Assembly (NCBI GenBank): GCA_012839845.1
Contig: DUMM01000118.1
Span: 1 to 57,305 of the forward strand
Direction of reading: 5' to 3'
Length of the DNA: 57,305 bases
From: Bacillota bacterium
Lineage (GTDB): Bacteria; Bacillota; Limnochordia; DTU087
The translations under genes were made by a program, and so were the position numbers. A model generated the notes under the pieces. That model searched no databases and was not told where the DNA came from. It was given only the letters and a program-made list of their open reading frames with translations. This document shows positions 1-57,305 of this stretch, piece after piece. Each line of letters begins with the position of its first letter. Positions within the stretch are counted from its first letter, which is position 1.

Positions 1-45
1 GGTGGGTCTCCTTTCTGAGGTATTTGGTTTTTCTTCCAAACCCAT

Positions 46-74
46 AATATCTCAGGGATACCCACCTTTTGCAA
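46..74 (-). promoter_or_regulatory. Candidate sigma-A promoter firing leftward toward a gene that starts just outside the window
   Basis: Minus strand reads TTGCAA (69-74), a 17-nt spacer, then TGaGATATT (46-54). A GGAG Shine-Dalgarno (revcomp of 7-12) lies at the window edge. Confidence 0.3.
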
Positions 75-146
75 TATTATTTTCAAACGATTAAACTTCT
101 GTGAACGAAACTCTGGTCGGTCTACTTTGAAGTCACAGAGGAAATA

Positions 147-175
147 TTGACAATTGTAGCTACCCGTGTTATATT
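147..175 (+). promoter_or_regulatory. Sigma-A type promoter with extended -10
   Basis: TTGACA at 147-152, a 17-nt spacer, TG at 167-168, and TATATT at 170-175. Confidence 0.6.
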
Positions 176-264
176 ATAACTGCAAGCATAATGTATACAG
201 AATACACGAGTGGAACGCATGGGTATAGACGTAGGCAGTCGGTTATTCTGAAAGGGGTGATCCC

Positions 265-435
265 TTGATAATCGCTTTCGGAAACCGGGAGATTACCATC
301 AAAGTTCGCCAGCAGCCGCAGCCGGAAATTGCGGAGAGGGTCTACCGTCAAATCCAAAGAGAGAAGCAAATTGAGCGCGAGCGGGATGCCGCCTATGTCC
401 GTTTGCTGTTCGGCCAGGGAGTACATTTGAACTAG
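265..435 (+). CDS. Small hypothetical protein, 56 aa (MIIAFGNREITIKVRQQPQPEIAERVYRQIQREKQIERERDAAYVRLLFGQGVHLN). It is below the ORF-track length cutoff.
   Basis: TTG start 5 nt after AAAGGGGTGA (251-260) and TAG stop at 433-435. It lies between a strong promoter (147-175) and a strong terminator (455-504). I recognise no family. Confidence 0.5.
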   Translation: MIIAFGNREITIKVRQQPQPEIAERVYRQIQREKQIERERDAAYVRLLFGQGVHLN

Positions 436-454
436 CCGCCAAGACGAAAAAGAG

Positions 455-504
455 AACTGCGATGCTCTACCCCCTTGGGTAGTAGGCATCGCAGTTTGTC
501 TTTT
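455..504. terminator. Bidirectional rho-independent terminator
   Basis: Perfect 11-bp stem AACTGCGATGC (455-465) / GCATCGCAGTT (486-496), plus an inner CTACCC/GGGTAG pairing. TGTCTTTT follows on the plus strand and CTCTTTTTCGTCTT on the minus strand. It sits between convergent genes. Confidence 0.8.
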
Positions 505-572
505 AGTTGCAGCTGAAACAAGAACCTAACCCGTACTTGCTGTTGTCTACCATGAGCAGTGACTGCTGATTA

Positions 573-2183
573 CTAGTTCACAAAACCTAGAATCAATGCC
601 AGCACCGCAGCAATGGTGGCGATGTTAGCCGCGCTCTTCAGGCTTTGATTCTGCTTTTCGGCGTGAGCTTTATAACTGTTGAACTCGTCCCTCAACTCTT
701 GCAACTGGCGTTCCAGCCGCTGCTCCCGCATCAAAGCGGCATTAAGCTGGGCAGAAGACTGGGCCATTACCCGATCATCGACTGCGGCCAATGTAGTCTC
801 CGCTTCGTTGATCCGCTCCTGGAGCACGAAGACCGCTTCCTGCAGCTCTGCGACGTGATCCCGCAAATCGGCGAGATCTTTACTGTCAGCTGCCGCGCCT
901 TGCTGGAGGAGGTTTGTCCGCTTATCCAGAGCTGCGATCTTCTGCGATATGTTGGTCAGATCCGTCTGAACCGCCTCGAGACTTCTTACCAAATCTTGAC
1001 GGAGGTTGCTGACATCCTTCATCAACTGTCCGTCAGCGGAAGCCATGGCCTCTCCCTGTTTTTGGACCTGTTCCTTGAGTGCCAGCAGGTCCTGAGCCAG
1101 TGAAGCAGTCTCGTCGGTTCGAGTCTGCCTCTCCTGCGCAGCTGCCTGCTTCAACTGGCTGAGCTCCTCGGCAAGCTGGGCTTCCCTCTCCAAGCTCTTC
1201 TCCTGCCAGCTGGCCAATCCTTCTTCGACTGCGGAAAGCCGCTGTGCAACATCGGACAATCCCTCTTGTACTCTGTTGATCTCAGCTGCCAGCTCGGCAT
1301 CGCTTTCTTGCATCGCTTGCTGCAGGAGGCTCAAAGCTGCATCCCGCTCTGCGAAACTGCTCGCCACCTTTACACCTAAAGCCTCCTCCAAAGCCACCAG
1401 TGAGTCACTATGGAGAGCAAGCATCCGGGAGTGTTCATCCAGCTTTGCCTCTGCAGCCATAACGGCAGCATCGGTATCGGCCAGCGCTGCCGCCTGCTTG
1501 GCAACCTCATCTTCTAATCTTTGAATTCTGAGGCCTTGGTCGGCGGTCTGCCGGCCCAGTTGTGCATCAGCAGCATCCAACCTCTGAGCCGTATCGGCTA
1601 CCTGCTGCTGCAGGGCAGCAATCTCAGCTAAGATAGCAGCCGCTTGTTCCTGAATAGAGGTGCGGATAGCCGCGTCCTCCTGCTCCATCGTATCAATGAC
1701 CTTTGTCACGGTCTCATCTATCACTTGGACCCGACGCTGTGTCTCATCAACAGCAGCCGACAGCTGCTCTCTTTGGTTGTACCAGCGCACAAGTTCATCC
1801 CTAAACTCCGTGGATAAAGTCCGCAAAAGCTGGAGATCTTCCTGGGTTACACCCAGCCGTCCTTTCTCAATCTCAACCAGCAAGCGCCCGACTACGGAAG
1901 CCAATGTATACCTGTCGACGGGCCGCTGACCCTGAAAAGTCCCATCGCTGTACAGGGCAAGGTAGCCCTCCTGGACCAATTTCTGCACACCTTCATAGGC
2001 CCAATGGTCTTTAGGTACATCGCTGATGGGCTGCGCAGTATCTTGGGCTAAAGCCGAGCCCACCAGGCTTCCCAACATCACCAGCATGACCAGCACTGAA
2101 ATTCCTGCTCTCCGTACTCTCCTGAGCTCCATCTGTTCCCGCCCCCTGTCAGTCTTGTTTGCTCCTCGAGTTGTCATCGGCAC
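573..2183 (-). CDS. SLH-domain / long coiled-coil / C-terminal TM-anchor protein (Omp-alpha-like envelope tether)
   Basis: Signal peptide (ISVLVMLVMLGSLVGSALAQD). A single SLH motif (DVPKDHWAYEGVQKLVQEGYLALYSDGTFQGQRPVDRYTLASVV). About 400 aa of Q/E/A/L-rich heptad-like sequence. A hydrophobic C-terminus (ANIATIAAVLALILGFVN). Start is GTG at 2183, or ATG at 2177 or 2132. Confidence 0.8.
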   Translation of the reverse strand: MPMTTRGANKTDRGREQMELRRVRRAGISVLVMLVMLGSLVGSALAQDTAQPISDVPKDHWAYEGVQKLVQEGYLALYSDGTFQGQRPVDRYTLASVVGRLLVEIEKGRLGVTQEDLQLLRTLSTEFRDELVRWYNQREQLSAAVDETQRRVQVIDETVTKVIDTMEQEDAAIRTSIQEQAAAILAEIAALQQQVADTAQRLDAADAQLGRQTADQGLRIQRLEDEVAKQAAALADTDAAVMAAEAKLDEHSRMLALHSDSLVALEEALGVKVASSFAERDAALSLLQQAMQESDAELAAEINRVQEGLSDVAQRLSAVEEGLASWQEKSLEREAQLAEELSQLKQAAAQERQTRTDETASLAQDLLALKEQVQKQGEAMASADGQLMKDVSNLRQDLVRSLEAVQTDLTNISQKIAALDKRTNLLQQGAAADSKDLADLRDHVAELQEAVFVLQERINEAETTLAAVDDRVMAQSSAQLNAALMREQRLERQLQELRDEFNSYKAHAEKQNQSLKSAANIATIAAVLALILGFVN

Positions 2184-2189
2184 CCTTAC

Positions 2190-4223
2190 CTATCTGGTAA
2201 TGGTCACGGGTAACTCCATGGGTCCCAATTCGATCACCTGACCATTAGTGGTGACCAGCTTAGTCGCTGCCAGCTGAACCGAACCGGTACCTTCAGCAAG
2301 CGTCAAGAAACGAATTGAACATAGGTTGCCGGTTAATCGACCAGGTCCCAGCTGCGAAAGGCCTTGCAGTTTAACCCAAACTGTCCCCTGCACCTGCTGC
2401 ACATCTACCTCCATGGTAGCAGCATCCTTCACAGCGGCCAAAGGTGCGAGGGCTTCGCCCCGCTCTACTCCCAGCCGACCTCCCACTACTCGCAGCAGGT
2501 CTGCCGGAAACTTCAGGAAGAACTCTGCTGCTTCGATGTTCTTCAAGTTATAACCTTTAACAGCGATTTTTGCAGGTTCCCCGACCGTTGCGGGACTGGC
2601 CCCTTCCATGACAAGCCTGATCATCTGCGGCAGCTGCGGTATGTTGATGAATTCATTGACAATCACCGGTTCGGTGGCGCCGGATTCGACTATGACGGAA
2701 TACGGCAGACTATCGCTGGCCACATCAGTCGGAACTAGGAACCACTGAACCACGACGGACTCGCCGGGCCCTAAATCCCCGCTGAGCTTTGTCCGCCCCT
2801 CACCGGGGGCTAGCTGAAGTCCTAAGGGAGCCTGCCATTGAGCGTGAACCCACGGAGCATCCATCTCACCCACATTGGTAATGGTAGCCCGGACTGCAAA
2901 AGGCACAGGCTGCAGGCTTCCATCTTCGATCAAGAGGCGAGGCGGTGCGGAGACTTTCACCTGCAGCTCCGCCGGTTTGGCAATCTTTACCTGCCGCCGC
3001 ACTCGGTTCGGCTCGCTGTTGGCAGCCTCAACCCTGACCTCATATGAGATCTCGCCCGTAACCTCTTTGGCTACCTCTACCTGCCAGGCCACCTGCACCG
3101 ACCTACCTACATCCAGGTTGCCGAGGCTGCTGGTGGGCTCCTGGGCAGAGACGAGGGTTACCCCCTTAGGCAGTTGAATGGAGATCACGACATCCCTGGC
3201 CTCACCTTCCCCGGTGTTCTCGAGATAGGCGACGATTGGGAACCGTGTAGGCGCATCGGGAGCGTGGGACACCACAGCAGGTGAAGTAACTCCCAAGGAC
3301 AACTTTCCTGGGGCGATGGTTATGCCGCCGAGTCCATAGTAGGTGACCCAGGTAACACTTTCACCGGGTTCCAAGGTGACCGGGTTCCAAAACATGGCAA
3401 TTGCCGAATCCAGCTCAAACTCACCTTTCCGCAAAAACACGCGGCCGGGTTCAAAATCAAAATCCCAGATGCTTTCCGCTAATACTCCCCAGTTGGTGAA
3501 GTACACCCGATCAGGGGGCGTTACCCCCGGGCCCCGCAAAGTCCCTTGGGACATAACCTGCGGATCCGCAAGGGAATCGAAGGCCTGCCAAAACTCAGGT
3601 ATTGCCTCTCCGCTGAAGAAAGTATCGGTTGTTATGGCCTGCTGTTCTACCCTAAAGGGGGCGCCATCGTTGGCACCCAGCATTGTGTCCAGCATCAGCC
3701 GCATCGATACCCTATGGGAGACGGAGTCTTCATTTGTCAAGGTGTAGGCAATGCGAGCTGTGTCCTGCAGACCCGTGGTGCTGCTTCGGGTAAAGCTGAG
3801 TATTTGCTCAACCTTCACTGGTCCCAGTTTGTATACCGTGCTGATGGCATTCCCCTGGATGATTTCTGGCCCTGAGATCCGCTCGCCAAAAGGTCCCTGT
3901 CTGCCGGCAGAGGTGCGGGTAGGACCGCCAAAAACGTAACTTGCACCATCCACTTGAATAGTAGTGTAAGAGGTCCATGGGTTTGCCATGCCGTATACCA
4001 AAGGCTTGTTTTCATCGCCTATTCTGTCGGGGTCTCCGCCGGTGGTACTGACAGAAAACCGGCCGGTATTCTCCTCGCCTGCATTGACGATGATGGAGAT
4101 ATAATCATTGGCTATGATGATGTTGTTGTTGCCAATGCTGTCTTCAACTTCTGCATAGGCATTCGCCGTACCACAGGCAATCAACATCCCCACGACCAGG
4201 GTAACTGCCAACCAGCGCCGCAT
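2190..4223 (-). CDS. Predicted lipoprotein or secreted multidomain surface protein: unknown ~300-aa N-terminal domain, two CARDB/NEW3-like Ig-fold modules, and a C-terminal cohesin-like domain
   Basis: Signal peptide with lipobox LIAC (MRRWLAVTLVVGMLIACG). CARDB-like stretches (AYLENTGEGEARDVVISIQLP..., ATITNVGEMDAPWVHAQW...). The C-terminal ~140 aa resemble cohesin (FFLKFPADLLRVVGG...GNLCSIRFLTLAEGTGSV). Domain names come from pattern memory only. Confidence 0.6.
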   Translation of the reverse strand: MRRWLAVTLVVGMLIACGTANAYAEVEDSIGNNNIIIANDYISIIVNAGEENTGRFSVSTTGGDPDRIGDENKPLVYGMANPWTSYTTIQVDGASYVFGGPTRTSAGRQGPFGERISGPEIIQGNAISTVYKLGPVKVEQILSFTRSSTTGLQDTARIAYTLTNEDSVSHRVSMRLMLDTMLGANDGAPFRVEQQAITTDTFFSGEAIPEFWQAFDSLADPQVMSQGTLRGPGVTPPDRVYFTNWGVLAESIWDFDFEPGRVFLRKGEFELDSAIAMFWNPVTLEPGESVTWVTYYGLGGITIAPGKLSLGVTSPAVVSHAPDAPTRFPIVAYLENTGEGEARDVVISIQLPKGVTLVSAQEPTSSLGNLDVGRSVQVAWQVEVAKEVTGEISYEVRVEAANSEPNRVRRQVKIAKPAELQVKVSAPPRLLIEDGSLQPVPFAVRATITNVGEMDAPWVHAQWQAPLGLQLAPGEGRTKLSGDLGPGESVVVQWFLVPTDVASDSLPYSVIVESGATEPVIVNEFINIPQLPQMIRLVMEGASPATVGEPAKIAVKGYNLKNIEAAEFFLKFPADLLRVVGGRLGVERGEALAPLAAVKDAATMEVDVQQVQGTVWVKLQGLSQLGPGRLTGNLCSIRFLTLAEGTGSVQLAATKLVTTNGQVIELGPMELPVTITR

Positions 4224-4280
4224 TAATCACCAGCCCCCTAACTGTACCGTCGATGACTTTGGCGGTTCATCGCTGAACTC

Positions 4281-5189
4281 TCACTCATTTCGCACATACC
4301 GAACGCCGTCGTACATAATCGATACCCTGAAGTCCGGCGGGCCGCTAAAAGAAACCGTTATTGACAGGATATAATCTTCCAGCAGCGGCTCCATGCGCCA
4401 TCCGTTTTGGATGGTCAACCGCGCGACTTCATCTAAACTTGCTGTTCCAGAAGACTGAATGATGTCAATGCGGGTTGCTCTAGTAGACCCTTTCGGCACA
4501 TACGCCTCCAGTTTAACGGTACCTGCCAGACCTTCGTTAATGGCATTCTTGGGGTACTGAATCCGCCCACCGCCTGACACTAAAGTGCTTGCTGCCGGTA
4601 GTGGCGGCAGCGGCGGCGGCTGCGGCGTTCTTTCTTCCTCCAAGCCGCTCTCTGCCGAAGTATTCGAACTGCTTGTCTCACCGGCGTCTGCAGAATTACC
4701 TGCGGCCATGACAGCTTCTTGACCGTGTTCACTGGTGAGGACTTGCTCACCGTTCCTATCCGGCTGGGCCAAAGCCTGCTCGCTGGTTGCGGGTTGCTGC
4801 TCCGGCACAATTCTAGTATCGGCAGCTTTCACATCCTCCTGCGGAGGCGGCGTGGGATCCTGAGGCTTTGGTGCAGCTTCTGGTTGAGTCTGGGTTACCT
4901 GAGTCTTAGCTGTCTCAACAGGCTCCGGTTCTTGTTTCGCTGGCGTGGCGGTCTGGCGGTTGGGTGTCTGCTGCTGGGGCTGCTGTCTGGTCACCTGAGT
5001 TCTGGCAGGCTGCTGCACCTCTATGGGTACAACAGAAATAATCCCGCCGCCCGGACCGGCAAAAAGACCAGGTCCCACCGCAAAATCCCAGCGGGGAAAG
5101 ACAAAAAACAGCATGGCGTGGAGAATTAGTGAGATGAAAACATAAGCCCCAAAGGACCGGTCCAAGTCATCGCCGTTGTACACTGCCAC
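4281..5189 (-). CDS. tonB: TonB-family energy transducer
   Basis: N-terminal TM with a conserved His (FISLILHAMLFFVF). Pro/Gln/Glu-rich spacer (QEPEPVE...PKPQDPTPPPQ, PQPPPLPPLP). C-terminal TonB_C-like domain (IQYPKNAINEGLAGTVKLEAYV...). Confidence 0.8.
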   Translation of the reverse strand: MAVYNGDDLDRSFGAYVFISLILHAMLFFVFPRWDFAVGPGLFAGPGGGIISVVPIEVQQPARTQVTRQQPQQQTPNRQTATPAKQEPEPVETAKTQVTQTQPEAAPKPQDPTPPPQEDVKAADTRIVPEQQPATSEQALAQPDRNGEQVLTSEHGQEAVMAAGNSADAGETSSSNTSAESGLEEERTPQPPPLPPLPAASTLVSGGGRIQYPKNAINEGLAGTVKLEAYVPKGSTRATRIDIIQSSGTASLDEVARLTIQNGWRMEPLLEDYILSITVSFSGPPDFRVSIMYDGVRYVRNE

Positions 5190-5246
5190 ACCACCTCCCC
5201 TCCTCCAGCTGCAGCAGTATTAATAATGATCAATGGGTTTACCAAG

Positions 5247-5657
5247 CTATCTGCCCCGCGGTTCAACTGCAAGACCAAAACGATATCCTCCCAGCTGCCG
5301 AACAACATCCATCACTTGTACTACATAGTCATAGCGAGCCTCTCGGTCGGCCTTAATGATCACAAAAAGGTCTGGCCGCTTGTCCAGGGCGCTTTTAACT
5401 TCTGACCTGAGGGTATTGGTGTTGACCTGACGCTCGCCCAAAAACATCCGCCCATCCTTGGCTATGGAGATAGTGATCTGGCTGCTGGCCTGTCTATCGT
5501 AACTAGCTGCCCTGGGCAGTTCCAAATTCAAACCTGCGGGATGGGTCTTGAAAGTAGTAGCGAGCATAAAAAATACCAAGACAGAGAAAATAATGTCAAT
5601 TAGAGGCACGATTTGAACTGTTGGTTTCTTGTTGCGACCCATTCGACGGGCTATCAT
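5247..5657 (-). CDS. exbD: ExbD/TolR family biopolymer transport protein
   Basis: 136 aa. N-terminal TM contains the conserved Asp (VPLIDIIFSVLVFFML), followed by a periplasmic-type domain. The start overlaps the exbB stop by 1 nt. Confidence 0.85.
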   Translation of the reverse strand: MIARRMGRNKKPTVQIVPLIDIIFSVLVFFMLATTFKTHPAGLNLELPRAASYDRQASSQITISIAKDGRMFLGERQVNTNTLRSEVKSALDKRPDLFVIIKADREARYDYVVQVMDVVRQLGGYRFGLAVEPRGR

Positions 5658-6271
5658 CAGACATCACCCCTGGACTCGAAGATGGCCAACAGCTCAGACG
5701 CTCGCTTGTTGATATCAACCACCAAACGGTCTATGAGTCCGGAAAGATAGGAATAGATCAACGTGCCGGGGATAGCAATAACCAGACCGGCTGCAGTAGT
5801 GATCAGGGCCTCTGCAATCCCTGCGCTCAACGCGAGGGTGTCGTCCAAGCCGCCTATCGCCGTGATTACCTGAAAACTATTGATAATACCAGTCACTGTG
5901 CCCAAGAGTCCGAGCAAGGGAGCAGCGGTGATGATTGCGTCTAGAAGCCCCAATCGGCGTTCCATCCTATAAACTTCTTCACTAGCCGCTTCCTCCAACC
6001 GCTCCCGGATAAACTGCTTATCCTTATCGTAATGGGCAATGCCCGCCGCCAGCACCGCTGCAACGGGGCCTCTCGTCTTCTTGGCTATCTGGATGGCCTC
6101 CAGGATTTTCCCCTGCTGAAGGGCCAGTTTAATATCATCCATCAAATCTTCGGTGTCAACTCGGCAGCGAAGCAGGTAGACCAGTCTTTCTAAAGAGACA
6201 GCTACCATCAGAACAGAACACAGCAGTAAAGGGATCATTACCGGGCCGCCTCGGATAATTAAGTCCAGCAT
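5657..6271 (-). CDS. exbB: MotA/TolQ/ExbB family proton channel
   Basis: Three TM segments and the family motif PLLGLLGTVTGIINSF. I chose ATG at 6271 (MLDLIIRGGPVM) because GGAGG lies 8 nt upstream. The ORF-track start is 6298. Confidence 0.85.
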   Translation of the reverse strand: MLDLIIRGGPVMIPLLLCSVLMVAVSLERLVYLLRCRVDTEDLMDDIKLALQQGKILEAIQIAKKTRGPVAAVLAAGIAHYDKDKQFIRERLEEAASEEVYRMERRLGLLDAIITAAPLLGLLGTVTGIINSFQVITAIGGLDDTLALSAGIAEALITTAAGLVIAIPGTLIYSYLSGLIDRLVVDINKRASELLAIFESRGDV

Positions 6272-6486
6272 TGTAATTACCTCCACTCCGTCCCACATTC
6301 ATTGGGTAAGACTATTCGACAATCACGTACCATATCCTTCCTTGCTGTTATCTTGAGGGAAATCCTATGATAATTTCCTCTAAGGGCCTACGCACTTCCC
6401 TGATTTTCCCCCTTTGGCATTTTCGACAGGTTGAAAGATAACTCCTGCCGCCAGAACCCCATGCAGAACAAACAGGGACACGACAC

Positions 6487-6515
6487 GAATAGGGAAATAT
6501 CCCCAGGATAAGATA
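6487..6515 (+). promoter_or_regulatory. Candidate forespore-type (sigma-F/sigma-G) promoter for the SASP-like gene
   Basis: GAATA (6487-6491), a 14-nt spacer, then GGATAAGATA (6506-6515). This loosely resembles the GNATA ... GGnnAnAnTA / CATnnTA consensus. Matched by eye only. Confidence 0.3.
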
Positions 6516-6552
6516 CCAATGAGATGGTCTTGTGCGGGAGATGGGATCTATA

Positions 6553-6783
6553 ATGGATAGGGAATTGGAAACGGTAAGGGATCGAGCGATGAACCAGCTT
6601 AAGAATGATCTGGCAAAGGAAATGGGTCTATGGCATTTGGTGCAAACCGAAGGTTGGGGGGCATTGACTGCCAAAGACTGCGGCCGCATAGGCGGCAAGA
6701 TGGCGACGAAACTCAGTCCCAACATTCTGCGCAAGATTGCGCAGAAAGCGGAATGCAGGGTGAGTAAGGAGCGGGATCTTTAG
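6553..6783 (+). CDS. Alpha/beta-type small acid-soluble spore protein-like (divergent)
   Basis: NQLKNDLAKEMGL...LTAKDCGRIGGKMATKL matches the two conserved SASP blocks (K-x-E-I-A-x-E-x-G and G-x-V-GG-x-M-x-K-R-L). ATG at 6553 follows GGGAG (6536-6540). The ORF track begins at GTG 6532. Confidence 0.55.
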   Translation: MDRELETVRDRAMNQLKNDLAKEMGLWHLVQTEGWGALTAKDCGRIGGKMATKLSPNILRKIAQKAECRVSKERDL

Positions 6784-6818
6784 CAAAAAAAGGCGGTGAC
6801 TTTTCCGTCTACCGCCTT
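6784..6818. terminator. Rho-independent terminator for the minus-strand GNAT gene, possibly bidirectional
   Basis: Stem AGGCGGT (6791-6797) / ACCGCCT (6811-6817). A-run at 6785-6790 gives a U-tract on the minus strand. Confidence 0.65.
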
Positions 6819-6825
6819 ACGCCGC

Positions 6826-7380
6826 TTAACCTGCCAACTGCCGGGAATGGGGATAAAGCTTACGAAACTCCTCCTTCAAAATGCGCATCAGGTAAATCTC
6901 CCTGAAGTCCTGCGAGCCCCAGGTCCGAACCAGCTTGCCTTCTTTCTTGAAGCCGACCTTTTCGTAACATCGAATCGCAGCTTGATTGGCACTGGACACC
7001 CGCAGGTATATTCGGGACAGCTTCATTTCATCAAAGGCATAACTCAGCAGAGTGAGAACACTTTCCGCTCCGTAGCCTTTTCCCCTGTACTCGCTTTCGC
7101 CGATGCGAATACGCAGCTCAGCATCACCGCTGCGCCACGTAATATGGTCCAACTCAATGTCACCGATGGGAAGTCCATCCCGAGTGGTAATCACCAGCCG
7201 CCGGAGGCGGCGGTTGCTGCGCTGTTTTTGATACCACTCCTGGCAATCCATCAGTGTTTCGGGATAACCGTCATCCTCCATGTAATGCCCTACTTCTGGG
7301 TCCTTAGTCCACTTGACCAGCGCGGGGAAATCCGACGGCAGGATGGGCCGCAGGACGATCCGCTCCCCTTCGATTCTCAT
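6826..7380 (-). CDS. GNAT family N-acetyltransferase (RimJ/RimL-like)
   Basis: ERIVLRPILPSDFPALVKW...RGKGYGAESV...FKKEG is typical of GNAT. ATG at 7380 follows GAGAGGTGG with an 8-nt spacing. The ORF track extends to 7452. Confidence 0.8.
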   Translation of the reverse strand: MRIEGERIVLRPILPSDFPALVKWTKDPEVGHYMEDDGYPETLMDCQEWYQKQRSNRRLRRLVITTRDGLPIGDIELDHITWRSGDAELRIRIGESEYRGKGYGAESVLTLLSYAFDEMKLSRIYLRVSSANQAAIRCYEKVGFKKEGKLVRTWGSQDFREIYLMRILKEEFRKLYPHSRQLAG

Positions 7381-7551
7381 GGTTGCTGCCACCTCTCTGC
7401 CTGCAACATCTGCTGCGTTGTTAGTGCTGGGAAGGTTGTTTATATGGAACAACCGGCGAAAAACTGTTGGGTTAAGACTTCTACTTGAGAGGTGTCTAAC
7501 CTTCAGGCAATAGCAGCCATCTGTACCACCGGCCTGCAGCGGGAACAGCTG

Positions 7552-8316
7552 CTATCTCATCAGTGATTCCCTCAGGAGCGCGGTAATACGTTTCTCCAAC
7601 CTTGATACCTGCCCTTGGGAAATTCCCAGTATCTCCGCTACTTGACTTTGAGTCCGCTCCTGTATAAAACGCAGGACAACAATAGCCCGGTCTCTGGGGG
7701 ACAGCCCCTCACATGCCTGTTTTAGGGCATAGTTTTCAAGCCAGGCTTCTGACTCCGGTTCCACCCCTAACCTGTCTTCTACATGGATGGCGCTTTCACT
7801 GTCTTCATGAACAATATCGTGGATGGACAGTATAGGGGCAACTGCCTCTAGGGCCTCTATCACTTCCTCCCGCTCCAAACCCAGTTCGTCTCCGATCTCC
7901 TTTGGGGTCGGCGCTCGTCCCAAACGCTGTTCCAAACTATCCCGCACTCTGATAACCGCCGCCGCCTTCTCCCGGAGAGTCCGCCCCAGCTTGATAGCTC
8001 CTTCTTCCCGAAGAAAACGGCGAATTTCACCCATGATCACCGGCACTGCATAGGTGGAGAACTGGACATTGAAAGAAAGGTCGAAATTGTCAATGGCTTT
8101 GACCAGTCCGATACAGGCTACCTGAAAGAGGTCATCAAATTCCGCTCTGCCGCTGAAGCGCTGGGCGATGGACAAGGCGAGGCGCAGGTTGGCCTCGATC
8201 AGCTGTTCCCTCGCCGCAGCGCAGCCTGCCTGAGCGGCGACCAAAAGGCTCTGGAATTCTTCGGGGGTCAAATTCGAAGCTGGAGGCAGTTGGATTTTGC
8301 CCGCAGGCTCTACCAT
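7552..8316 (-). CDS. sigF: Sporulation sigma factor sigma-F
   Basis: Sigma-70 regions 2-4 are present (DLFQVACIGLVKAIDNFD, ...QSQVAEILGISQGQVSRLEKR). It lies immediately downstream of spoIIAA-spoIIAB. Confidence 0.9.
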   Translation of the reverse strand: MVEPAGKIQLPPASNLTPEEFQSLLVAAQAGCAAAREQLIEANLRLALSIAQRFSGRAEFDDLFQVACIGLVKAIDNFDLSFNVQFSTYAVPVIMGEIRRFLREEGAIKLGRTLREKAAAVIRVRDSLEQRLGRAPTPKEIGDELGLEREEVIEALEAVAPILSIHDIVHEDSESAIHVEDRLGVEPESEAWLENYALKQACEGLSPRDRAIVVLRFIQERTQSQVAEILGISQGQVSRLEKRITALLRESLMR

Positions 8317-8328
8317 GGTGCTCTCCCC

Positions 8329-8772
8329 CTACGAATGCACTCGGGTCTGAGAAGGCGACTTGGCCATAAATACACAGGTTCCCTTACCTGGTTCCGAATC
8401 GATCACCAGTTCGTCCATATACTCCCGCACAAATACTAGACCCAGTCCCATCCGCTCTTCCGGTTCTGTTGTAAACGCCGGTTCCAGAGCCTGCTGGACG
8501 TTGGATATGCCGCGCCCCTCGTCCTTCACAGTGACTTCCAGTCGGTTGCCAGTCAGCCGGCAGATGACGGTGATCTCGCCCTCGGTACCTTTGTAGCCGT
8601 GAATCACTGCATTGGATACCGCTTCCGATACCGCAATCTTGATCTCATCCAATTCATCGAGGGTAAATTCCAGCTGTGATGCAAATAGAGCGACAGCTGT
8701 TCGGGCAAAACCGATGTTAGCGGCTTTACTGGGAAACCGCATTTCGACCATGTTTTCGATAGTTTCCATCAT
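8329..8772 (-). CDS. spoIIAB: Anti-sigma-F factor, serine kinase SpoIIAB
   Basis: HATPase_c motifs (EAVSNAVIHGY, DEGRGI, GLGLVF). 147 aa. 4-nt overlap with spoIIAA. Confidence 0.9.
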   Translation of the reverse strand: MMETIENMVEMRFPSKAANIGFARTAVALFASQLEFTLDELDEIKIAVSEAVSNAVIHGYKGTEGEITVICRLTGNRLEVTVKDEGRGISNVQQALEPAFTTEPEERMGLGLVFVREYMDELVIDSEPGKGTCVFMAKSPSQTRVHS

Positions 8773-9134
8773 CGCTTACCCCCAATCTGAGCCAGCGCCT
8801 GTTCTTCAGTATCAGCGAACTGCATGATCCGCTCCATGCCGGCCATTGTCAGCACCCTTCTCACCGGTTCCAGCGCTCTAAGGGCTATTACCTTTCCTGA
8901 GCGGGCTTGAATCTCCTTGTACCGTCCCAGCAGGACTGCAAGTCCGGAGCTATCAATGAAGCCGACTTTCTCCAAGTCCCAAATCAAGTGATTGACCTTG
9001 GCATTTGCTGCCAAGGCCGCGTCCACTCTCTCCTTAACCTCGGCTGCTGTAGCTAAATCCAACTCACCGTCTAGAGATACAATCAGCGCGTTTCTCTTTC
9101 TCCTGATCGCTATATCCACCCTGTGCCCCTCCAT
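8769..9134 (-). CDS. spoIIAA: Anti-sigma-F factor antagonist SpoIIAA (STAS domain)
   Basis: STAS motif GELDLATA...VGFIDSSGLAVLLG with the phosphorylatable Ser. It is the first gene of the spoIIA operon. Confidence 0.9.
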   Translation of the reverse strand: MEGHRVDIAIRRKRNALIVSLDGELDLATAAEVKERVDAALAANAKVNHLIWDLEKVGFIDSSGLAVLLGRYKEIQARSGKVIALRALEPVRRVLTMAGMERIMQFADTEEQALAQIGGKR

Positions 9135-9181
9135 ACCTTACTCCAGCTAACTAACCTAGAAATTGGCTGTTGATAGATTGT

Positions 9182-9223
9182 ATTTTCACACACATCTGAT
9201 AAATTCCTGCTTGACAGTTGACA
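9182..9223 (-). promoter_or_regulatory. Candidate sigma-H type spoIIA promoter with two tandem Spo0A-box-like repeats
   Basis: Minus strand reads TGTCAAC (9217-9223), TGTCAAG (9210-9216), AGGAATTT (9201-9208), a 13-nt spacer, then GAAAAT (9182-9187). Compare the sigma-H consensus AGGAWWT-N14-GAAT and the 0A box TGTCGAA. Confidence 0.45.
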
Positions 9224-9239
9224 TCTGCTTTGGGCATGA

Positions 9240-9267
9240 AAAGAAAAAGGAGCCCCAAAGCTCCTTG
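9240..9267 (-). terminator. Rho-independent terminator after dacF
   Basis: Minus strand reads AAGGAGC-TTTGGG-GCTCCTT followed by TTTCTTTTC. Confidence 0.7.
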
Positions 9268-9392
9268 AACACTAAAGCTTCTCGATGGATTTGCCGTCAT
9301 GCAGGCAGTATCACTGGCAGTACCGCGGATTCAACCTGCGGGTAGGTGGACTCACATGTGGGCTAACGGGCCAGGTGTGGTGAATCTCTGGC

Positions 9393-10646
9393 TTACAGAC
9401 CAGGAACGATACTTTGCAGCAGCCGTTTGGACATTCTCAGGAGCATCTGAAAGACGTTTGCTCGTTCGACATCAAAGTCAGCTGCCACATCTACTCTGGC
9501 TATCTCCTTGCCGTTGCGCTTGACTACCAGCTCACCGAGGACTTCGCCTTTGTGCAGCGGCGCGGCCAGCTCTTTCTTCCAATCTATTTCCCGGGTCAGC
9601 TCTCCGACGCTGCCGCGGGGCAGGCCGATGGTAAGATCTTCCACAGTGCTGACGGAGACCTTTTCCACTTTGCCCCATGAGACCACTGCCTCGCCCAGGG
9701 GTTCTCCTGCCCGGGCGATAGTCACCGGTTCGTAGGTGCGGAAACCGTAATCCAGCAAGGTTACAGTATCCTTTGTGCGGGCTTCCTTGGTGGGCGCTCC
9801 TAAGACTACTGAGATCAGGCGCATGCCGTCTCGTTCTGCCGTGGCTGCCAGGCAGTAACCGGCCTCGGATGTCATACCGGTCTTGATGCCGTCCAAGCCC
9901 GGGTATCCGTAGCGTCTGCCGGATTCCAGGACCCGGTCCAGCAGCTCATTGAGGGTATACAGGTGCGGCTTTCGCGTGGTGTCGGGTCGCATGGTGTATT
10001 CAGGAGTGGACACCATCTCCAACAAATGGGGGACCCGAACAGCGTGGCGGCATAAGACCGCCAGATCATAGGCAGAGGAGTGATGCTCCGCATCCATGCC
10101 TAGGGTTCGGGGAGGAAGACCGCTGGCATTGCTGAAAACCGTGTTTCTCATTCCCAATTCTTGAGCTTTGCGATTCATCTCCGCAGCGAAACTCGCTTCA
10201 GAACCTGCCAAGTATTCGGCTACGGCAACAGCGGCATCATTTGCCGACCCGACAGCGATGGCATAGAGCATATCTTTCATAGTCATCTGCTCGCCGACTT
10301 CCAGCCAGATCTGAGAACCCCCCATACCGGCAGCGTACTCGCTGGTGGTGACTAAATCTTCAAAGGACGCTTTACCGGCTTCAATCGCCTCTAGTGCCAG
10401 CACCAAGGTCATTATCTTGGTTATACTAGCCATGGGAAGGGGAAGATGCATGTCCTTTTCGTAAATCACTTCACCTGTCCTGGCCTCCATCAGGACTGCG
10501 GCTTTTGCTGATATGTTGAGCTGTTGGGCCTGGGCTGGCGCAGCACCAATGATAGGAAGGCAGAGTGCAACAATCAATATGATAGCAGCAGCTCTTTTCT
10601 GGATCAGCAGCAAGTGAATCCCTCCTCTGCCGTATGTCTTCTCCAT
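9393..10646 (-). CDS. dacF: D-alanyl-D-alanine carboxypeptidase (PBP5 family, DacF-like)
   Basis: SxxK (SITK), SGN-like (SNASG) and KTG (KTGMT) motifs, plus a signal peptide. It lies directly upstream of spoIIA as in Bacillus. ATG at 10646 follows GGAGG. Confidence 0.85.
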   Translation of the reverse strand: MEKTYGRGGIHLLLIQKRAAAIILIVALCLPIIGAAPAQAQQLNISAKAAVLMEARTGEVIYEKDMHLPLPMASITKIMTLVLALEAIEAGKASFEDLVTTSEYAAGMGGSQIWLEVGEQMTMKDMLYAIAVGSANDAAVAVAEYLAGSEASFAAEMNRKAQELGMRNTVFSNASGLPPRTLGMDAEHHSSAYDLAVLCRHAVRVPHLLEMVSTPEYTMRPDTTRKPHLYTLNELLDRVLESGRRYGYPGLDGIKTGMTSEAGYCLAATAERDGMRLISVVLGAPTKEARTKDTVTLLDYGFRTYEPVTIARAGEPLGEAVVSWGKVEKVSVSTVEDLTIGLPRGSVGELTREIDWKKELAAPLHKGEVLGELVVKRNGKEIARVDVAADFDVERANVFQMLLRMSKRLLQSIVPGL

Positions 10647-10671
10647 CACTTCCTCCGCTGCTACATTTCTA

Positions 10672-10699
10672 AGCTATGTCTTGCCCGCTGCGGTTATGC
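10672..10699 (-). promoter_or_regulatory. Possible forespore sigma (F/G) promoter for dacF
   Basis: Minus strand reads GCATA (10695-10699), a 16-nt spacer, then CATAGCT (10672-10678). The match to the consensus is only approximate. Confidence 0.25.
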
Positions 10700-10705
10700 C
10701 AGGAG

Positions 10706-12022
10706 TTACCTGGAAACACGAGCTAAGACTAGAGGAAGAGGTTGCGCGGGGCTCTCCCCTATCTGAATTGCCTCCTTCAGTTTAGCAGCAGCATTCTCAA
10801 CGGCGTCCTGACTAGGCCCATACACCCTGGCCGTTAGCTGTCCTACTTCTACCTTGTCACCTACCTTGACAAAAACCTCCAGCCCCGCACTTAGGTCGAT
10901 GTCGTCTTCTATCCGCTGCCGCCCAGCCCCCAGCTCCATGGCGATCAGACCAATAGTCTTGGTTGCGATGTGCGTTACATAACCGGACCTAGTGGCATGA
11001 ACTTCCAAACACACCGGTGCCTGAGGCAGAAGTTCCGGCTTCTCGATGACCCTTGCATCACCTCCCTGCGCCGCAATCATTCTGCGGAATTTCTCTATCG
11101 GAAGGTTCTGCTCCATGACTTCCAGCAGCAGCCGCCGGCCTTCTTCAGGAGTTCTTACCTTGTCTGCTTGAATTAGCATCTCAGCGCCTAGAGCTAAACA
11201 GAGCTCGGTTAAATCTTCAGGGCCCTTCCCCTGCAAGGTTGCGATAGCTTCCCGGACCTCCAGGGCATTCCCGACAGCATGGCCCAAAGGCTGATCCATG
11301 TTGGTGACCAAAGCAGTAGTCCGCCGGCCGGTCTTAACCCCGATATCTACCATGGTCTCGGCCAACAGTCTCGCCTTATCCAGGTCCTCCATGAACGCAC
11401 CGCTGCCCGTTTTTACATCAAGGACAATGCGGCTTGCGCCGGCGGCTATCTTTTTACTCATGATGGAGCTGGCGATCAAAGGGATGGAGTCCACAGTGGC
11501 AGTGACATCGCGGAGGGCGTAGAGTTTCTTGTCAGCCGGTACCAGATTGCCGGTCTGTCCCACGACCGCCAGTCCCGCCTCTTCAACTGCTTGTACAAAT
11601 TCAGCCCTGTTCAGGTCAACTCGAAATCCAGGGATGGAACTCAGCTTATCTATCGTGCCGCCCGTATGTCCGAGCCCTCGGCCGGACATTTTTGCTATTT
11701 TCACACCCGCTGCAGCGACCCAAGGAAGCAGAACTAGGGTGGTTTTGTCCCCTACTCCCCCGGTTGAGTGCTTATCAACCAGTTCATCTCCCAGCTCCGG
11801 CCAGGATAGCACCTCCCCGGAATTGACCATAGCCATGGTAAGTTCAGCAGTGGCCTCCGGACTTAAGCCGCGGAAGTAAACGGCCATACACCATGCCGCC
11901 ATTTGATAATCTGGTATGCGGCCCGCTGTGTATCCATCAATCAAGAAGCGGATTTCCTCCCGGGAAAGCTCAAGGCCGTCCCTGGTCTTGGTGATGATAT
12001 CATACACCCTCACGGTACTCAC
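10706..12022 (-). CDS. pdp: Pyrimidine-nucleoside (thymidine) phosphorylase
   Basis: [21 protein letters not shown] and a C-terminal PYNP domain. The start is ambiguous, with several GTG codons between 12007 and 12022. Confidence 0.9.
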
Positions 12023-13220
12023 CCTTTCCCTCTAGCCCCAGTTTAGGGGCTATAAGCGGCCAAAAACTGGTACCCGGCCCTTCCCAGGAGAGGCCGAAAA
12101 ACTCAGCGATGGATGCCGCTACATCGGCAAACGTTTGACGAACCCCTACGGGAATGCAGCTGGTTAAGCGGGTACTGGTAACCAGCAGAGGTACATATTC
12201 TCGTGAGTGATCTGTACTTGCGGTTGTCGGATCGCAGCCGTGATCGGCGGTGACTATTAGGACATCTCCAGGTGCCAGCTTCTCCAGAATAGGCCCTAGT
12301 TTGGCGTCCAATTCCTCCAGACCCTTTGCGTATCCCTGCACGTCATTTCTGTGTCCCCAAAGGGTGTCAAAATCCACGAAGTTGGCGAAGATAAGCCCCT
12401 CTTCCTGCAGCTCATCCATGGCATCCAGCACTGCCTGCTGCACCTCGCTGTTGCCGTGGGCCGAGAATGCCTTGGTTATTCCCCGACCAGCGAAAATATC
12501 AGAAATCTTGCCGATGCCGTAGACAGCAAAACCTGTTTCCGCCAGGCGGTCCAGCACCGTGGGTTTCACCGGCGGCAGGCTGAAATCCCGACGCCGGTCA
12601 GTCCTCTGAAAGGCACCGGGTTTCCCGATGAAAGGTCTAGCGATGACCCGTCCTACACCGTGTTCTCCCTGCAGCAGGCTCCTGGCTGTTTCACAGAGCT
12701 CATACAGCTTGTCCACGCTGATGATATCTTCGTGAGCTGCGATTTGAAACACACTGTCTGCTGAAGTGTATACTATGGGGAAACCGGTCTCCATATGTTT
12801 TTTTCCCAGTTCTTTGATGATCTCAGTACCCGACGCCGGCTTGTTCCCCAAAACTTTCGTGCCGATCCTCTCCTCAAAGGCCCTGATCACCTCAGCGGGA
12901 AATCCGTCGGGATAAACCGGGAAAGGCCTGTCCAGAATAACTCCCATCAGCTCCCAATGGCCGGTTGTTGTGTCCTTGCCGGGGGATCGCTCTGCCATTT
13001 TACCCCATGCTGCCCTGCAGTGTTTGTTGGGCTGCACCCCCTTAATGGGTACGATGTTGCCCAGTCCGAGTCTTTCCAAATTAGGCAGACGCAGCCCACC
13101 CACTGCCGCAGCTACATTGGGTAAAGTAGCACTTCCTACATCCCCGTAAGCTGCTGCATCAGGCAGCTCACCAACCCCTACACTGTCCAAGACTAAGACT
13201 ATAATCCTGCGCTTGTCCAT
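12000..13220 (-). CDS. deoB: Phosphopentomutase
   Basis: [17 protein letters not shown]..., [20 protein letters not shown] at 13220 lies 8 nt after AGGAGG. The ORF-track start is GTG 13229. Confidence 0.9.
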
Positions 13221-13411
13221 CCTGAACACCTCCTGATCCCGCAGAAAACGCGGGTTTGGTGTCCTCCTCTCTACGTGTGCCGACAGCTCATCGCTCCATC
13301 GATGCTTTACAGTCTATTATGGCTCTAGAATCAGAACCCCTGCAGAGAACTGGACATACCGCTTGTTGCTGCACTACATGACTCTTGTAACACTTCTAGG
13401 CTGCGTGCCGC

Positions 13412-13675
13412 TTACCTGCTGATGAAACTGACGGGTTTTGCAGGACTCATCAAAAAGAAAAAAGCCGCAAGTGCTATCTGCGGCCTATTCGGCAGTCTGC
13501 AGCTTGAAGGAAGGAATTCCTCCAGCAGTAAGGGTGGTTCGGTTTGTCTCTTCTCAACCTTAGGCCAACCGCTAACTAACCAAAGAGCCAGGAGGATAAC
13601 CACTAAGATGATCAGCGGTTTAGCAACTGCCCGTATGCGCCTGCCCAATCCCCGCAAGGAGATTACCAAAATCAC
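13412..13675 (-). CDS. Questionable small membrane protein
   Basis: GTG start 6 nt after GGGGGA and one TM (KPLIILVVILLALWLVSGW). However, the reading frame runs through the terminator hairpin at 13450-13484. See findings. Confidence 0.25.
   Translation of the reverse strand: MILVISLRGLGRRIRAVAKPLIILVVILLALWLVSGWPKVEKRQTEPPLLLEEFLPSSCRLPNRPQIALAAFFFLMSPAKPVSFISR
13450..13484 (-). terminator. Rho-independent terminator downstream of spoIIM
   Basis: Minus strand reads GCCGCA-GATAGCACT-TGCGGC followed by TTTTTTCTTTTT. Confidence 0.7.
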
Positions 13676-13741
13676 CGCTTATCCCCCATTTCATCCCGAA
13701 TGTCTTGGCAAGCTGATGCTAAAGCTGCTGAGAGCAGTCTA

Positions 13742-14377
13742 CTAGAGGTAACGGGATGCAGTCTCGATCAATGTCGGCGTGACGAAAGCCTCCACAAGGG
13801 TTGATGCGCCCATTAGACCACACGCTCCAACTGTCAGCAGTGCGGTGCGGAAAAACTGCTGGTACATATTGATGTCCCGACGTCCCATCAGGGTGCGGAG
13901 AGCGGCCCATGAAAAACTCAAAGACGCGCCGCCGGCCAGGATTATGGCGGGAACGGCCAGGAGGTTATGGGGAACTACTGACACAACTGCTAGAGCAATA
14001 CCTTTGAAGACCATTTCTTCTACCATGAAACCCACAGTGAATCCCAAGACAAAGCCCCGCAAGAAGAGCAGTACAAGAACAAAGGGGGCTCCCAATACCG
14101 ACAACCCCAAGAGCCATACAAGTCCTACAGTTTTGGCGATGTTCTGGACGAAGGTTTGACGCACGGCCGCGGGTGAACCGGCAGCTTCAACCTGGGGTAT
14201 GGTTTCGAGGAAGGTCTGGATATAGCCTGTGAGGTCGCTTCGCTGCTGTGTATCTAGAGCCTTGACGGCAAAAGCCCCGCTGATGGTGCCCATCACAAAA
14301 ACCACAAGAGCAAACATATACACTGCAGGACGGCGGTGAAGATAGTGTTGAAAGGCTCCCGATACATGTCTGGCCAT
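13742..14377 (-). CDS. spoIIM: Stage II sporulation protein M
   Basis: About 210-aa polytopic membrane protein with a SpoIIM-like N-terminus (FQHYLHRRPAVYMFALVVFVMGTISGAF). ATG at 14377 lies 6 nt after GGGGGAGAG. Synteny matches Bacillus. Confidence 0.8.
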   Translation of the reverse strand: MARHVSGAFQHYLHRRPAVYMFALVVFVMGTISGAFAVKALDTQQRSDLTGYIQTFLETIPQVEAAGSPAAVRQTFVQNIAKTVGLVWLLGLSVLGAPFVLVLLFLRGFVLGFTVGFMVEEMVFKGIALAVVSVVPHNLLAVPAIILAGGASLSFSWAALRTLMGRRDINMYQQFFRTALLTVGACGLMGASTLVEAFVTPTLIETASRYL

Positions 14378-14425
14378 GAAGTTCTCTCCCCCTTGCCCCG
14401 ACTGCGGTCCCGTTCTTGTCACAGC

Positions 14426-14455
14426 ATCATTATGCGTTTCTGAAACGGTTTATGC
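14426..14455 (-). promoter_or_regulatory. Possible sporulation-sigma promoter for spoIIM, with an embedded 6-1-6 palindrome
   Basis: Minus strand reads GCATA (14451-14455), a 16-nt spacer, then CATAATGAT (14426-14434). The spacer contains CGTTTC-n-GAAACG (14435-14447). Confidence 0.25.
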
Positions 14456-14474
14456 TATGGTCTATGGTTGGGAC

Positions 14475-15074
14475 TTACAGGAGATGGGAAACATCATTGA
14501 CGCTGACTACTTCAAGATCTCGGACATCAGTACCCTGTACAAGACTGATGCCGCCGTTGTCCAGAAAATACCGGGGCTGACTGTGGCCTTCGATCCATGC
14601 CAATAATGCCCGCAAGAGCCCTCCGTGGGATACCACGATTCCCGTATCCCCAGGGTATTCGGTCAGTATCCGCTTAACGGCCTTGACACTTCTTTCTTGG
14701 AGCTCCGTCAATGCTTCGCCACCGCCGGGGGCTGTCGATACTGGGTCTTTGTGCACCTGCTGCCACTCTTCAGGATACAGATTCTGGATTTCAGTCCTGG
14801 TCAAACCCTCCCAGCGGCCGTAATTCCGCTCTCTCCACAGAGGACAGCTGATAACCGAAAGCCCCAATCTCTGTCCGATGACTGCCGCAGTATCTAGGGC
14901 CCGGCTGAGATCGCTGCTGATCAAGAAACTGGCTCCTACCCCGGCGAGACGTTCCGCCGCCCGCTGGGCTTGTTCCCGACCCTTTTCGGTCAGGGGTATG
15001 TCTGTCTGTCCTTGGTAGCGTTTATCTTGGTTCCAAGCAGTCTCGCCGTGCCTAACCAGATAAATGCGCGTCAT
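14475..15074 (-). CDS. Histidine phosphatase family protein (phosphoglycerate mutase / CobC-like)
   Basis: N-terminal LVRHGETAWN catalytic motif and a second His in VVSHGG. Confidence 0.85.
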   Translation of the reverse strand: MTRIYLVRHGETAWNQDKRYQGQTDIPLTEKGREQAQRAAERLAGVGASFLISSDLSRALDTAAVIGQRLGLSVISCPLWRERNYGRWEGLTRTEIQNLYPEEWQQVHKDPVSTAPGGGEALTELQERSVKAVKRILTEYPGDTGIVVSHGGLLRALLAWIEGHSQPRYFLDNGGISLVQGTDVRDLEVVSVNDVSHLL

Positions 15075-15088
15075 GTGCTGACTCTCCT

Positions 15089-16264
15089 TTACCGTTCCTG
15101 GTGTTTGACCCGACCGTAGCGGCCTCCGCCTCCTGCGGCCACGGCTAGGCGGCCTTCTCTGGCAGCAGCAATATTCTCTGCTATCTTAGGACCTACCACC
15201 TCTGCCAGGTCTTCAACGGACGCTTCATGGAGGATGGACATTTCCGTGCCGAAGGTTCCCAGCAGTCTTGTCAGGGTCTTCTTGCCGACACCGGGAATAA
15301 ACTCCAGGGGTACCTGGTGGATGTAAGGAGGACGTCTGTCAGGATGGACAGGTTCTTGTTCATCGGCGATGGCGGTGATGCGGTCCAGTACGCCGACTAC
15401 CACCTTGTTGCTGCCGCACTTCGGACATTGACCCACAGGCGGCGGGCCCTCCACCACTGCCTCACATTGGAGGCAAAAAGTGCGGTGGTACTTTCCCAAA
15501 CGGGGATCCAGTCCATAGTTGGCCAGAATGCGGTTTTCCGGATCGCCGGCCAATGACCTGCAAAGATGAGCAAAGTCAGGCTTTGCCAGCTCCAGCTTAT
15601 TGTATTCCCGAGCAATTTTGGGAAGGGAATGGGCATCGGAATTGCTCAGGAACTGTACGCTGGCAAGCTCGTGGAGCATATCCGCAAGGTACGTATCAGC
15701 ACTTAGACCAAGCTCCAAAGCGGAAAATTCAAGACCGAGTTCGGCAATACGGTTTACGCAACTTCCGTAAACGCTCTTGAAGGGGGTAAAGGCGTGGGCA
15801 GGCAGGAAGATCCCCCCAAGCTCGTTTATCACAAAATCATGGACTTGGTGGGTCTCTAGATCTGCCCGTTGGCAGCTGAGGGATATGTTGGTGACTGCTC
15901 GAGACAGGAACCTGCTCAACTCCTCCATGGCTTCAAAGGTCGGGGTAAAGGCCAAGAAGTGGGCATTTCCCCCTCGAGGTCCCGGGAGTTCAATCTCTGC
16001 TCCCAGCAGCAAGGTTACCTTTCCTCGGTAATCCAAACCTCCCCCTGGAAGGGCTGTCAGTTCGCCCTGTTCCAACAGGAGCCGCAGGTCATCCAATACA
16101 GGCGGGGAAGCACAGTCGACTATGCCGGCCATCTGTATTCCTTTGCGTTCTACGCACTCCTTGAGGATTCTGTCTACCGTCAAGTCAGACGATGCGGTGA
16201 TTTTGACAGGGGCTCCGCATCCTGCCCGGCCAATGTGGATGTGTAGGTCAGCAAAAAGGATCAA
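15089..16264 (-). CDS. Endonuclease Q-like protein (TIGR00375 family; PHP-like domain, Zn-ribbon, helix-hairpin-helix)
   Basis: ADLHIHIGRA metal site, CxxC...CxxC (CLQCEAV...CPKCGS), and an HhH motif (IPGVGKKTLTRLL). TTG start at 16264. Confidence 0.7.
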   Translation of the reverse strand: MILFADLHIHIGRAGCGAPVKITASSDLTVDRILKECVERKGIQMAGIVDCASPPVLDDLRLLLEQGELTALPGGGLDYRGKVTLLLGAEIELPGPRGGNAHFLAFTPTFEAMEELSRFLSRAVTNISLSCQRADLETHQVHDFVINELGGIFLPAHAFTPFKSVYGSCVNRIAELGLEFSALELGLSADTYLADMLHELASVQFLSNSDAHSLPKIAREYNKLELAKPDFAHLCRSLAGDPENRILANYGLDPRLGKYHRTFCLQCEAVVEGPPPVGQCPKCGSNKVVVGVLDRITAIADEQEPVHPDRRPPYIHQVPLEFIPGVGKKTLTRLLGTFGTEMSILHEASVEDLAEVVGPKIAENIAAAREGRLAVAAGGGGRYGRVKHQER

Positions 16265-16343
16265 CAGTAATACCCCCTGATTTCCAACAGGGCTGCAGCG
16301 TGAGTCCCCTGTTCCTTTCTATATTACACCTCCTGCAAAATAC

Positions 16344-16390
16344 CAAAAAGGCGCCGCCCCTGTCAAGGCGGGGTTCACGGTGAACCCCAC
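16344..16390 (-). terminator. Terminator-like tandem hairpins after the DUF3866 gene
   Basis: Minus strand has the perfect palindrome GGGGTTCACCGTGAACCCC, then CCGCC-TTGACAGG-GGCGG-CGCC, followed by TTTTTGG. Confidence 0.55.
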
Positions 16391-16448
16391 AGCAGGGGGA
16401 CGCCACTTCCCGAGAGTGCTCTTTCAGTTGTTCCTTTCTTCTTGTGTT

Positions 16449-17558
16449 CTAGCTGCCGTTTAACCAGCTAGCCGCCAGCCACCCTGCTGCACCCCCAGCG
16501 CGAAAAAAGGCTGGATCCTCTGACGGACCCCTTCCCATGGACGTGACTTTTACTTTGTATTGCTGCAATAGCTCCAAGGTCCGGTCTCCCTCTACCCAGT
16601 GGATGCGGTGGCGCTGGTTGAGGCCCAGCTCTAGAACTTGCTGCCGCAGCTTTTCACCCTCGCGGCCGTTAAGCTGCGGCAAAGGCAGGTCGCAGACAGT
16701 ATGGCACAGCCGCATCAAGGCGGTGATGGTATGGTGACTCAGACCCTGGTGGCGCGTTCTCTTGTCTGCAAAACTGACCCTGGGCACCGCTATTGCCCTT
16801 CCCCCCAAAGCGTTAACTGCATCCAGGATCGGTGCTGTTTCCAGAGCCGTTGTGCCAAAGGTTGTTCCCGTGCCGACAACACCAGGTCCCATAGCAACAA
16901 GGCACGCATCGGCTTTGGCCACGTGTCTTGCCGCCAGCAGGCCGGAGTAGATGCTCACAGCCTCCAGGTCGCCTCCGAAGGCGTGCCCAACTGTTATGGT
17001 AGCGACAATGAACCCCTGGTCTTTCAGGGAAGCTGCCAATTTGCTGAAAGCTAGGGGCAAAGCAGCCCCGTCAGTCATAATGTATGCCAATCGGAAAGGT
17101 CGATGACTAAAGTGATGAAAGACTACTGCAGCAGGAGCGATGAGGCTGTGCAGGCTTGCCACGATGACCGGCATGCCCCCCAAGGAGTCTGCCTCGCGAA
17201 GAATCCCATGGTGCGGGCTGTTTTCCTCTTCCACCGCCAAGACGGCAAATTGCAGGGGAGTGTAGCGGAGTTTCATGATGTGGCCGGCAAGCGCAGACCC
17301 ACTTGGCTTTTCAGATTCCGTATCAAGACCCTTGGGCACACACGCGATGACAAAATGCACTCCCCCAGTCCCCAACTCCAAGTCCACGGCGGTGGTGTTT
17401 AGTTCCACTTGGTCTTCCGGAACCACGTCCCCCTGCAGCTGCCGGTAATTGATGGCGGGGACCAGCTTCCCTCTTACCTCCACTTCCAGTTCCTGAATAA
17501 CTTGCGTTGTCTTGTTGATCCGGCGCACTATACCCCATATGCGGTTAAGTGTGGCCAT
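16449..17558 (-). CDS. DUF3866-family protein (uncharacterised)
   Basis: 369 aa from ATG 17558 (MATLNRIWGIVRRI...). The family assignment is from memory of similar sequences that are commonly adjacent to TIGR00375 genes. Confidence 0.55.
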   Translation of the reverse strand: MATLNRIWGIVRRINKTTQVIQELEVEVRGKLVPAINYRQLQGDVVPEDQVELNTTAVDLELGTGGVHFVIACVPKGLDTESEKPSGSALAGHIMKLRYTPLQFAVLAVEEENSPHHGILREADSLGGMPVIVASLHSLIAPAAVVFHHFSHRPFRLAYIMTDGAALPLAFSKLAASLKDQGFIVATITVGHAFGGDLEAVSIYSGLLAARHVAKADACLVAMGPGVVGTGTTFGTTALETAPILDAVNALGGRAIAVPRVSFADKRTRHQGLSHHTITALMRLCHTVCDLPLPQLNGREGEKLRQQVLELGLNQRHRIHWVEGDRTLELLQQYKVKVTSMGRGPSEDPAFFRAGGAAGWLAASWLNGS

Positions 17559-17703
17559 CCCCTCGAACCCACCTCCGCAGTCAAAGAGCACACTTTGCAT
17601 TAGCATTGCCGGAAACAGTGTAGGACAATACTTGAGAAAAGGAACTGACTCAAACGACCGAGTGCCCAGATGGTCAGCGCCTGAGTTTCAGCAAAATGCC
17701 CGG

Positions 17704-17743
17704 GAAAAGTAAAAAGTCCGCCGGGTGGGGATTACCCCGCGGA
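17704..17743 (-). terminator. Rho-independent terminator after pnp
   Basis: Minus strand reads CCGCGGGG-TAAT-CCCCACCCGGCGG followed by ACTTTTTACTTTTCCC. Confidence 0.6.
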
Positions 17744-17857
17744 ATCTTACACTGGTTTGCCTTGGAAGTACTCTCAAGAAGCCTGCTGATGTAGATTCTG
17801 CATATCCATAGCGGCGGATATGCAGATTCCTTCCCTGCGCTGCCGGCAGCCAACCGC

Positions 17858-19999
17858 TTAGGACCTCGGCCGTTTCCCCCTGCCGTTGCGGCTTTTCTTG
17901 TTCTGGCTGACCTCCAATACTTCAGGGCGAGCCAGATTGATTCTTCCCATGTGGTCGATCTCAACCACCTTTACAGGTATGGTGTCGCCCACCTGAACCA
18001 CGTCTTCCACCTTGTTTACCCGGCTTGCTGCCAGTTTGGAAATATGCAGCAGACCTTCCTTGCCGGGAAGCAGCTCCACAAAGGCGCCAAAGTCCGCAAT
18101 GCGCTTTACTGTTCCCATGTAGGTTTCGCCCACTTGGACATCCTTCACCAACAGTTCGATCATCTTCTGAGCCCGGTACCCCGCTTCTTGGTTGGTGGAA
18201 GCCACATAGACCCTGCCGTCATCTTCGATATCGATGGTCACACCGGTCTCATCGATGATTTTCCTGATGGTCTTACCTCCTGGCCCGATGACATCCCTGA
18301 TCTTGTCCACCGGGATCTCCATGGTTAGAATCCTGGGGGCATAAGGCGACAGCTGCGGCCGCGGCCGATCGATGACCTCCAGCATCTTGCTGAGGATATA
18401 CAGCCGTCCTTCTCTCGCTTGAGCTAGTGCCTGCTGCAGCACGTCCCAAATGACCCCTTGGATCTTGATGTCCATCTGCAGAGCCGTGATACCCCGTTCC
18501 GTCCCCGCAACTTTGAAGTCCATGTCCCCCAAGGCGTCCTCCATACCCTGGATGTCGGAAAGGATGGAGAAGTTGTCGCCGTCCTTGACCAAACCCATGG
18601 CAATTCCTGCTACTGGCCTGGTGATGGGGACACCGGCATCCATCAGCGCCAGGGTACTGCCGCAGACGCTGGCCATGGAGGACGAACCGTTGGACTCCAA
18701 AACCTCTGACACCAACCGGATAGTATAAGGAAATTCATCTTCCCCGGGGATCATCGGCAGCAAAGCCCGTTCCGCCAAGGCGCCGTGACCGATTTCCCGA
18801 CGGCCGGGACCTCTTATGGGGCGGACTTCACCGACGCTGAAGGACGGGAAGTTGTAGTGGTGAATATAGCGCTTGCTCTCTTCGTAACCCAAGTCATCTA
18901 GGAGCTGTTCGTCTGACTTGACTCCCAGCGTGCAGGAGGTTAAGACCTGGGTCTGCCCTCGGGTAAAGACAGCTGAACCGTGAGCCCTGGGCAGTAAGCC
19001 GACTTCACAGGTTATCGGCCGAATCTCATCCAGAGCTCTCCCGTCGGGCCTGCGCTTCTCGTGGATGATCATATGCCGGACAAGTTCCTTAATCAAGGTT
19101 GAGATCACGTAGTCGAGGGACTGCTGTTTTTCAGCAAAGATTTCTTCCCCAAATTCCTGAACAAACTCTTCGTGGAGCGTCAGTCGGACATTATCCACAT
19201 CCGCTTCCCGGCTCAGTTTGTCAGGATTGCGCAGGGCTTGGTCCAGCCGGGAGGTTCCCTTTTCCCGTACCCACTGTTCTACCTCTGGATCAATTTCCAA
19301 GGGCTGAAGCTCCTTCTTGGGCAGCCCAATCTGCTTAACAATTTCCTCCTGGAATTCTACCAAATTTACAATATGTTGGTGTCCAAACTTGATTGCCTCC
19401 AGAACAACGTCTTCCGGTACTTCGTGAGCTCCCGCCTCCACCATGTTCACGGCATCCTTGGTGCCGGCTACTACCAAGTGGAGGTCGCTTTTTTGCTGCT
19501 GTTCAAAGGTGGGATTGATAACAAACTGGCCGTCGACCCTGCCGACGACGACACCGCCCACTGGCCCGTTGAAGGGAATGTCGGAAATGGACAAGGCAGC
19601 GGACGCTCCTATGAGGGCGGTAATGTCAGGAGCATTATCTTGGTCTACTGAGAGAATTGTCGCCACGATCTGGACATCATTGCGCATGCCCTCGGGGAAC
19701 AGCGGCCGCAAGGGGCGATCGATCATCCTTGCGGCAAGGATGGCGGCCTCGCCGGGCCGACCCTCGCGCCGTCCCCAACCCCCTGGCACCTTGCCGACAG
19801 CATACATTCGCTCTTCGTAGTCAACCAGTAGGGGGAAGAAGTCTATCCCCTCCCGGGGCTCCTTTGCCATGGTTGCTGTTACCAATACCACGGTGTCTCC
19901 GTAGCGCATAAGTACGCTGCCGTTGGCCTGCTTTGCCAGGGCGCCTGTTTCAATGGTTAGTGTTCTCCCTCCCAGTTCCAGGTGAAATTCATGTTTCAT
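17858..19999 (-). CDS. pnp: Polynucleotide phosphorylase
   Basis: 713 aa. Two RNase PH domains, then KH ([24 protein letters not shown]) and S1 ([21 protein letters not shown]). Confidence 0.97.
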
Positions 20000-20147
20000 T
20001 CTTTCTTTGTACCTCCTTAGGGTTCAATGGCCACTCTCGCCCGGCATTAGCTTGTTCCTCCTGAGCAAGTAATACCGGCCGTTACGATAGTGTCTTCTAG
20101 ATCTCTGTTGGGCATTCAGCCCAGAAGATTAAGAGTGGTCATGCGAA

Positions 20148-20172
20148 GAAGGAGCGGGGTTACCGCTCCTTC
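20148..20172 (-). terminator. Stem-loop between rpsO and pnp (attenuating terminator or processing site)
   Basis: Perfect 10-bp stem GAAGGAGCGG / CCGCTCCTTC with a 5-nt loop, 9 nt after the rpsO stop. The U-tract is weak (TTCGCAT). Confidence 0.55.
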
Positions 20173-20180
20173 AATTACGA

Positions 20181-20450
20181 TTACCCTCGTATACCGAGCT
20201 TGGTAACAAGGGCCCGATAGCGTTCGACGTCTCGTTCCCGCAGATAGTCGAGCAGCCCTTTTCTCTGACCGATCATTTTCAGCAAGCCCCGACGGGAATG
20301 GTAATCCTTCTTGTGTACCTTAAGATGCTCAGTCAAGTCGTTGATTCTCTTAGTAAGAATTGCTATTTGCACTTCCGGTGACCCAGTGTCGGATTCATGG
20401 AGCTTGAACTCATCGATGATCTGACGCTTGACGTCTTTATCCAGAGCCAC
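20181..20450 (-). CDS. rpsO: 30S ribosomal protein S15
   Basis: 89 aa. [12 protein letters not shown]...[19 protein letters not shown] start 7 nt after GGGAGGTG. Confidence 0.97.
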
Positions 20451-20556
20451 TTTATTTCACCTCCCACACAGAAAATCCCCCAAGCCCAGAACGGCGTTGG
20501 AGGAACTCGCCGATCCGAGTCAAGGGTTCAATACCGTATTCACTATATCACAAAGC

Positions 20557-21573
20557 TCAAAGGCTGTAAATCTTTTCTGCCGGGAAAGAACTGCCGCTGC
20601 TTGGCGGACCTTTTGCGAAAAGACTGCGGACAGCGGCAACGTCTACAGCAATTTGCTTCCGCAGTTCATCACTGCTGGCGAATTTCCTAATCGGTCTGAG
20701 AAACCTGTGGAACGAAATCTCCAGGTGTTTGCCGTAGTAGTCTCCCTCATGGTCCAGAAGATGTACTTCCACGGTCTGACCTTCGCCGCGAAACGTCGGT
20801 TTGCTGCTGATGCTCAAGACGCCCACCGACTCTTGCTGGCCGGTTGGCTTCTCCCCATCTTCCACCGGCATCTCCCGCACAGTAACCGCGTAGACGCCAT
20901 CCCTTGGTACCAGTCGGGTTTCTTCTATGCCTATGTTGGCCGTGGGAAACCCAAGTCTTCTCCCCCGGCCTTCACCCCGGATCACGGGCCCAGCTAAACG
21001 GTAAGGATGGCCCAAGAGCCTCGCCGCTGCCTCTACATCTCCTGCCTGAAGAAGACCCCGAATTCGGGTGCTGGAAACTTTCTCTCCGCCGACAAGCACA
21101 GGCGGTACTGTCACCACCGATTCTATCCCCCACCGGCGGCCTTCCTGACGGAGAAATGCGGTAGTGCCGCGGCCTTCATGCCCAAATGTAAAGTCCTCTC
21201 CGGCCGCTACTGCTGCAACGTTCAGTTTTCCTACCAAGACTTCTCTTATGAACTCTTCGGGAGATAATCTAGCCAGCCTCTCGTCGAAGACCAGTTCTGC
21301 TACCGCCTGGATCCCGAGTTCCCACATATACCGCCTCCGCTCAGCTGGCGTTGTCAAGAGGGGAGGGACTGCTTGAGGCTTTACGATGGAGAGAGGATGC
21401 CGGTCGAAGGTCACCAGGACCGAAGTCACCCGCAAAGAGGCGCCCAGTTCTACCACTTGGGCAGCAATGGCCTGGTGTCCCAAGTGCATTCCATCAAAAA
21501 AGCCCAATCCCGCTGCCGTCTTGGTGTCCAATATGCTGCTGGTGATTTTGCCGTCCTGCCAGTAAATACGCAA
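20557..21573 (-). CDS. ribF: Bifunctional riboflavin kinase / FMN adenylyltransferase
   Basis: GFFDGMHLGHQ (the FAD synthetase nucleotidyltransferase motif) and the C-terminal kinase motif GFPTANI...EVHLLD. Confidence 0.95.
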   Translation of the reverse strand: MRIYWQDGKITSSILDTKTAAGLGFFDGMHLGHQAIAAQVVELGASLRVTSVLVTFDRHPLSIVKPQAVPPLLTTPAERRRYMWELGIQAVAELVFDERLARLSPEEFIREVLVGKLNVAAVAAGEDFTFGHEGRGTTAFLRQEGRRWGIESVVTVPPVLVGGEKVSSTRIRGLLQAGDVEAAARLLGHPYRLAGPVIRGEGRGRRLGFPTANIGIEETRLVPRDGVYAVTVREMPVEDGEKPTGQQESVGVLSISSKPTFRGEGQTVEVHLLDHEGDYYGKHLEISFHRFLRPIRKFASSDELRKQIAVDVAAVRSLFAKGPPSSGSSFPAEKIYSL

Positions 21574-21603
21574 GCTCTGTTCACCCCTGGTTCTCGTCCA
21601 CTG

Positions 21604-22605
21604 TTACCGCGACTCTGCAGGCAGCAGTCTTACCGGCCGCAGTATCCCTCCTGCTCCACCCCGGGAGGTGCGGCCGATACCTAGGAATCTGTCTTGGTTG
21701 TCGTATATCCGGATCAAGTCCCCTGTCAGCGAGGGGTCTCCTGCAACTCCCATCAGCTCAAAGTCAGTGGGCTCAAGCCACTTTTCCACATACTCTGCCG
21801 GTACCGAGCTGCCGTGACGCATGCGCTCAGCTCCTCTTTTGCTCAACACAGCTCCCGGGAGGTGTTCTACCCCCACATCCATGGGAATGAGGACGGATAA
21901 ATTCGAAAGACTACTTGCTTCCGTTTTCAAGTCAAACTCGTCAGCTGCAGCTGCCAGTTCCTCCAAGGTAAGTGCGTCCTGCAGGGACCAGCGCCCAACC
22001 CTAGTACGGACCAGGAAAGACATATGGCTCGGAACTTGCAAATACTCCCCTAGGTCTTGACAAAGGGTACGGATATAGGTGCCTTTTGAACACACAACAT
22101 CAAAGAGCAGAGTATCGCCATAATGCCACTCCCCCCGGCGCCAGCTGCCCACGGGTTCTAACTGGAAGATCTTCACCTTTCTGGGCTTTCTTTCTACCGT
22201 CTTTCCCTGACGAGCTAACGTATAGAGCCGCTGTCCTTCATGCTTCAATGCGGAAACCATGGGCGGAATCTGCTCTACTTCTCCCTGAAAAACAGTTAGG
22301 GCAGCCAGCAAATCTTCATCAGTAAAGGCGAACTCCCGCAGTTCTGCAACTGTCTCTCCGCCGGCATCTTGGGTGTCGGTGGATCTTCCAAACCAGACCT
22401 CTGCTCTGTACCCCTTGATACAGTCCTCCATGAACGGAATTAACCTAGTGGCATTTCCAATACAGATCACCAGAATGCCTGCTGCGCCGGGGTCTAGGGT
22501 GCCGGTATGACCAACTCGCCTTTCACCCAGCAACCGTCGTACTGCATCGACTACATCATGTGAGGTCATTCCCGGCGGTTTGAGAAGTACCAGAATTCCG
22601 TCCAT
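21604..22605 (-). CDS. truB: tRNA pseudouridine(55) synthase
   Basis: GILVLLKPPGMTSHDVV...VGHTGTLDPGAAG, with the catalytic Asp. ATG at 22605. The longer ORF-track start would overlap nrnA by 176 nt. Confidence 0.93.
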   Translation of the reverse strand: MDGILVLLKPPGMTSHDVVDAVRRLLGERRVGHTGTLDPGAAGILVICIGNATRLIPFMEDCIKGYRAEVWFGRSTDTQDAGGETVAELREFAFTDEDLLAALTVFQGEVEQIPPMVSALKHEGQRLYTLARQGKTVERKPRKVKIFQLEPVGSWRRGEWHYGDTLLFDVVCSKGTYIRTLCQDLGEYLQVPSHMSFLVRTRVGRWSLQDALTLEELAAAADEFDLKTEASSLSNLSVLIPMDVGVEHLPGAVLSKRGAERMRHGSSVPAEYVEKWLEPTDFELMGVAGDPSLTGDLIRIYDNQDRFLGIGRTSRGGAGGILRPVRLLPAESR

Positions 22606-23617
22606 TCCCGCCTTTACCTTCTTCACCTCCTGACACACCGGCACCTTCAGCCGCCAGCAGTTCCGCAGCCGCCTCCAGTACCATGGCTTTGGCCTCCGGC
22701 AGGGGTTTATCAATTGTACACCCCGCTGCATACATATGGCCTCCGCCGCCGAACAATCTGGCCAGCTTGCTCGCGTCGATGTTATTCCGGGAACGAAAAC
22801 TGACCTTCGTTCTCGCCAGCTCCAACTCCCGAAACATGATTGCCAGCTTCACCGTCTTGATCATGCGGGGATACTTGATCAGATCTTCGGAGCGCTGACC
22901 GCTCCACTGCCTTTCACCCAGCATCATTCTGGTTACAGTAATCCAGCCCATCTCCCCGTTAGGACTGATTTCTAAGGTGTCCAGCACTTCCCGGATCAGG
23001 TTAACCTCTTCGAAAGGTTTGTTTTCATATAAATGCGCAGCTATCGCACCGGGATCTGCACCGTGTCTAGCCAGCTCGCCTGCGATGAACAGCACCCGGC
23101 TGCTGGTGTTGCTGTAACGAAATGTCCCCGTATCGCCAGACAAAGCGGCGTACAAGTTAGTAGCCATATCCCTTGTCAAGGATACGCCCATGTGTTCGGT
23201 GATCAATTCGTAGACAATCTCACCGGTGGCTGCAGCCTGGGAATCTATGTAGAAAGCCTCGCCGAATCCTCGATTTGTCCCATGATGATCGATATTGATC
23301 ACCGGCACGCCGGACTTAAGGAAGGGAACGAGTCCGCCGCACCTATCAGGCTCGCAGTCCTCCACAATTACGGCATCTACCGGAGGATTGAAGCCCGCTT
23401 CGAAAACCCTGCAGAACTCAATTCCGGGAAGGAAGTCGAACCAATCCCCTAGCGGATCGGGAGACACGGCGATGACCTCCTTGCCTAGGGCCTGTAAAGC
23501 CAGCAGGAGAGCCAACCCAGACCCAACGCAGTCAGGGTCTGGGTCGACATGCCAGGTGATTAGGAATCTGCTGTAAGCTTTGATTGCCTGAGTTACTCGT
23601 TCGAGGGATCCTACCAC
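22556..23617 (-). CDS. nrnA: DHH/DHHA1 phosphoesterase (NrnA-like oligoribonuclease / pAp phosphatase)
   Basis: HVDPDPDCVGS, DHH (NIDHHGTN) and GGGHMYAAG (DHHA1). Confidence 0.85.
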   Translation of the reverse strand: MVGSLERVTQAIKAYSRFLITWHVDPDPDCVGSGLALLLALQALGKEVIAVSPDPLGDWFDFLPGIEFCRVFEAGFNPPVDAVIVEDCEPDRCGGLVPFLKSGVPVINIDHHGTNRGFGEAFYIDSQAAATGEIVYELITEHMGVSLTRDMATNLYAALSGDTGTFRYSNTSSRVLFIAGELARHGADPGAIAAHLYENKPFEEVNLIREVLDTLEISPNGEMGWITVTRMMLGERQWSGQRSEDLIKYPRMIKTVKLAIMFRELELARTKVSFRSRNNIDASKLARLFGGGGHMYAAGCTIDKPLPEAKAMVLEAAAELLAAEGAGVSGGEEGKGGNGRNSGTSQTAGNDLT

Positions 23618-24021
23618 TATAGATCTTCTCCCACAGTGGAAGCGGTGTCTTGGTCCTGTGAAGCAAAACTCTCCTCCCTCAGCTCCTTAAGCAGCTGAGA
23701 AATCCGTGCACCTCTTTCTATGGATTCATCCAGCCGGAAGAGGATCTCTGGGGTATGCCGCAAGCGTATCCGTTGGCCGATTTCTGAGTGAATATAGCCG
23801 GTCGCTCGCTCAAGCCCCTCCATTGCGGCCTTTTTTGCTTCTTCGTCTCCCAACACACTGACAAATATCTTAACATGGCGAAGATCCCGGGAAACTTCAG
23901 CATCAGTGACCGTGACAAATGAGACCCGAGGATCCTTCATTTTGCGAATAATATCGCTCGTCTCCTGCTTAATTGCTTCCCGGACTCTCTCTACCCGTTG
24001 CTGGGTGGCCATATTTCTCAT
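23617..24021 (-). CDS. rbfA: Ribosome-binding factor A
   Basis: RVERVREAIKQETSDII...DPRVSFVTVTDAEVSRDLRHVKIFVS. Confidence 0.93.
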   Translation of the reverse strand: MRNMATQQRVERVREAIKQETSDIIRKMKDPRVSFVTVTDAEVSRDLRHVKIFVSVLGDEEAKKAAMEGLERATGYIHSEIGQRIRLRHTPEILFRLDESIERGARISQLLKELREESFASQDQDTASTVGEDL

Positions 24022-24049
24022 CCCCTTCTTCCGCCAGTCTTGTCAGCGG

Positions 24050-26254
24050 CTAGAGTGTCCGCTTTACCTCTTTGACGACAAAGGCTTCGATCTCATCGCC
24101 TTCCTTGATATCGTTGAAGCGCTCTATCCCTATGCCGCACTCATAGCCTTGGACGACTTCCCTAACGTCGTCCTTAAACCGCTTGAGGGAGGAAATCTTG
24201 CCTTCGTGGATCACTACATTGTTCCGCAGCAGGCGCACTTGTGCATTGCGGACGATCCTGCCGCTGTCCACATAGCACCCGGCGACAACCCCTACATTGG
24301 GGACCTTAAACGTTGCCCTCACTGTTGCCCTGCCCAGAACCTCTTCTACGTACTCAGGTTCTAGGAGTCCCTCCATAGCTGCCTTGATATCGTCTATCGC
24401 GTCATATATAACCCGATAAGTTCGAATATCGATCCTTTCCCGTTCCGCTATCCGACTGGCAATAGCATCGGGACGAACGTTAAAGCCGATAATCACCGCG
24501 TTAGACGCAGCTGCCAGGAGGACGTCGCTTTCTGTGATACCTCCAACTCCTTCATGAATTACCTTTACCTGCACTTCATCAGTGGACAACCGCAGCAAAG
24601 CCTGGCGGACAGCTTCCACTGAACCCTGCACATCAGCCTTAATGATCAAGTTGAAATCCTTAACTTCCCCTTGCTTGATGCGTTCAAAGAGACCATCGAG
24701 GGTGATGGGTGCAGTTCTGCTCAGCTCGGCTGCTCGTTTCTCCTCTTGCTTCTTGGCTGCAATCTCCCTTGCCAGCCTTTCATCCTCGAGAGCCACCAAT
24801 TCGTCTCCAGCCTCCGGGACGTCGTCAAGGCCTATTACCTCCACTGGGGTTGACGGACCTGCTTCCTTTAAGCGTCTGCCGGAAGCATCGCTCATAGCCC
24901 GCACCTTGCCTGCTACGGCCCCGGCTACTACAGCATCACCGACTCGCAGGGTACCATTCCGGATCAAAACCGTAGCCACCGGACCGCGGCCTTTATCCAG
25001 CTTTGCCTCGATGATGGTGCCCCTAGCCATTCTGTCAGGATTGGCCTTCAGCTCCTGCAAATCTGCCACCAGGAGGATCATCTCTAAAAGCTCATCAATA
25101 CCTTCCTTGCGGAGTGCGGAAATATTGACACAGACGGTGTCTCCTCCCCACTCCTCCGGGACTAAGCCCAATTCAGCCAAACCCTGCTTTACCCGATCTG
25201 GATTTGCGTCGGGACGATCTATCTTGTTGATGGCAACAATGATAGGCACATTAGCTGCCTTGGCATGGTTGATGGCTTCACGGGTTTGGGGCATGACTCC
25301 GTCGTCGGCGGCCACAACCAAGACTGCAATATCGGTAACCTGTGCACCCCGGGAACGCATGGCGGTGAAGGCTTCATGACCGGGAGTATCTATAAAAGTG
25401 ATCTTTCTCCCCTGCAGCTCAACCTGATACGCACCGATATGCTGGGTAATTCCTCCAGCCTCCTGTTGAGCCACATGGCTTTCTCTGATGGCGTCAAGTA
25501 GTGTCGTCTTGCCGTGATCCACATGTCCCATAATGGTGACAATAGGCGGGCGGGGCTGAAGCTTTTCCGGCGGGTCTGCTACATCCGCCAGAGGATCCAC
25601 CTTCTCGATCTCCGGCAGTACCACCTTGAAGCCGAGATTCTCTGCCACAGTGGCAGCAGCTTCCCAGCTGATGCTCTGAGGAACGGTGGCCATTACACCG
25701 ATATCCATCAGCTTTCTAATGATGGTGGCAGCGGGAATGCTCAGCCGACTCGCCAATTCTTTCACAGTGATGCTTTCGGGGATCTCAATTTCCTTAGGCC
25801 TCTGCGGAACAGGCTTCGGACTTGGCGCAGAAGGCTGGCGTTTCATGCTCTTGCGGCCTTTGCGCCGCTGCCGCTTGCTGGTGGGAACATCCTCTTCGTC
25901 ATCGTATTCCAGCATTGGGGCCTTAGCTGCGGCCTTTACACTGCGTTTCAACGGCTTCGGCCTTCGCTCCTCCACCTCTTCATCCTCACTAATTCCCTGC
26001 ACCTTGTCGTGCACCGTCTCCTGCTTCTTTAGTTTCTTCTGCGGCTGCTGTTCCTTCGGCTCAGCCACCTTCTGCTTTTTTTGCTTCTTATCCTTGGCCT
26101 GAGCGAAATGCTCTCTAACCAAGTCCGCCACATCATCATCTAGAGTGCTCATGTGATTCTTGACATCTGCCCCCAGGTTCTGCAGAATCTCAATCAGCTG
26201 CTTGCTCTTTATTTCCAGTTCCTTGGCCAGTTCATAAACTCGGACTTTTCCCAT
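24050..26254 (-). CDS. infB: Translation initiation factor IF-2
   Basis: 734 aa. GTPase motifs [13 protein letters not shown] and NKID, plus the conserved C-terminal domains. Confidence 0.97.
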
Positions 26255-26613
26255 TAACCATCACCCCTAACTTGGTCCGCTATTTGCTCCGGTCTTACAT
26301 GGTTTCCCCCTGCCTCCATCTTACTGGTGTTCACAGCTTTTATTATCGCCTGGGCTAACCCAGCGTCTTTGACGCAGAGAACGGCCCGGGCAGGTTTGCC
26401 GACAGCTTTTCCCAATTGTTCCTTGGTCCCCAAGAAGATGACAGAAACTCCCCTAGCTGCCTTCTCGAATGTCTCCTTTGTTGCAGGACTGGCATCCTCG
26501 GCCAGGATTACCAACTTAACCTGTTTTCACTGCAAGGCCCCCAGACAGCTGTTGTACCCAGAAACCAGATTACCGCTTGCTTGGGCAAAACCCAGCAAAC
26601 TGAGCGCTTTCAT
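26254..26613 (-). pseudogene. ylxQ: L7Ae-family YlxQ-like gene interrupted by one in-frame TGA (26527-26529); either a pseudogene or a recoding event
   Basis: ATG at 26613 overlaps the ylxR stop (ATGA). The translation is MKALSLLGFAQASGNLVSGYNSCLGALQ-TGA-KQVKLVILAEDASP..., all in one frame. The 3' stop overlaps the infB ATG (TAATG). The ORF track reports only the distal 86 aa (26254-26514). Confidence 0.7.
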
Positions 26614-26882
26614 ATGACCCGCTCCAGTTCCTCTCGGAGTCTCTCAATAGTCTCCGGGGTGATGGCCACTTCCAGGGCTCTTTCCAGCTGCTTCTTTTTC
26701 AATGCCTGCTCCATGCAGGCCGCATCGGGACACATGTAAGCACCTCTGCCAGACTGCTTTCCGGTGGGGTCAAGCACGATCTCTCCTTGAGGCGTTCTAA
26801 CTACCCGGATGAGTTCTCGCTTAGGGCGCACAGTGCGGCAGCCGATACATGTCCTTTGTGGAACCTTGCGCTGTTTGGCCAC
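26610..26882 (-). CDS. ylxR: YlxR family RNA-binding protein (DUF448)
   Basis: 90 aa with the motif RTCIGCR...DPTGKQSGRGAYMC. It occupies the canonical position between nusA and ylxQ. Confidence 0.9.
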   Translation of the reverse strand: MAKQRKVPQRTCIGCRTVRPKRELIRVVRTPQGEIVLDPTGKQSGRGAYMCPDAACMEQALKKKQLERALEVAITPETIERLREELERVI

Positions 26883-26922
26883 TGTGCCATCACTCCTTCA
26901 CAGCCCTACTGCCTGAACCTCA

Positions 26923-28683
26923 CTACTCATCGAACTCCCACTGCAGCTTCGCCAAGTCTTTCAGGTCTTTGAGTGTCTTCTTACCTCTATCCTGCTTCTT
27001 GCCTTTTTCTTTTTCATTCGGCAGCTTGACCTTTCCCAGGTCCAAGCGTCCCGCGAGGGTAAAGCCGCCCTCATCATCGTCAGGTCCAACCACATACTCA
27101 GAAATCTCCGATTCATCCTGCTGCTGATCTGCGGAAAACAGGGTGGGCAGCGGTTCTTCTTCCAGCTCTTCCTCCAACAGGGATTCCAAATCCTGTTTGC
27201 GGGTCTTTCGGCTCTTACCCTTCCCAAGGCCTGCCGCCGGTTTGACGGTTCGCTTTCTCCAGAGGCTTTCCTCATCCACCTCATCATCGACGATTTCAGG
27301 TTCTTCCTCCAACTCATCTATCTCTTCATCCATGACTGCAGGTTCCGGAAGACCTAAATCGTCATCATACAGCTCATCCTCTTCCTCCAGCTCCTCCAGC
27401 GGCGGCTCTTCGTCATGGGTTATTTCATCAGGCTCTTCCGCCTCAGATTCTTCTTCAAGCTTCCTATCTCCACCAGCTGCGGCTAGTCTATCACTATTGC
27501 TGATGATCTCCACTGGTTCCGGTTCACGATGGCCAGCCGTGTCTTCTGCTGTGAGTTCCTCTGCTTCGGCAGTAAATTCTTCGCTGGGACCTTCCTCTAG
27601 CTCCCCATCCTTCGGCACTGCCCGTTCGAAGGCTTCTTTAGCCAAGATCTGAGCCATCTGCTCCTGGCTCTTGATATCGATCCTCCACCCGGTGAGTCGT
27701 GCCGCCAATCGAGCATTCTGTCCCTCTTTGCCGATAGCCAGGGACAGATGATTGTCCGGCACCACAGCCCGCGCGGTCTTGCTCGCCTCGTCTAAGTAGG
27801 TCTTGATCACACGGGCTGGACTAAGGGCGTTGGCGACAAATTCTTCCTCTGCAGGTGCCCAGGGTATAATGTCGATCTTCTCTCCCAGCAGCTCTGAGAC
27901 CACTGCTTGGACCCGCATTCCCCTAGGGCCTACACACGCGCCCACTGGGTCAACATTGGGGTCCCGAGAATACACCGCCACCTTAGTGCGGGAACCGGCT
28001 TCCCTGGCTATTGCCTTAATCTCCACAGTCCCATCGTAAATCTCCGGGACCTCCATCTCGAACAAGCGCAGAACCAAACCAGGGTGGGTACGGGAAACCG
28101 CTATATATGGTCCTTTGCCGGTTTGTCGGACTTCACTGATGTAGACTTTAATTCTGCTTCCCTGGGAGAGGGATTCGCCCGGCATCTGATCCGGTGGAGC
28201 CAAGACCGCCTCTGCTTTGCCTAGATCGATAATTACGTTGCGGTTTTCCCTGCGCTGAACAATACCGGTGACCACATCTCCCTCCCGGTTCTTGAATTCA
28301 TCATAGATGAGCGCCCTCTCGGCTTCACGAATTCTTTGAATCACTACCTGTTTGGCAGTCTGGGCGGCAATGCGGCCGAAATCCTCGGGGGTCACCTCTA
28401 CATCGATGACATCATCCAGTTCGTAGTTGGGATCTATGGCTTGAGCATCCTGCACGCTGATCTGTGTGGATTCATCGGTTACTTCGTCAACCACAGTCTT
28501 GCGGGCATAGACCTTAATCTCCCCCGTGTTCTCGTTAATCTCTACCCTCACGTTCTGCGCTGTCCCGTAATTGCGCTTGTAAGCTGTGGTTATTGCAGCC
28601 TGTATGGCTTCCAGTATGATTTCTTTAGTAATTCCCCGCTCTTTTTCCAACTCATTAAGAGCGCTCATCACTTCGAAATTCAT
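26923..28683 (-). CDS. nusA: Transcription termination/antitermination factor NusA with a ~240-aa acidic C-terminal extension
   Basis: N-terminal domain, S1, KH1 and KH2 ([37 protein letters not shown]) run to about aa 340. A D/E-rich low-complexity tail follows. Confidence 0.95.
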
Positions 28684-28705
28684 TTAAGTGCCCTCCTGTT
28701 TCCGC

Positions 28706-29170
28706 CTAAAACTCGATAGCCAGGTTGGCCTTTGCCACCTGGTCCCGAGGAATCCTAGTAATTTCGCCCCCCGACTCAACCACCACAGCGCCATCCTCCA
28801 GCCCCAGCAGCCTTCCTTCCCACACCTTCTTGCCTTGGTAAGGGGCATAGGTCCTGATATGTACCAGCCGTCCTGCAAACCTGGTAAAGTGCTCATCACG
28901 GGTTAGCGGCCTTTCTAGACCAGGCGAAGACACCTCCAGGGAATAGCTGCCTGGGATGGGATCTACCTCATCCAGCTTGGAGCTCAGCTGACGGCTCACC
29001 CTTTCGCAATCATCCAGGTTAACCCCACCCTCCTTGTCGATAAACACCCGCAAGATCCAGTCAGGACCTTCTTTGACGTACTCGACATCCACCAATTCCA
29101 ACTTTGGATAATCCTCCAAGATCTCCTCTGTCAGCTGAACAGTGATCCGCTCTATTTCCTGTCGAGACAT
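28706..29170 (-). CDS. rimP: Ribosome maturation factor RimP
   Basis: 154 aa. LRVFIDKEGGVNLDDCERVSRQLS...YSLEVSSPGLERPL. Confidence 0.93.
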   Translation of the reverse strand: MSRQEIERITVQLTEEILEDYPKLELVDVEYVKEGPDWILRVFIDKEGGVNLDDCERVSRQLSSKLDEVDPIPGSYSLEVSSPGLERPLTRDEHFTRFAGRLVHIRTYAPYQGKKVWEGRLLGLEDGAVVVESGGEITRIPRDQVAKANLAIEF

Positions 29171-29418
29171 TTTCCAGCCTCCATTTCCTTATTTAGCACA
29201 CCACCCGGCCAATATATGTAAAAAGACGCTCATTAAGGGTCAATGTGAAACGGGGAAGCATATCTGTGAGTACAGGCCGCAGGTTTCCCCTTTTACTACG
29301 AAAGAGTGGGAATTCCCCACTCTTCCAACAAACCTCCGGCGCTGTGAAAAATTCAGAGCCGCGCTTTGCCCCACATGAATCTGAGCATAGGGCATGCTCC
29401 GCGGCACTTACCAGTGTT

Positions 29419-29447
29419 AGTATACCACTTTGCTGTATTATTGACAA
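29419..29447 (-). promoter_or_regulatory. Sigma-A promoter of the rimP-nusA-infB operon
   Basis: Minus strand reads TTGTCA (29442-29447), a 17-nt spacer, then TGgTATACT (-10 at 29419-24). This predicts a ~240-nt leader. Confidence 0.65.
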
Positions 29448-29495
29448 GGCCTTCAGCTGAAAGAAACACGCCAAAAATCCAAACTGCGGTCATCT

Positions 29496-32400
29496 TTAGA
29501 AAAGAGACAGCTGGGAGGTCTTTGGCAACCCTGCCAGTGCGCCGTAGGCTGCCAGGGTTTCGATCACCGTACGGCTGACACCGCACCTCATTCTAATATC
29601 CTCCCACGAGGTAAAGGGCCCCGCCTTTCTGCCTTCAGCCAGCATCAGTGCTGCACTTTGCCCCACACCGGGCACAATTGCCAGCGGCGGCCTGAGTTTC
29701 CCGTTCTCAATGGTGAAGCGGGTGGGATGGGACCTGTACAGGTCCACGGGGAGAAACTCTATCCCCCGCAGCATTGCCTCCATGACCAGTTCAGCCACTG
29801 TCAGGAGGTTCTTTTCCTTGGCGGTGGCACTGGCGCTTCTGGCGGAGATATCGGCGACAATCTGCTTTACATCCTGAAGACCGCCTCTGATCAGTTGAAT
29901 GTCGAAGGCATCGAGTCGGACAGAAAAATAGGCGGCGTAATACGCCAGAGGATAATGTACTTTGAAGTAAGCTATCCGGAAAGCCATGGTGACATACGCC
30001 ACAGCATGGGCCTTGGGAAAAAGATAGCTGATCCTTCTACAGGAGTCGATGTACCACTGCGGTACTCCCACTCTTTCCATGGCCTCCACGTCCTCAGGCT
30101 TTAGTCCTTTGCCCTTTCTAACCTTTTCCATAATGGCAAAGGCAGTTGCCGGCTCCATTCCCAGCTGAATGAGGTAGTTCATGATATCATCCCGGGTAGC
30201 GATGGCCTGGCTGAGATTGGCAACGCCGTTCTTGATCAAGTCTTGGGCGTTATTGGTCCACACGTTGGTACCGTGGGAGAACCCGCTGATCCGGACCAGC
30301 TCTCCGAATGACTTCGGCCGGGTTTCTTCCAGCATCTGCCTGACAAATCTTGTCCCAAACTCAGGCACACCGAGAGTACCTACAGTGGTGCCCAGGTCAT
30401 CGGGGCTGACCCCTAAGGCCTCTACGCTGGAGAAGATGCTCATGGTGGCAGGATCATCCAGTGGTATGCTTAGGACCGATACCCCAGTCATATCCTCCAA
30501 CATTCTGAGCATTGTGGGGTCGTCATGGCCGAGAATGTCCAGCTTCACCAAATTGTCGCTGATGGCGTGGTAATCAAAGTGGGTGGTAATGGTACCGCTG
30601 GCAGCATCGTTGGCAGGATACTGCACCGGCGAGAACTCATTAATGTCTCGGCCCTCCGGAACCACGATCATGCCGCCGGGATGCTGGCCGGTGGTCCGCC
30701 GTACACCGGTACAGCCTCTGACGAGGCGATTGATCTCTGCGGTTCTGGCCGTTCGGCCTTTGCTTTCCAAGTATTTGCATACAAAGCCGTAGCTGGTCTT
30801 TTCCGCGAGAGTGCCGATGGTACCCGCGCGGAACACGTGGTCCTTGCCGAAAAGCTCCTCCGTGTATCTGTGGACACAGGCCTGGTATTCCCCGGAGAAG
30901 TTGAGATCTATGTCCGGTACCTTTTCTCCGTGGAAACCCATAAAGACCTCGAAGGGGATATCAAAGCCTAGTTTTCGGTATAGGGCTCCACATTGACAGT
31001 GTTTGTCCGGCAGATCGACACCGGTTTGAACCGAACCGTCGGTGATGAACTCCACATGATGGCACTGGGGACAAACATAATGGGGCGGCAGGGGGTTAAC
31101 CTCCGTGACTCCGCAAAGGGTGGCCACCAGGGAGGACCCCACAGAACCTCGGGAACCTACCAGATAGCCGTCGCTTAGGGATTTTTGCACCAACTTGTGG
31201 GCGATGAGATACAAGACAGCAAAACCGTTGCCGACGATGGCCTTTAGTTCCTTCTCGATCCTCTCTGCCACAAGCTGAGGTAAAGGGTCTCCGTACAGCT
31301 TTCTGGCATTGGCGTAGGTCATCTCAGTGATCTGCTCCTCAGCCCCTTCGATTCTCGGAGCGTGGAGGCCGCTGGGTATGGGCCGCACCTCTTCAATCAT
31401 GTCCGCGATACTGTTCGGGGCATAGATCACCACTTCTTTGGCCGTCTCTTCGCCGAGATAATCAAATTCCGCTAGCATTTCTGCAGTAGTCCGGAAAAAC
31501 AAGGGTGCTTGCCTTTCTACATCTTCATAGCCCTGAGCGGCCAGGAGAACGCGGCGGTAGATTTCATCCCATGGGTTCAGGAAGTGGACATCGCAGGTAG
31601 CCACCACTGGTTTCCCCAGGCGCTTGCCTAGGGCAACGATGCGGCGGTTTATCTCTTTTAGGTCGTCGTACGACTGGACCTTGTCACCGATCATGAAGGC
31701 GTTGTTGGCCAAAGGCTGAATTTCCAAGTAATCGTAAAAAGCGGCTTTTTTCAGCAGCTTGTCTTCATCGATACCCTGGAGGACTGCTTGATAGACCTCC
31801 CCCGCTTCGCACGCCGAGCCGATGAACAGCCCATCCCGATATCTTTCGATCAATTGGCGGGGCAGTCTGGGCCGACGGTAGAAATACTGCAGGTGAGATA
31901 TGGATACCAGTTTGTATAGGTTGTACAGTCCCTGTTGGTTCTTAGCCAAGAGTACAATGTGGTAAGACTGAGCTTTAGGATCATCTCCGTCGACAAGATA
32001 GCCCTCAATCCCGTAAATGACCTTAATACCAGCTTTCTTGCCGGCATAGTAGGCCTCGGGAAAAGCCTGAACAACTCCATGATCCGTAATGGCTACGGCT
32101 TTGTGGCCCCAGCTTGCGGCCAGCTGAATCACTTCTTCGGTATCCACCGTCCCGTCCATAGCCGACATCTTGGTATGTAGGTGGAGTTCCACCCGCTTTT
32201 CGGGGGCCTCGTCCCGGCGGATAAACTCTGCCGGCGGCTCTTGAGTTTCTATATCATTGGGCAGGATGATGAGCTCCTGGGTGTAGCGGTCCCATTGAAC
32301 GGGCCCCCTCACCCGCAGCCACATACCAGTGCTTATTCTCTCCGCCAGCCGGGGAGCATTCTCCTCCTCGAACAACTTGAGGGTAATGGAATCCCGATAG

Positions 32401-33008
32401 TCGGTGATATCGATCATCAAAAGGCGCCGACCGCTGCGCAGCTCCCGTTCTTCCAGATTGATCACTTCCCCGGCAGTGACGAAAGAGCGCTCTTCATCAG
32501 TTATCTCAGCTATGGAACGGGGCTCATCTTTAATGGGGCGTCCCTTCAGCACGCTTTCCGAGCCTTCGAGCGCAGCATCAGCTGCTTCCGGGGAGGGACC
32601 TTCAGCCATCTGCAAGCTGGCTCGCTCCATGATGTAAGAAATATAGGTAGCTTCGTCGGCAAGCAGCAGATCATCGACAGACTGCCTTTCTGGATGGTTA
32701 TTTCCGTTGACGACAACATCAAAGGAAACGGAACGCACCCCCGGCAGCAGTTCAACCAGTTTGCGGCTCAATGAGTCCAGTTCCAAGGGGCACAGATCTT
32801 CTCCGGATGTGAGGCAGATCTTCCACTCTTGACGCTGGCAGTTGACCAAGACTTTTTCTACAACAGCTTGGGCGGCCTTTCCTTCGCAACTTACCGGAAG
32901 TTGAGCCGCCCGCAGGAAATCTGATAGGCATTGTCCCTTAACTTGGGGAGTCACCACGTATACAGTTGCGTTGCTAGCCACTTTCAGAATCCTTTCTGGT
33001 TGCAGCAA
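29496..33008 (-). CDS. polC: DNA polymerase III PolC-type alpha subunit lacking the 3'-5' exonuclease insertion
   Basis: 1170 aa. OB region (RSGRRLLMIDITDYRDSITLKLF), PHP (VELHLHTKMSAMDG, ITDHG), polymerase core (GSRGSVGSSLVA, Zn finger CPQCHH...CQCG, PDIDLNFSGEYQ), and the PolC C-terminus SQLSLF. No DEDDh block lies between IEGYLVDGDD and YHIVLLAKN. Confidence 0.9.
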   Translation of the reverse strand: MLQPERILKVASNATVYVVTPQVKGQCLSDFLRAAQLPVSCEGKAAQAVVEKVLVNCQRQEWKICLTSGEDLCPLELDSLSRKLVELLPGVRSVSFDVVVNGNNHPERQSVDDLLLADEATYISYIMERASLQMAEGPSPEAADAALEGSESVLKGRPIKDEPRSIAEITDEERSFVTAGEVINLEERELRSGRRLLMIDITDYRDSITLKLFEEENAPRLAERISTGMWLRVRGPVQWDRYTQELIILPNDIETQEPPAEFIRRDEAPEKRVELHLHTKMSAMDGTVDTEEVIQLAASWGHKAVAITDHGVVQAFPEAYYAGKKAGIKVIYGIEGYLVDGDDPKAQSYHIVLLAKNQQGLYNLYKLVSISHLQYFYRRPRLPRQLIERYRDGLFIGSACEAGEVYQAVLQGIDEDKLLKKAAFYDYLEIQPLANNAFMIGDKVQSYDDLKEINRRIVALGKRLGKPVVATCDVHFLNPWDEIYRRVLLAAQGYEDVERQAPLFFRTTAEMLAEFDYLGEETAKEVVIYAPNSIADMIEEVRPIPSGLHAPRIEGAEEQITEMTYANARKLYGDPLPQLVAERIEKELKAIVGNGFAVLYLIAHKLVQKSLSDGYLVGSRGSVGSSLVATLCGVTEVNPLPPHYVCPQCHHVEFITDGSVQTGVDLPDKHCQCGALYRKLGFDIPFEVFMGFHGEKVPDIDLNFSGEYQACVHRYTEELFGKDHVFRAGTIGTLAEKTSYGFVCKYLESKGRTARTAEINRLVRGCTGVRRTTGQHPGGMIVVPEGRDINEFSPVQYPANDAASGTITTHFDYHAISDNLVKLDILGHDDPTMLRMLEDMTGVSVLSIPLDDPATMSIFSSVEALGVSPDDLGTTVGTLGVPEFGTRFVRQMLEETRPKSFGELVRISGFSHGTNVWTNNAQDLIKNGVANLSQAIATRDDIMNYLIQLGMEPATAFAIMEKVRKGKGLKPEDVEAMERVGVPQWYIDSCRRISYLFPKAHAVAYVTMAFRIAYFKVHYPLAYYAAYFSVRLDAFDIQLIRGGLQDVKQIVADISARSASATAKEKNLLTVAELVMEAMLRGIEFLPVDLYRSHPTRFTIENGKLRPPLAIVPGVGQSAALMLAEGRKAGPFTSWEDIRMRCGVSRTVIETLAAYGALAGLPKTSQLSLF

Positions 33009-33014
33009 AGTCTC

Positions 33015-33725
33015 TTATCTGAATCCCAAAACCCTTAAAATCTCCCAATACATCTTGAGACGGTTGCGTGCACCTGGAATCAGTCCTTGCTTTTCCTCTT
33101 TCATGAGGTGGGACACGTCTTTCAGGAGCACCTTTTCCACCCGGATGCCGTTGGCAGCCACGTACCTAGAGATAGCTACCTCCACGCCGTACCGGCTGTC
33201 TTCCAGCTGGGGTATGTTCTCCAGGATTTCCCGGCGGATAGCCCTCTGACCTGAAAGAAATGGCGTCAGCTTTTGAGCCAAAGTGGTAGGAGCCCGTCCG
33301 CCGGCGAAGATCCCTACGGTCATGTCTGTTCTGCCGGAAATAACCGGTTCCAGCAGGTCCAGGCAATGGGCTTCCGTAAGCCCCACAAGGTCTGCATCTA
33401 AGAACAACAAAATGTCTGCTGTGGTGGCCTTGGCCCCAGCTTTCATGGCTCCCCCTTTGCCCCGGTTGGGATACAGGTTGATAACCCTAGCTCCTAAGCT
33501 GTTGGCCACCTCAGCTGTGCGATCCGAGGACCCATCATTGACTACAATCACTTCATCGATGGCCTCGCATCTTTGCACCACCTGGAGTATGCTGCCGACG
33601 GTATGCTCCTCGTTGTAAGCGGGAATAACGGCAGCAACCCTGACTTTGGCACCTGCTGCATTTTCGCTAGCCTTTGCACCTGCGTTTGGATTCTGCGATG
33701 GCGCTCGCGATTCTGTCTTGAACAT
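33015..33725 (-). CDS. Family 2 glycosyltransferase (small, soluble type)
   Basis: [10 protein letters not shown]...[12 protein letters not shown]...FLDADL (the DxD motif). It lies 6 nt upstream of polC. The start is uncertain because the ORF overlaps the proS 3' end by 59 nt. Confidence 0.75.
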
Positions 33726-35397
33726 GACTCACCACTTCATTCAATGAGATCAAATACTCCTCTCCGGTGGCCCGCCAGCGGACTTCGACTTGTCCCTCTG
33801 CCAAGCCCCGAGGTCCGACGGTAATCCTGATGGGGAATCCGATTAAATCGGCATCTTTGAATTTTACGCCCGGACGCTCATCCCGATCGTCGATCACCGC
33901 CTCCACTCCAGCTGCGGTGAGTTCCGCGTAAACCCTTTCAGCCGCGGTCCTTTGCTGTTCATCCCGATAATTGACCGGAACAACATCCACATGATAGGGG
34001 GCAACACTGACCGGCCAGCATATACCGTGTTCATCATGATACTGCTCAATGATGGCTGCCATTGTGCGGCTGATTCCTATACCGTAGCAGCCCATAATCA
34101 GCGGTCGCTCAACGCCATCCTCGTCGGCAAAAGTAGCGCCTAAGGGCTTGCTGTACTTGGTTCCAAGCTTGAAGACTTGTCCAACCTCAATACCTCTAGC
34201 ACCTTGCAGAATCCCTTTGCCGCACGGACATGGATCTCCAGGCTGTGCCTTGCGGATATCTATTACCATATCGGGGACAAAATCGCGTCCCGGCTTTACA
34301 CCCTGCAGGTGAACGTCCACTTTATTGCCACCTGTGATGCCGCTTTCGATGTTCATCACAGCTGGGTCGGCGATGATCTTGCAGTTTTTCAAGCCTACGG
34401 GGCCCGCAAATCCCCGGGGAGCACCGGTCACTCTTTCGATGGTTTCATCGTCAGCTAGTTCTACTTCAAGGCAGCCAACTGCCCTGGCAAGCTTGATTTC
34501 ATTCACTTCGTGATCTCCCCGCAGCACAGCGGCTACCACTTGCTCGCCGCCTCGATAAATCAGAGTCTTCATCATTTCACTCGCGGGCCTGTTGAAAAAC
34601 TTCTCCAATTCCTCTATGGTCTTTACACCCGGAGTTGCCACTTCAGCCAGCTGGTCCTCTCGACCCGTCGGTTCAGCAGGCGGCGTGAGGCACCGGGCCT
34701 TCTCCACATTGGCGGCATAATCGCAGGTGCTGCAGTAGACAATTTCTGCCTCGCCGGCATCGGCGATAGCCATGAACTCGTGGGTTTGATTTCCCCCAAT
34801 TGCTCCCGGGTCCGCCTCAACCGGTCTGAAATTCAGACCGCAGCGGGCAAAAACCCGCTCATAGGCGTGGAACATTGCCCAATAGCTTTTATCCAGTCCC
34901 TCCTCATCCCGGTCAAAGGAGTAGAGGTCCTTCATAATAAACTCTCTGCCGCGCATGACTCCAAATCGGGGGCGGATCTCATCGCGGTACTTGTTCTGAA
35001 TCTGATACAGCATAAGGGGAAGCTGCCTGTAGGACCGCACTTCGTTTCTGACCAAGGCAGTTATGATCTCTTCGTGGGTAGGGCCCAAGCAAAACTGCCT
35101 GTCGTTGCGGTCGCTCAGCTTAAACATCTCCTCGCCGTAATCATCCCAACGGCCTGTCTCGTGCCATAGTTCCGCAGGCTGGATAATGGGCAGCAGCACT
35201 TCCTGACCGCCGGCAGCATCCATCTCTTCCCGTACGATCTGCGTGATTTTCTGCAGTACCCGAAACCCCAAGGGCAGATAAGTATAGATTCCAGCTGCTA
35301 CCTTGCGCATCATCGCGGCCCGCAGCATTAATTGGTGGCTTGCGATTTCCGCTTCTGCAGGAACTTCCCGCAAAGTCGGCATCAAGAGCTTCGACAT
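33667..35397 (-). CDS. proS: Proline--tRNA ligase (bacterial type with INS editing domain)
   Basis: [44 protein letters not shown]. Class II motifs are present. ATG at 35397. Confidence 0.95.
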
Positions 35398-35428
35398 CCT
35401 CAATCTCAACACCCCCGAAATCAAAACA

Positions 35429-35458
35429 ATTGTAACAAACCGTCAGAATCCCTGTCAA
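35429..35458 (-). promoter_or_regulatory. Sigma-A promoter upstream of proS
   Basis: Minus strand reads TTGACA (35453-35458), an 18-nt spacer, then TACAAT (35429-35434). Confidence 0.55.
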
Positions 35459-35494
35459 CACGAGGCAAAGGTCCCAGTCACCGGATGGGAACAA

Positions 35495-36742
35495 TCATCC
35501 TTGGGCCAGCTGCTCCACAGCCTTTACCAGGACATCCACTGCCTCTTCTGCCGGGAACTGTCCAATCAGCTTACCTTTTCGGAAAAGCACAACCTTATCC
35601 CTGCCGCCGGCAATGCCGATATCCGCATCCCTTGCCTCCCCGGGTCCATTGACAACACAGCCCATAACTGCCACCTTGAGCGGTACCGTGAGGTCTTTGA
35701 GGCGGTGTTCTACCTGGTGGGCAATACGGATGAGGTCGATCTGGCAGCGCCCACAGGTAGGACAGGATATGATTTCTACTCCTCTCTGCCTGAGGCCCAG
35801 GGCTTGGAGAATACCGTAAGCAACCCGCACTTCGTCCACTGGATCTCCGGTTAGGGAGACACGGATGGTATCTCCCAGGCCCATGGCCAAGATGATACCA
35901 ATACCAACTGAAGACTTGATGGTGCCCTGAGAGGCTGTCCCCGCCTCAGTGATTCCCACATGGAGAGGATACGCTACTCGCTGGGCGATCAGCCGGTACG
36001 CCTGGACAGTGGTGGCAACATCGGACGCTTTAAGTGAGATGACGATATCATAAAACGACTCATCTTCAAGGATTTTGACGTGCTGCAGTGCACTCTCCAC
36101 CAGCGCCTCTGGGACACGGCCTCCGTATCTATCCAGCAAGGGCTTGGCCAGAGATCCGGCGTTAACGCCGATACGGATTGGTATGTTCTTTTCCTTGGCG
36201 GCAGATACTACTGCTTCTACTTTCTGACGGCTGCCGATATTACCGGGGTTGATCCTCAGCTTGCTGACTCCGGCCTCTATCGCCTGCAGTGCCAGCCGAT
36301 GGTCAAAATGGATATCGGCAATTATAGGTATGCCCGCCTCCCGGCAAAGCGTAGGCAGGGCAGCTACTGCCTTTTCGTCAGGGACCGCAACCCGCACCAG
36401 CTCACAGCCCGCCTCCTTGAGGGCTGCGATTTGAGCTAGCGTGGCACCTATATCCCGGGTATCGGTGTTGGTCATGGACTGCACTGCGATGGGCGCACCG
36501 CCGCCGACGGGTACGTCTTTGACGTACACCCGTCGAGTCCTATCGCGCAGAACAACATCTCCTTCCCAAGCGGTAGGGTCAAGCAGCGGTTTTGTCTTGG
36601 CATTCAGCACGTCTTTCAATTTAGTGCTACCCTCCCTTCCAGGAAGGCTGGGAGCTTCCCGGTAGGTGGAAATTAGATTCTGCAAATGGGCCTCGGATTG
36701 CTCCGCTCTTTTTCCACAGGCTGTTTGGCAGCTGCAGGTCAA
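35495..36742 (-). CDS. ispG: 4-hydroxy-3-methylbut-2-enyl diphosphate synthase (flavodoxin)
   Basis: VGGGAPIAVQSMTNTDT, RINPGNIG and the Fe-S cysteines (SCPTCGRC, GCVVNGPGE). The 5' end is uncertain. The ORF-track TTG start gives a long N-terminus. Confidence 0.9.
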   Translation of the reverse strand: MTCSCQTACGKRAEQSEAHLQNLISTYREAPSLPGREGSTKLKDVLNAKTKPLLDPTAWEGDVVLRDRTRRVYVKDVPVGGGAPIAVQSMTNTDTRDIGATLAQIAALKEAGCELVRVAVPDEKAVAALPTLCREAGIPIIADIHFDHRLALQAIEAGVSKLRINPGNIGSRQKVEAVVSAAKEKNIPIRIGVNAGSLAKPLLDRYGGRVPEALVESALQHVKILEDESFYDIVISLKASDVATTVQAYRLIAQRVAYPLHVGITEAGTASQGTIKSSVGIGIILAMGLGDTIRVSLTGDPVDEVRVAYGILQALGLRQRGVEIISCPTCGRCQIDLIRIAHQVEHRLKDLTVPLKVAVMGCVVNGPGEARDADIGIAGGRDKVVLFRKGKLIGQFPAEEAVDVLVKAVEQLAQG

Positions 36743-37779
36743 AGCACACTCAACCGTGCCAGATCCTTGTAAGTGGCAAAGAGCATCAAAAGGAGCAGGA
36801 AGGCCAGGCCGATAAACTGCACCAATCCCTTTTGTTCAGGTTCGAGGGGACGGCCCCTTGCTGCCTCCCAGAGGAGCATAACAAGCCAGCCCCCATCCAG
36901 CACCGGAATGGGCAGAAAGTTGAACAGTCCTAGGTTGATACTGAGCACGGCTGCCATAAACACCACAAACATCAGTCCTCGATTGGCCGATTCCCCTACT
37001 ATCTGGAAGATGCCGATGGGTCCCGCGATATCTGGTTCGATCCTGCCGGCGATCATCCGGACTATAGATAACACAATATCTCGGGACACAAAGTAGGTCT
37101 GCCTCAGACCTGTGTACAGGGCCTGCCCCGGGGACTGCCTTTCCTTTTCCACCATGCCGATCCCCAGCCGTGCTCGGCCCAGCTCCCGGTCCAGCCTTGG
37201 CGTAATTGTCAGCCGCAGGGGACGGTTCTCCCGCAAAATGGTGATGGGAATCTCTTGATCGGGATGGCGGGCAACTATCGAGTTAATTTCCCTGATGGAA
37301 GCAATCTTCTCTCCTGCCACTTCAGTAATCACATCCCCGGGAAGAAGCCCCACCTCGGCAGCGGGCGATCCCGGTTCCACCACCTGCACTGTGGGCGGAA
37401 TGAAGACCAACCCCATGTACACGGCAAAGAGTACCACCGCCAAGACGAAATTCATGATAGGCCCGGCCGCGATTACTGCCAACCGCTGGCTCAGGCTCTT
37501 CTTATTGAAGCTGCTCTCATCTTCGTCGGGGATTATCGCATCTTCATCCTCTGGAATATCCATGCCGGCCAGCTTTACAAACCCGCCCAAGGGCAAAAGC
37601 CGCAGACTGTAGACGGTGTCTCGTCCGCGCCTTCTCAACAGAGCTGGACCGAATCCCAGGGCAAACTCATACACTTTAACTCCCACGGCCTTTGCAGCGA
37701 GAAAGTGACCCAGCTCGTGGAAGAATATGGTCGGTCCCAGTACGAGCACAAAGGCAACGACCAAATTCAAGATAACCAT
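36739..37779 (-). CDS. rseP: RIP site-2 metalloprotease RseP/RasP
   Basis: HELGHF zinc motif, a PDZ segment, and the C-terminal NLLPIPVLDGG-type motif (NFLPIPVLDGG). Confidence 0.93.
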   Translation of the reverse strand: MVILNLVVAFVLVLGPTIFFHELGHFLAAKAVGVKVYEFALGFGPALLRRRGRDTVYSLRLLPLGGFVKLAGMDIPEDEDAIIPDEDESSFNKKSLSQRLAVIAAGPIMNFVLAVVLFAVYMGLVFIPPTVQVVEPGSPAAEVGLLPGDVITEVAGEKIASIREINSIVARHPDQEIPITILRENRPLRLTITPRLDRELGRARLGIGMVEKERQSPGQALYTGLRQTYFVSRDIVLSIVRMIAGRIEPDIAGPIGIFQIVGESANRGLMFVVFMAAVLSINLGLFNFLPIPVLDGGWLVMLLWEAARGRPLEPEQKGLVQFIGLAFLLLLMLFATYKDLARLSVL

Positions 37780-37794
37780 CCTTTCTGCAGCCGC

Positions 37795-38967
37795 TTAGCG
37801 GACTAGTTCCCCCAGCACCTGACGCACGTATTTTCGACCCTCGGCGTCGGCCGCCAGGATATCCTCAAGCTCGGGGTTCATCACTACCCGATGGTGTTCC
37901 AGGGCTGCCTCTATCAGCCGCGGGATGTGAGCAAAACCAATCTGCCCCTGCATAAAGGCCCGCACCGCAACTTCATTGGCAGCATTTAGCACCGTGGGGA
38001 AGGTGCCTCCTGCCGCCAAGGCTTCATAAGCCAAGCGCAGACAGGGAAAACGGTCCATGTCAGGGGCCTCAAAGTCCAGGCGGCCAACCTCTGTCAGCGA
38101 CAGTCTCTTCACTGGAGTCTCCAGCCTTTCCGGAAATGTAAGGGCGTACTGGATGGGCAGCCGCATGTCAGCGACTCCCAGCTGTGCCAGCACACTGCCG
38201 TCGGTAAGCTCAACCAGGGAGTGGACGATACTTTGCGGATGGATTACCACCTCGATGCGTTCCGGCTGTATCTGGAACAGCCAGTGGGCTTCGATGACCT
38301 CCAAGCCTTTGTTCATCAACGTTGCTGAATCAATGGTGATTTTTTCGCCCATGTTCCACGTGGGATGGGCCAATGCTTCCTCCACAGTCACCCGCTCCAG
38401 CTCCTCTTTGGTACTCTTCCGAAAGGGGCCCCCGGAGGCGGTCAGAATTACCTTATGCAAATCCTGCTCTCTTACACCTTGCAGGCACTGGAAAATCGCG
38501 CTGTGTTCGCTGTCCACCGGCAGCAGCCGTACATTATGTTCCTTAACTGCCCTCATTACCACACTGCCCGCTGCCACCAAGGTCTCTTTGTTGGCCAAAG
38601 CCACATCTTTACCGGCCTTTATGGCCGCCAAAGTCGGCAGAATACCTGCCGCTCCCACAACGGCATTCAGGACCAAGTCGACATCTTCCCTGGTTACCAT
38701 CTCTTCCATGGACGAAGGACCTGTCAGGACTTCCAGACCGGAAAAGTTCCACTCCCTAAGCCTTTGGGCTGCCTCCTCTGAAGCCAGGCTGGCAACCCGC
38801 GGCCGAAACTCTTCGATCTGCTTTGCCAGAAGCTCCACATTGCTCCCAGCAGCCAGCCCTACAACCCGAAAACGCTCCGGCATTCTCCTGATCACGTCTA
38901 GAGCTTGGGTACCAATGGAACCAGTTGAACCGAGAAGCACTATGCCGCGCACCAATGACTCAACCAC
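37795..38967 (-). CDS. dxr: 1-deoxy-D-xylulose 5-phosphate reductoisomerase
   Basis: LGSTGSIGTQALDV, LANKE, DSEHSAIFQC, ILTASGGPF. Confidence 0.96.
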   Translation of the reverse strand: MVESLVRGIVLLGSTGSIGTQALDVIRRMPERFRVVGLAAGSNVELLAKQIEEFRPRVASLASEEAAQRLREWNFSGLEVLTGPSSMEEMVTREDVDLVLNAVVGAAGILPTLAAIKAGKDVALANKETLVAAGSVVMRAVKEHNVRLLPVDSEHSAIFQCLQGVREQDLHKVILTASGGPFRKSTKEELERVTVEEALAHPTWNMGEKITIDSATLMNKGLEVIEAHWLFQIQPERIEVVIHPQSIVHSLVELTDGSVLAQLGVADMRLPIQYALTFPERLETPVKRLSLTEVGRLDFEAPDMDRFPCLRLAYEALAAGGTFPTVLNAANEVAVRAFMQGQIGFAHIPRLIEAALEHHRVVMNPELEDILAADAEGRKYVRQVLGELVR

Positions 38968-38990
38968 TCCTCAATCACGGAACAGCAGTA

Positions 38991-40079
38991 TCAGCTTTCT
39001 TTTTTCCAGGCAGGGATAAAGACTACCATCATGATTGCCTTCAGGACCACCATAATCAGAGGTCCCAAGATAAAGCCGCCAGCTCCCAAGAGGCGGATTC
39101 CAAGATATACCGATGTCAAGGTGGTCAATGGATGAAGACCTAATTGAGCACCGACAATCCTGGGTTCTGCCAGCTGTCGGCTGATCAAAATCACTCCCAA
39201 GATCACTACCAACCACAGTGCATAGGCGATATTGCCTAAGAGAAGGTAGTATAGGATCATCGGCACCAAGATTGTACTGGGGCCGATTAAGGGGAGGAAG
39301 TCAAACAGAGCAACCAGCAAACCGAGCAGCCAGGCGTACCGGATTCTCAGGGCTGTAAGGCCGATTACCGCCAGCGAACCGGACAGGCTAATTAGAATTA
39401 GTTGAGAGCGCAGAAAACCGATGATGCCGTGGGCAATTTCATCCTTAACGTGCTCCACCTGGGGGCGCCAGCCGTCGGGAACTAAACCCATGAAGAATTG
39501 GCCGAAAACCCGTTTATCTCGGCTCATGAAAAACGTGGCTATACTGGCGATAATCACCGTAACTCCGAAATTCGGCAGCCCGCTCAGACTGCTCAGCACC
39601 CAACCGATCACTTTTCTTAAGGTCTCTGTTACCTGATCCAACTCCGGCCGCACCATCTGTGGAACAGGCAGGGGTATTTCGCCGTCAAAGATAGTGAGCA
39701 GCAGGCTTTCTACTCTAGCGAGAAGCGCCCTCAGCCATTCCTCCCAGTAAGTGCTATAACGGGGTAGAAGAGAGAGAAAATGGGTCAGCTCGGCAGTTAA
39801 GTTGGCGACTAGGAGGAACAGCAGTAGCCTAAGCACAGCCACAAATAAAAGCAGTACCAGCAAAACCGCGATTCCACGGGAGATATGAAGCCTCTTTTCC
39901 ATGATATTCACAAAAGGATCGATGATGGCGGCGAAAACCAGTGCCAATAAGAAGGGACTGAGGTATTCGATGGCATAACGAGCGGCCAAGATAATCCCTA
40001 CAGTTGTCAAGATGAGCATCAGAATAAGCTTAAGGCGCCGATTCACCGGCACTACCCCCTTAATGGGAGAAACTGGCAA
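38991..40079 (-). CDS. AI-2E family transporter (UPF0118; YtvI-like permease)
   Basis: 362-aa polytopic membrane protein with the characteristic C-terminal motifs (FDFLPLIGPS, LHPLTTL). Confidence 0.7.
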   Translation of the reverse strand: MPVSPIKGVVPVNRRLKLILMLILTTVGIILAARYAIEYLSPFLLALVFAAIIDPFVNIMEKRLHISRGIAVLLVLLLFVAVLRLLLFLLVANLTAELTHFLSLLPRYSTYWEEWLRALLARVESLLLTIFDGEIPLPVPQMVRPELDQVTETLRKVIGWVLSSLSGLPNFGVTVIIASIATFFMSRDKRVFGQFFMGLVPDGWRPQVEHVKDEIAHGIIGFLRSQLILISLSGSLAVIGLTALRIRYAWLLGLLVALFDFLPLIGPSTILVPMILYYLLLGNIAYALWLVVILGVILISRQLAEPRIVGAQLGLHPLTTLTSVYLGIRLLGAGGFILGPLIMVVLKAIMMVVFIPAWKKES

Positions 40080-40139
40080 AACCCATCGGGTAAGGTTCTG
40101 ACAATGAACATATTCCCTGAGGGGTTACTTAGAACCCCA

Positions 40140-40928
40140 TCAGCCTATCCACTTGGTAAGGTAATACACCACTGGAACAGTAAACAACAGGCTGTCGATG
40201 CGGTCCAGGACTCCTCCGTGCCCAGGCAAAATCCATCCCGAATCTTTGACCCCAGCTTCCCGCTTCAAAGCAGACTCAAAGAGGTCTCCCGCTACGGCAG
40301 CAATTCCAATTACTGTGCCCAGAACCCACCCCGGCAGCAAACCGATCTGCAGGCGGCTGTTGACATACTGGGTTACCAGGGCAGACAGCAAAATACCCCC
40401 TACAGCGCCCTCCACCGACTTTTTGGGACTGATGGTCGGGGCTAATCTGTGTCGGCCCCATCGTGTCCCGACAAAATACGCACCGGTATCTGTTACCCAA
40501 GTACCTAATAGGACCAGGAACAGAAGCGCCAACCCCTGGGGTTGAGCCCTCAGCAGTAGAAAATGGCCGGGTAGAAAGGCGCCGTACAGGACCGCCATCA
40601 AGACCAACCCGCCCCGGCTGAAGGGCCTGGCAGAGCCTGAAATCAACTCCAGCACAGCGGCTGAGACAAAAACCGCAAACAGCAGCGGGGCTATCAGCGC
40701 TTCACCCCGCACATAGATGGCGGCAAGCAGGGCCGCGGCCCCGACATACATGAGCGGTCCTGAAGCCGTCACTTTCATCTCTACCATCATGGCTCTAAGC
40801 TCAAACACCGCTGCGACACTCGCCGCCAGCACCAGCAGAAAAAAGGGTATTCCGCCGAAGTAAAGACAGCCCAGAACGACCGGAATGGAGAAAGCAGCGG
40901 TGAGCACCCGTTTGACCAGGGAAGACAT
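40140..40928 (-). CDS. cdsA: Phosphatidate cytidylyltransferase
   Basis: The signature SALKREAGVKDSGWILPGHGGVLDRIDS. ATG at 40928 (MSSLVKRVL) lies just after the uppS stop. Confidence 0.93.
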   Translation of the reverse strand: MSSLVKRVLTAAFSIPVVLGCLYFGGIPFFLLVLAASVAAVFELRAMMVEMKVTASGPLMYVGAAALLAAIYVRGEALIAPLLFAVFVSAAVLELISGSARPFSRGGLVLMAVLYGAFLPGHFLLLRAQPQGLALLFLVLLGTWVTDTGAYFVGTRWGRHRLAPTISPKKSVEGAVGGILLSALVTQYVNSRLQIGLLPGWVLGTVIGIAAVAGDLFESALKREAGVKDSGWILPGHGGVLDRIDSLLFTVPVVYYLTKWIG

Positions 40929-40933
40929 GTGTT

Positions 40934-41788
40934 TTAGTCCAGCTCCCTTCGTTGCGATATTCTTCCAAAGCGGCGGTCCCGCCTCTGGTATTCGGCAAGG
41001 GCAGCAACAAAATCCTTTGGCGTAAAGTCCGGCCACATAATATCTGTAAAATACAGCTCGGCGTAAGCCGCCTGCCAGAGCAGGAAATTGCTCAGCCTCC
41101 GTTCGCCGCCGGTTCGAATGATCAAGTCCGGGTCCGGGTCTCCCGCAGTGTACAGATGGGCCGCTATAGCTGCCTCATCGACGACCAGCTTCTCGCCGTT
41201 GGCCGCCCGCTGCAGCAGCAGGTTCACGGCATTGACAATCTCCAGGCGGCCCCCATAGCTAATAGCCAGGTTCAGCTTCAGGGCACGATTGCTCGCAGTC
41301 AGCTCTGCCGCTCTTTCCACTTGTGTCCTTACTCTGTCGGGTAGGTCTGTCAGTCTGCCGATGGGGACAATTCGCACTCCCTCGTTTTTAAGACTGTCCA
41401 GCTCAGTTTCCATCACTTCCAGGATAAGCTCCATCAGAAAGCTTACCTCATCCTGGGGCCGCTGCCAATTCTCAGTTGAAAAACAGTAGGCTGTCAGCAC
41501 AGGAATGCCCAACTCGCCGCAGGTTCTGACTATCTCCCGCAGAGTGTGAACCCCTTGGCGGTGACCTTCGGTTCGTGGAAGGCCCCTGGCCTCAGCCCAC
41601 CGGCCGTTTCCATCCATGATGACAGCGACGTGCTTCGGCAGACGGTCAAGGGCTAGCTTCGGAGCCGTTTCCTCTCGTTCTTGTCTTTGCTGCTTACGGT
41701 GTTTTGAAGACAGCTGTGATAGCGCGAGATTTTTCCACAAGGCAAGTCTACCCTTTCCCTCAAGTGCTGAAAAAAGCACCCCCTCCAA
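40934..41788 (-). CDS. uppS: Isoprenyl transferase (undecaprenyl diphosphate synthase)
   Basis: HVAVIMDGNGRWA, ...FSTENWQRP..., RTGGERRLSNFLLWQ. The true start is probably internal (for example TTG at 41740), because the ORF-track start lies inside the terminator hairpin at 41768-41801. Confidence 0.9.
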   Translation of the reverse strand: MEGVLFSALEGKGRLALWKNLALSQLSSKHRKQQRQEREETAPKLALDRLPKHVAVIMDGNGRWAEARGLPRTEGHRQGVHTLREIVRTCGELGIPVLTAYCFSTENWQRPQDEVSFLMELILEVMETELDSLKNEGVRIVPIGRLTDLPDRVRTQVERAAELTASNRALKLNLAISYGGRLEIVNAVNLLLQRAANGEKLVVDEAAIAAHLYTAGDPDPDLIIRTGGERRLSNFLLWQAAYAELYFTDIMWPDFTPKDFVAALAEYQRRDRRFGRISQRRELD

Positions 41789-41801
41789 CTATTTGAGGGG
41801 G
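41768..41801 (-). terminator. Rho-independent terminator or attenuator between frr and uppS
   Basis: Minus strand reads CCCCCTC-AAATAGTTG-GAGGGGG followed by TGCTTTTTTCAGC. Confidence 0.6.
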
Positions 41802-42104
41802 CTATCTATCCCTGCACAGAACATCACGAAGTGCAAGGTCGCTCAGGACGGCTACCAATACTCACAGGCCAGTACAATTTGGCTGCGGCCGCTGGATGCA
41901 GCCTCTCTTACGGCCACAACCCGCCAAGGACCATGGGCCTTGCCTCGGGGCCGGAGAGGCGCGGTATGCAGAACATCCACCTGCTCCTGTAAAGCTGGCC
42001 ATTTAGATATGACATAGTCCCATCTGCATCCCAAGATATCCCCTAAGGCCGGCAGTCCCTTTTCTGCGGCAGCTGCTTTTCCAAAATGCCGTCCGACGCT
42101 CCCG

Positions 42105-42662
42105 CTACACCTCCATGATCTCATTTTCTTTCGCCTCAAGCAGCTGATTGACGAGATCGATGTACTTATCAGTCAGCTTCTGCACCTCATCCTCAGCACG
42201 GTGTCTCTCGTCTTCAGGCAAAGAACCTTCCTTCTCCAAGTCACGCAGAGTCTCATTGGCGTCTCTGCGGATGTTCCTGATGGCAACCCGTTTGTCCTCC
42301 GCTTCCTTGCGGACCACCTTAACCAGCTCTTTGCGCCGTTCCTCTGTGAGAGGAGGAATGACAAGCCTGATCACTGATCCGTCCGAATTTGGGGTTAGAC
42401 CCAGATCAGATTTTAGGATGGCCTTCTCGATGTCCTTAATGGCATTCTTATCCCAGGGCTGGATCAGCAGCAGCCGTGCTTCAGGCGCGGATATTGTCGC
42501 CAGCTGATTTAAAGGAGTCATGGTGCCGTAATACTCCACTTGAATCCGGTCGAGCAGTGCGGGATTGGCTCTGCCGGTTCGTATGGCAGCAAAGGCTTGC
42601 TTCGTTGCTTCGATCACGCCCTGCATTCTTCGCTCGCAGTCTTGAAGCACTTCCTTTGTCAC
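42105..42662 (-). CDS. frr: Ribosome recycling factor
   Basis: 185 aa from GTG 42662 ([38 protein letters not shown]), with GGGAGG 7 nt upstream. Confidence 0.95.
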
Positions 42663-42663
42663 T

Positions 42664-43386
42664 CTACTTCCCTCCCACGATTGTCCCAATATTCTCCCCA
42701 CAGATGGCTCTTCGAATACTATCTTCGGCGACAATATCAAACACGATGATTGGAATCTGGTTGTCCATGCACAGAGATGTGGCCGTGGAGTCCATTACTT
42801 TGAGGCCCCTTTGCAGGACCTCCATGTAGGCCAGGCTTTCAAAACGGCGGGCCACCGGGTTAATGTTTGGGTCGTCATCATAAACCCCATCAACGCCCCG
42901 CTTGGCCATAAGGATGACTTCAGCCTCGATTTCCGCAGCTCGCAGAGCGGCAGTGGTATCGGTGGAGAAGTAGGGATTTCCGGTGCCGGAGGCGAAAATC
43001 ACCACCCGCTTTTTCTCCAGATGCCGGATCGCCCGCCGGCGGATGTACGGTTCGGCAATTTCCCGCATTTCGATGGCGGTCATTACCCTGGTTTCCACTC
43101 CCATCCGCTCCAGGGAGTCCTGAAAAGCCAGAGAGTTGATGACCGTTGCCAGCATCCCCATGTAGTCGGCGGTGGCTCTATCCATTCCCTGGCGGCTTGC
43201 CTCCGCCCCCCGCCAGATATTGCCTCCGCCCACGACGCACGCGATCTCAACACCCATCTTTGCCACTTCTGCGATGGAGCGGCTGATCTTATCAACTACT
43301 GTCAGGTCCAGGCCGAAGCCTTTGTCCCCTGCGAGCGCTTCACCGCTCAATTTCAGGACGACCCGTTTATACTTCGGTTTAGCCAT
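42664..43386 (-). CDS. pyrH: UMP kinase
   Basis: [14 protein letters not shown]...[10 protein letters not shown]...[13 protein letters not shown] at 43386 follows GGGGAG. Confidence 0.95.
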
Positions 43387-43450
43387 CGCCATCTCCCCTA
43401 CTAATTCGCCCCTTACCTTAATCTTCCTCCCCAAAGCCCGAGAACGGGAT

Positions 43451-43479
43451 TGAAAAAGAGAACACCGAAGTGTTCTCTG
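43451..43479 (-). terminator. Rho-independent terminator after tsf
   Basis: Minus strand reads AGAGAACAC-TTCG-GTGTTCTCT followed by TTTTCAAT. Confidence 0.7.
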
Positions 43480-43485
43480 ACTAAT

Positions 43486-44139
43486 CTACTTATTCAACTC
43501 CGCCATAACCTCAGCTGCCCAGTCATCGGTGCGCTTTTCGATCCCTTCTCCCCGTTCAAACCGGGCAAAGCGCCTAATCGTAACATTTTCCCCGAGTTGG
43601 GCAATGAGCTCCTGCAGCACTTGCTGGACAGTCTTGTCCGGATCCTTAATAAACGGCTGCTCCAGCAAGCAGACCTCTTTGTAGAACCGCTCTAGACGGC
43701 CTTCCACAATCCGATCAACAATCTTCTCGGGCTTTCCTTCATTCAATGCAGCCGCCCGATAAATCCCCTTTTCATGCTCAATAACCGATTGGGGAACTTC
43801 GTCCCTGGAAACATACTGGGGCTTCGCTGCCGCAACCTGCATTGCCATATCCTTTACAAACTGCTTAAAGGCATCGGTTTTGGCAACGAAGTCAGTTTCG
43901 CAGTTGACTTCGATCAAGACTCCTACTCGTCCACCCAGGTGTATGTAAGCATCTACAAGGCCTTCAGCGGCTATACGCCCTGCTTTCTTGGCAGCGGCTG
44001 CCAGGCCTTTCTCCCGCAGGTAGTCAATGGCCTTGTCCATATCGCCCTGGGTTTCCTGCAAAGCCTTCTTACAGTCCATGAAGCCAGCACCAGTGCGTTC
44101 ACGGAGTTCTTTAATCATAGCCGCAGTGATCTCCGGCAT
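43486..44139 (-). CDS. tsf: Elongation factor Ts
   Basis: [24 protein letters not shown] (UBA-like N-terminus). 217 aa, the short Firmicute form. Confidence 0.96.
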
Positions 44140-44176
44140 AGTAATCCTCCTTTAACCTGTCGATGTACATATTACA

Positions 44177-44218
44177 CAAAAAGGGGAGGAAGCTTCTGAC
44201 GACCGCTCTCCTCCCCCC
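44177..44218 (-). terminator. Terminator or attenuator hairpin between rpsB and tsf
   Basis: Minus strand reads GGGGAGGA...(18-nt loop)...TCCTCCCC followed by TTTTTGTG. Confidence 0.5.
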
Positions 44219-44231
44219 TCTCGTTCACGCC

Positions 44232-45032
44232 CTACTCCTCGTCCTCGTACTCCTCGTCATCGTAGTCTTCATCGTCCAGTTCTACATCCATCTCGGCGTC
44301 AACTTCTACTTCGTCCTCGTTTTCAGCCAAAGCTGCCGCCATACCCTGCTGGCCCTCTTTACCCTCGATGACGGCATCGGCAATGATACCAGTCAGCAGG
44401 CGAATGGCCCGGATAGCATCGTCATTGCCTGGAATTACGTAATCGACCTCATCGGGATCGCAGTTGGTGTCTACAATGGCCACGATGGGAATTCTCAGCT
44501 TGCGCGCTTCAGCTACTGCGATCCTCTCTTTCCTAGGATCGACGACAAATACGGCCCCCGGAAGCCGGTCCATGTCCCGAATTCCACCCAAGAATCGCTG
44601 CAGTTTGTCCCGTTCTTTGCGAAGCGCTAGAACTTCCTTCTTGGGCAGAACTTCAAAGGCACCGTTCTCTTCCATCTTTTCCAGCTCTTTGAGCCGCTGA
44701 ATGCGGCTGCGGATGGTGCTGAAGTTGGTCAGCATACCACCCAGCCACCGCTCGTTGACGTAAAACATTCCGCAGCGCTGAGCCTCTTCGCGGATAGCTT
44801 CATAAGCCTGCTTTTTCGTACCCACGAAAAGCACCGACTGCCCGTTGGCCACGACTTCTTTGATGAAGTTATAAGCTACATCTATCAAGCGCACGGTTTT
44901 CTGCAGGTCTATGATATAGATACCATTGCGCTCGGTGAAGATGTACTCCTTCATCTTGGGGTTCCAGCGGCGAGTTTGGTGACCGAAATGGACACCAGCC
45001 TCCAGAAGCTGTTTCATCGATACAATCGCCAC
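44232..45032 (-). CDS. rpsB: 30S ribosomal protein S2 with a ~30-aa poly-acidic C-terminal tail
   Basis: GTG start ([27 protein letters not shown]) 7 nt after GGAGGTG. The tail reads [30 protein letters not shown]. Confidence 0.96.
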
Positions 45033-45146
45033 CAGCCCACCTCCTCTCTTGGTTGGATTCCTCCGCGTCCCTCATCCTGCCCTGTCCACCAGAAACTGGC
45101 ACCCGGAAGGGCAGTCAAAGACGCGTGTGTAATTACACCAGAGATA

Positions 45147-45176
45147 ACTATAGCATAACCCAGCTATACTATGCAA
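45147..45176 (-). promoter_or_regulatory. Sigma-A promoter for rpsB-tsf
   Basis: Minus strand reads TTGCAT (45171-45176), an 18-nt spacer, then TATAGT (45147-45152). The ~110-nt leader contains a CTGCCCT...AGGGCAG hairpin. Confidence 0.55.
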
Positions 45177-45195
45177 CAGAAGTTTCCTCGATCTT

Positions 45196-45624
45196 TTATT
45201 GCCTGAATCTCTCCAGGTCCAAGATAAGCTGCACTTCGCCTCGGGGAATCTTTATCTCCCTGGCGATTTCCTCTACAGTGTATCCCTGCTGGACCAGTGC
45301 TATAACCGCTGCCCGTTTATCCTCTGCATCTTCACGGGAACCGGCCGATTCAGTCTTTGGACCGGAGACCGTGAAGCCCTGCCCTGCGCTGCAGCTGCCG
45401 CTTTCGTGCGCTTGGCTTAAGCGCCTGTCTAGTTCAGCAATGAGGGTTTTGCCGGCGTTGTCCAGTTCACGCATCAAATCCTGTAAAGCAGTCTCGGTTT
45501 CCACCATAGCCGCCTTCAAGCCGTACAGCCTTGCCCACCGCTCCCTAAGTCCTGCCACTTCTCGTGCCAGCCATATGCAGATACCTAGAGCCGCTATCGA
45601 TAATACCAGTGCTAGCGCAGTCAT
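45196..45624 (-). CDS. Hypothetical membrane-anchored protein: N-terminal TM, coiled coil, and a C-terminal helix-turn-helix-like motif (flagellar-locus associated)
   Basis: ATG 6 nt after GGGGGG. TM segment ALALVLSIAALGICIWL. C-terminal motif GYTVEEIAREIKIPRGEVQLILDL. It occupies the position held by swrB in B. subtilis, but I did not establish sequence similarity. Confidence 0.55.
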   Translation of the reverse strand: MTALALVLSIAALGICIWLAREVAGLRERWARLYGLKAAMVETETALQDLMRELDNAGKTLIAELDRRLSQAHESGSCSAGQGFTVSGPKTESAGSREDAEDKRAAVIALVQQGYTVEEIAREIKIPRGEVQLILDLERFRQ

Positions 45625-45634
45625 TGTTGCCCCC

Positions 45635-45955
45635 CTATATGCGGATATCTATTCTGCTGCCCAAACCCCTTTGACCCGAACGGCTGCTGTTCTTCTGCCT
45701 CTCTTCACTATTCCCCCGTCCTTGGTGCTGGTCAGGCGGATGTCGACGGCCCTTGCTGTCTCTCTCTTCCACACGTCCGTACTGCTTTTTCTCAGCGGCG
45801 TTAACTTGATTGCGGCGGACAGTCAGCTCCTGACCGGACTGGGAACCCAACTGTGCTTGGACTATCTCCGAGTGCTTCTGCCCCGCCTGTTCCATTCGAG
45901 AGGTGTCATGAGAGCGGGGAAACAGCACTTGCAAATCAGGGAACTTGATAGACAA
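45635..45955 (-). CDS. Hypothetical small basic, probably disordered protein
   Basis: TTG start 9 nt after GAGGAAGGA. 106 aa rich in R/Q/G/S/E, ending in RIDIRI. I recognise no family. Confidence 0.4.
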   Translation of the reverse strand: MSIKFPDLQVLFPRSHDTSRMEQAGQKHSEIVQAQLGSQSGQELTVRRNQVNAAEKKQYGRVEERDSKGRRHPPDQHQGRGNSEERQKNSSRSGQRGLGSRIDIRI

Positions 45956-45982
45956 ACCTATTCATCCTTCCTCGGGAAGCTG

Positions 45983-46768
45983 CTATCCAACCATTTCTAC
46001 ACCCAAACGGGCCAGTTTCCCCCGGAGGCGGCTCAAGGCCTTAGTATGCAGCTGAGAGACCCGGGATTCGGAGACATCAAGTACCTTGCCGATCTCTTTC
46101 AAGGTCAGTTCTTCGTAATAGTATAAGGTGATCACCAACCGCTCTCTTTCCGGCAAGGCCTCAATGGCTTCAGTCAGCATCTCCAGAAGGCTTTCTCTGG
46201 CTACTAGCGCTGCCGGGTCTTCGCGGCCAGTATCTGCTACCATATCAGTTAGGCGGAGCTTTTCTCCGTCATGTCCCCCTTCTGACCAGGGTTCATCCAA
46301 GGAGAGCAAGGTGGTGGCTGCTGTCTCCTGCAGCAGCTTGGCGTACTCATCGGCGGTAATACCCATGGCATTCTGAAGCTCTTCATCGGTGGGGGGTCTT
46401 CCCAGTTTGTCTTCCAGTTCAGCCATGTTTTGGGCCAGCTGCCGAGCCTTAAGCCGCACCGAACGGGGTACCCAATCCACCGACCGCAGTCCATCGAGGA
46501 TTGCTCCTCTAATTCGGGTGGAGGCATAAGACTCGAACCTTACGCCCCGGGAAGTGTCGTATTTCTCGATGGCGTCCAACAGCCCAAAGATTCCATAGCT
46601 GACCAAATCCTCGTACTCCACTGTGTTGGGCAGACCGACAGCCATCCTACCAGCTATATACTTGACAAGATGCAAATAGGCTGTCACCAGAGACTCCCGG
46701 GCTTTAGGGTCTCCGGTTTTCTTAAACTGGTTCCACAATGATTGCAGCTGCCTTTCCTCCACTGACAC
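45983..46768 (-). CDS. fliA: Flagellar sigma factor, FliA/SigD/WhiG family (sigma-28)
   Basis: Regions 2-4 are present (DLVSYGIFGLLDAIEKYD, ...LTLKEIGKVLDVSESRVSQLHTKA). It lies downstream of flhF-flhG. Confidence 0.9.
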   Translation of the reverse strand: MSVEERQLQSLWNQFKKTGDPKARESLVTAYLHLVKYIAGRMAVGLPNTVEYEDLVSYGIFGLLDAIEKYDTSRGVRFESYASTRIRGAILDGLRSVDWVPRSVRLKARQLAQNMAELEDKLGRPPTDEELQNAMGITADEYAKLLQETAATTLLSLDEPWSEGGHDGEKLRLTDMVADTGREDPAALVARESLLEMLTEAIEALPERERLVITLYYYEELTLKEIGKVLDVSESRVSQLHTKALSRLRGKLARLGVEMVG

Positions 46769-46827
46769 TGCCCGACCACCCTTTCAACCAGTACCTTGCT
46801 CCTGCCTGTCGCTGGCGGAGATCGCGC

Positions 46828-47730
46828 TCACTGGCCAACGAGATGGAGCATTTTGCGAAACAGCCTGGCAATGCCTCCCAGTCCACTTGCCGTCTCTGCT
46901 TGAGTCCCGCTGTCGATATGATCCGGGCTCAGCAGCTGATCGGCCACCCTGTCTATGGCCAAGGCTGCCTTGCAGCGGGGATATGCGAGGTAAAAGGGCC
47001 TCATTTCCCGCACCGCCCGCTGTACCATGGGATCCCGGGGCACATAACCAGCAAAACTAAGTTCCCGGGAAAGGAACCGGCGGGATACGCTGTACAACCT
47101 GTCAAACACTTCCCTGCCGCTCCTGTCATCCTCACACATATTGACTATGATCTCAAGCACGGCGTCGTGGTTGCGCATGGCCAAGACTTTAACTAAGCCG
47201 TAGGCATCGGTAAGGGATGTGGGATCGGGAGTCGCTATCACTAAGACCTCTCTGCTTGCCAAGGCAAAGCTGAGGACATTTCTGGATAGTCCGGCTCCGG
47301 TATCGATCAGCAGCAGATCTAGGGCTTCATCCAGCTCAGACAGACTGTCGATAAAGCTGTCCAATTGATGCTGTTCGATATCCGCCAGTTCCGCAATACC
47401 GGAGCCGCCGGCAATCACCTTCAGGCCAGCGGGGCCCGTCAGGAGGATCTCCTGCAGAGTCCGTTCACCGCTGATGACATGGGACAGATTACAGCGGGGA
47501 TTGAGTCCCAAGAGCAGGTCTACATTGGCAAGGCCCATATCAGCATCTAAGATTCCCACCCGGATACCTCTTGTGGCCCATGCCAGGGCCAGGTTGACAG
47601 CAATATTGGTCTTGCCCACACCGCCTTTGCCGCTGGCTACTACAATTACACGGCAGTGCCGACCAATGCTCCTTCTGGGAGCTGCTTTAGCTGCTAGAAT
47701 CCGCAACGCTGCCGCTTGATCCTTGTGCAT
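46828..47730 (-). CDS. flhG: MinD/ParA-family ATPase FlhG (YlxH)
   Basis: Deviant Walker A SGKGGVGKTN. It lies downstream of flhF. Confidence 0.88.
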   Translation of the reverse strand: MHKDQAAALRILAAKAAPRRSIGRHCRVIVVASGKGGVGKTNIAVNLALAWATRGIRVGILDADMGLANVDLLLGLNPRCNLSHVISGERTLQEILLTGPAGLKVIAGGSGIAELADIEQHQLDSFIDSLSELDEALDLLLIDTGAGLSRNVLSFALASREVLVIATPDPTSLTDAYGLVKVLAMRNHDAVLEIIVNMCEDDRSGREVFDRLYSVSRRFLSRELSFAGYVPRDPMVQRAVREMRPFYLAYPRCKAALAIDRVADQLLSPDHIDSGTQAETASGLGGIARLFRKMLHLVGQ

Positions 47731-48930
47731 TCAAGCATCCCCCAATATCAAGCTCGATAGGTGTTCAGCCTCAGCCACCCGAATACACTCCGGAACTCCT
47801 TGGCCGTCGGTAAGAAATGAGAACGGACGACGGGCCAGGGCATAGGCTGTCAATAGAGTTCCGTAGCAACTGGTCTCGTCAAGTTTAGTTGCGATCAGGC
47901 GATCAAAACCGATCTCTGAAAAACGGCGGATCACATTGGCCAAATCCCGGTAACCGGTGGTGGCGCTGAACACCAGGTGCCGTTCGATACCGTCAATGGA
48001 AGCCAACACTGCTTCCATTTCCCCCAGACGTTCATCATCCCGGGGGCTGCTGCCGGCAGTATCAATTAGTATCAGGTCTTTGCCAGACCAGCTAGCAAGT
48101 GCATCTTCTATCTCCTCGGCGGTCCCTGCCACCCGCAGGGGAATCCCTATAATCTGGCTGTAAACCCTCAGCTGTTCCGTTGCGGCAATCCGGTAAGTAT
48201 CCAGGGTAATCAGCCCCACATCGGCTCCTGCTATCAGGCTGTAGTTGGCGGCTATTTTGGCCAAGGTTGTGGTCTTGCCTACGCCGGTAGGGCCGATCAG
48301 GACTGCGACCTTTGGTTTAGAGTTGGATAGGTCCCAAGGCGGAACGCAGCGGATCATAGCCGCTACCCGCTCTTTGGTTCTCGAGACCAGCTTTTCCATG
48401 TCGACGGATTCGCCGGCCATTTCCTGCCACACCGACTGGACGATGGCACTGGCTAGCTTCCGCTCTACTCCGTTATCCACCAAGCGGCGCTGGAGATTCG
48501 CTACCTCCTCGGGCCAAGACTCCCCAGCTTTGCCGTTGGCTGAAACCTCCGCTGGCTGTCCGCCGCCTGCCTTGTCCATCTTCAGGGCCTCTTGGTACAG
48601 ACGCCATGCCAGCTGCGCAGGCATGCTGACAACAGACTCATCGCTTGCCGCGGGGGCTAAAGAAGCAGCAGCTGCTGGTTTGCTGTGGGCTGCTTTAGGT
48701 ATCCCTTTGCTTGGCCTATTCGCCTCTGATGGCCGACTCGGTGTCTGACGGTCTGTCGGCTTTGTGTCCAGGGCAGCTGTCACTTCCACATACTTCCTGC
48801 CCAGGAACCCCCAGATTCCCCTCTGCCTTGTCAGCCGGGTATCTAGGATCACCGCGTCTTGCCCGAATTCCTCCCGCATTTGGGCAACTGCCTCGTGCAT
48901 GGTGGTACCCACAAACTTCTTAACCCTCAT
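47731..48930 (-). CDS. flhF: Flagellar biosynthesis SRP-type GTPase FlhF
   Basis: GPTGVGKTTTLAKIA, DTYRIAA, DTAG and TKLDET motifs. Confidence 0.92.
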   Translation of the reverse strand: MRVKKFVGTTMHEAVAQMREEFGQDAVILDTRLTRQRGIWGFLGRKYVEVTAALDTKPTDRQTPSRPSEANRPSKGIPKAAHSKPAAAASLAPAASDESVVSMPAQLAWRLYQEALKMDKAGGGQPAEVSANGKAGESWPEEVANLQRRLVDNGVERKLASAIVQSVWQEMAGESVDMEKLVSRTKERVAAMIRCVPPWDLSNSKPKVAVLIGPTGVGKTTTLAKIAANYSLIAGADVGLITLDTYRIAATEQLRVYSQIIGIPLRVAGTAEEIEDALASWSGKDLILIDTAGSSPRDDERLGEMEAVLASIDGIERHLVFSATTGYRDLANVIRRFSEIGFDRLIATKLDETSCYGTLLTAYALARRPFSFLTDGQGVPECIRVAEAEHLSSLILGDA

Positions 48931-51007
48931 GACGCCATGTCACCATCCCAACTGCCTGCACTGATGCATCAGGGGCAATCTCGTTATACGATAGAATCGG
49001 TAGTGACGGCATGGCCCGTTCAGTCAGCCTCCGCAGCGCCAGGCGAATTTGTGGAGAGCAGAGGACCACCGGTTGGTGGCCAGCTGCAGACGCTTTTTCC
49101 CAGGTCTTCGCTATCTCGTCCAGGATTCGACCACCGTCCTTGGGGTCGATGTTCACGAAGGTGCCTCGCTCTGTGTGCTGGATGCCGGCAGCAATTATAT
49201 CTTCGATGGCGGGATCCAAGGTAATGGCCGGTATGAAGCCCTTGTCTCCTACGTGGCTTTGGGAAATCTGCCGTGCCAGTGCTTCTCTCACGTACTCGGT
49301 TAAGATGTCGGTATCCTTAGTTAACGGGGCATAATCGGCCAGACATTCCAAGATGGTAACCGGATCCCGGATGGAGACATTCTCCTTGAGCAAATTCTGC
49401 AGCACCTTTTGAATCTCCCCTAGGGTGAGGAGATTGGGCACCAGCTCATCTACCACGGCGCTGTATTCATCCTTCAGCCCATCCAGCAGCATTTTTACCT
49501 CCTGACGACCGACAAGTTCGTGGGCATGCCGCCTGATGATCTCCGTCAAGTGCGTTGCCAAAACCGACGGAGGGTCGACCACGGTGTAGCCGGCAACCTC
49601 TGCCTCCTGCCGCCTAGACGCCGGTACCCAAATGGCCGGCAGTCCGAAGGCCGGTTCTCTGGTTTCTATGCCTTCAACAGGCCCTGTAACCCCGCCAGAA
49701 TCCATACACAAGTAGTGGTTGAGCATCAGCTCTCCTTTACCCACTTCAACGCCTTTGATCTTTATAGAGTAAGCTCCTGGAGCTAGCTGAAGGTTATCCC
49801 TGATCCTGACAGGCGGGATAACTAACCCCAGCTCCATGGCCATCTGCCTGCGGATTAGGGTAATCCTTTCCAAGAGGTCACCATCCTGCTCGGTGTCTAC
49901 CAAGGGGATCAAGCCGTACCCAATTTCCAGTTCAATGCGGTCCAGCTGAAGGTAGTTCAAGACGTTTTCCGGCCGCCTGGTCTCTTCAATTTCCCGCTCC
50001 TCAGCTTCCTGCCGTTCCAACTGAACCTGGGCGGCTTTCCACTTGTTCAAAGCATACGCTAGACCGCCGGTGGTTCCGCCTAAGACCAAGAAAGGCAAGA
50101 CTGGAAGTCCGGGTACTAAGGCAAATAGGAACATGAGGCCGGAGGCTATCCGCAGTGTCTTTGGTTCGGAAAACAGCTGCTGGCTCATCTCGCTACCCAG
50201 ACTGCTTTCGGAAGCGGCCCGTGTAATGATGATACCAGTGGCAGTGGAGATGAGAAGCGCGGGAATTTGACTCACCAGTCCGTCGCCCACGGTCAGCAGG
50301 GTATACCGCTGCAGGGCATCTGCCATCGACATTCCTTGCTGGACAATACCGACTGTTAAGCCCCCAAGTATGTCAATCAAGACAATGATGATCGAAGCGA
50401 TGGCATCCCCTTTGACGAATTTACTGGCTCCATCCATGGCTCCATAAAAGTCTGCCTCTCTGGCAATTTCCCGTCGGCGCCTTCGGGCCTCCTCATCGGT
50501 GATGAGTCCCGCATTGAGGTCGGCATCGACACTCATCTGTTTGCCGGGCATGGCATCCAACGTAAACCTAGCGGCTACTTCTGCAACCCGCTCTGCACCC
50601 TTGGTGATGACCAGAAACTGAACTACTACAAGGATTAGAAAGATCACAAAACCTACCACGTAATTGCCGCCGATGACGAAATTCCCAAAAGCCTCGATTA
50701 TTTTCCCGGCGTAGCCGCGAAGGAGAATCAAGCGCGTTGAAGATACACTGAGTGCTAATCGAAAGAGAGTAGCGACCAGCAGCAGGGATGGGAACACCGA
50801 AAGCTGCAGCGGCTCCTTGACGTTCATGGTCAAAAGCAGGATTAACAGCGACAAGCTGATATTCACCGCCAAGAGTATGTCCAGCATCACCGGCGGTAGA
50901 GGCAGTACCATCATGATAACAATCAAGATGACGCCCAGCACAACAAGTAGGTCGTTGCCCACCGCCAATCCTCTCAACACCCGTTGCTGGGGCAAACTGG
51001 TAGCCAT
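48920..51007 (-). CDS. flhA: Flagellar type III export gate protein FlhA
   Basis: 695 aa. FHIPEP motifs (EVAARFTLDAMPGKQMSVDADL, GASKFVKGDAIA) and the cytoplasmic C-terminal domain. Confidence 0.96.
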   Translation of the reverse strand: MATSLPQQRVLRGLAVGNDLLVVLGVILIVIMMVLPLPPVMLDILLAVNISLSLLILLLTMNVKEPLQLSVFPSLLLVATLFRLALSVSSTRLILLRGYAGKIIEAFGNFVIGGNYVVGFVIFLILVVVQFLVITKGAERVAEVAARFTLDAMPGKQMSVDADLNAGLITDEEARRRRREIAREADFYGAMDGASKFVKGDAIASIIIVLIDILGGLTVGIVQQGMSMADALQRYTLLTVGDGLVSQIPALLISTATGIIITRAASESSLGSEMSQQLFSEPKTLRIASGLMFLFALVPGLPVLPFLVLGGTTGGLAYALNKWKAAQVQLERQEAEEREIEETRRPENVLNYLQLDRIELEIGYGLIPLVDTEQDGDLLERITLIRRQMAMELGLVIPPVRIRDNLQLAPGAYSIKIKGVEVGKGELMLNHYLCMDSGGVTGPVEGIETREPAFGLPAIWVPASRRQEAEVAGYTVVDPPSVLATHLTEIIRRHAHELVGRQEVKMLLDGLKDEYSAVVDELVPNLLTLGEIQKVLQNLLKENVSIRDPVTILECLADYAPLTKDTDILTEYVREALARQISQSHVGDKGFIPAITLDPAIEDIIAAGIQHTERGTFVNIDPKDGGRILDEIAKTWEKASAAGHQPVVLCSPQIRLALRRLTERAMPSLPILSYNEIAPDASVQAVGMVTWRHEG

Positions 51008-51032
51008 TTTCGCCCCTCCTTTTTACCAACGT

Positions 51033-52127
51033 CTAAAGCCGGTAAACGTAAGCCAAAACCTCCGCAACAGCCTGATACAGCTCAGCCGGTATCTCCCGTC
51101 CCACCGGCACTGAATCATACAAAGCCCTTGCCAAAGCGGGGTTTTCGACAATCGGCACTTCACTTTCTTCCGCTATCTGTCGGATTCGGGCTGCCAGGTA
51201 ATCTGCTCCTTTGGCCACAACCATCGGGGCAACCATGCTTTTGGCATCATACTTGAGAGCCACTGCGTAATGGGTGGGGTTCGTAACTACTACATCTGCT
51301 GTCGGCACTGCCTGCATCATACGGCTGTTGGCAAGCTGCCTTTGGCGGGCCCGAATGGCAGATCGGATTTGCGGGTCTCCCTCTGTCTCCTTCAGTTCAT
51401 CCTTGATGTCCTGAACGCTCATTTTCAGGCTCTCTTCATACTCCCACCGCTGGTAGAGATAGTCAACTCCCGCAAGGGCCAGCAGGCAGACACCTGTCCA
51501 CAGCCCGATTCTCCGAACAGCCTCCATGGTAAAAGCCGCTGCCTGTACCGGCTCAACCCAAAGGAGTGCCTGGAGCCTGTTTAGGTCTTTACCGATGGCG
51601 GTATAGGCGACATAGGCCACAACTGCAATCTTCACAGACGACTTGAGCAGCTCCACAAAGGCACGCTTAGAAAATATCCGTTTGGCACCTTCTGCTGGGT
51701 TGATCCTAGAAAACTGCAGCTTCAGCGGTTCAGTGGTGAAGTTGAAACCCACCTGGAGGAACTGACTGAACAGTCCCAGCAGTAGAGCCGTGCCCATGAC
51801 GGGGCCGGCAACGATCAAAATGCACAAGACAGCATTGCTTTGCAGCCCCTGAATGCCGGCTAAGGAAAACTCCACCCGGGCTGCACCGTCTCCCAGTACC
51901 TGGCGGACGTAAACAGCCAGCCTTGCCAAAGCCCATTCCCAGCTGACACCCACAAGAAGCGCTGTTCCCAAAAGCAGGAAGGCCGTGTTGAGCTCCTGAC
52001 TCTTGGCAACTTGACCTTTCTTTCTAGCTTCTTCCCGCCGTCGAGGGGTAGCCGGTTCTGTCTTGCCATCGGCAAACAGCTGAAGATTGATCCGGTAATC
52101 CATCGCGCAATCAGCAAGCATCGCCAC
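51033..52127 (-). CDS. flhB: Flagellar export switch protein FlhB
   Basis: LQLFADGKTEPATPRRREEARKKGQVAKS and the NPTH autocleavage site (VVTNPTHYAVAL). The start is probably ATG 52121 or 52103. Confidence 0.95.
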   Translation of the reverse strand: MAMLADCAMDYRINLQLFADGKTEPATPRRREEARKKGQVAKSQELNTAFLLLGTALLVGVSWEWALARLAVYVRQVLGDGAARVEFSLAGIQGLQSNAVLCILIVAGPVMGTALLLGLFSQFLQVGFNFTTEPLKLQFSRINPAEGAKRIFSKRAFVELLKSSVKIAVVAYVAYTAIGKDLNRLQALLWVEPVQAAAFTMEAVRRIGLWTGVCLLALAGVDYLYQRWEYEESLKMSVQDIKDELKETEGDPQIRSAIRARQRQLANSRMMQAVPTADVVVTNPTHYAVALKYDAKSMVAPMVVAKGADYLAARIRQIAEESEVPIVENPALARALYDSVPVGREIPAELYQAVAEVLAYVYRL

Positions 52128-52137
52128 CGCTCCAGAT

Positions 52138-52917
52138 TCAAAAACTCGCCATAAAAGCCTCTAAAACCCGGGCAAGGTCTCCTTGGCCGCTGAAAATTCT
52201 CGTAAGAACGGATACATAGCCCGGAAGCAGCGCCAGCAAGAGCAGAAGGCCGAGCAGGATCTTGGCAGGGAACTCCAGCATGAACACGTTTATCTGGGGT
52301 ACTGCCCGGGCGATGATCCCCATGGCAATATCGGCCAGAACCAGACCGGCCATCAAAGGGAGGCTTAGTCTAACTCCCAGGTAAAACATACTGACGAATA
52401 TCTCCACCACCGTCCCAGCCAGGCTCCCCTTTGGGAACCCTCCTCCAATTGGAATCACTGCAAAACTTGTCGCCAGAGCCCGCAGGAGGGCATGATGTCC
52501 CCTAACGGCGAAAAAGATCAAGGCAGCCAGGATATACTGAAACTGGGCTATGATGGGCACCTGGGTGCCGCTTTGGGGGTCAACGACATTGACCATGCCA
52601 AAGCCCATGGGTACATCGATGAGCTGGCCGGCTAGGTAAACAGCGGAAAAGACCAAGGTCACGGCATAGCCCAGTCCCAAGCCCACCACAAGTTCCCTAA
52701 TGACTAGGGCAAAATAGGCTGCTGGCGCAGAAGGCACCGGCAGAGCTCCCAAAGCAGGGTAAAGCACTAACGCAGTGACTAAGGTCAATGCAGCTCTGAG
52801 CTGTGGAGGAACTCCCCGTCCTCCTAGGATTGGGGCTGCCATTACGAGCCCGGATACCCGCACCATTACCGGGAAAAACCCGGTTACGTACTGTACAAGG
52901 TTCTCCATGAAGACCAA
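52138..52917 (-). CDS. fliR: Flagellar export protein FliR
   Basis: 259-aa polytopic membrane protein in the canonical fliPQR order. Confidence 0.9.
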   Translation of the reverse strand: MVFMENLVQYVTGFFPVMVRVSGLVMAAPILGGRGVPPQLRAALTLVTALVLYPALGALPVPSAPAAYFALVIRELVVGLGLGYAVTLVFSAVYLAGQLIDVPMGFGMVNVVDPQSGTQVPIIAQFQYILAALIFFAVRGHHALLRALATSFAVIPIGGGFPKGSLAGTVVEIFVSMFYLGVRLSLPLMAGLVLADIAMGIIARAVPQINVFMLEFPAKILLGLLLLLALLPGYVSVLTRIFSGQGDLARVLEAFMASF

Positions 52918-52918
52918 C

Positions 52919-53188
52919 CTACCCGATAAACTGAGTCATGTTGTTAAAAAGACGGTTGGTGAAGTCTATCATTATCCTAAGCATCCACGGGCCCAGCAAG
53001 ACGGTGGCTCCCAGGACAGTCAAGATCTTGGGCACAAAGGTCAATGTCTGTTCCTGAATCTGCGTCGTTGCCTGAAAAATGCTGATTATCAGCCCCACCA
53101 GTAGACTTAAAACCAGCACAGGCCCTGCCACCATAATGACAGTTACTAAAGCTTCCCGAGCGATTTTCATGATCGTAAGCTCAGTCAT
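52919..53188 (-). CDS. fliQ: Flagellar export protein FliQ
   Basis: 89 aa with two TM segments. ...GLIISIFQATTQIQEQTLTFVPK. Confidence 0.93.
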   Translation of the reverse strand: MTELTIMKIAREALVTVIMVAGPVLVLSLLVGLIISIFQATTQIQEQTLTFVPKILTVLGATVLLGPWMLRIMIDFTNRLFNNMTQFIG

Positions 53189-53228
53189 GACCGAACGCCC
53201 CCTTCATCTTCCCGTAGCTGGGATCTTC

Positions 53229-54044
53229 CTAGCGGTAACTGAGAAGCAGCGATCTAATCACCAAATGCCAGCCATCAACCATAACAAACAAGAGGATTTT
53301 GAATGGAAGGGAGATCATAACCGGCGGCAGCATCAGCATTCCCATGGACATCAGCACGCTGGATACAATTAGGTCGATGACCAAGAAAGGTACAAAGATG
53401 ACAAAACCCAGCTGAAAGGCTGTTTTCAGCTCACTGATTACAAACGCGGGGATCAGCACATGGGTTGGAACCTCACTCGGATTAGCTGGTCGGGGCATCC
53501 CAGAAAGACTCACAAAAAGCTCTAAATCTTTCTCCCGCGTGTTCTTAAACATAAACTCCCGGGTGGGTTCCAAGGCCCTTTGCAGGGCATCCATCTGGGT
53601 GATTTCTCCCTGCAAATAAGGCTGTAAAGCCGTCTCATTGATGATCTGCCAAGTCGGCGCCATGACATAAAAAGTCAAGAAAAGCGCGAGCCCGATCAAG
53701 ACCTGGTTGGGAGGCATCTGCTGCGTCGCCAGCGCATTGCGAACAAAAGACAGGACCACCACTATCCGGGTGAAGGATGTCATCATGATCAGAATGGCCG
53801 GCGCCAGAGCTAGTATCGTTAGAAGCACGAGGATCTGCAGGCTGATGGCTATATCCTCAGGGTTTTCTGCAGATTCGACTCCAATGCTGATCCTGGGCAG
53901 CACCGGTGTCACTTGCGCCTCTACCGGTATTGACCATGTATGTATCAGAACCAATCCTAGTAAGCTAAAAAAAAGCCATCTGGCTTTACCCTTGGCCATC
54001 GTCACCCTGTCCATCTCCCCGTTGTCCTTTCCTCCACCGCCCAA
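53229..54044 (-). CDS. fliP: Flagellar export protein FliP
   Basis: LLTILALAPAILIMMTSFTRIVVVLSFVRNALATQQMPPNQVLIGLALFLTFYVM. The start is probably ATG 53999 or 54014. Confidence 0.95.
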   Translation of the reverse strand: MGGGGKDNGEMDRVTMAKGKARWLFFSLLGLVLIHTWSIPVEAQVTPVLPRISIGVESAENPEDIAISLQILVLLTILALAPAILIMMTSFTRIVVVLSFVRNALATQQMPPNQVLIGLALFLTFYVMAPTWQIINETALQPYLQGEITQMDALQRALEPTREFMFKNTREKDLELFVSLSGMPRPANPSEVPTHVLIPAFVISELKTAFQLGFVIFVPFLVIDLIVSSVLMSMGMLMLPPVMISLPFKILLFVMVDGWHLVIRSLLLSYR

Positions 54045-54384
54045 CCCACTGCAGCAGGTCAGGAGTGGGTCTGTGCGGTGTCGGACTGCCTTCCAAGTCC
54101 AACTCTGTTTCCGACCCTTCCCACAGAGTGGAAACCCTCTCTTTGCTTACCGATAGCAGCAGCACCTTGGCAGCCATTCTGACCAAGAGCAGCTGATTTC
54201 CTCCACCTAGGTGCAAGACATCCAAGACCTCTACATGACCGTTGATGCTGCGGCTGACGGTAACCCGACGACCTACCGCCCTCAGCCCATAGTACAGGAG
54301 CGGGACAAGTACAACTAGCGCTAAGAGCACCCTGGACGCGTATGAAACCATATCCCAACCGCTCAGCGGTTCTATCTCCGCCAC
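53986..54384 (-). CDS. fliO: Flagellar biosynthesis protein FliO/FliZ
   Basis: A single TM (VLLALVVLVPLLYYGL), then VEVLDVLHLGGGNQLLLVRMAAKVLLLSVSKE. It sits before fliP. Confidence 0.8.
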   Translation of the reverse strand: MAEIEPLSGWDMVSYASRVLLALVVLVPLLYYGLRAVGRRVTVSRSINGHVEVLDVLHLGGGNQLLLVRMAAKVLLLSVSKERVSTLWEGSETELDLEGSPTPHRPTPDLLQWVGRWRKGQRGDGQGDDGQG

Positions 54385-54387
54385 TCT

Positions 54388-55416
54388 TTAAGCACCACCT
54401 ATTCTGGCACGCTCCAGCCGATCTGCAGGGCTGATTATCTCGCTAATCCGGATACCCAAGCGGTCATCTAGGACGAGCACTTCACCCCGGGCGATGTAGT
54501 GGCCGTTTAGGGTCAGTTCCATTGGCTCCCCGGCCATTTTGCCCAGGGGGACGATCTCGCCCACTTTCAGACCCAGGAGTTCTCCGATCTTCAGTTCAGT
54601 CTTGCCGAGCTCAACGGCCATATCTAGAACTACATCTCCCACCAGTTGGATATCCGAATCCTTCCCCTTGGTGGGTCTTTCCTCCAGCGCGGGGAACTCA
54701 ACCGGCAGTACCGGGGCAAACCCACTGCGGGTGGCCTTCTCCGGGCGGTAGGTTCTCACTATCCCTTCCCGGATGTTTCTCGGCCCGCCCAGCTCCTGCA
54801 CCCCTTGTACCCGATATAGCTGCTGGGCAATGTCCCGCACCAGATAGTAAGGCAGCCAGTATTCCAAGAGGACTACGCCGCCGTCGGCAAAGGTCCACCC
54901 CATAGTAAGTACAGCCGTCAGGTCCTGGGCAGCCCAAGGCAGGAGATCCTCGTAAGTCTGCCAGCCTTTTTCCAGATAAATGGTATGCGCTTCCAGCTCG
55001 CATCCCAGAAGCTGGCCCACAGTGGCGAACCACATCTTCATCCACCCGCTGAGCAGCGATGTAAGGGACGCGTCATCTCCAGAAACGGCCCCAGAGGACT
55101 TCAAGTAATGCCCGTGGGACTCCGGCATCCTTACCAGTATCAGCTCCCGAATACTGCCCATAAGCTGCGTCTGCCACAGCTTAAACGGTGTTTTTTCTTC
55201 TTCAAAGAAGGGGCTCTTTATGAACCGCAGACCGGAGGCATCGGCCAAAACCTCTCTGCGCAGAACTTCCCTCAGCCGCGGTTCCACAGCCATGGTAACC
55301 GCCTTGGCCAGCTCGTTGAAGACAGCAACATCTCCATCCGGAACCGGCATACCGGAAAACCTCAGTTGGTCTTCGCCGCCTGGCTGTACTAATGCCGACC
55401 TTACCAAATGCCTCAC
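54388..55416 (-). CDS. fliN: Flagellar motor switch protein with a C-terminal FliN (SpoA) domain and an atypical ~250-aa N-terminal region
   Basis: The C-terminus reads VELGKTELKIGELLGLKVGEIVPLGKMAGEPMELTLNGHYIARGEVLVLDDRLGIRISEII. I found no N-terminal EIDAL-type CheY-binding peptide and no CheC E-x2-N motifs. Confidence 0.75.
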   Translation of the reverse strand: MRHLVRSALVQPGGEDQLRFSGMPVPDGDVAVFNELAKAVTMAVEPRLREVLRREVLADASGLRFIKSPFFEEEKTPFKLWQTQLMGSIRELILVRMPESHGHYLKSSGAVSGDDASLTSLLSGWMKMWFATVGQLLGCELEAHTIYLEKGWQTYEDLLPWAAQDLTAVLTMGWTFADGGVVLLEYWLPYYLVRDIAQQLYRVQGVQELGGPRNIREGIVRTYRPEKATRSGFAPVLPVEFPALEERPTKGKDSDIQLVGDVVLDMAVELGKTELKIGELLGLKVGEIVPLGKMAGEPMELTLNGHYIARGEVLVLDDRLGIRISEIISPADRLERARIGGA

Positions 55417-55426
55417 CCTCTCCGAG

Positions 55427-55888
55427 CTACTGCACCACCAAGTCAGTAAAGAAGACGTTGACTACCTTTCCTCCCTGAAGCAGGTCGGATATGGCACCGG
55501 CGATTTCATGCCGCAATTTCTCCATCCCGCTTGCACCGGCTATATCATCATGAGTCTTGCTCCGGAGAATGGCAATCACAGCATCTCTGACCTGGGCTTC
55601 CCGTTGGGTCAGTTCTGCTAGACACCTCTTATCGCTTACCTCTACCGCTACCCCGGTGCGCACAAAGCGGGGCGCAAAACCCGGCGGTACCATCAGATTG
55701 ACTGTGAACTCGCCGATTTCGTGAATCGGCCCATAACCTTGCTTTTCTACAGCTGCTTGTCCGCTGACAACACCGACCGAGCGGGAGAAGACAAGAAAAG
55801 TTATGTACGCGCTGCCCATGGCCGCAATTACCACCAAAGCTATCCCCATGATAATGACCTTTAAGTCGATCTCGAATTTTCCCGCCAC
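55427..55888 (-). CDS. fliL: Flagellar basal-body-associated protein FliL
   Basis: An N-terminal TM, then IGEFTVNL...RFVRTGVAVEV...VRDAVIAILRSKT...KVVNVFFTDLVVQ. Confidence 0.88.
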   Translation of the reverse strand: MAGKFEIDLKVIIMGIALVVIAAMGSAYITFLVFSRSVGVVSGQAAVEKQGYGPIHEIGEFTVNLMVPPGFAPRFVRTGVAVEVSDKRCLAELTQREAQVRDAVIAILRSKTHDDIAGASGMEKLRHEIAGAISDLLQGGKVVNVFFTDLVVQ

Positions 55889-55961
55889 CTGGACATCCTC
55901 CCAATCGAATAGTAACTGTCCTTATCGCAACCCCCATGGTTTTCGATGGGGTGCACTTGGG

Positions 55962-56717
55962 CTACTCGGACTCTGATTCCTCCGTTGCCACGGGCTCTGC
56001 GCTGCTGAGGCCCAAACGGAGGATGACAATATCAACTCTGCGGTTCCGTGCTCTGCCCTCCGGCGTGTCGTTGGTATCAATAGGCCGATACTCCCCATAT
56101 CCGGCAGCAGACAGCCTTTCAGGATCAAGGCCCTGCTCCTCAATTAGATAACGGATCACACTGGTTGCCCGTGCGGTTGAAAGTTCCCAGTTGGAGGGGA
56201 ATCGGGGTGTATTAATAGGTAGATTATCGGTATGGCCTTCTACCCGGACGTGGTTGGGCAGCGGCCGCAAGACTTCAGCGATTTTCTCCAGCACCGACAA
56301 CGTATCGGGCCGCAGGTCAGCCTTGCCCAGATCGAAAAACGCCCGTTCGGCAAATCTTATCACCAGACCCCTTTCCTCCAAGACCAAGTCCACTGTACCA
56401 GAAAGCTCTCCCATGGCAATCATACTCTGCATCTGCTCATAGACGGCCTTAATCTGGTCCAACTCCTCCCTTGGAATTGACGGCATCTCGCTGCTGATCG
56501 GAGTGGGTACCACTGACACAGTCTGGCCGCCGGGGAGCACTCCCAAAGCCCCCTGCAGTGCGATCATGAGACTTTGGAACTTCTGAGCGTCAACTGTGGA
56601 GAACGAATACAGCAAGACGAAAAAGGTCAGAAGCAGGGTAACCATGTCGCCGTAAGTCGTCAGCCAGGGCGCATCTCCTCCCTGGTCCCGCCGCCTGCGC
56701 TGGTAACGATTATACAT
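55962..56717 (-). CDS. motB: Flagellar stator protein MotB (OmpA-like C-terminal domain)
   Basis: APWLTTYGDMVTLLLTFFVLL with the conserved Asp. The C-terminal domain reads VEGHTDNLPI...SNWELSTARATSV...NRRVDI. Confidence 0.92.
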   Translation of the reverse strand: MYNRYQRRRRDQGGDAPWLTTYGDMVTLLLTFFVLLYSFSTVDAQKFQSLMIALQGALGVLPGGQTVSVVPTPISSEMPSIPREELDQIKAVYEQMQSMIAMGELSGTVDLVLEERGLVIRFAERAFFDLGKADLRPDTLSVLEKIAEVLRPLPNHVRVEGHTDNLPINTPRFPSNWELSTARATSVIRYLIEEQGLDPERLSAAGYGEYRPIDTNDTPEGRARNRRVDIVILRLGLSSAEPVATEESESE

Positions 56718-57305
56718 TTGTTCTCACCGTCCGCGTACGCAAGCCTCTAACCTCTTCTTCGACCCCACGGCCTCTAATCCGATATCGCTCTTGCGGCGGC
56801 AAGAAAGCCGTCAGCTTCTCCTCAACTAAGCGCGGGTTCTCGCCGGCTTGGATGGAGAGAATTCCTTCCAACATAATGTGCCGGTAAAGTACTTCTTCAT
56901 CGCTGCGGTTCTTGAGTTTTCCTGCGATGGGCAGAAATACTAAGTTAGCCAAAATCACGCCGTAGAAGGTTGTAACCAGCGCCAGGGCCATGCCTGGGGC
57001 AATCTTGTCCACATCATCAATGCTTGCCAACATGTTGATCAGCCCGATGAGGGTGCCGAGCATACCAAAAGCTGGTGCATACTTGGCCATGTCTTCGAAA
57101 ATAGCCTGACCGGCGCGATGGCGGTCTTCCTGAAACGCAAGCTCAATCTCCAAAACATTGCGAACTAGGTCAGGATCGGTCCCATCCACGATGAGCTGAA
57201 TACCCTTACGCAAAAAGCCGTCTTCGATCTGTGCAGCTTCCTCTTCCATCGCCAAGAGACCCTCCCGCCGAGCTTTCTCCGCCAATGCCACCAGCTGGTC
57301 AATCA
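56710..57305 (-). CDS. motA: Flagellar stator protein MotA (partial; the 5' end lies beyond the window)
   Basis: AFGMLGTLIGLINML...ALVTTFYGVILANLVFLPIAGKL. The reading frame stays open to the window edge. Confidence 0.9.
   Translation of the reverse strand, partial: IDQLVALAEKARREGLLAMEEEAAQIEDGFLRKGIQLIVDGTDPDLVRNVLEIELAFQEDRHRAGQAIFEDMAKYAPAFGMLGTLIGLINMLASIDDVDKIAPGMALALVTTFYGVILANLVFLPIAGKLKNRSDEEVLYRHIMLEGILSIQAGENPRLVEEKLTAFLPPQERYRIRGRGVEEEVRGLRTRTVRTNV

What the first reader, a model, noticed from the sequence alone, without database searches (positions are those of the whole stretch)
573..6298. TonB/ExbB/ExbD motor operon with no receptor, fused to an Omp-alpha-like tether and a cohesin-bearing lipoprotein, in a spore-former
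Seen in sequence:
- Five co-directional genes are packed tightly. exbB and exbD overlap by 1 nt, followed by gaps of 57 nt, 57 nt and 6 nt.
- The operon runs from an AT-rich intergenic region (6272-6531) to a strong bidirectional terminator (455-504).
- The gene order is ExbB, ExbD, a TonB-family protein (TM His, Pro-rich spacer, TonB_C-like end), a 677-aa lipobox protein with CARDB-like and cohesin-like modules, and an SLH/coiled-coil/C-terminal-TM protein.
- No beta-barrel TonB-dependent receptor gene is present in the window.
- rseP is followed by ispG rather than bamA, so this window gives no sign of outer-membrane biogenesis genes.

Established knowledge: ExbB-ExbD-TonB transduces proton-motive force from the cytoplasmic membrane to outer-membrane receptors in diderms. 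Related 5:2 motors (Tol, Mot, Gld, Agl, Zor) power other envelope machines.

Inference: this motor may energise a wall- or S-layer-spanning complex built from the two co-encoded surface proteins. Alternatively, the organism has an unrecognised outer layer. Either outcome would be notable for a sporulating Clostridia-like genome.
Basis: partly seen in the sequence, partly recalled or inferred. Interest (0 to 1): 0.8.

Follow-up and report, generated by a model that had tools for sequence, protein, structure and literature searches.

The report
Orphan TonB motor operon, diderm Terrabacteria
The five genes are real and form an operon kept intact in at least three bacterial phyla that have an outer membrane. 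It pairs a TonB-type proton-driven motor with two envelope proteins instead of the usual nutrient receptor, so it is probably an uncharacterised envelope machine, not a motor stranded in a single-membrane spore-former.

Summary
**Observation:** confirmed, with corrections. Five minus-strand genes encode ExbB, ExbD, a TonB-family protein, a 677-aa secreted multi-domain protein and an SLH/coiled-coil/C-terminal-TM protein. They run from a sigma-H-type promoter to a strong terminator.

**Conservation:** the gene order is kept in every related genome where the contig reaches far enough. That covers about 80 Limnochordia-like and Halanaerobiales genomes, including cultured Halothermothrix orenii and Halanaerobium praevalens. 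It also covers Margulisbacteria-like and Armatimonadota contigs.

Limnochordia and Halanaerobiales are documented two-membrane Firmicutes, and the Margulisbacteria-like contigs carry an LPS-transport gene (lptF/G). So "a motor with no outer membrane" is very probably wrong.

"no receptor" has published support. The 2009 H. orenii genome paper found no TonB-dependent receptors and suggested another function for this ExbB/ExbD/TonB set.

**Best reading:** a proton-motive-force-driven trans-envelope machine whose targets are the two co-encoded proteins. It may be a functional counterpart of Tol-Pal, whose marker Pal is characteristic of the other major diderm branch (Gracilicutes).

**Not shown:**
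- Function and protein contacts.
- Which membrane holds the C-terminal helix.
- Outer-membrane genes in this particular genome.

Literature searching mostly failed, so novelty is provisional.

The parts
6314..6338 (-). Sigma-H-type promoter, AGGATAT-N11-GTCGAAT, about 40 nt upstream of the exbB start.
   Evidence: - It is the only strict match to AGGAWWW-N11-12-RNNGAAT in the 57-kb window (0.23 expected).
- The block is invariant in 12 close relatives, even where the upstream gene differs.
- A one-mismatch version sits 64-92 nt upstream of exbB in 42 of 70 loci, including H. orenii. About 0.016 is expected per 150 nt.
- The same motif is found upstream of spoIIAA in 7 of 33 loci.
- The consensus itself is recalled from memory.
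5657..6271 (-). exbB/tolQ-like proton-channel subunit, 204 aa from ATG 6271. The longest ORF extends to 6298.
   Evidence: - Pfam MotA_ExbB, E 5e-33.
- The best NCBIfam matches are TolQ (99 bits) and ExbB (78 bits), both below their cut-offs.
- The TM3 motif E-x2-3-T-[AT] (here EALITT) is kept in 60 of 62 orthologues.
- Gene callers use the 204-aa start.
5247..5657 (-). exbD/tolR-like subunit, 136 aa. It overlaps exbB by 1 nt.
   Evidence: - Pfam ExbD, E 1e-29.
- The TM Asp (PLIDI) is kept in 51 of 55 orthologues.
4281..5189 (-). TonB-family transducer, 302 aa. It has an N-terminal TM with S-x3-H, a Pro/Gln/Glu/Thr-rich linker and a TonB_C domain with the YP motif. A short conserved C-terminal extension follows.
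   Evidence: - Pfam TonB_C, E 1e-9.
- S-x3-H is kept in 60 of 64 orthologues and YP in 56 of 64.
- Weak PDB sequence hits to TonB.
2190..4223 (-). 677-aa secreted four-domain protein.
- Signal peptide, with a lipobox in this clade only.
- Beta-supersandwich domain, residues 32-305 (nt 3309-4130).
- Ig-like domain, residues 308-415 (nt 2979-3302).
- Ig-like domain, residues 420-528 (nt 2640-2966).
- Type II cohesin-like domain, residues 534-677 (nt 2193-2624).
   Evidence: - AlphaFold2 models: pLDDT 85.5 for the whole protein; 87.5 with pTM 0.89 for the N-domain alone.
- Foldseek places the N-domain with GH94 and GH116 N-terminal domains and the YidC P1 domain. E is 3e-8 for the best hit and TM-score about 0.5-0.6.
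- The family profile matches type II cohesins, E 3e-13.
- The lipobox is not conserved.
573..2132 (-). Omp-alpha-like protein, 519 aa from ATG 2132. The longest ORF extends to GTG 2183.
- Signal peptide.
- One SLH motif (nt 1911-2030).
- A helical rod of about 400 residues.
- A C-terminal hydrophobic helix (nt 576-635).
   Evidence: - Pfam SLH, E 2e-8.
- No Pro in 410 residues, with an Ala/Leu/Gln/Glu-rich composition.
- The same architecture is seen in about 60 orthologues of 223-1447 aa and in Margulisbacteria-like contigs.
- The Armatimonadota version lacks the SLH motif.
- The start codon and RBS are read from sequence.
445..504 (-). Intrinsic terminator closing the operon.
   Evidence: An 11+6 bp GC-rich hairpin followed by UUCUCUUUUU. 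dG -39.6 kcal/mol, z -5.98, and 0 of 200 shuffles fold as well.

Best explanation
This is one operon encoding a proton-motive-force-driven trans-envelope machine of two-membrane (diderm) Terrabacteria. It is not a nutrient-uptake TonB system, and it is not a motor in a single-membrane cell.

**Shown by sequence**
- ExbB and ExbD keep the channel residues of a working 5:2 proton motor.
- The TonB-family protein keeps three features: the S-x3-H membrane anchor that couples to the motor, an extended Pro-rich linker, and a canonical TonB C-terminal domain.
- The operon always also encodes two exported proteins.
  - The first has a carbohydrate-binding-like beta-supersandwich, two Ig-like domains and a cohesin-like domain.
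  - The second has one SLH motif, a coiled-coil rod and a C-terminal membrane helix, the same layout as Thermotoga Omp-alpha.

**Inferred**
- The motor pulls on TonB.
- TonB's C-terminal domain grips the co-encoded 677-aa periplasmic protein, or the rod protein, by beta-strand pairing.
- The rod protein forms a trimer, binds the peptidoglycan layer through SLH and is fixed in a membrane by its C-terminal helix.
- Together they would couple inner membrane, wall and outer membrane in an energy-dependent way. That is the job Tol-Pal does in the other major diderm branch.
- In spore-forming Firmicutes the operon appears to be driven by a sigma-H-type promoter, which would switch it on at the transition to stationary phase and sporulation.
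For: **1. Co-conservation**
- The order ExbB-ExbD-TonB-677aa-SLH rod is kept on one strand in every locus where the contig extends far enough.
- These five are the five most conserved gene clusters in the neighbourhood.
- Median gaps between the genes are -1, 18, 17 and 17 nt.

**2. Phyletic breadth**
- Relatives of the 677-aa protein are encoded in 398 species-representative genomes.
- The full module is present in:
  - H. orenii and H. praevalens;
  - Margulisbacteria-like contigs, two of them next to lptF/G;
  - an Armatimonadota contig;
  - an Armatimonadota-like contig and a contig of unknown lineage.
- In some of these loci the genes overlap by 4 nt.

**3. No classical partner**
- There is no receptor gene in the window.
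- Mavromatis 2009 reports that no TonB-dependent receptors could be detected in H. orenii and proposes a different function (PMC2626281).
- Veillonella, by contrast, has nine classical TonB systems with receptors (PMC5491611).

**4. Motor motifs are conserved**.

**5. Fits the territory where Pal is not the marker**
- OmpM is a marker of diderm Terrabacteria and Pal of Gracilicutes (bioRxiv 10.1101/2021.05.31.446380).
- The gene order parallels tolQ-tolR-tolA-tolB-pal.
- The best NCBIfam matches are TolQ and TolR.

**6. The sigma-H-type motif is enriched upstream of exbB**.
Against: - No experiment or interaction prediction links TonB to either downstream protein.
- The fourth and fifth proteins have no homology to TolB, Pal or CpoB.
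- The TonB C-terminal domain is canonical (YP motif). It could still serve a divergent, undetected outer-membrane receptor encoded elsewhere.
- Receptor absence is documented for only one genome (H. orenii, 2009 methods) and was not tested in this genome or in Limnochordia.
- The membrane holding the C-terminal helix is unknown. A Sec-exported protein with a C-terminal helix would by default stay in the inner membrane.
- Rod length varies about seven-fold (138-1447 aa). That is awkward for a fixed-distance tether.
- The Armatimonadota rod protein lacks SLH.
- The sigma-H assignment rests on a consensus recalled from memory.
  - It is absent upstream in H. praevalens, and not detected at the threshold used in many other loci.
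  - The one-mismatch motif also scored upstream of a cheW-like cluster in 15 of 22 loci, which questions its specificity.
- Literature searches mostly timed out, so a prior description may exist.
Confidence: 0.55

Rival explanations
1. This is an ordinary TonB energy-transduction system. It powers uptake through outer-membrane receptors encoded elsewhere, possibly too divergent to recognise. The two downstream envelope genes merely share its operon.
For: - Canonical TonB_C with the YP motif, S-x3-H anchor and ExbB/ExbD motifs.
- The hosts are diderm.
- Another diderm Firmicute, Veillonella, uses classical TonB systems.
- Mavromatis 2009 left open the possibility that receptors were too divergent to detect.
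Against: - The five genes stay linked, often translationally coupled, in at least three phyla. Non-partner genes rarely stay linked that long.
- No receptor was detected in H. orenii.
- No receptor gene was seen in the 20-kb neighbourhoods examined (called genes; representatives of the conserved neighbour clusters).
Confidence: 0.2
2. This is a surface-display or anchoring system, as the database name 'cellulosome anchor protein' implies. The cohesin domain would hold dockerin-bearing enzymes or S-layer components. The SLH rod would anchor them to the wall. The motor would drive their export or assembly.
For: - A type II cohesin-like C-terminal domain.
- Pfam Cohesin hits in many homologues.
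- An SLH motif in the neighbouring gene.
- The N-domain also occurs on RHS toxins and PKD surface proteins.
Against: - No dockerin or cellulosome gene appears in any neighbourhood examined.
- The family is present in halophiles and marine Margulisbacteria.
- Most members have plain signal peptides, which implies a periplasmic location in a diderm.
- The cohesin and SLH modules are on different polypeptides, unlike anchoring scaffoldins.
Confidence: 0.1
3. This is a sporulation-specific envelope device. It would handle the outer membrane and wall at asymmetric division, engulfment or germination in spore-forming diderm Firmicutes.
For: - The sigma-H-type promoter.
- A conserved position just downstream of spoIIAA-spoIIAB-sigF in about 37 loci, and upstream of spoVA in some.
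- A SleB-like hydrolase follows the operon in Halanaerobiales.
Against: - The same module occurs in Margulisbacteria-like and Armatimonadota contigs. These phyla are not known to sporulate (general knowledge).
- It also occurs in H. praevalens, whose upstream region lacks the motif.
- Synteny with spoIIA is seen in only about half of the loci.
- This is better viewed as a regulatory overlay on the main explanation.
Confidence: 0.1

Closest known systems
TonB-ExbB-ExbD energy-transduction system (E. coli type)
   Same: - All three components are present, with family-level Pfam hits.
- The coupling motifs are present: ExbD TM Asp, ExbB TM3 Glu/Thr, TonB S-x3-H and the YP motif.
- The architecture matches: membrane anchor, Pro-rich linker, C-terminal domain.
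   Different: - No TonB-dependent receptor is in the window.
- None was detected in H. orenii, which carries the orthologous cluster.
- The system is always co-encoded with two non-receptor envelope proteins.
- TonB carries a conserved extra C-terminal segment.
Tol-Pal system (tolQ-tolR-tolA-tolB-pal-cpoB)
   Same: - The operon logic and order match: motor pair, elongated anchored transducer, beta-rich periplasmic protein, peptidoglycan-binding envelope tether, plus a coiled-coil element.
- ExbB and ExbD score best against TolQ and TolR models.
- It is found in diderm lineages where OmpM, not Pal, is the marker tether.
   Different: - The fourth and fifth proteins are not homologous to TolB, Pal or CpoB.
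- The transducer has a TonB_C domain, not TolA domain III.
- Wall binding is through SLH rather than an OmpA-like domain.
- Function is untested.
Omp-alpha of Thermotoga maritima
   Same: The fifth protein has the same layout: signal peptide, one SLH motif, a long coiled-coil rod and a C-terminal hydrophobic helix.
   Different: - Omp-alpha is not known to me to be linked to ExbBD-TonB.
- No sequence comparison with Omp-alpha was run here.
- Rod length is highly variable.
- The membrane of insertion is unknown.
OmpM (diderm Firmicutes) and SlpA (Deinococcus) outer-membrane tethers
   Same: A single SLH motif per chain followed by a coiled-coil stalk. This implies a trimer that binds modified peptidoglycan or a wall polymer.
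   Different: No beta-barrel. A single C-terminal helix takes its place.
Agl-Glt gliding machinery of Myxococcus (TolQR-like motor with TonB-like GltG/GltJ)
   Same: A precedent for a Tol/Exb-type motor that uses TonB-like proteins to push on non-receptor envelope components. This rests on my own knowledge.
   Different: The partner proteins are unrelated. There is no evidence of motility function here.
Cellulosome anchoring scaffoldins (type II cohesin plus SLH)
   Same: A type II cohesin-like domain, with an SLH-bearing neighbour.
   Different: - The cohesin and SLH modules are on separate proteins.
- There is no dockerin or cellulosome context.
- The association with a motor is constant.

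Membership tests
TonB-ExbB-ExbD system | ExbB (MotA/TolQ/ExbB family) and ExbD (ExbD/TolR family) with the conserved TM Asp | tested here: met
   - PF01618, E 5e-33, and PF02472, E 1e-29.
- Asp motif in 51 of 55 orthologues and ExbB TM3 motif in 60 of 62.
TonB-ExbB-ExbD system | TonB protein with an N-terminal S-x3-H anchor, a Pro-rich spacer and a TonB_C domain | tested here: met
   - PF03544, E 1e-9, above its cut-off.
- SLILH in the TM.
- YP motif in 56 of 64 orthologues.
TonB-ExbB-ExbD system | An outer-membrane TonB-dependent receptor (Plug plus beta-barrel with a TonB box) as the energised partner | tested here: inconclusive
   - None in the 57-kb window.
- None was seen in the related neighbourhoods examined.
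- None was detected in H. orenii according to PMC2626281.
- The rest of this genome could not be scanned.
Tol-Pal system | TolQ/TolR equivalogs | tested here: inconclusive
   The best NCBIfam matches are TolQ (98.7 bits, cut-off 221) and TolR (72.1 bits, cut-off 127.3). Both are below their cut-offs.
Tol-Pal system | TolA with domain III, TolB beta-propeller, Pal OmpA-like lipoprotein | tested here: not met
   - The transducer hits TonB_C. Its only TolA match is weak and N-terminal.
- The fourth protein is beta-sandwich domains, not a propeller.
- The fifth protein has SLH, not OmpA.
Omp-alpha-type tether | Signal peptide, SLH motif, long coiled coil and C-terminal hydrophobic helix | tested here: met
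   The architecture recurs in about 60 orthologues. No sequence comparison with Omp-alpha itself was run.
Omp-alpha-type tether | C-terminal helix inserted in the outer membrane, with the rod spanning the periplasm | not testable with these tools
   This needs fractionation or immuno-electron microscopy.
OmpM / SlpA | SLH plus coiled coil joined to a C-terminal beta-barrel porin | tested here: not met
   The protein ends in a single helix of about 20 residues. There is no barrel-length sequence.
Cohesin-dockerin anchoring scaffoldin | Cohesin domain | tested here: met
   - The family profile matches type II cohesins, E 3e-13.
- PF00963 hits many homologues.
- The window protein alone does not reach Pfam significance.
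Cohesin-dockerin anchoring scaffoldin | A dockerin-bearing partner and cellulosomal context | not tested
   - No dockerin hit in the five proteins.
- No cellulosome genes in the neighbourhoods.
- Whole genomes were not scanned.
Diderm (outer-membrane-bearing) Bacillota: Limnochordia / Halanaerobiales | Genome encodes BamA, LPS synthesis and transport, and OmpM | not testable with these tools
   - Affiliation is inferred only. The closest relatives (83% identity) are unclassified Bacillota MAGs. The next tier (about 41-51%) includes MAGs labelled Limnochordia or Limnochordales.
- The diderm status of those classes comes from the literature.

The most novel reading that the evidence does not exclude
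This five-gene operon would be the Terrabacterial counterpart of Tol-Pal. It would be an ancient proton-driven machine that dynamically couples inner membrane, peptidoglycan and outer membrane. A TonB-like arm would act on a glycan-binding/cohesin adaptor and an SLH coiled-coil tether. In spore-forming Firmicutes, sigma-H would switch it on to manage the outer membrane at asymmetric division and engulfment.
Probability: 0.25. Interest if true: 0.85.

Novelty: new variant of a known kind. Interest (0 to 1): 0.65.

Why it matters
**An open question.** Diderm Terrabacteria are marked by the tether OmpM rather than Pal. A Tol-Pal-type energy-dependent system for keeping the outer membrane in step with the wall and inner membrane has not, to my knowledge, been described for them.

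**An unexplained observation.** The 2009 H. orenii genome paper noted a TonB system with no receptors and left its function open.

**What this analysis adds.**
- That orphan motor belongs to a five-gene operon with two specific envelope partners.
- The operon is conserved in at least three phyla.
- This gives a concrete, testable candidate. Cultured hosts exist (Halothermothrix, Halanaerobium, Orenia and other Halanaerobiales).

**What would follow if it is right.**
- The repertoire of 5:2 motor machines (Ton, Tol, Mot, Gld, Agl, Zor) would gain a member.
- It would bear on how outer membranes are maintained, and lost, in the Firmicutes.

**If it is only a classical TonB system with hidden receptors,** the finding is ordinary.

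Tried and rejected
- **Foldseek with the whole 677-aa model.** Only generic multi-Ig hits (integrins, ciliary proteins). I re-modelled the N-domain alone instead.
- **Pfam and NCBIfam on the N-terminal 300 residues.** No family was found.
- **Scanning this genome, or Limnochordia genomes, for BamA, Lpx or TonB-dependent receptors.** No tool could do it. The single genome-collection scan went on neighbourhood conservation. All three word-index protein searches went on the 677-aa family.
- **Cluster-member look-ups for taxonomy.** Few names were returned, and names for window proteins are masked.
- **Neighbourhood mining for outer-membrane genes.** The flanks are housekeeping, sporulation and chemotaxis genes. 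Only the Margulisbacteria-like loci sit next to lptF/G.
- **Simple sigma-70 promoter and terminator scan.** No better than shuffled sequence, and it missed the real terminator because of the terminator's long stem-loop.
- **Global heptad periodicity test on the rod.** No global signal. Composition and the absence of proline still indicate a helical rod.
- **Literature search.** Nine full-text searches and two look-ups by DOI failed or timed out. Taib 2020 is not held. The novelty judgement therefore rests on a few papers read by PMC id.
- **Rejected: a monoderm host with an unknown outer layer.**
- **Rejected: lipoprotein as a defining trait.**
- **Rejected: OmpM membership.**


Full report
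**1. The observation**

The window carries five tightly packed minus-strand ORFs at the stated coordinates. Pfam assigns four of them clearly:
- 5657-6298: MotA_ExbB, E 5e-33.
- 5247-5657: ExbD, E 1e-29.
- 4281-5189: TonB_C, E 1e-9.
- 573-2183: an SLH motif, E 2e-8.

The 677-aa product of 2190-4223 gets only marginal DUF11/NPCBM_assoc hits and a weak CARDB hit.

NCBIfam ranks TolQ and TolR above ExbB and ExbD for the first two proteins. All these matches are below the curated cut-offs.

The stated spacing is correct except at the last junction.
- An ATG at 2132 has a good ribosome-binding site. It gives a normal signal peptide and is the start used by gene callers. The last gap is then 57 nt rather than 6.
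- Likewise exbB probably starts at 6271.

The downstream hairpin is a strong terminator: -39.6 kcal/mol, z -6.

Every ORF of 500 aa or more in the window is accounted for, and none is a TonB-dependent receptor. They are PNPase, IF2, NusA, PolC, ProS, FlhA and the two genes above.

rseP is indeed followed by ispG. This says little about an outer membrane, because diderm Firmicutes keep their outer-membrane genes in a separate cluster.

**2. Who carries it**

The window matches a JGI metagenome contig. The 677-aa protein has more than 700 relatives at E 0.001 or better. A scan of one genome per species found relatives in 398 genomes.
- The closest, at 83% identity, are unclassified Bacillota MAGs from anaerobic digesters.
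- The next tier, at about 41-51% identity, includes MAGs labelled Limnochordia or Limnochordales, and 'Peptococcaceae bacterium 1109'.
- Two low-GC loci labelled Halanaerobiales led to a second search. It found the family across cultured Halanaerobiales: Halothermothrix orenii, Halanaerobium praevalens, Orenia, Halanaerobacter, Natroniella, Sporohalobacter, Fuchsiella and others.

Limnochordia and Halanaerobiales are documented diderm Firmicutes.
- Taib 2020, as cited in PMC11456536, reported an outer-membrane gene cluster in all 46 Limnochordia genomes it examined.
- New Limnochordia isolates show an outer membrane by electron microscopy.
- Reviews list Negativicutes, Halanaerobiia and Limnochordia as the diderm classes.

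The premise of a spore-former without an outer membrane is therefore very probably wrong. I could not scan this genome for BamA or LPS genes.

**3. The five genes are one conserved unit**

A tblastn of the five window proteins against all fetched loci shows the same order on one strand wherever the contig reaches far enough. The only absences are at contig ends.
- Clustering all neighbourhood ORFs ranks these five as the five most conserved clusters.
- Median intergenic gaps are -1, 18, 17 and 17 nt.
- The module is intact in H. orenii (CP001098.1, about 1.27 Mb) and in H. praevalens.

A library-wide search with the N-terminal domain found 2603 cluster representatives at E 0.001 or better. Distant full-length members, at about 36% identity over the N-domain, belong to Candidatus Marinamargulisbacteria, Margulisiibacteriota and Armatimonadota.

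Context look-ups in those lineages again show ExbB-ExbD-TonB, then the 636-681-aa homologue, then a small exported coiled-coil protein with a C-terminal helix. Genes often overlap by 4 nt. A contig of unknown lineage has the same order with a 937-aa homologue and an SLH protein. Two of the Margulisbacteria-like loci sit next to lptF/G.

The module spans at least three phyla of diderm Terrabacteria.

**4. Anatomy**

*Motor.*
- ExbD keeps the transmembrane Asp in 51 of 55 orthologues.
- ExbB keeps the TM3 Glu/Thr motif in 60 of 62.
- TonB keeps S-x3-H in 60 of 64 and the YP motif in 56 of 64.
- TonB also has a Pro/Glu/Gln-rich linker and a conserved short C-terminal extension.

*Fourth protein.* AlphaFold2 gives four domains, with pLDDT 85.5.
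- The N-terminal 274-residue domain was modelled alone (pLDDT 87.5, pTM 0.89).
  - It is a beta-supersandwich resembling the N-terminal domains of GH94 phosphorylases and GH116, and the YidC P1 domain. E is 3e-8 for the best hit and TM-score about 0.5-0.6.
  - This is a carbohydrate-binding-like fold.
  - The same domain heads RHS toxins and PKD surface proteins elsewhere, so it is a portable extracytoplasmic module.
- Two Ig-like domains follow.
- A type II cohesin-like domain ends the protein (profile against PDB, E 3e-13).
- The lipobox Cys is present only in the window protein and its closest relative in the sample. The homologues with clear N-termini have ordinary signal peptides.
- The family is therefore a soluble exported protein. 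In a diderm that means periplasmic unless it is secreted further.

*Fifth protein.* About 60 orthologues share a signal peptide, one SLH motif (DVPxDHWAY), a proline-free helical rod and a C-terminal hydrophobic helix of about 20 residues. Zero to a few residues follow the helix.
- Total length ranges from 138 to 1447 aa.
- The Armatimonadota version lacks SLH but keeps the rod and the helix.
- This is the Omp-alpha layout.
- One SLH motif per chain implies a trimer, as in OmpM.
- Which membrane holds the helix is unknown. Omp-alpha is reported in the outer membrane, but Sec export would by default leave such a helix in the inner membrane.

**5. Is there a receptor?**

There is none in the window or in the neighbourhoods examined.

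The decisive literature point comes from Mavromatis et al. 2009. [quoted passage not shown] It concludes that these proteins may have a different function, or that the receptors are too divergent to detect (PMC2626281). That cluster matches the orthologue found.

By contrast, Veillonella (Negativicutes) has nine classical TonB systems with receptors (PMC5491611).

**6. Regulation (found in passing)**

Immediately upstream of exbB lies AGGATAT-N11-GTCGAAT. This matches the Bacillus sigma-H consensus RNAGGAWWW-N11-12-RNNGAATWW, which I recall from memory.
- It is the only strict match in the 57-kb window.
- It is invariant in 12 close relatives, even where the upstream gene differs.
- A one-mismatch version occurs 64-92 nt upstream of exbB in 42 of 70 loci, including H. 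orenii. About 0.016 is expected per 150 nt.
- By gene cluster, ExbB scores 36 of 59 and spoIIAA, a known sigma-H target, scores 7 of 33. Most other clusters score near zero. A cheW-like cluster is an unexplained exception at 15 of 22.
- H. praevalens lacks the motif.

In many Limnochordia the operon sits just downstream of spoIIAA-spoIIAB-sigF. In Halanaerobiales a SleB-like hydrolase follows it.

Margulisbacteria-like and Armatimonadota contigs also carry the module. I therefore read this as a Firmicute regulatory overlay, not the core function.

**7. Mechanism**

*Shown:*
- an intact 5:2-type motor;
- a canonical TonB-family transducer;
- two exported partners;
- one transcription-unit architecture;
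- deep co-conservation.

*Inferred:*
- The motor pulls on TonB.
- TonB's C-terminal domain engages the co-encoded periplasmic protein or the rod by strand pairing.
- The rod trimer binds the wall through SLH and is fixed in a membrane.
- The assembly couples the envelope layers in an energy-dependent way.

The gene order parallels tolQ-tolR-tolA-tolB-pal. The module also occurs in diderm Terrabacteria, where OmpM rather than Pal is the marker tether. That is why I favour a Tol-Pal-like role. However, the fourth and fifth proteins are not homologues of TolB, Pal or CpoB, so this is analogy, not membership.

*Confidence:*
- About 0.55 that the two co-encoded proteins are the motor's effectors.
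- About 0.25 for the specific Tol-Pal-like role.

*Rivals:*
- A classical TonB system with hidden receptors: 0.2.
- A cohesin-based display system: 0.1.
- A sporulation-specific device: 0.1.

**8. Novelty and limits**

The orphan TonB in H. orenii was published in 2009. I found no description of three things:
- the link to the two downstream genes;
- the distribution across Limnochordia, Halanaerobiales, Margulisbacteria-like lineages and Armatimonadota;
- the sigma-H-type promoter.

Most literature searches timed out and Taib 2020 is not held. The novelty claim is therefore provisional.

I rate it a new variant of a known kind: a Ton/Tol-type motor with new partners.

Noticed in passing
window 6314-6338 (-); also about 64-92 nt upstream of exbB in L004-L086: A sigma-H-type promoter motif (AGGAWWW-N11-12-RNNGAAT) sits upstream of exbB. 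It is the only strict match in the window. A one-mismatch version is present in 42 of 70 related loci, including H. orenii, and is absent in H. praevalens.
   Followed up: yes
window 6532-6783 (+): A small acid-soluble spore protein gene (Pfam SASP in the gene-caller table) is transcribed divergently from exbB and shares its upstream region.
   Followed up: no
window 4173-4223 (-), residues 1-17 of the 677-aa protein: The lipobox (LIAC) is present only in the window protein and its closest relative in the sample. The other homologues with clear N-termini have ordinary signal peptides. V. parvula lacks Lol and outer-membrane lipoproteins (PMC10665443). If this clade is similar, a lipidated form would stay on the inner membrane.
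   Followed up: partly
window 3309-4130 (-); proteins P0350, P0374, P0358, P0367: The Pfam-unassigned N-terminal beta-supersandwich domain has 2603 cluster representatives at E 0.001 or better. It also heads RHS-repeat toxins and PKD-rich surface proteins. It looks like an undescribed portable extracytoplasmic domain family.
   Followed up: partly
window 4281-4360 (-), C-terminal ~25 residues of the TonB-like protein: About 20-25 residues extend beyond the usual end of TonB_C. The motif is like FGEVRWL in relatives and DGVRYVRNE here. It is conserved across Limnochordia orthologues.
   Followed up: no
window 7552-9134 (-); L004 13496-15340: The module lies directly downstream of spoIIAA-spoIIAB-sigF in about 37 related loci. 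In some, for example Peptococcaceae bacterium 1109, it lies between spoIIA and spoVAC-AD-AE. In Halanaerobiales a SleB-like hydrolase follows it.
   Followed up: partly
window 55962-57305 (-): A second 5:2 motor lies at the window edge, at the start of a flagellar operon: motB (MotB_plug plus OmpA) and a motA truncated by the window end.
   Followed up: partly
window 29496-33008 (-): The PolC-like polymerase ORF is 1170 aa. Pfam finds OB, PHP, pol III alpha, finger and HHH domains, but no 3'-5' exonuclease domain at E 0.001 or better. It is also shorter than typical PolC (about 1430 aa, from memory). The upstream start may be miscalled.
   Followed up: no
window 169-489 (-): A small ORF just beyond the terminator has no Pfam hit. 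Gene callers annotate an 85-aa gene at this position in the three near-identical contigs L001-L003.
   Followed up: no
L004 15440-15946 and the orthologous cheW-like cluster: The relaxed sigma-H-like pattern also scored upstream of a cheW-like gene in 15 of 22 loci. This may be a purine-rich ribosome-binding-site artefact or a real shared promoter type.
   Followed up: no

Follow-up and report, generated by a model that had tools for sequence, protein, structure and literature searches.

PolCs that lack the DEDDh exonuclease have been known since 2014, when Timinskas, Balvociute, Timinskas and Venclovas (NAR 42:1393; PMC3919608) found 6% of PolCs to be without the Exo insertion, all of them in Firmicutes that combine PolC with DnaE1 (Clostridia and Negativicutes), and broadened the definition of the PolC family to admit them. 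In two replicases of the DnaE1 type, the PHP domain is itself an exonuclease: it is the replicative proofreader of Mycobacterium tuberculosis DnaE1 (PMC5636811), and in Thermus Pol III it likewise has activity (PMC3666897). PHP exonuclease activity was not detected in Geobacillus PolC, which has an asparagine at the eighth metal ligand (PMC3666897), and a pyrophosphatase role has been proposed for E. coli DnaE's PHP domain (PMC4822814). S. aureus PolC from which the exonuclease domain has been removed polymerizes with a kpol of ~330 s-1 (PMC3656037).

Here we describe an exonuclease-less (exo-less) PolC encoded on a contig of 57,305 nucleotides, all of which was analysed (the window). The novelty implied by the sequence-only reading of this contig does not hold, since the variant is the one already described by Timinskas et al. 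(2014; PMC3919608); the window contributes another member and a further lineage, not a new kind. What is added is a Limnochordia-like lineage, the recurrence of the loss, and the near-restriction of the loss to backgrounds with an intact PHP site. The host belongs to an uncultured lineage from anaerobic digesters and compost, to which biogas-reactor MAGs, Ca. Darwinibacter, and Limnochorda pilosa are most closely related. The features of the locus, in window coordinates, are as follows.

28706..29170, minus strand: rimP, downstream of polC, which opens the rimP-nusA-infB cluster and is synteny evidence for orthology
29496..33008, minus strand: polC coding sequence, 1170 aa (ORF, Pfam, NCBIfam, and structure alignments)
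29499..29513, minus strand: beta-clamp-binding motif QLSLF, residues 1166-1170, at the C-terminal end of PolC
29523..29765, minus strand: tandem helix-hairpin-helix (HHH_6), residues 1082-1162 (Pfam)
30099..30521, minus strand: fingers domain, residues 830-970 (Pfam)
30519..31334, minus strand: polymerase core, palm and thumb, residues 559-830, with D699, D701, and D824 (Pfam)
30990..31073, minus strand: Zn finger C646-x2-C649 ... C671-x-C673, the second pair being CxC, not CxxC
31449..31967, minus strand: C-terminal half of PHP, about residues 348-520, with ligands H350, C400, D473, and H475
31968..31991, minus strand: 8-residue hairpin loop VDGDDPKA, residues 340-347, the site of the ~200-aa DEDDh exonuclease in canonical PolC
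31992..32189, minus strand: N-terminal half of PHP, residues 274-339, with ligands H276, H278, D285, H310, and E335
32247..32477, minus strand: OB fold, residues 178-254, N-terminal to PHP as in PolC, unlike DnaE (Pfam)
32514..33008, minus strand: shortened N-terminal region, about residues 1-165 (length comparison; Pfam NI/NII negative)
33015-33725: small GT2 glycosyltransferase gene, between proS and polC
33667..35424, minus strand: proS, upstream of polC, synteny evidence

The polC reading frame comprises 1170 codons and a stop, read from a TTG start; the candidate start codons are this TTG at 33008 and a GTG at 32981 (residue 10) with GAAAGGA ahead of it, and the start of the public gene call (1044 aa) lies too far downstream. 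The protein scores well above the cutoffs of both NCBIfam PolC equivalogs (NF001688, 1518.1 bits against 873; TIGR01405, 1400.9 bits against 1043), with profile matches split into two stretches, the second of which joins residue 345 to profile position 611, and all DnaE models score far below their own cutoffs. The domain order is specific to PolC, with the OB fold N-terminal to PHP, the Pol3 core with its Zn finger, the helix-hairpin-helix region, and a C-terminal clamp motif (Pfam calls: OB 178-254, PHP 274-421, Pol3 alpha core from 559, fingers, and HHH_6). The equivalog scores, the Pfam order, and the single-block alignment to 3f2b given below bear out the collinearity with PolC asserted in the sequence-only reading, and the HLHT and ITDHG motifs, Zn finger, and terminal SQLSLF that it listed are all found in the protein. 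Across 152 PolCs there is no variation at the catalytic aspartates D699, D701, and D824, nor, among the sequences compared, at the four cysteines of the Zn finger, and the helix-hairpin-helix domain of the window protein is intact. The beta-clamp-binding consensus is QLxLF, and relatives of the window protein never vary at Q1166 or F1170 and seldom at L1169. Ahead of the OB/DEER motif there are 168 aa, compared with a median of 232 in exo-containing relatives; the NI and NII models (PF14480 and PF11490) have no Pfam match in the window PolC, and an NI-like pattern is conserved among its relatives. The N-terminal domains of PolC are known to be poorly conserved (PMC3919608).

The gene lies in the order fla/che-rpsB-tsf-pyrH-frr-uppS-cdsA-dxr-rseP-ispG-proS-polC-rimP-nusA-infB-truB-ribF-pnp, which includes the orthologous position proS-polC-rimP-nusA-infB and which matches the polC region of B. 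subtilis. Placed at this canonical position, it is not an obvious paralogue, the alternative that the sequence-only reading had raised; this was judged from the whole 57-kb contig and related loci, and neither the window nor 57 related loci contain a second C-family polymerase (dnaE or polC). An Rfam scan of the window gave no match, and a scan for promoters and terminators gave only consensus-level matches, in numbers no higher than in shuffled sequence.

The exonuclease is cleanly absent, and the two halves of the PHP domain are directly joined. When the window protein and its 119 closest database homologues (n=120) are aligned with MAFFT, the stretch between GIEGY and YH measures 12 aa in the window protein, 10-30 aa in 97 of the sequences, and 210-212 aa in the 23 that contain an exonuclease; about 199 aa of exonuclease are therefore absent, in keeping with the 190-200 aa first estimated. 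The junction itself, first put at nt ~31962-31997, fits the linker at residues 340-347 (nt 31968-31991). RNase_T (PF00929) has no Pfam match in the protein even at E<=1, and an HMM built from the 23 exonuclease domains found nothing when run over all six frames of the window (best E 0.38), a search that excludes a frameshifted or cryptic exonuclease remnant in or near polC. The structural comparisons locate the gap at the same place. Against full-length PolC 9qpc the alignment falls into two blocks (query to 347 with chain to 437; query from 337 with chain from 627), and against the engineered delta-Exo Geobacillus PolC 3f2b it is a single block, at ~60% identity and 1229 bits. An AF2 model of the PHP region (pLDDT 93) has strands at 329-339 and 348-355 linked by the loop 340-347, with pLDDT above 90, and in Foldseek the PHP model reaches a TM of 0.88 to 3f2b and of 0.94 to full-length PolC, with ~200 gap columns at the loop. 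The lineage appears to have secondarily lost the DEDDh domain that is normally inserted in the PHP beta-hairpin, leaving a hairpin that the 8-residue loop closes.

The PHP metal site has been retained. All nine ligands of the motif HHDHEH[C/H]DH, as defined in PMC12926913 and PMC3666897, are present in the window PolC (H276, H278, D285, H310, E335, H350, C400, D473, and H475; HHDHEHCDH), and they are invariant in all 120 aligned sequences. These sequences include the closest exo-containing relatives, in which the ligands are equally invariant, so that their conservation may instead serve another role, stability or a pyrophosphatase activity for example. Across a broader set of representatives, the nine-ligand site is intact in 35 of 36 exo-less PolCs, in 14 of 15 that bear a remnant of the exonuclease, and in 58 of 101 that contain it; a degraded site, in other words, occurs in 43% of exo-containing representatives and almost never in exo-less ones. 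The association between exonuclease loss and PHP integrity has a Fisher p=2e-6 with kinship ignored, and 20 of the 21 exo-less units on the tree arose beside PHP-intact relatives.

We hold, with a confidence modestly above even, that the window gene is a working orthologue encoding the PolC-type alpha subunit of DNA polymerase III in a Limnochordia-like host, a subunit in which the DEDDh domain would have been lost secondarily and editing would be based on the PHP domain. On this explanation, the 3'-5' editing of PolC products would fall mainly to the trinuclear metal centre of PHP itself, in a replisome that probably combines PolC with DnaE1, the arrangement of other Firmicutes outside class Bacilli, and the redundancy of two proofreaders may have been what permitted the loss of one. 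The sequence-only reading had offered a DnaQ-like protein acting in trans, the PHP domain, or reduced fidelity; the comparative pattern, drawn from sequences, favours the second. A stronger proposal, to which we incline slightly less than evenly, is that the PHP centre may be the sole proofreader in cis and that PolC may have switched repeatedly and independently from DEDDh back to PHP editing. There would then have been ~20 such switches in our sample, passing through catalytically dead, shrinking exonuclease remnants.

In B. subtilis, the PolC exonuclease edits the products of DnaE in trans. A comparable arrangement, which we consider unlikely here, would have PolC itself edited in trans, whether by a separate DEDDh protein of the DnaQ/epsilon kind or by a co-resident DnaE1 with its own PHP, and would leave the PHP domain of PolC to structure or other chemistry. 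Bacterial proteomes average more than 3 standalone DnaQ homologues (PMC12926913), which speaks for this arrangement, as does the constant co-occurrence of PolC with DnaE1 or DnaE3; where PolC is paired with DnaE1, the latter's PHP site is perfect and its epsilon-binding surface conserved (PMC3919608). The failure to detect PHP exonuclease activity in Geobacillus PolC also speaks for it. However, no DEDDh domain was found in the 57-kb window with the exonuclease HMM or with Pfam and NCBIfam scans of 44 ORFs, nor did the HMM match anything within 10 kb of polC at 53 exo-less loci, a result that applies to PolC-type exonucleases because the HMM is narrow and specific to them and could miss divergent DnaQs. 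Editing in trans also leaves without explanation why degraded PHP sites are so rare in exo-less PolCs.

Somewhat less likely again is that PolC has been demoted, with DnaE1 serving as the chief high-fidelity replicase and an exo-less PolC that does not proofread confined to a limited or specialised role in which the need for the exonuclease was relaxed. This possibility was raised by Timinskas et al., who found a fully equipped DnaE1 in every genome with an exo-less PolC and noted that some Clostridia have DnaE1 only (PMC3919608), and the shortening of the N-terminal region as well would fit it. Yet the dN/dS of the window polC against four relatives is 0.07-0.10 (about 0.08), indicating strong purifying selection; no variation is seen at catalytic, Zn-finger, or clamp-binding residues, polC stays at its canonical place in the genome, and metatranscriptome assemblies include it, all of which point to a heavily used enzyme. 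Demotion would also have to accommodate PHP ligands that have been kept from decaying.

The best reading of the comparative evidence is that loss of the exonuclease has probably been secondary and recurrent. Our neighbour-joining tree has a weakly supported backbone, and we therefore used only tip-level pairs with high bootstrap: exo-containing and exo-less PolCs are sisters, with bootstraps of 98-100, in at least five places. In other PolC lineages, decayed exonuclease inserts of 58-287 aa occupy the same PHP site; among them are inserts with dead ExoI motifs and ones that have shrunk to 58-190 aa. That exo-less PolCs instead descend from a PolC that never bore the DEDDh insertion would agree with the lack of the insertion in DnaE, the sister group, with the occurrence of exo-less PolCs in several deep lineages of Bacillota as well as candidate division FCPU426, and with the weakness of the backbone. 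Such ancestral absence is nevertheless very improbable given the nested, high-bootstrap exo-less tips and the decay intermediates at exactly the exonuclease site. Parsimony requires 18 changes on the same tree, and that one domain was gained repeatedly at one loop is implausible.

That the gap reflects a collapsed assembly or a pseudogene, or that the gene is an extra, non-orthologous copy, has a negligible probability, because the junction is present in more than 20 independent public runs, contigs from four of them (two metatranscriptomes) cross it without indels or joints, which settles the misjoining considered in the sequence-only reading, the exo-less architecture recurs in 97 of the 120 aligned sequences and at 53 of 57 related genome loci, the synteny on the 57-kb contig is canonical, and purifying selection (dN/dS about 0.08) refutes a pseudogene.

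We know of no natural exo-less PolC that has been characterised biochemically. These enzymes are natural experiments on whether the PHP domain of PolC can proofread, and they bear on how PolC and DnaE1 share the work in Firmicutes outside class Bacilli and on how redundant proofreaders are lost. If the repeated switch to PHP editing is real, they would be the first PolCs in which the PHP exonuclease works. Recurrent loss on a PHP-intact background, together with the decay intermediates, makes this a concrete and testable prediction, and two cultured exo-less species have been identified, Limnochorda pilosa and Thermanaeromonas toyohensis. There is a minor practical side as well, in that PolC-targeting antibiotics and models of fidelity presuppose the canonical architecture.

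Among known systems, the window PolC most resembles the exo-less PolCs of Timinskas et al.: both come from Firmicutes outside class Bacilli, and both are without the DEDDh insertion while keeping the other domains and a conserved PHP metal site. It differs in its Limnochordia-like lineage, which we have not seen named in that survey (PMC3919608), and in the additional shortening of its N-terminal region. The engineered delta-Exo PolCs have the same architecture, with the exonuclease removed at the same PHP hairpin (hence a window protein that aligns to 3f2b in a single block), and are active, fast polymerases in vitro, but they are artificial constructs, joined by a GSGSG-type linker and stripped of the whole N-terminal domain, whereas the 8-aa loop of the window is natural; the PHP domain of the Geobacillus enzyme (Gka), with Asn at ligand 8, showed no exonuclease activity, and the window has Asp (D473) at that position. 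Canonical PolC (B. subtilis, S. aureus, and Enterococcus; PDB 9QPC) belongs to the same equivalog family and shares the OB-PHP-Pol3-HhH order, Zn finger, clamp motif, and proS-polC-rimP-nusA synteny, but it bears in addition a DEDDh proofreader of ~200 aa, and its N-terminal domain is longer; its PHP site is often degenerate, and its partner is DnaE3. With M. tuberculosis DnaE1 and the Thermus Pol III alpha subunit, the window PolC shares the nine-ligand site HHDHEHCDH and the lack of a DEDDh domain in the polypeptide (PMC5636811, PMC3666897). Those enzymes are of the DnaE1 type, with the OB fold after the HhH, a C-terminal domain, and no Zn finger, while the window enzyme is of the PolC type, and the PHP exonuclease demonstrated in them is one that the window PolC would be predicted to share.

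The window gene encodes a complete PolC that is under selection and looks expressed; its polymerase site is intact, and it lacks the DEDDh (DnaQ-like) 3'-5' exonuclease domain that is normally inserted in the PHP domain of PolC. The sequence-only reading had proposed a 1170-aa ORF at 29496-33008, which is borne out when the ORF is read from TTG:

29496..33008, minus strand: polC ORF, 1170 aa, start TTG

The product matches both NCBIfam PolC equivalogs (NF001688 at 1518 bits, cutoff 873; TIGR01405 at 1401, cutoff 1043), all NCBIfam DnaE models fall far under their cutoffs, and Pfam assigns an OB fold (residues 178-254), PHP (274-421), the Pol III alpha core, the fingers and a C-terminal HHH_6. 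Across 152 diverse PolCs the polymerase aspartates D699, D701 and D824 never vary, and the zinc finger (four cysteines) and the clamp motif QLSLF at the C-terminus are conserved as well. In the finger, the second pair of cysteines (30990-31001, minus strand; residues 671-673) is C-Q-C, a CxC and not a CxxC; this one-residue deletion is common to 12 of 120 aligned sequences, the window's included.

Absence of the exonuclease had also been claimed, and it is confirmed. Pfam RNase_T (PF00929) has no match in the protein even at E<=1, and the NCBIfam PolC match is split, resuming at residue 345 with profile position 611 after about 190 skipped positions. The full-length PolC structure 9qpc aligns with the protein in two blocks (query to 347 on chain to 437; query 337 onward on chain 627 onward), and 3f2b, an engineered delta-Exo Geobacillus PolC, in one (163-1170, 1229 bits). 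When the window protein and its 119 best database relatives (120 sequences) are aligned with MAFFT, the stretch between GIEGY and YH is 12 aa in the window protein; 97 sequences have 10-30 aa there and the 23 with PF00929 have 210-212 aa, a cleanly bimodal distribution that leaves about 199 residues absent here. The junction coordinates first given are correct, the linker being residues 340-347 at nt 31968-31991. An HMM built from the 23 exonuclease domains has no match when the full 57 kb of the window is searched in all six frames (best E 0.38), so a frameshifted remnant is ruled out and the window holds no neighbouring PolC-type exonuclease gene. The accompanying interpretation, that proofreading is supplied in trans, supplied by the PHP domain or reduced, is supported as far as it goes.

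An assembly artefact is ruled out by the 601 bases around the junction, which at least 20 public runs contain in full, two of them metatranscriptomes (the runs belong to more than ten studies and come from compost, soil, manure and anaerobic digesters), and by contigs of four of these runs that span 31400-32600 with no indel or joint. The sole difference over that span lies inside polC at 31537, G in the window and C in all four runs compared, and reflects either variation in the population or an error in the window consensus. A pseudogene is ruled out by a dN/dS of 0.07-0.10 against the four closest genomic relatives (80-84% amino acid identity), a ratio that is approximate with dS near saturation. 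The gene order is motAB, fliL, fliMN, fliP, fliR, flhB, flhA, flhF, a MinD-like ATPase, a sigma factor, rpsB, tsf, pyrH, frr, uppS, cdsA, an AI-2E transporter, dxr, rseP, ispG, proS, a small GT2 glycosyltransferase, polC, rimP, nusA, infB, nrnA, truB, ribF and pnp, which around polC is essentially that of B. subtilis, so this is the orthologous replicase locus and not an obvious paralogue. A good sigma-70-like site (TG-extended TTGTCA-17-TATACT, 29447-29419) falls in the 325-nt polC-rimP gap (29171-29495, minus strand) and is plausibly the promoter of rimP-nusA-infB, such sites being no commoner in the region than in shuffles. Downstream of pnp (15089-17606, minus strand) lie two conserved proteins of unknown function:

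16449-17606, minus strand: DUF3866 protein
15089-16264, minus strand: 391-aa protein, sole match a C-terminal HhH_5 motif

The N-terminal region (residues 1-168; 32514-33008, minus strand) is reduced: OB/DEER is reached after 168 aa, compared with a median of 232 aa (range 213-289) in exo-containing relatives, and Pfam NI and NII have no match in it. The 267-aa shortfall relative to canonical PolC is made up of about 199 aa of exonuclease and about 64 aa of N-terminal domain, the latter probably subdomain NII. The start codon is ambiguous (32979-33008, minus strand), being either TTG at 33008, 6 nt past an upstream stop, or GTG at 32981, with GAAAGGA ahead of it. A start at the TTG position is absent in one related locus (L002); more distant relatives have ATG there, with the LERIL peptide conserved. 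The public gene call on the contig (P0001, 1044 aa) has Met127 as its first residue and so omits the conserved N-terminus.

With one genome scanned per species, 57 loci related to the window polC were recovered, and the exonuclease is present in only four of them (Lachnospiraceae, Eubacteriales, Tissierellia and Sneathia), leaving 53 exo-less. The closest loci (80-84% identity) are the biogas-reactor MAGs AS15tlH2ME_178, AS09scLD_362, AS09scLD_252 and Clostridiales bacterium DTU087, followed by Limnochordia MAGs, Candidatus Darwinibacter acetoxidans, Limnochordales and three MAGs labelled candidate division FCPU426; the architecture also occurs in named cultured species, among them Limnochorda pilosa (1211 aa) and Thermanaeromonas toyohensis (1210 aa). 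The FCPU426 loci (L044, L045 and L050; 49-54% identity to the window protein) are exo-less with PHP ligands intact, and this candidate division is not Bacillota; PolC is usually regarded as limited to Firmicutes, Fusobacteria, Tenericutes and Thermotogae. One MAG, DAIQRD01 (CTOTU40582), has two distinct exo-less polC loci (L005 and L007, 72% and 69% identity to the window), explained by mixing within the bin or by a genuine duplication. Within the window, 573-6298 (minus strand) carries an outer-membrane-type energy-transduction set and SLH, the three large proteins lacking an NCBIfam match:

573-2183, minus strand: SLH-domain protein
within 573-6298, minus strand: 677-aa protein, only faint DUF11/NEW3 matches
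4281-5189, minus strand: TonB C-terminal-domain protein
5657-6298, minus strand: ExbB/TolQ

The TonB, ExbB/TolQ and SLH genes fit a diderm Limnochordia-like Bacillota host, and sigF/G and spoIIM show that it is a spore-former.

The exo-less state appears to be derived. We searched the window protein against 1.84 billion representatives and took the best 150, PolCs more than 50% different from each other; the 152 full-length sequences include the window protein itself, 119 of these representatives (at least 1100 aa), 7 translations from the genome loci and, out of the initial database search, 12 named or close relatives. The junction insert is 5-34 aa in 36, the canonical domain of about 200 aa in 101, and 58-287 aa with a weak or absent exonuclease HMM match in 15, several of which have a destroyed ExoI (for example FSATMVS, SIHIGTTG, LIDINTTG and AVSLKTTG for DxETTG). 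Degenerate or shrunken inserts are seen in the metagenomic representatives P0142, P0141, P0167, P0219, P0194, P0133, P0144, P0201, P0241, P0182, P0234 and P0212 (without taxonomy), and these PolCs resemble successive steps in a decay from the exo-containing to the exo-less form. On a neighbour-joining tree (969 columns, 100 bootstraps, backbone weak), exo-less PolCs form 21 separate units (18 changes by parsimony), and exo-containing and exo-less sequences are sisters at bootstrap 98-100 in Sneathia L054/P0215, Lachnospiraceae L048/P0135, P0129/P0126, P0134/P0157, and P0159 with two exo-less sequences. These nested pairs, the repeated changes and the decay intermediates argue for repeated secondary loss and disfavor a primitive exo-less PolC.

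All nine PHP metal ligands are present in the window protein (H276, H278, D285, H310, E335, H350, C400, D473 and H475), invariant in 120/120 sequences of the close alignment, and fit the "active" motif HHDHEH[C/H]DH (defined in PMC12926913, tabulated in PMC3666897). Of the exo-less PolCs, 35 of 36 have the motif intact, as do 14 of 15 remnant-bearing ones, the fifteenth being N-terminally truncated, versus only 58 of 101 exo-containing PolCs (Fisher p 2e-6, or 2e-5 with Asn allowed at ligand 8; kinship ignored, representatives without taxonomy), and the nearest exo-containing relative has it intact for 20 of 21 exo-less units. These counts suggest that DEDDh was lost essentially only on a PHP-intact background, the PHP centre showing no later decay, a pattern that functional redundancy followed by reliance on PHP would give. 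The single exception is P0215 (1178 aa; bootstrap 99 as sister to the PolC of Sneathia L054), possibly fusobacterial, the sole exo-less PolC in the sample with destroyed PHP ligands (HRSLENGDQ), and with neither recognizable proofreader. Given that the ligands are equally conserved in the nearest exo-containing relatives, conservation of the site may serve another function.

Most likely, 3'-5' editing of the window PolC would be performed by the PHP trinuclear metal centre. PHP editing has been demonstrated for M. tuberculosis DnaE1 (PMC5636811) and, as cited in PMC3666897, for Thermus Pol III; counting against it, no PHP exonuclease activity was detected in Geobacillus PolC (PMC3666897). That enzyme has Asn at ligand 8, whereas the window PolC has Asp, and in the 152-PolC sample Asn occurs there only in exo-containing PolCs. 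The rival explanations are that PolC has a lesser part alongside a fully equipped DnaE1, an idea already raised by Timinskas et al. (PMC3919608), who found exo-less PolCs always in PolC+DnaE1 genomes, or proofreading in trans by a DnaQ homologue or by DnaE1. Neither dnaE nor dnaQ is found in the window, which is the entire contig, or in the related loci, and no PolC-exonuclease-like ORF lies within 10 kb of polC in the 53 exo-less loci.

The architecture is already known, since Timinskas et al. (PMC3919608) described exo-less PolCs, which they found only in Clostridia and Negativicutes apart from an additional copy in one case in Thermotogae; for the PolC+DnaE1 system their summary table lists an internal exonuclease "except in 16%". 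What the window contributes is one more member, from a Limnochordia-like lineage in whose clade the proteins are routinely annotated PolC-type DNA polymerase III; recurrent loss, decay intermediates and the exo/PHP association are not spelled out in the literature searched and are modest extensions, and that search turned up no biochemistry on any natural exo-less PolC. A confident AlphaFold2 model (residues 262-560, pLDDT 93.3, pTM 0.90) connects strands 329-339 and 348-355 by an 8-residue loop and superposes on 3f2b (TM 0.88 over 301 columns) and on full-length PolC 9qpc/9qrn (TM 0.94 over 503 columns, hence about 200 gap columns at the position of their exonuclease). With its intact sites, this loop and these superpositions, the window protein is the natural equivalent of engineered delta-Exo PolC constructs, among which S. 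aureus PolC delta-Exo (residues 415-609 deleted) has a kpol of about 330 s-1 (PMC3656037).
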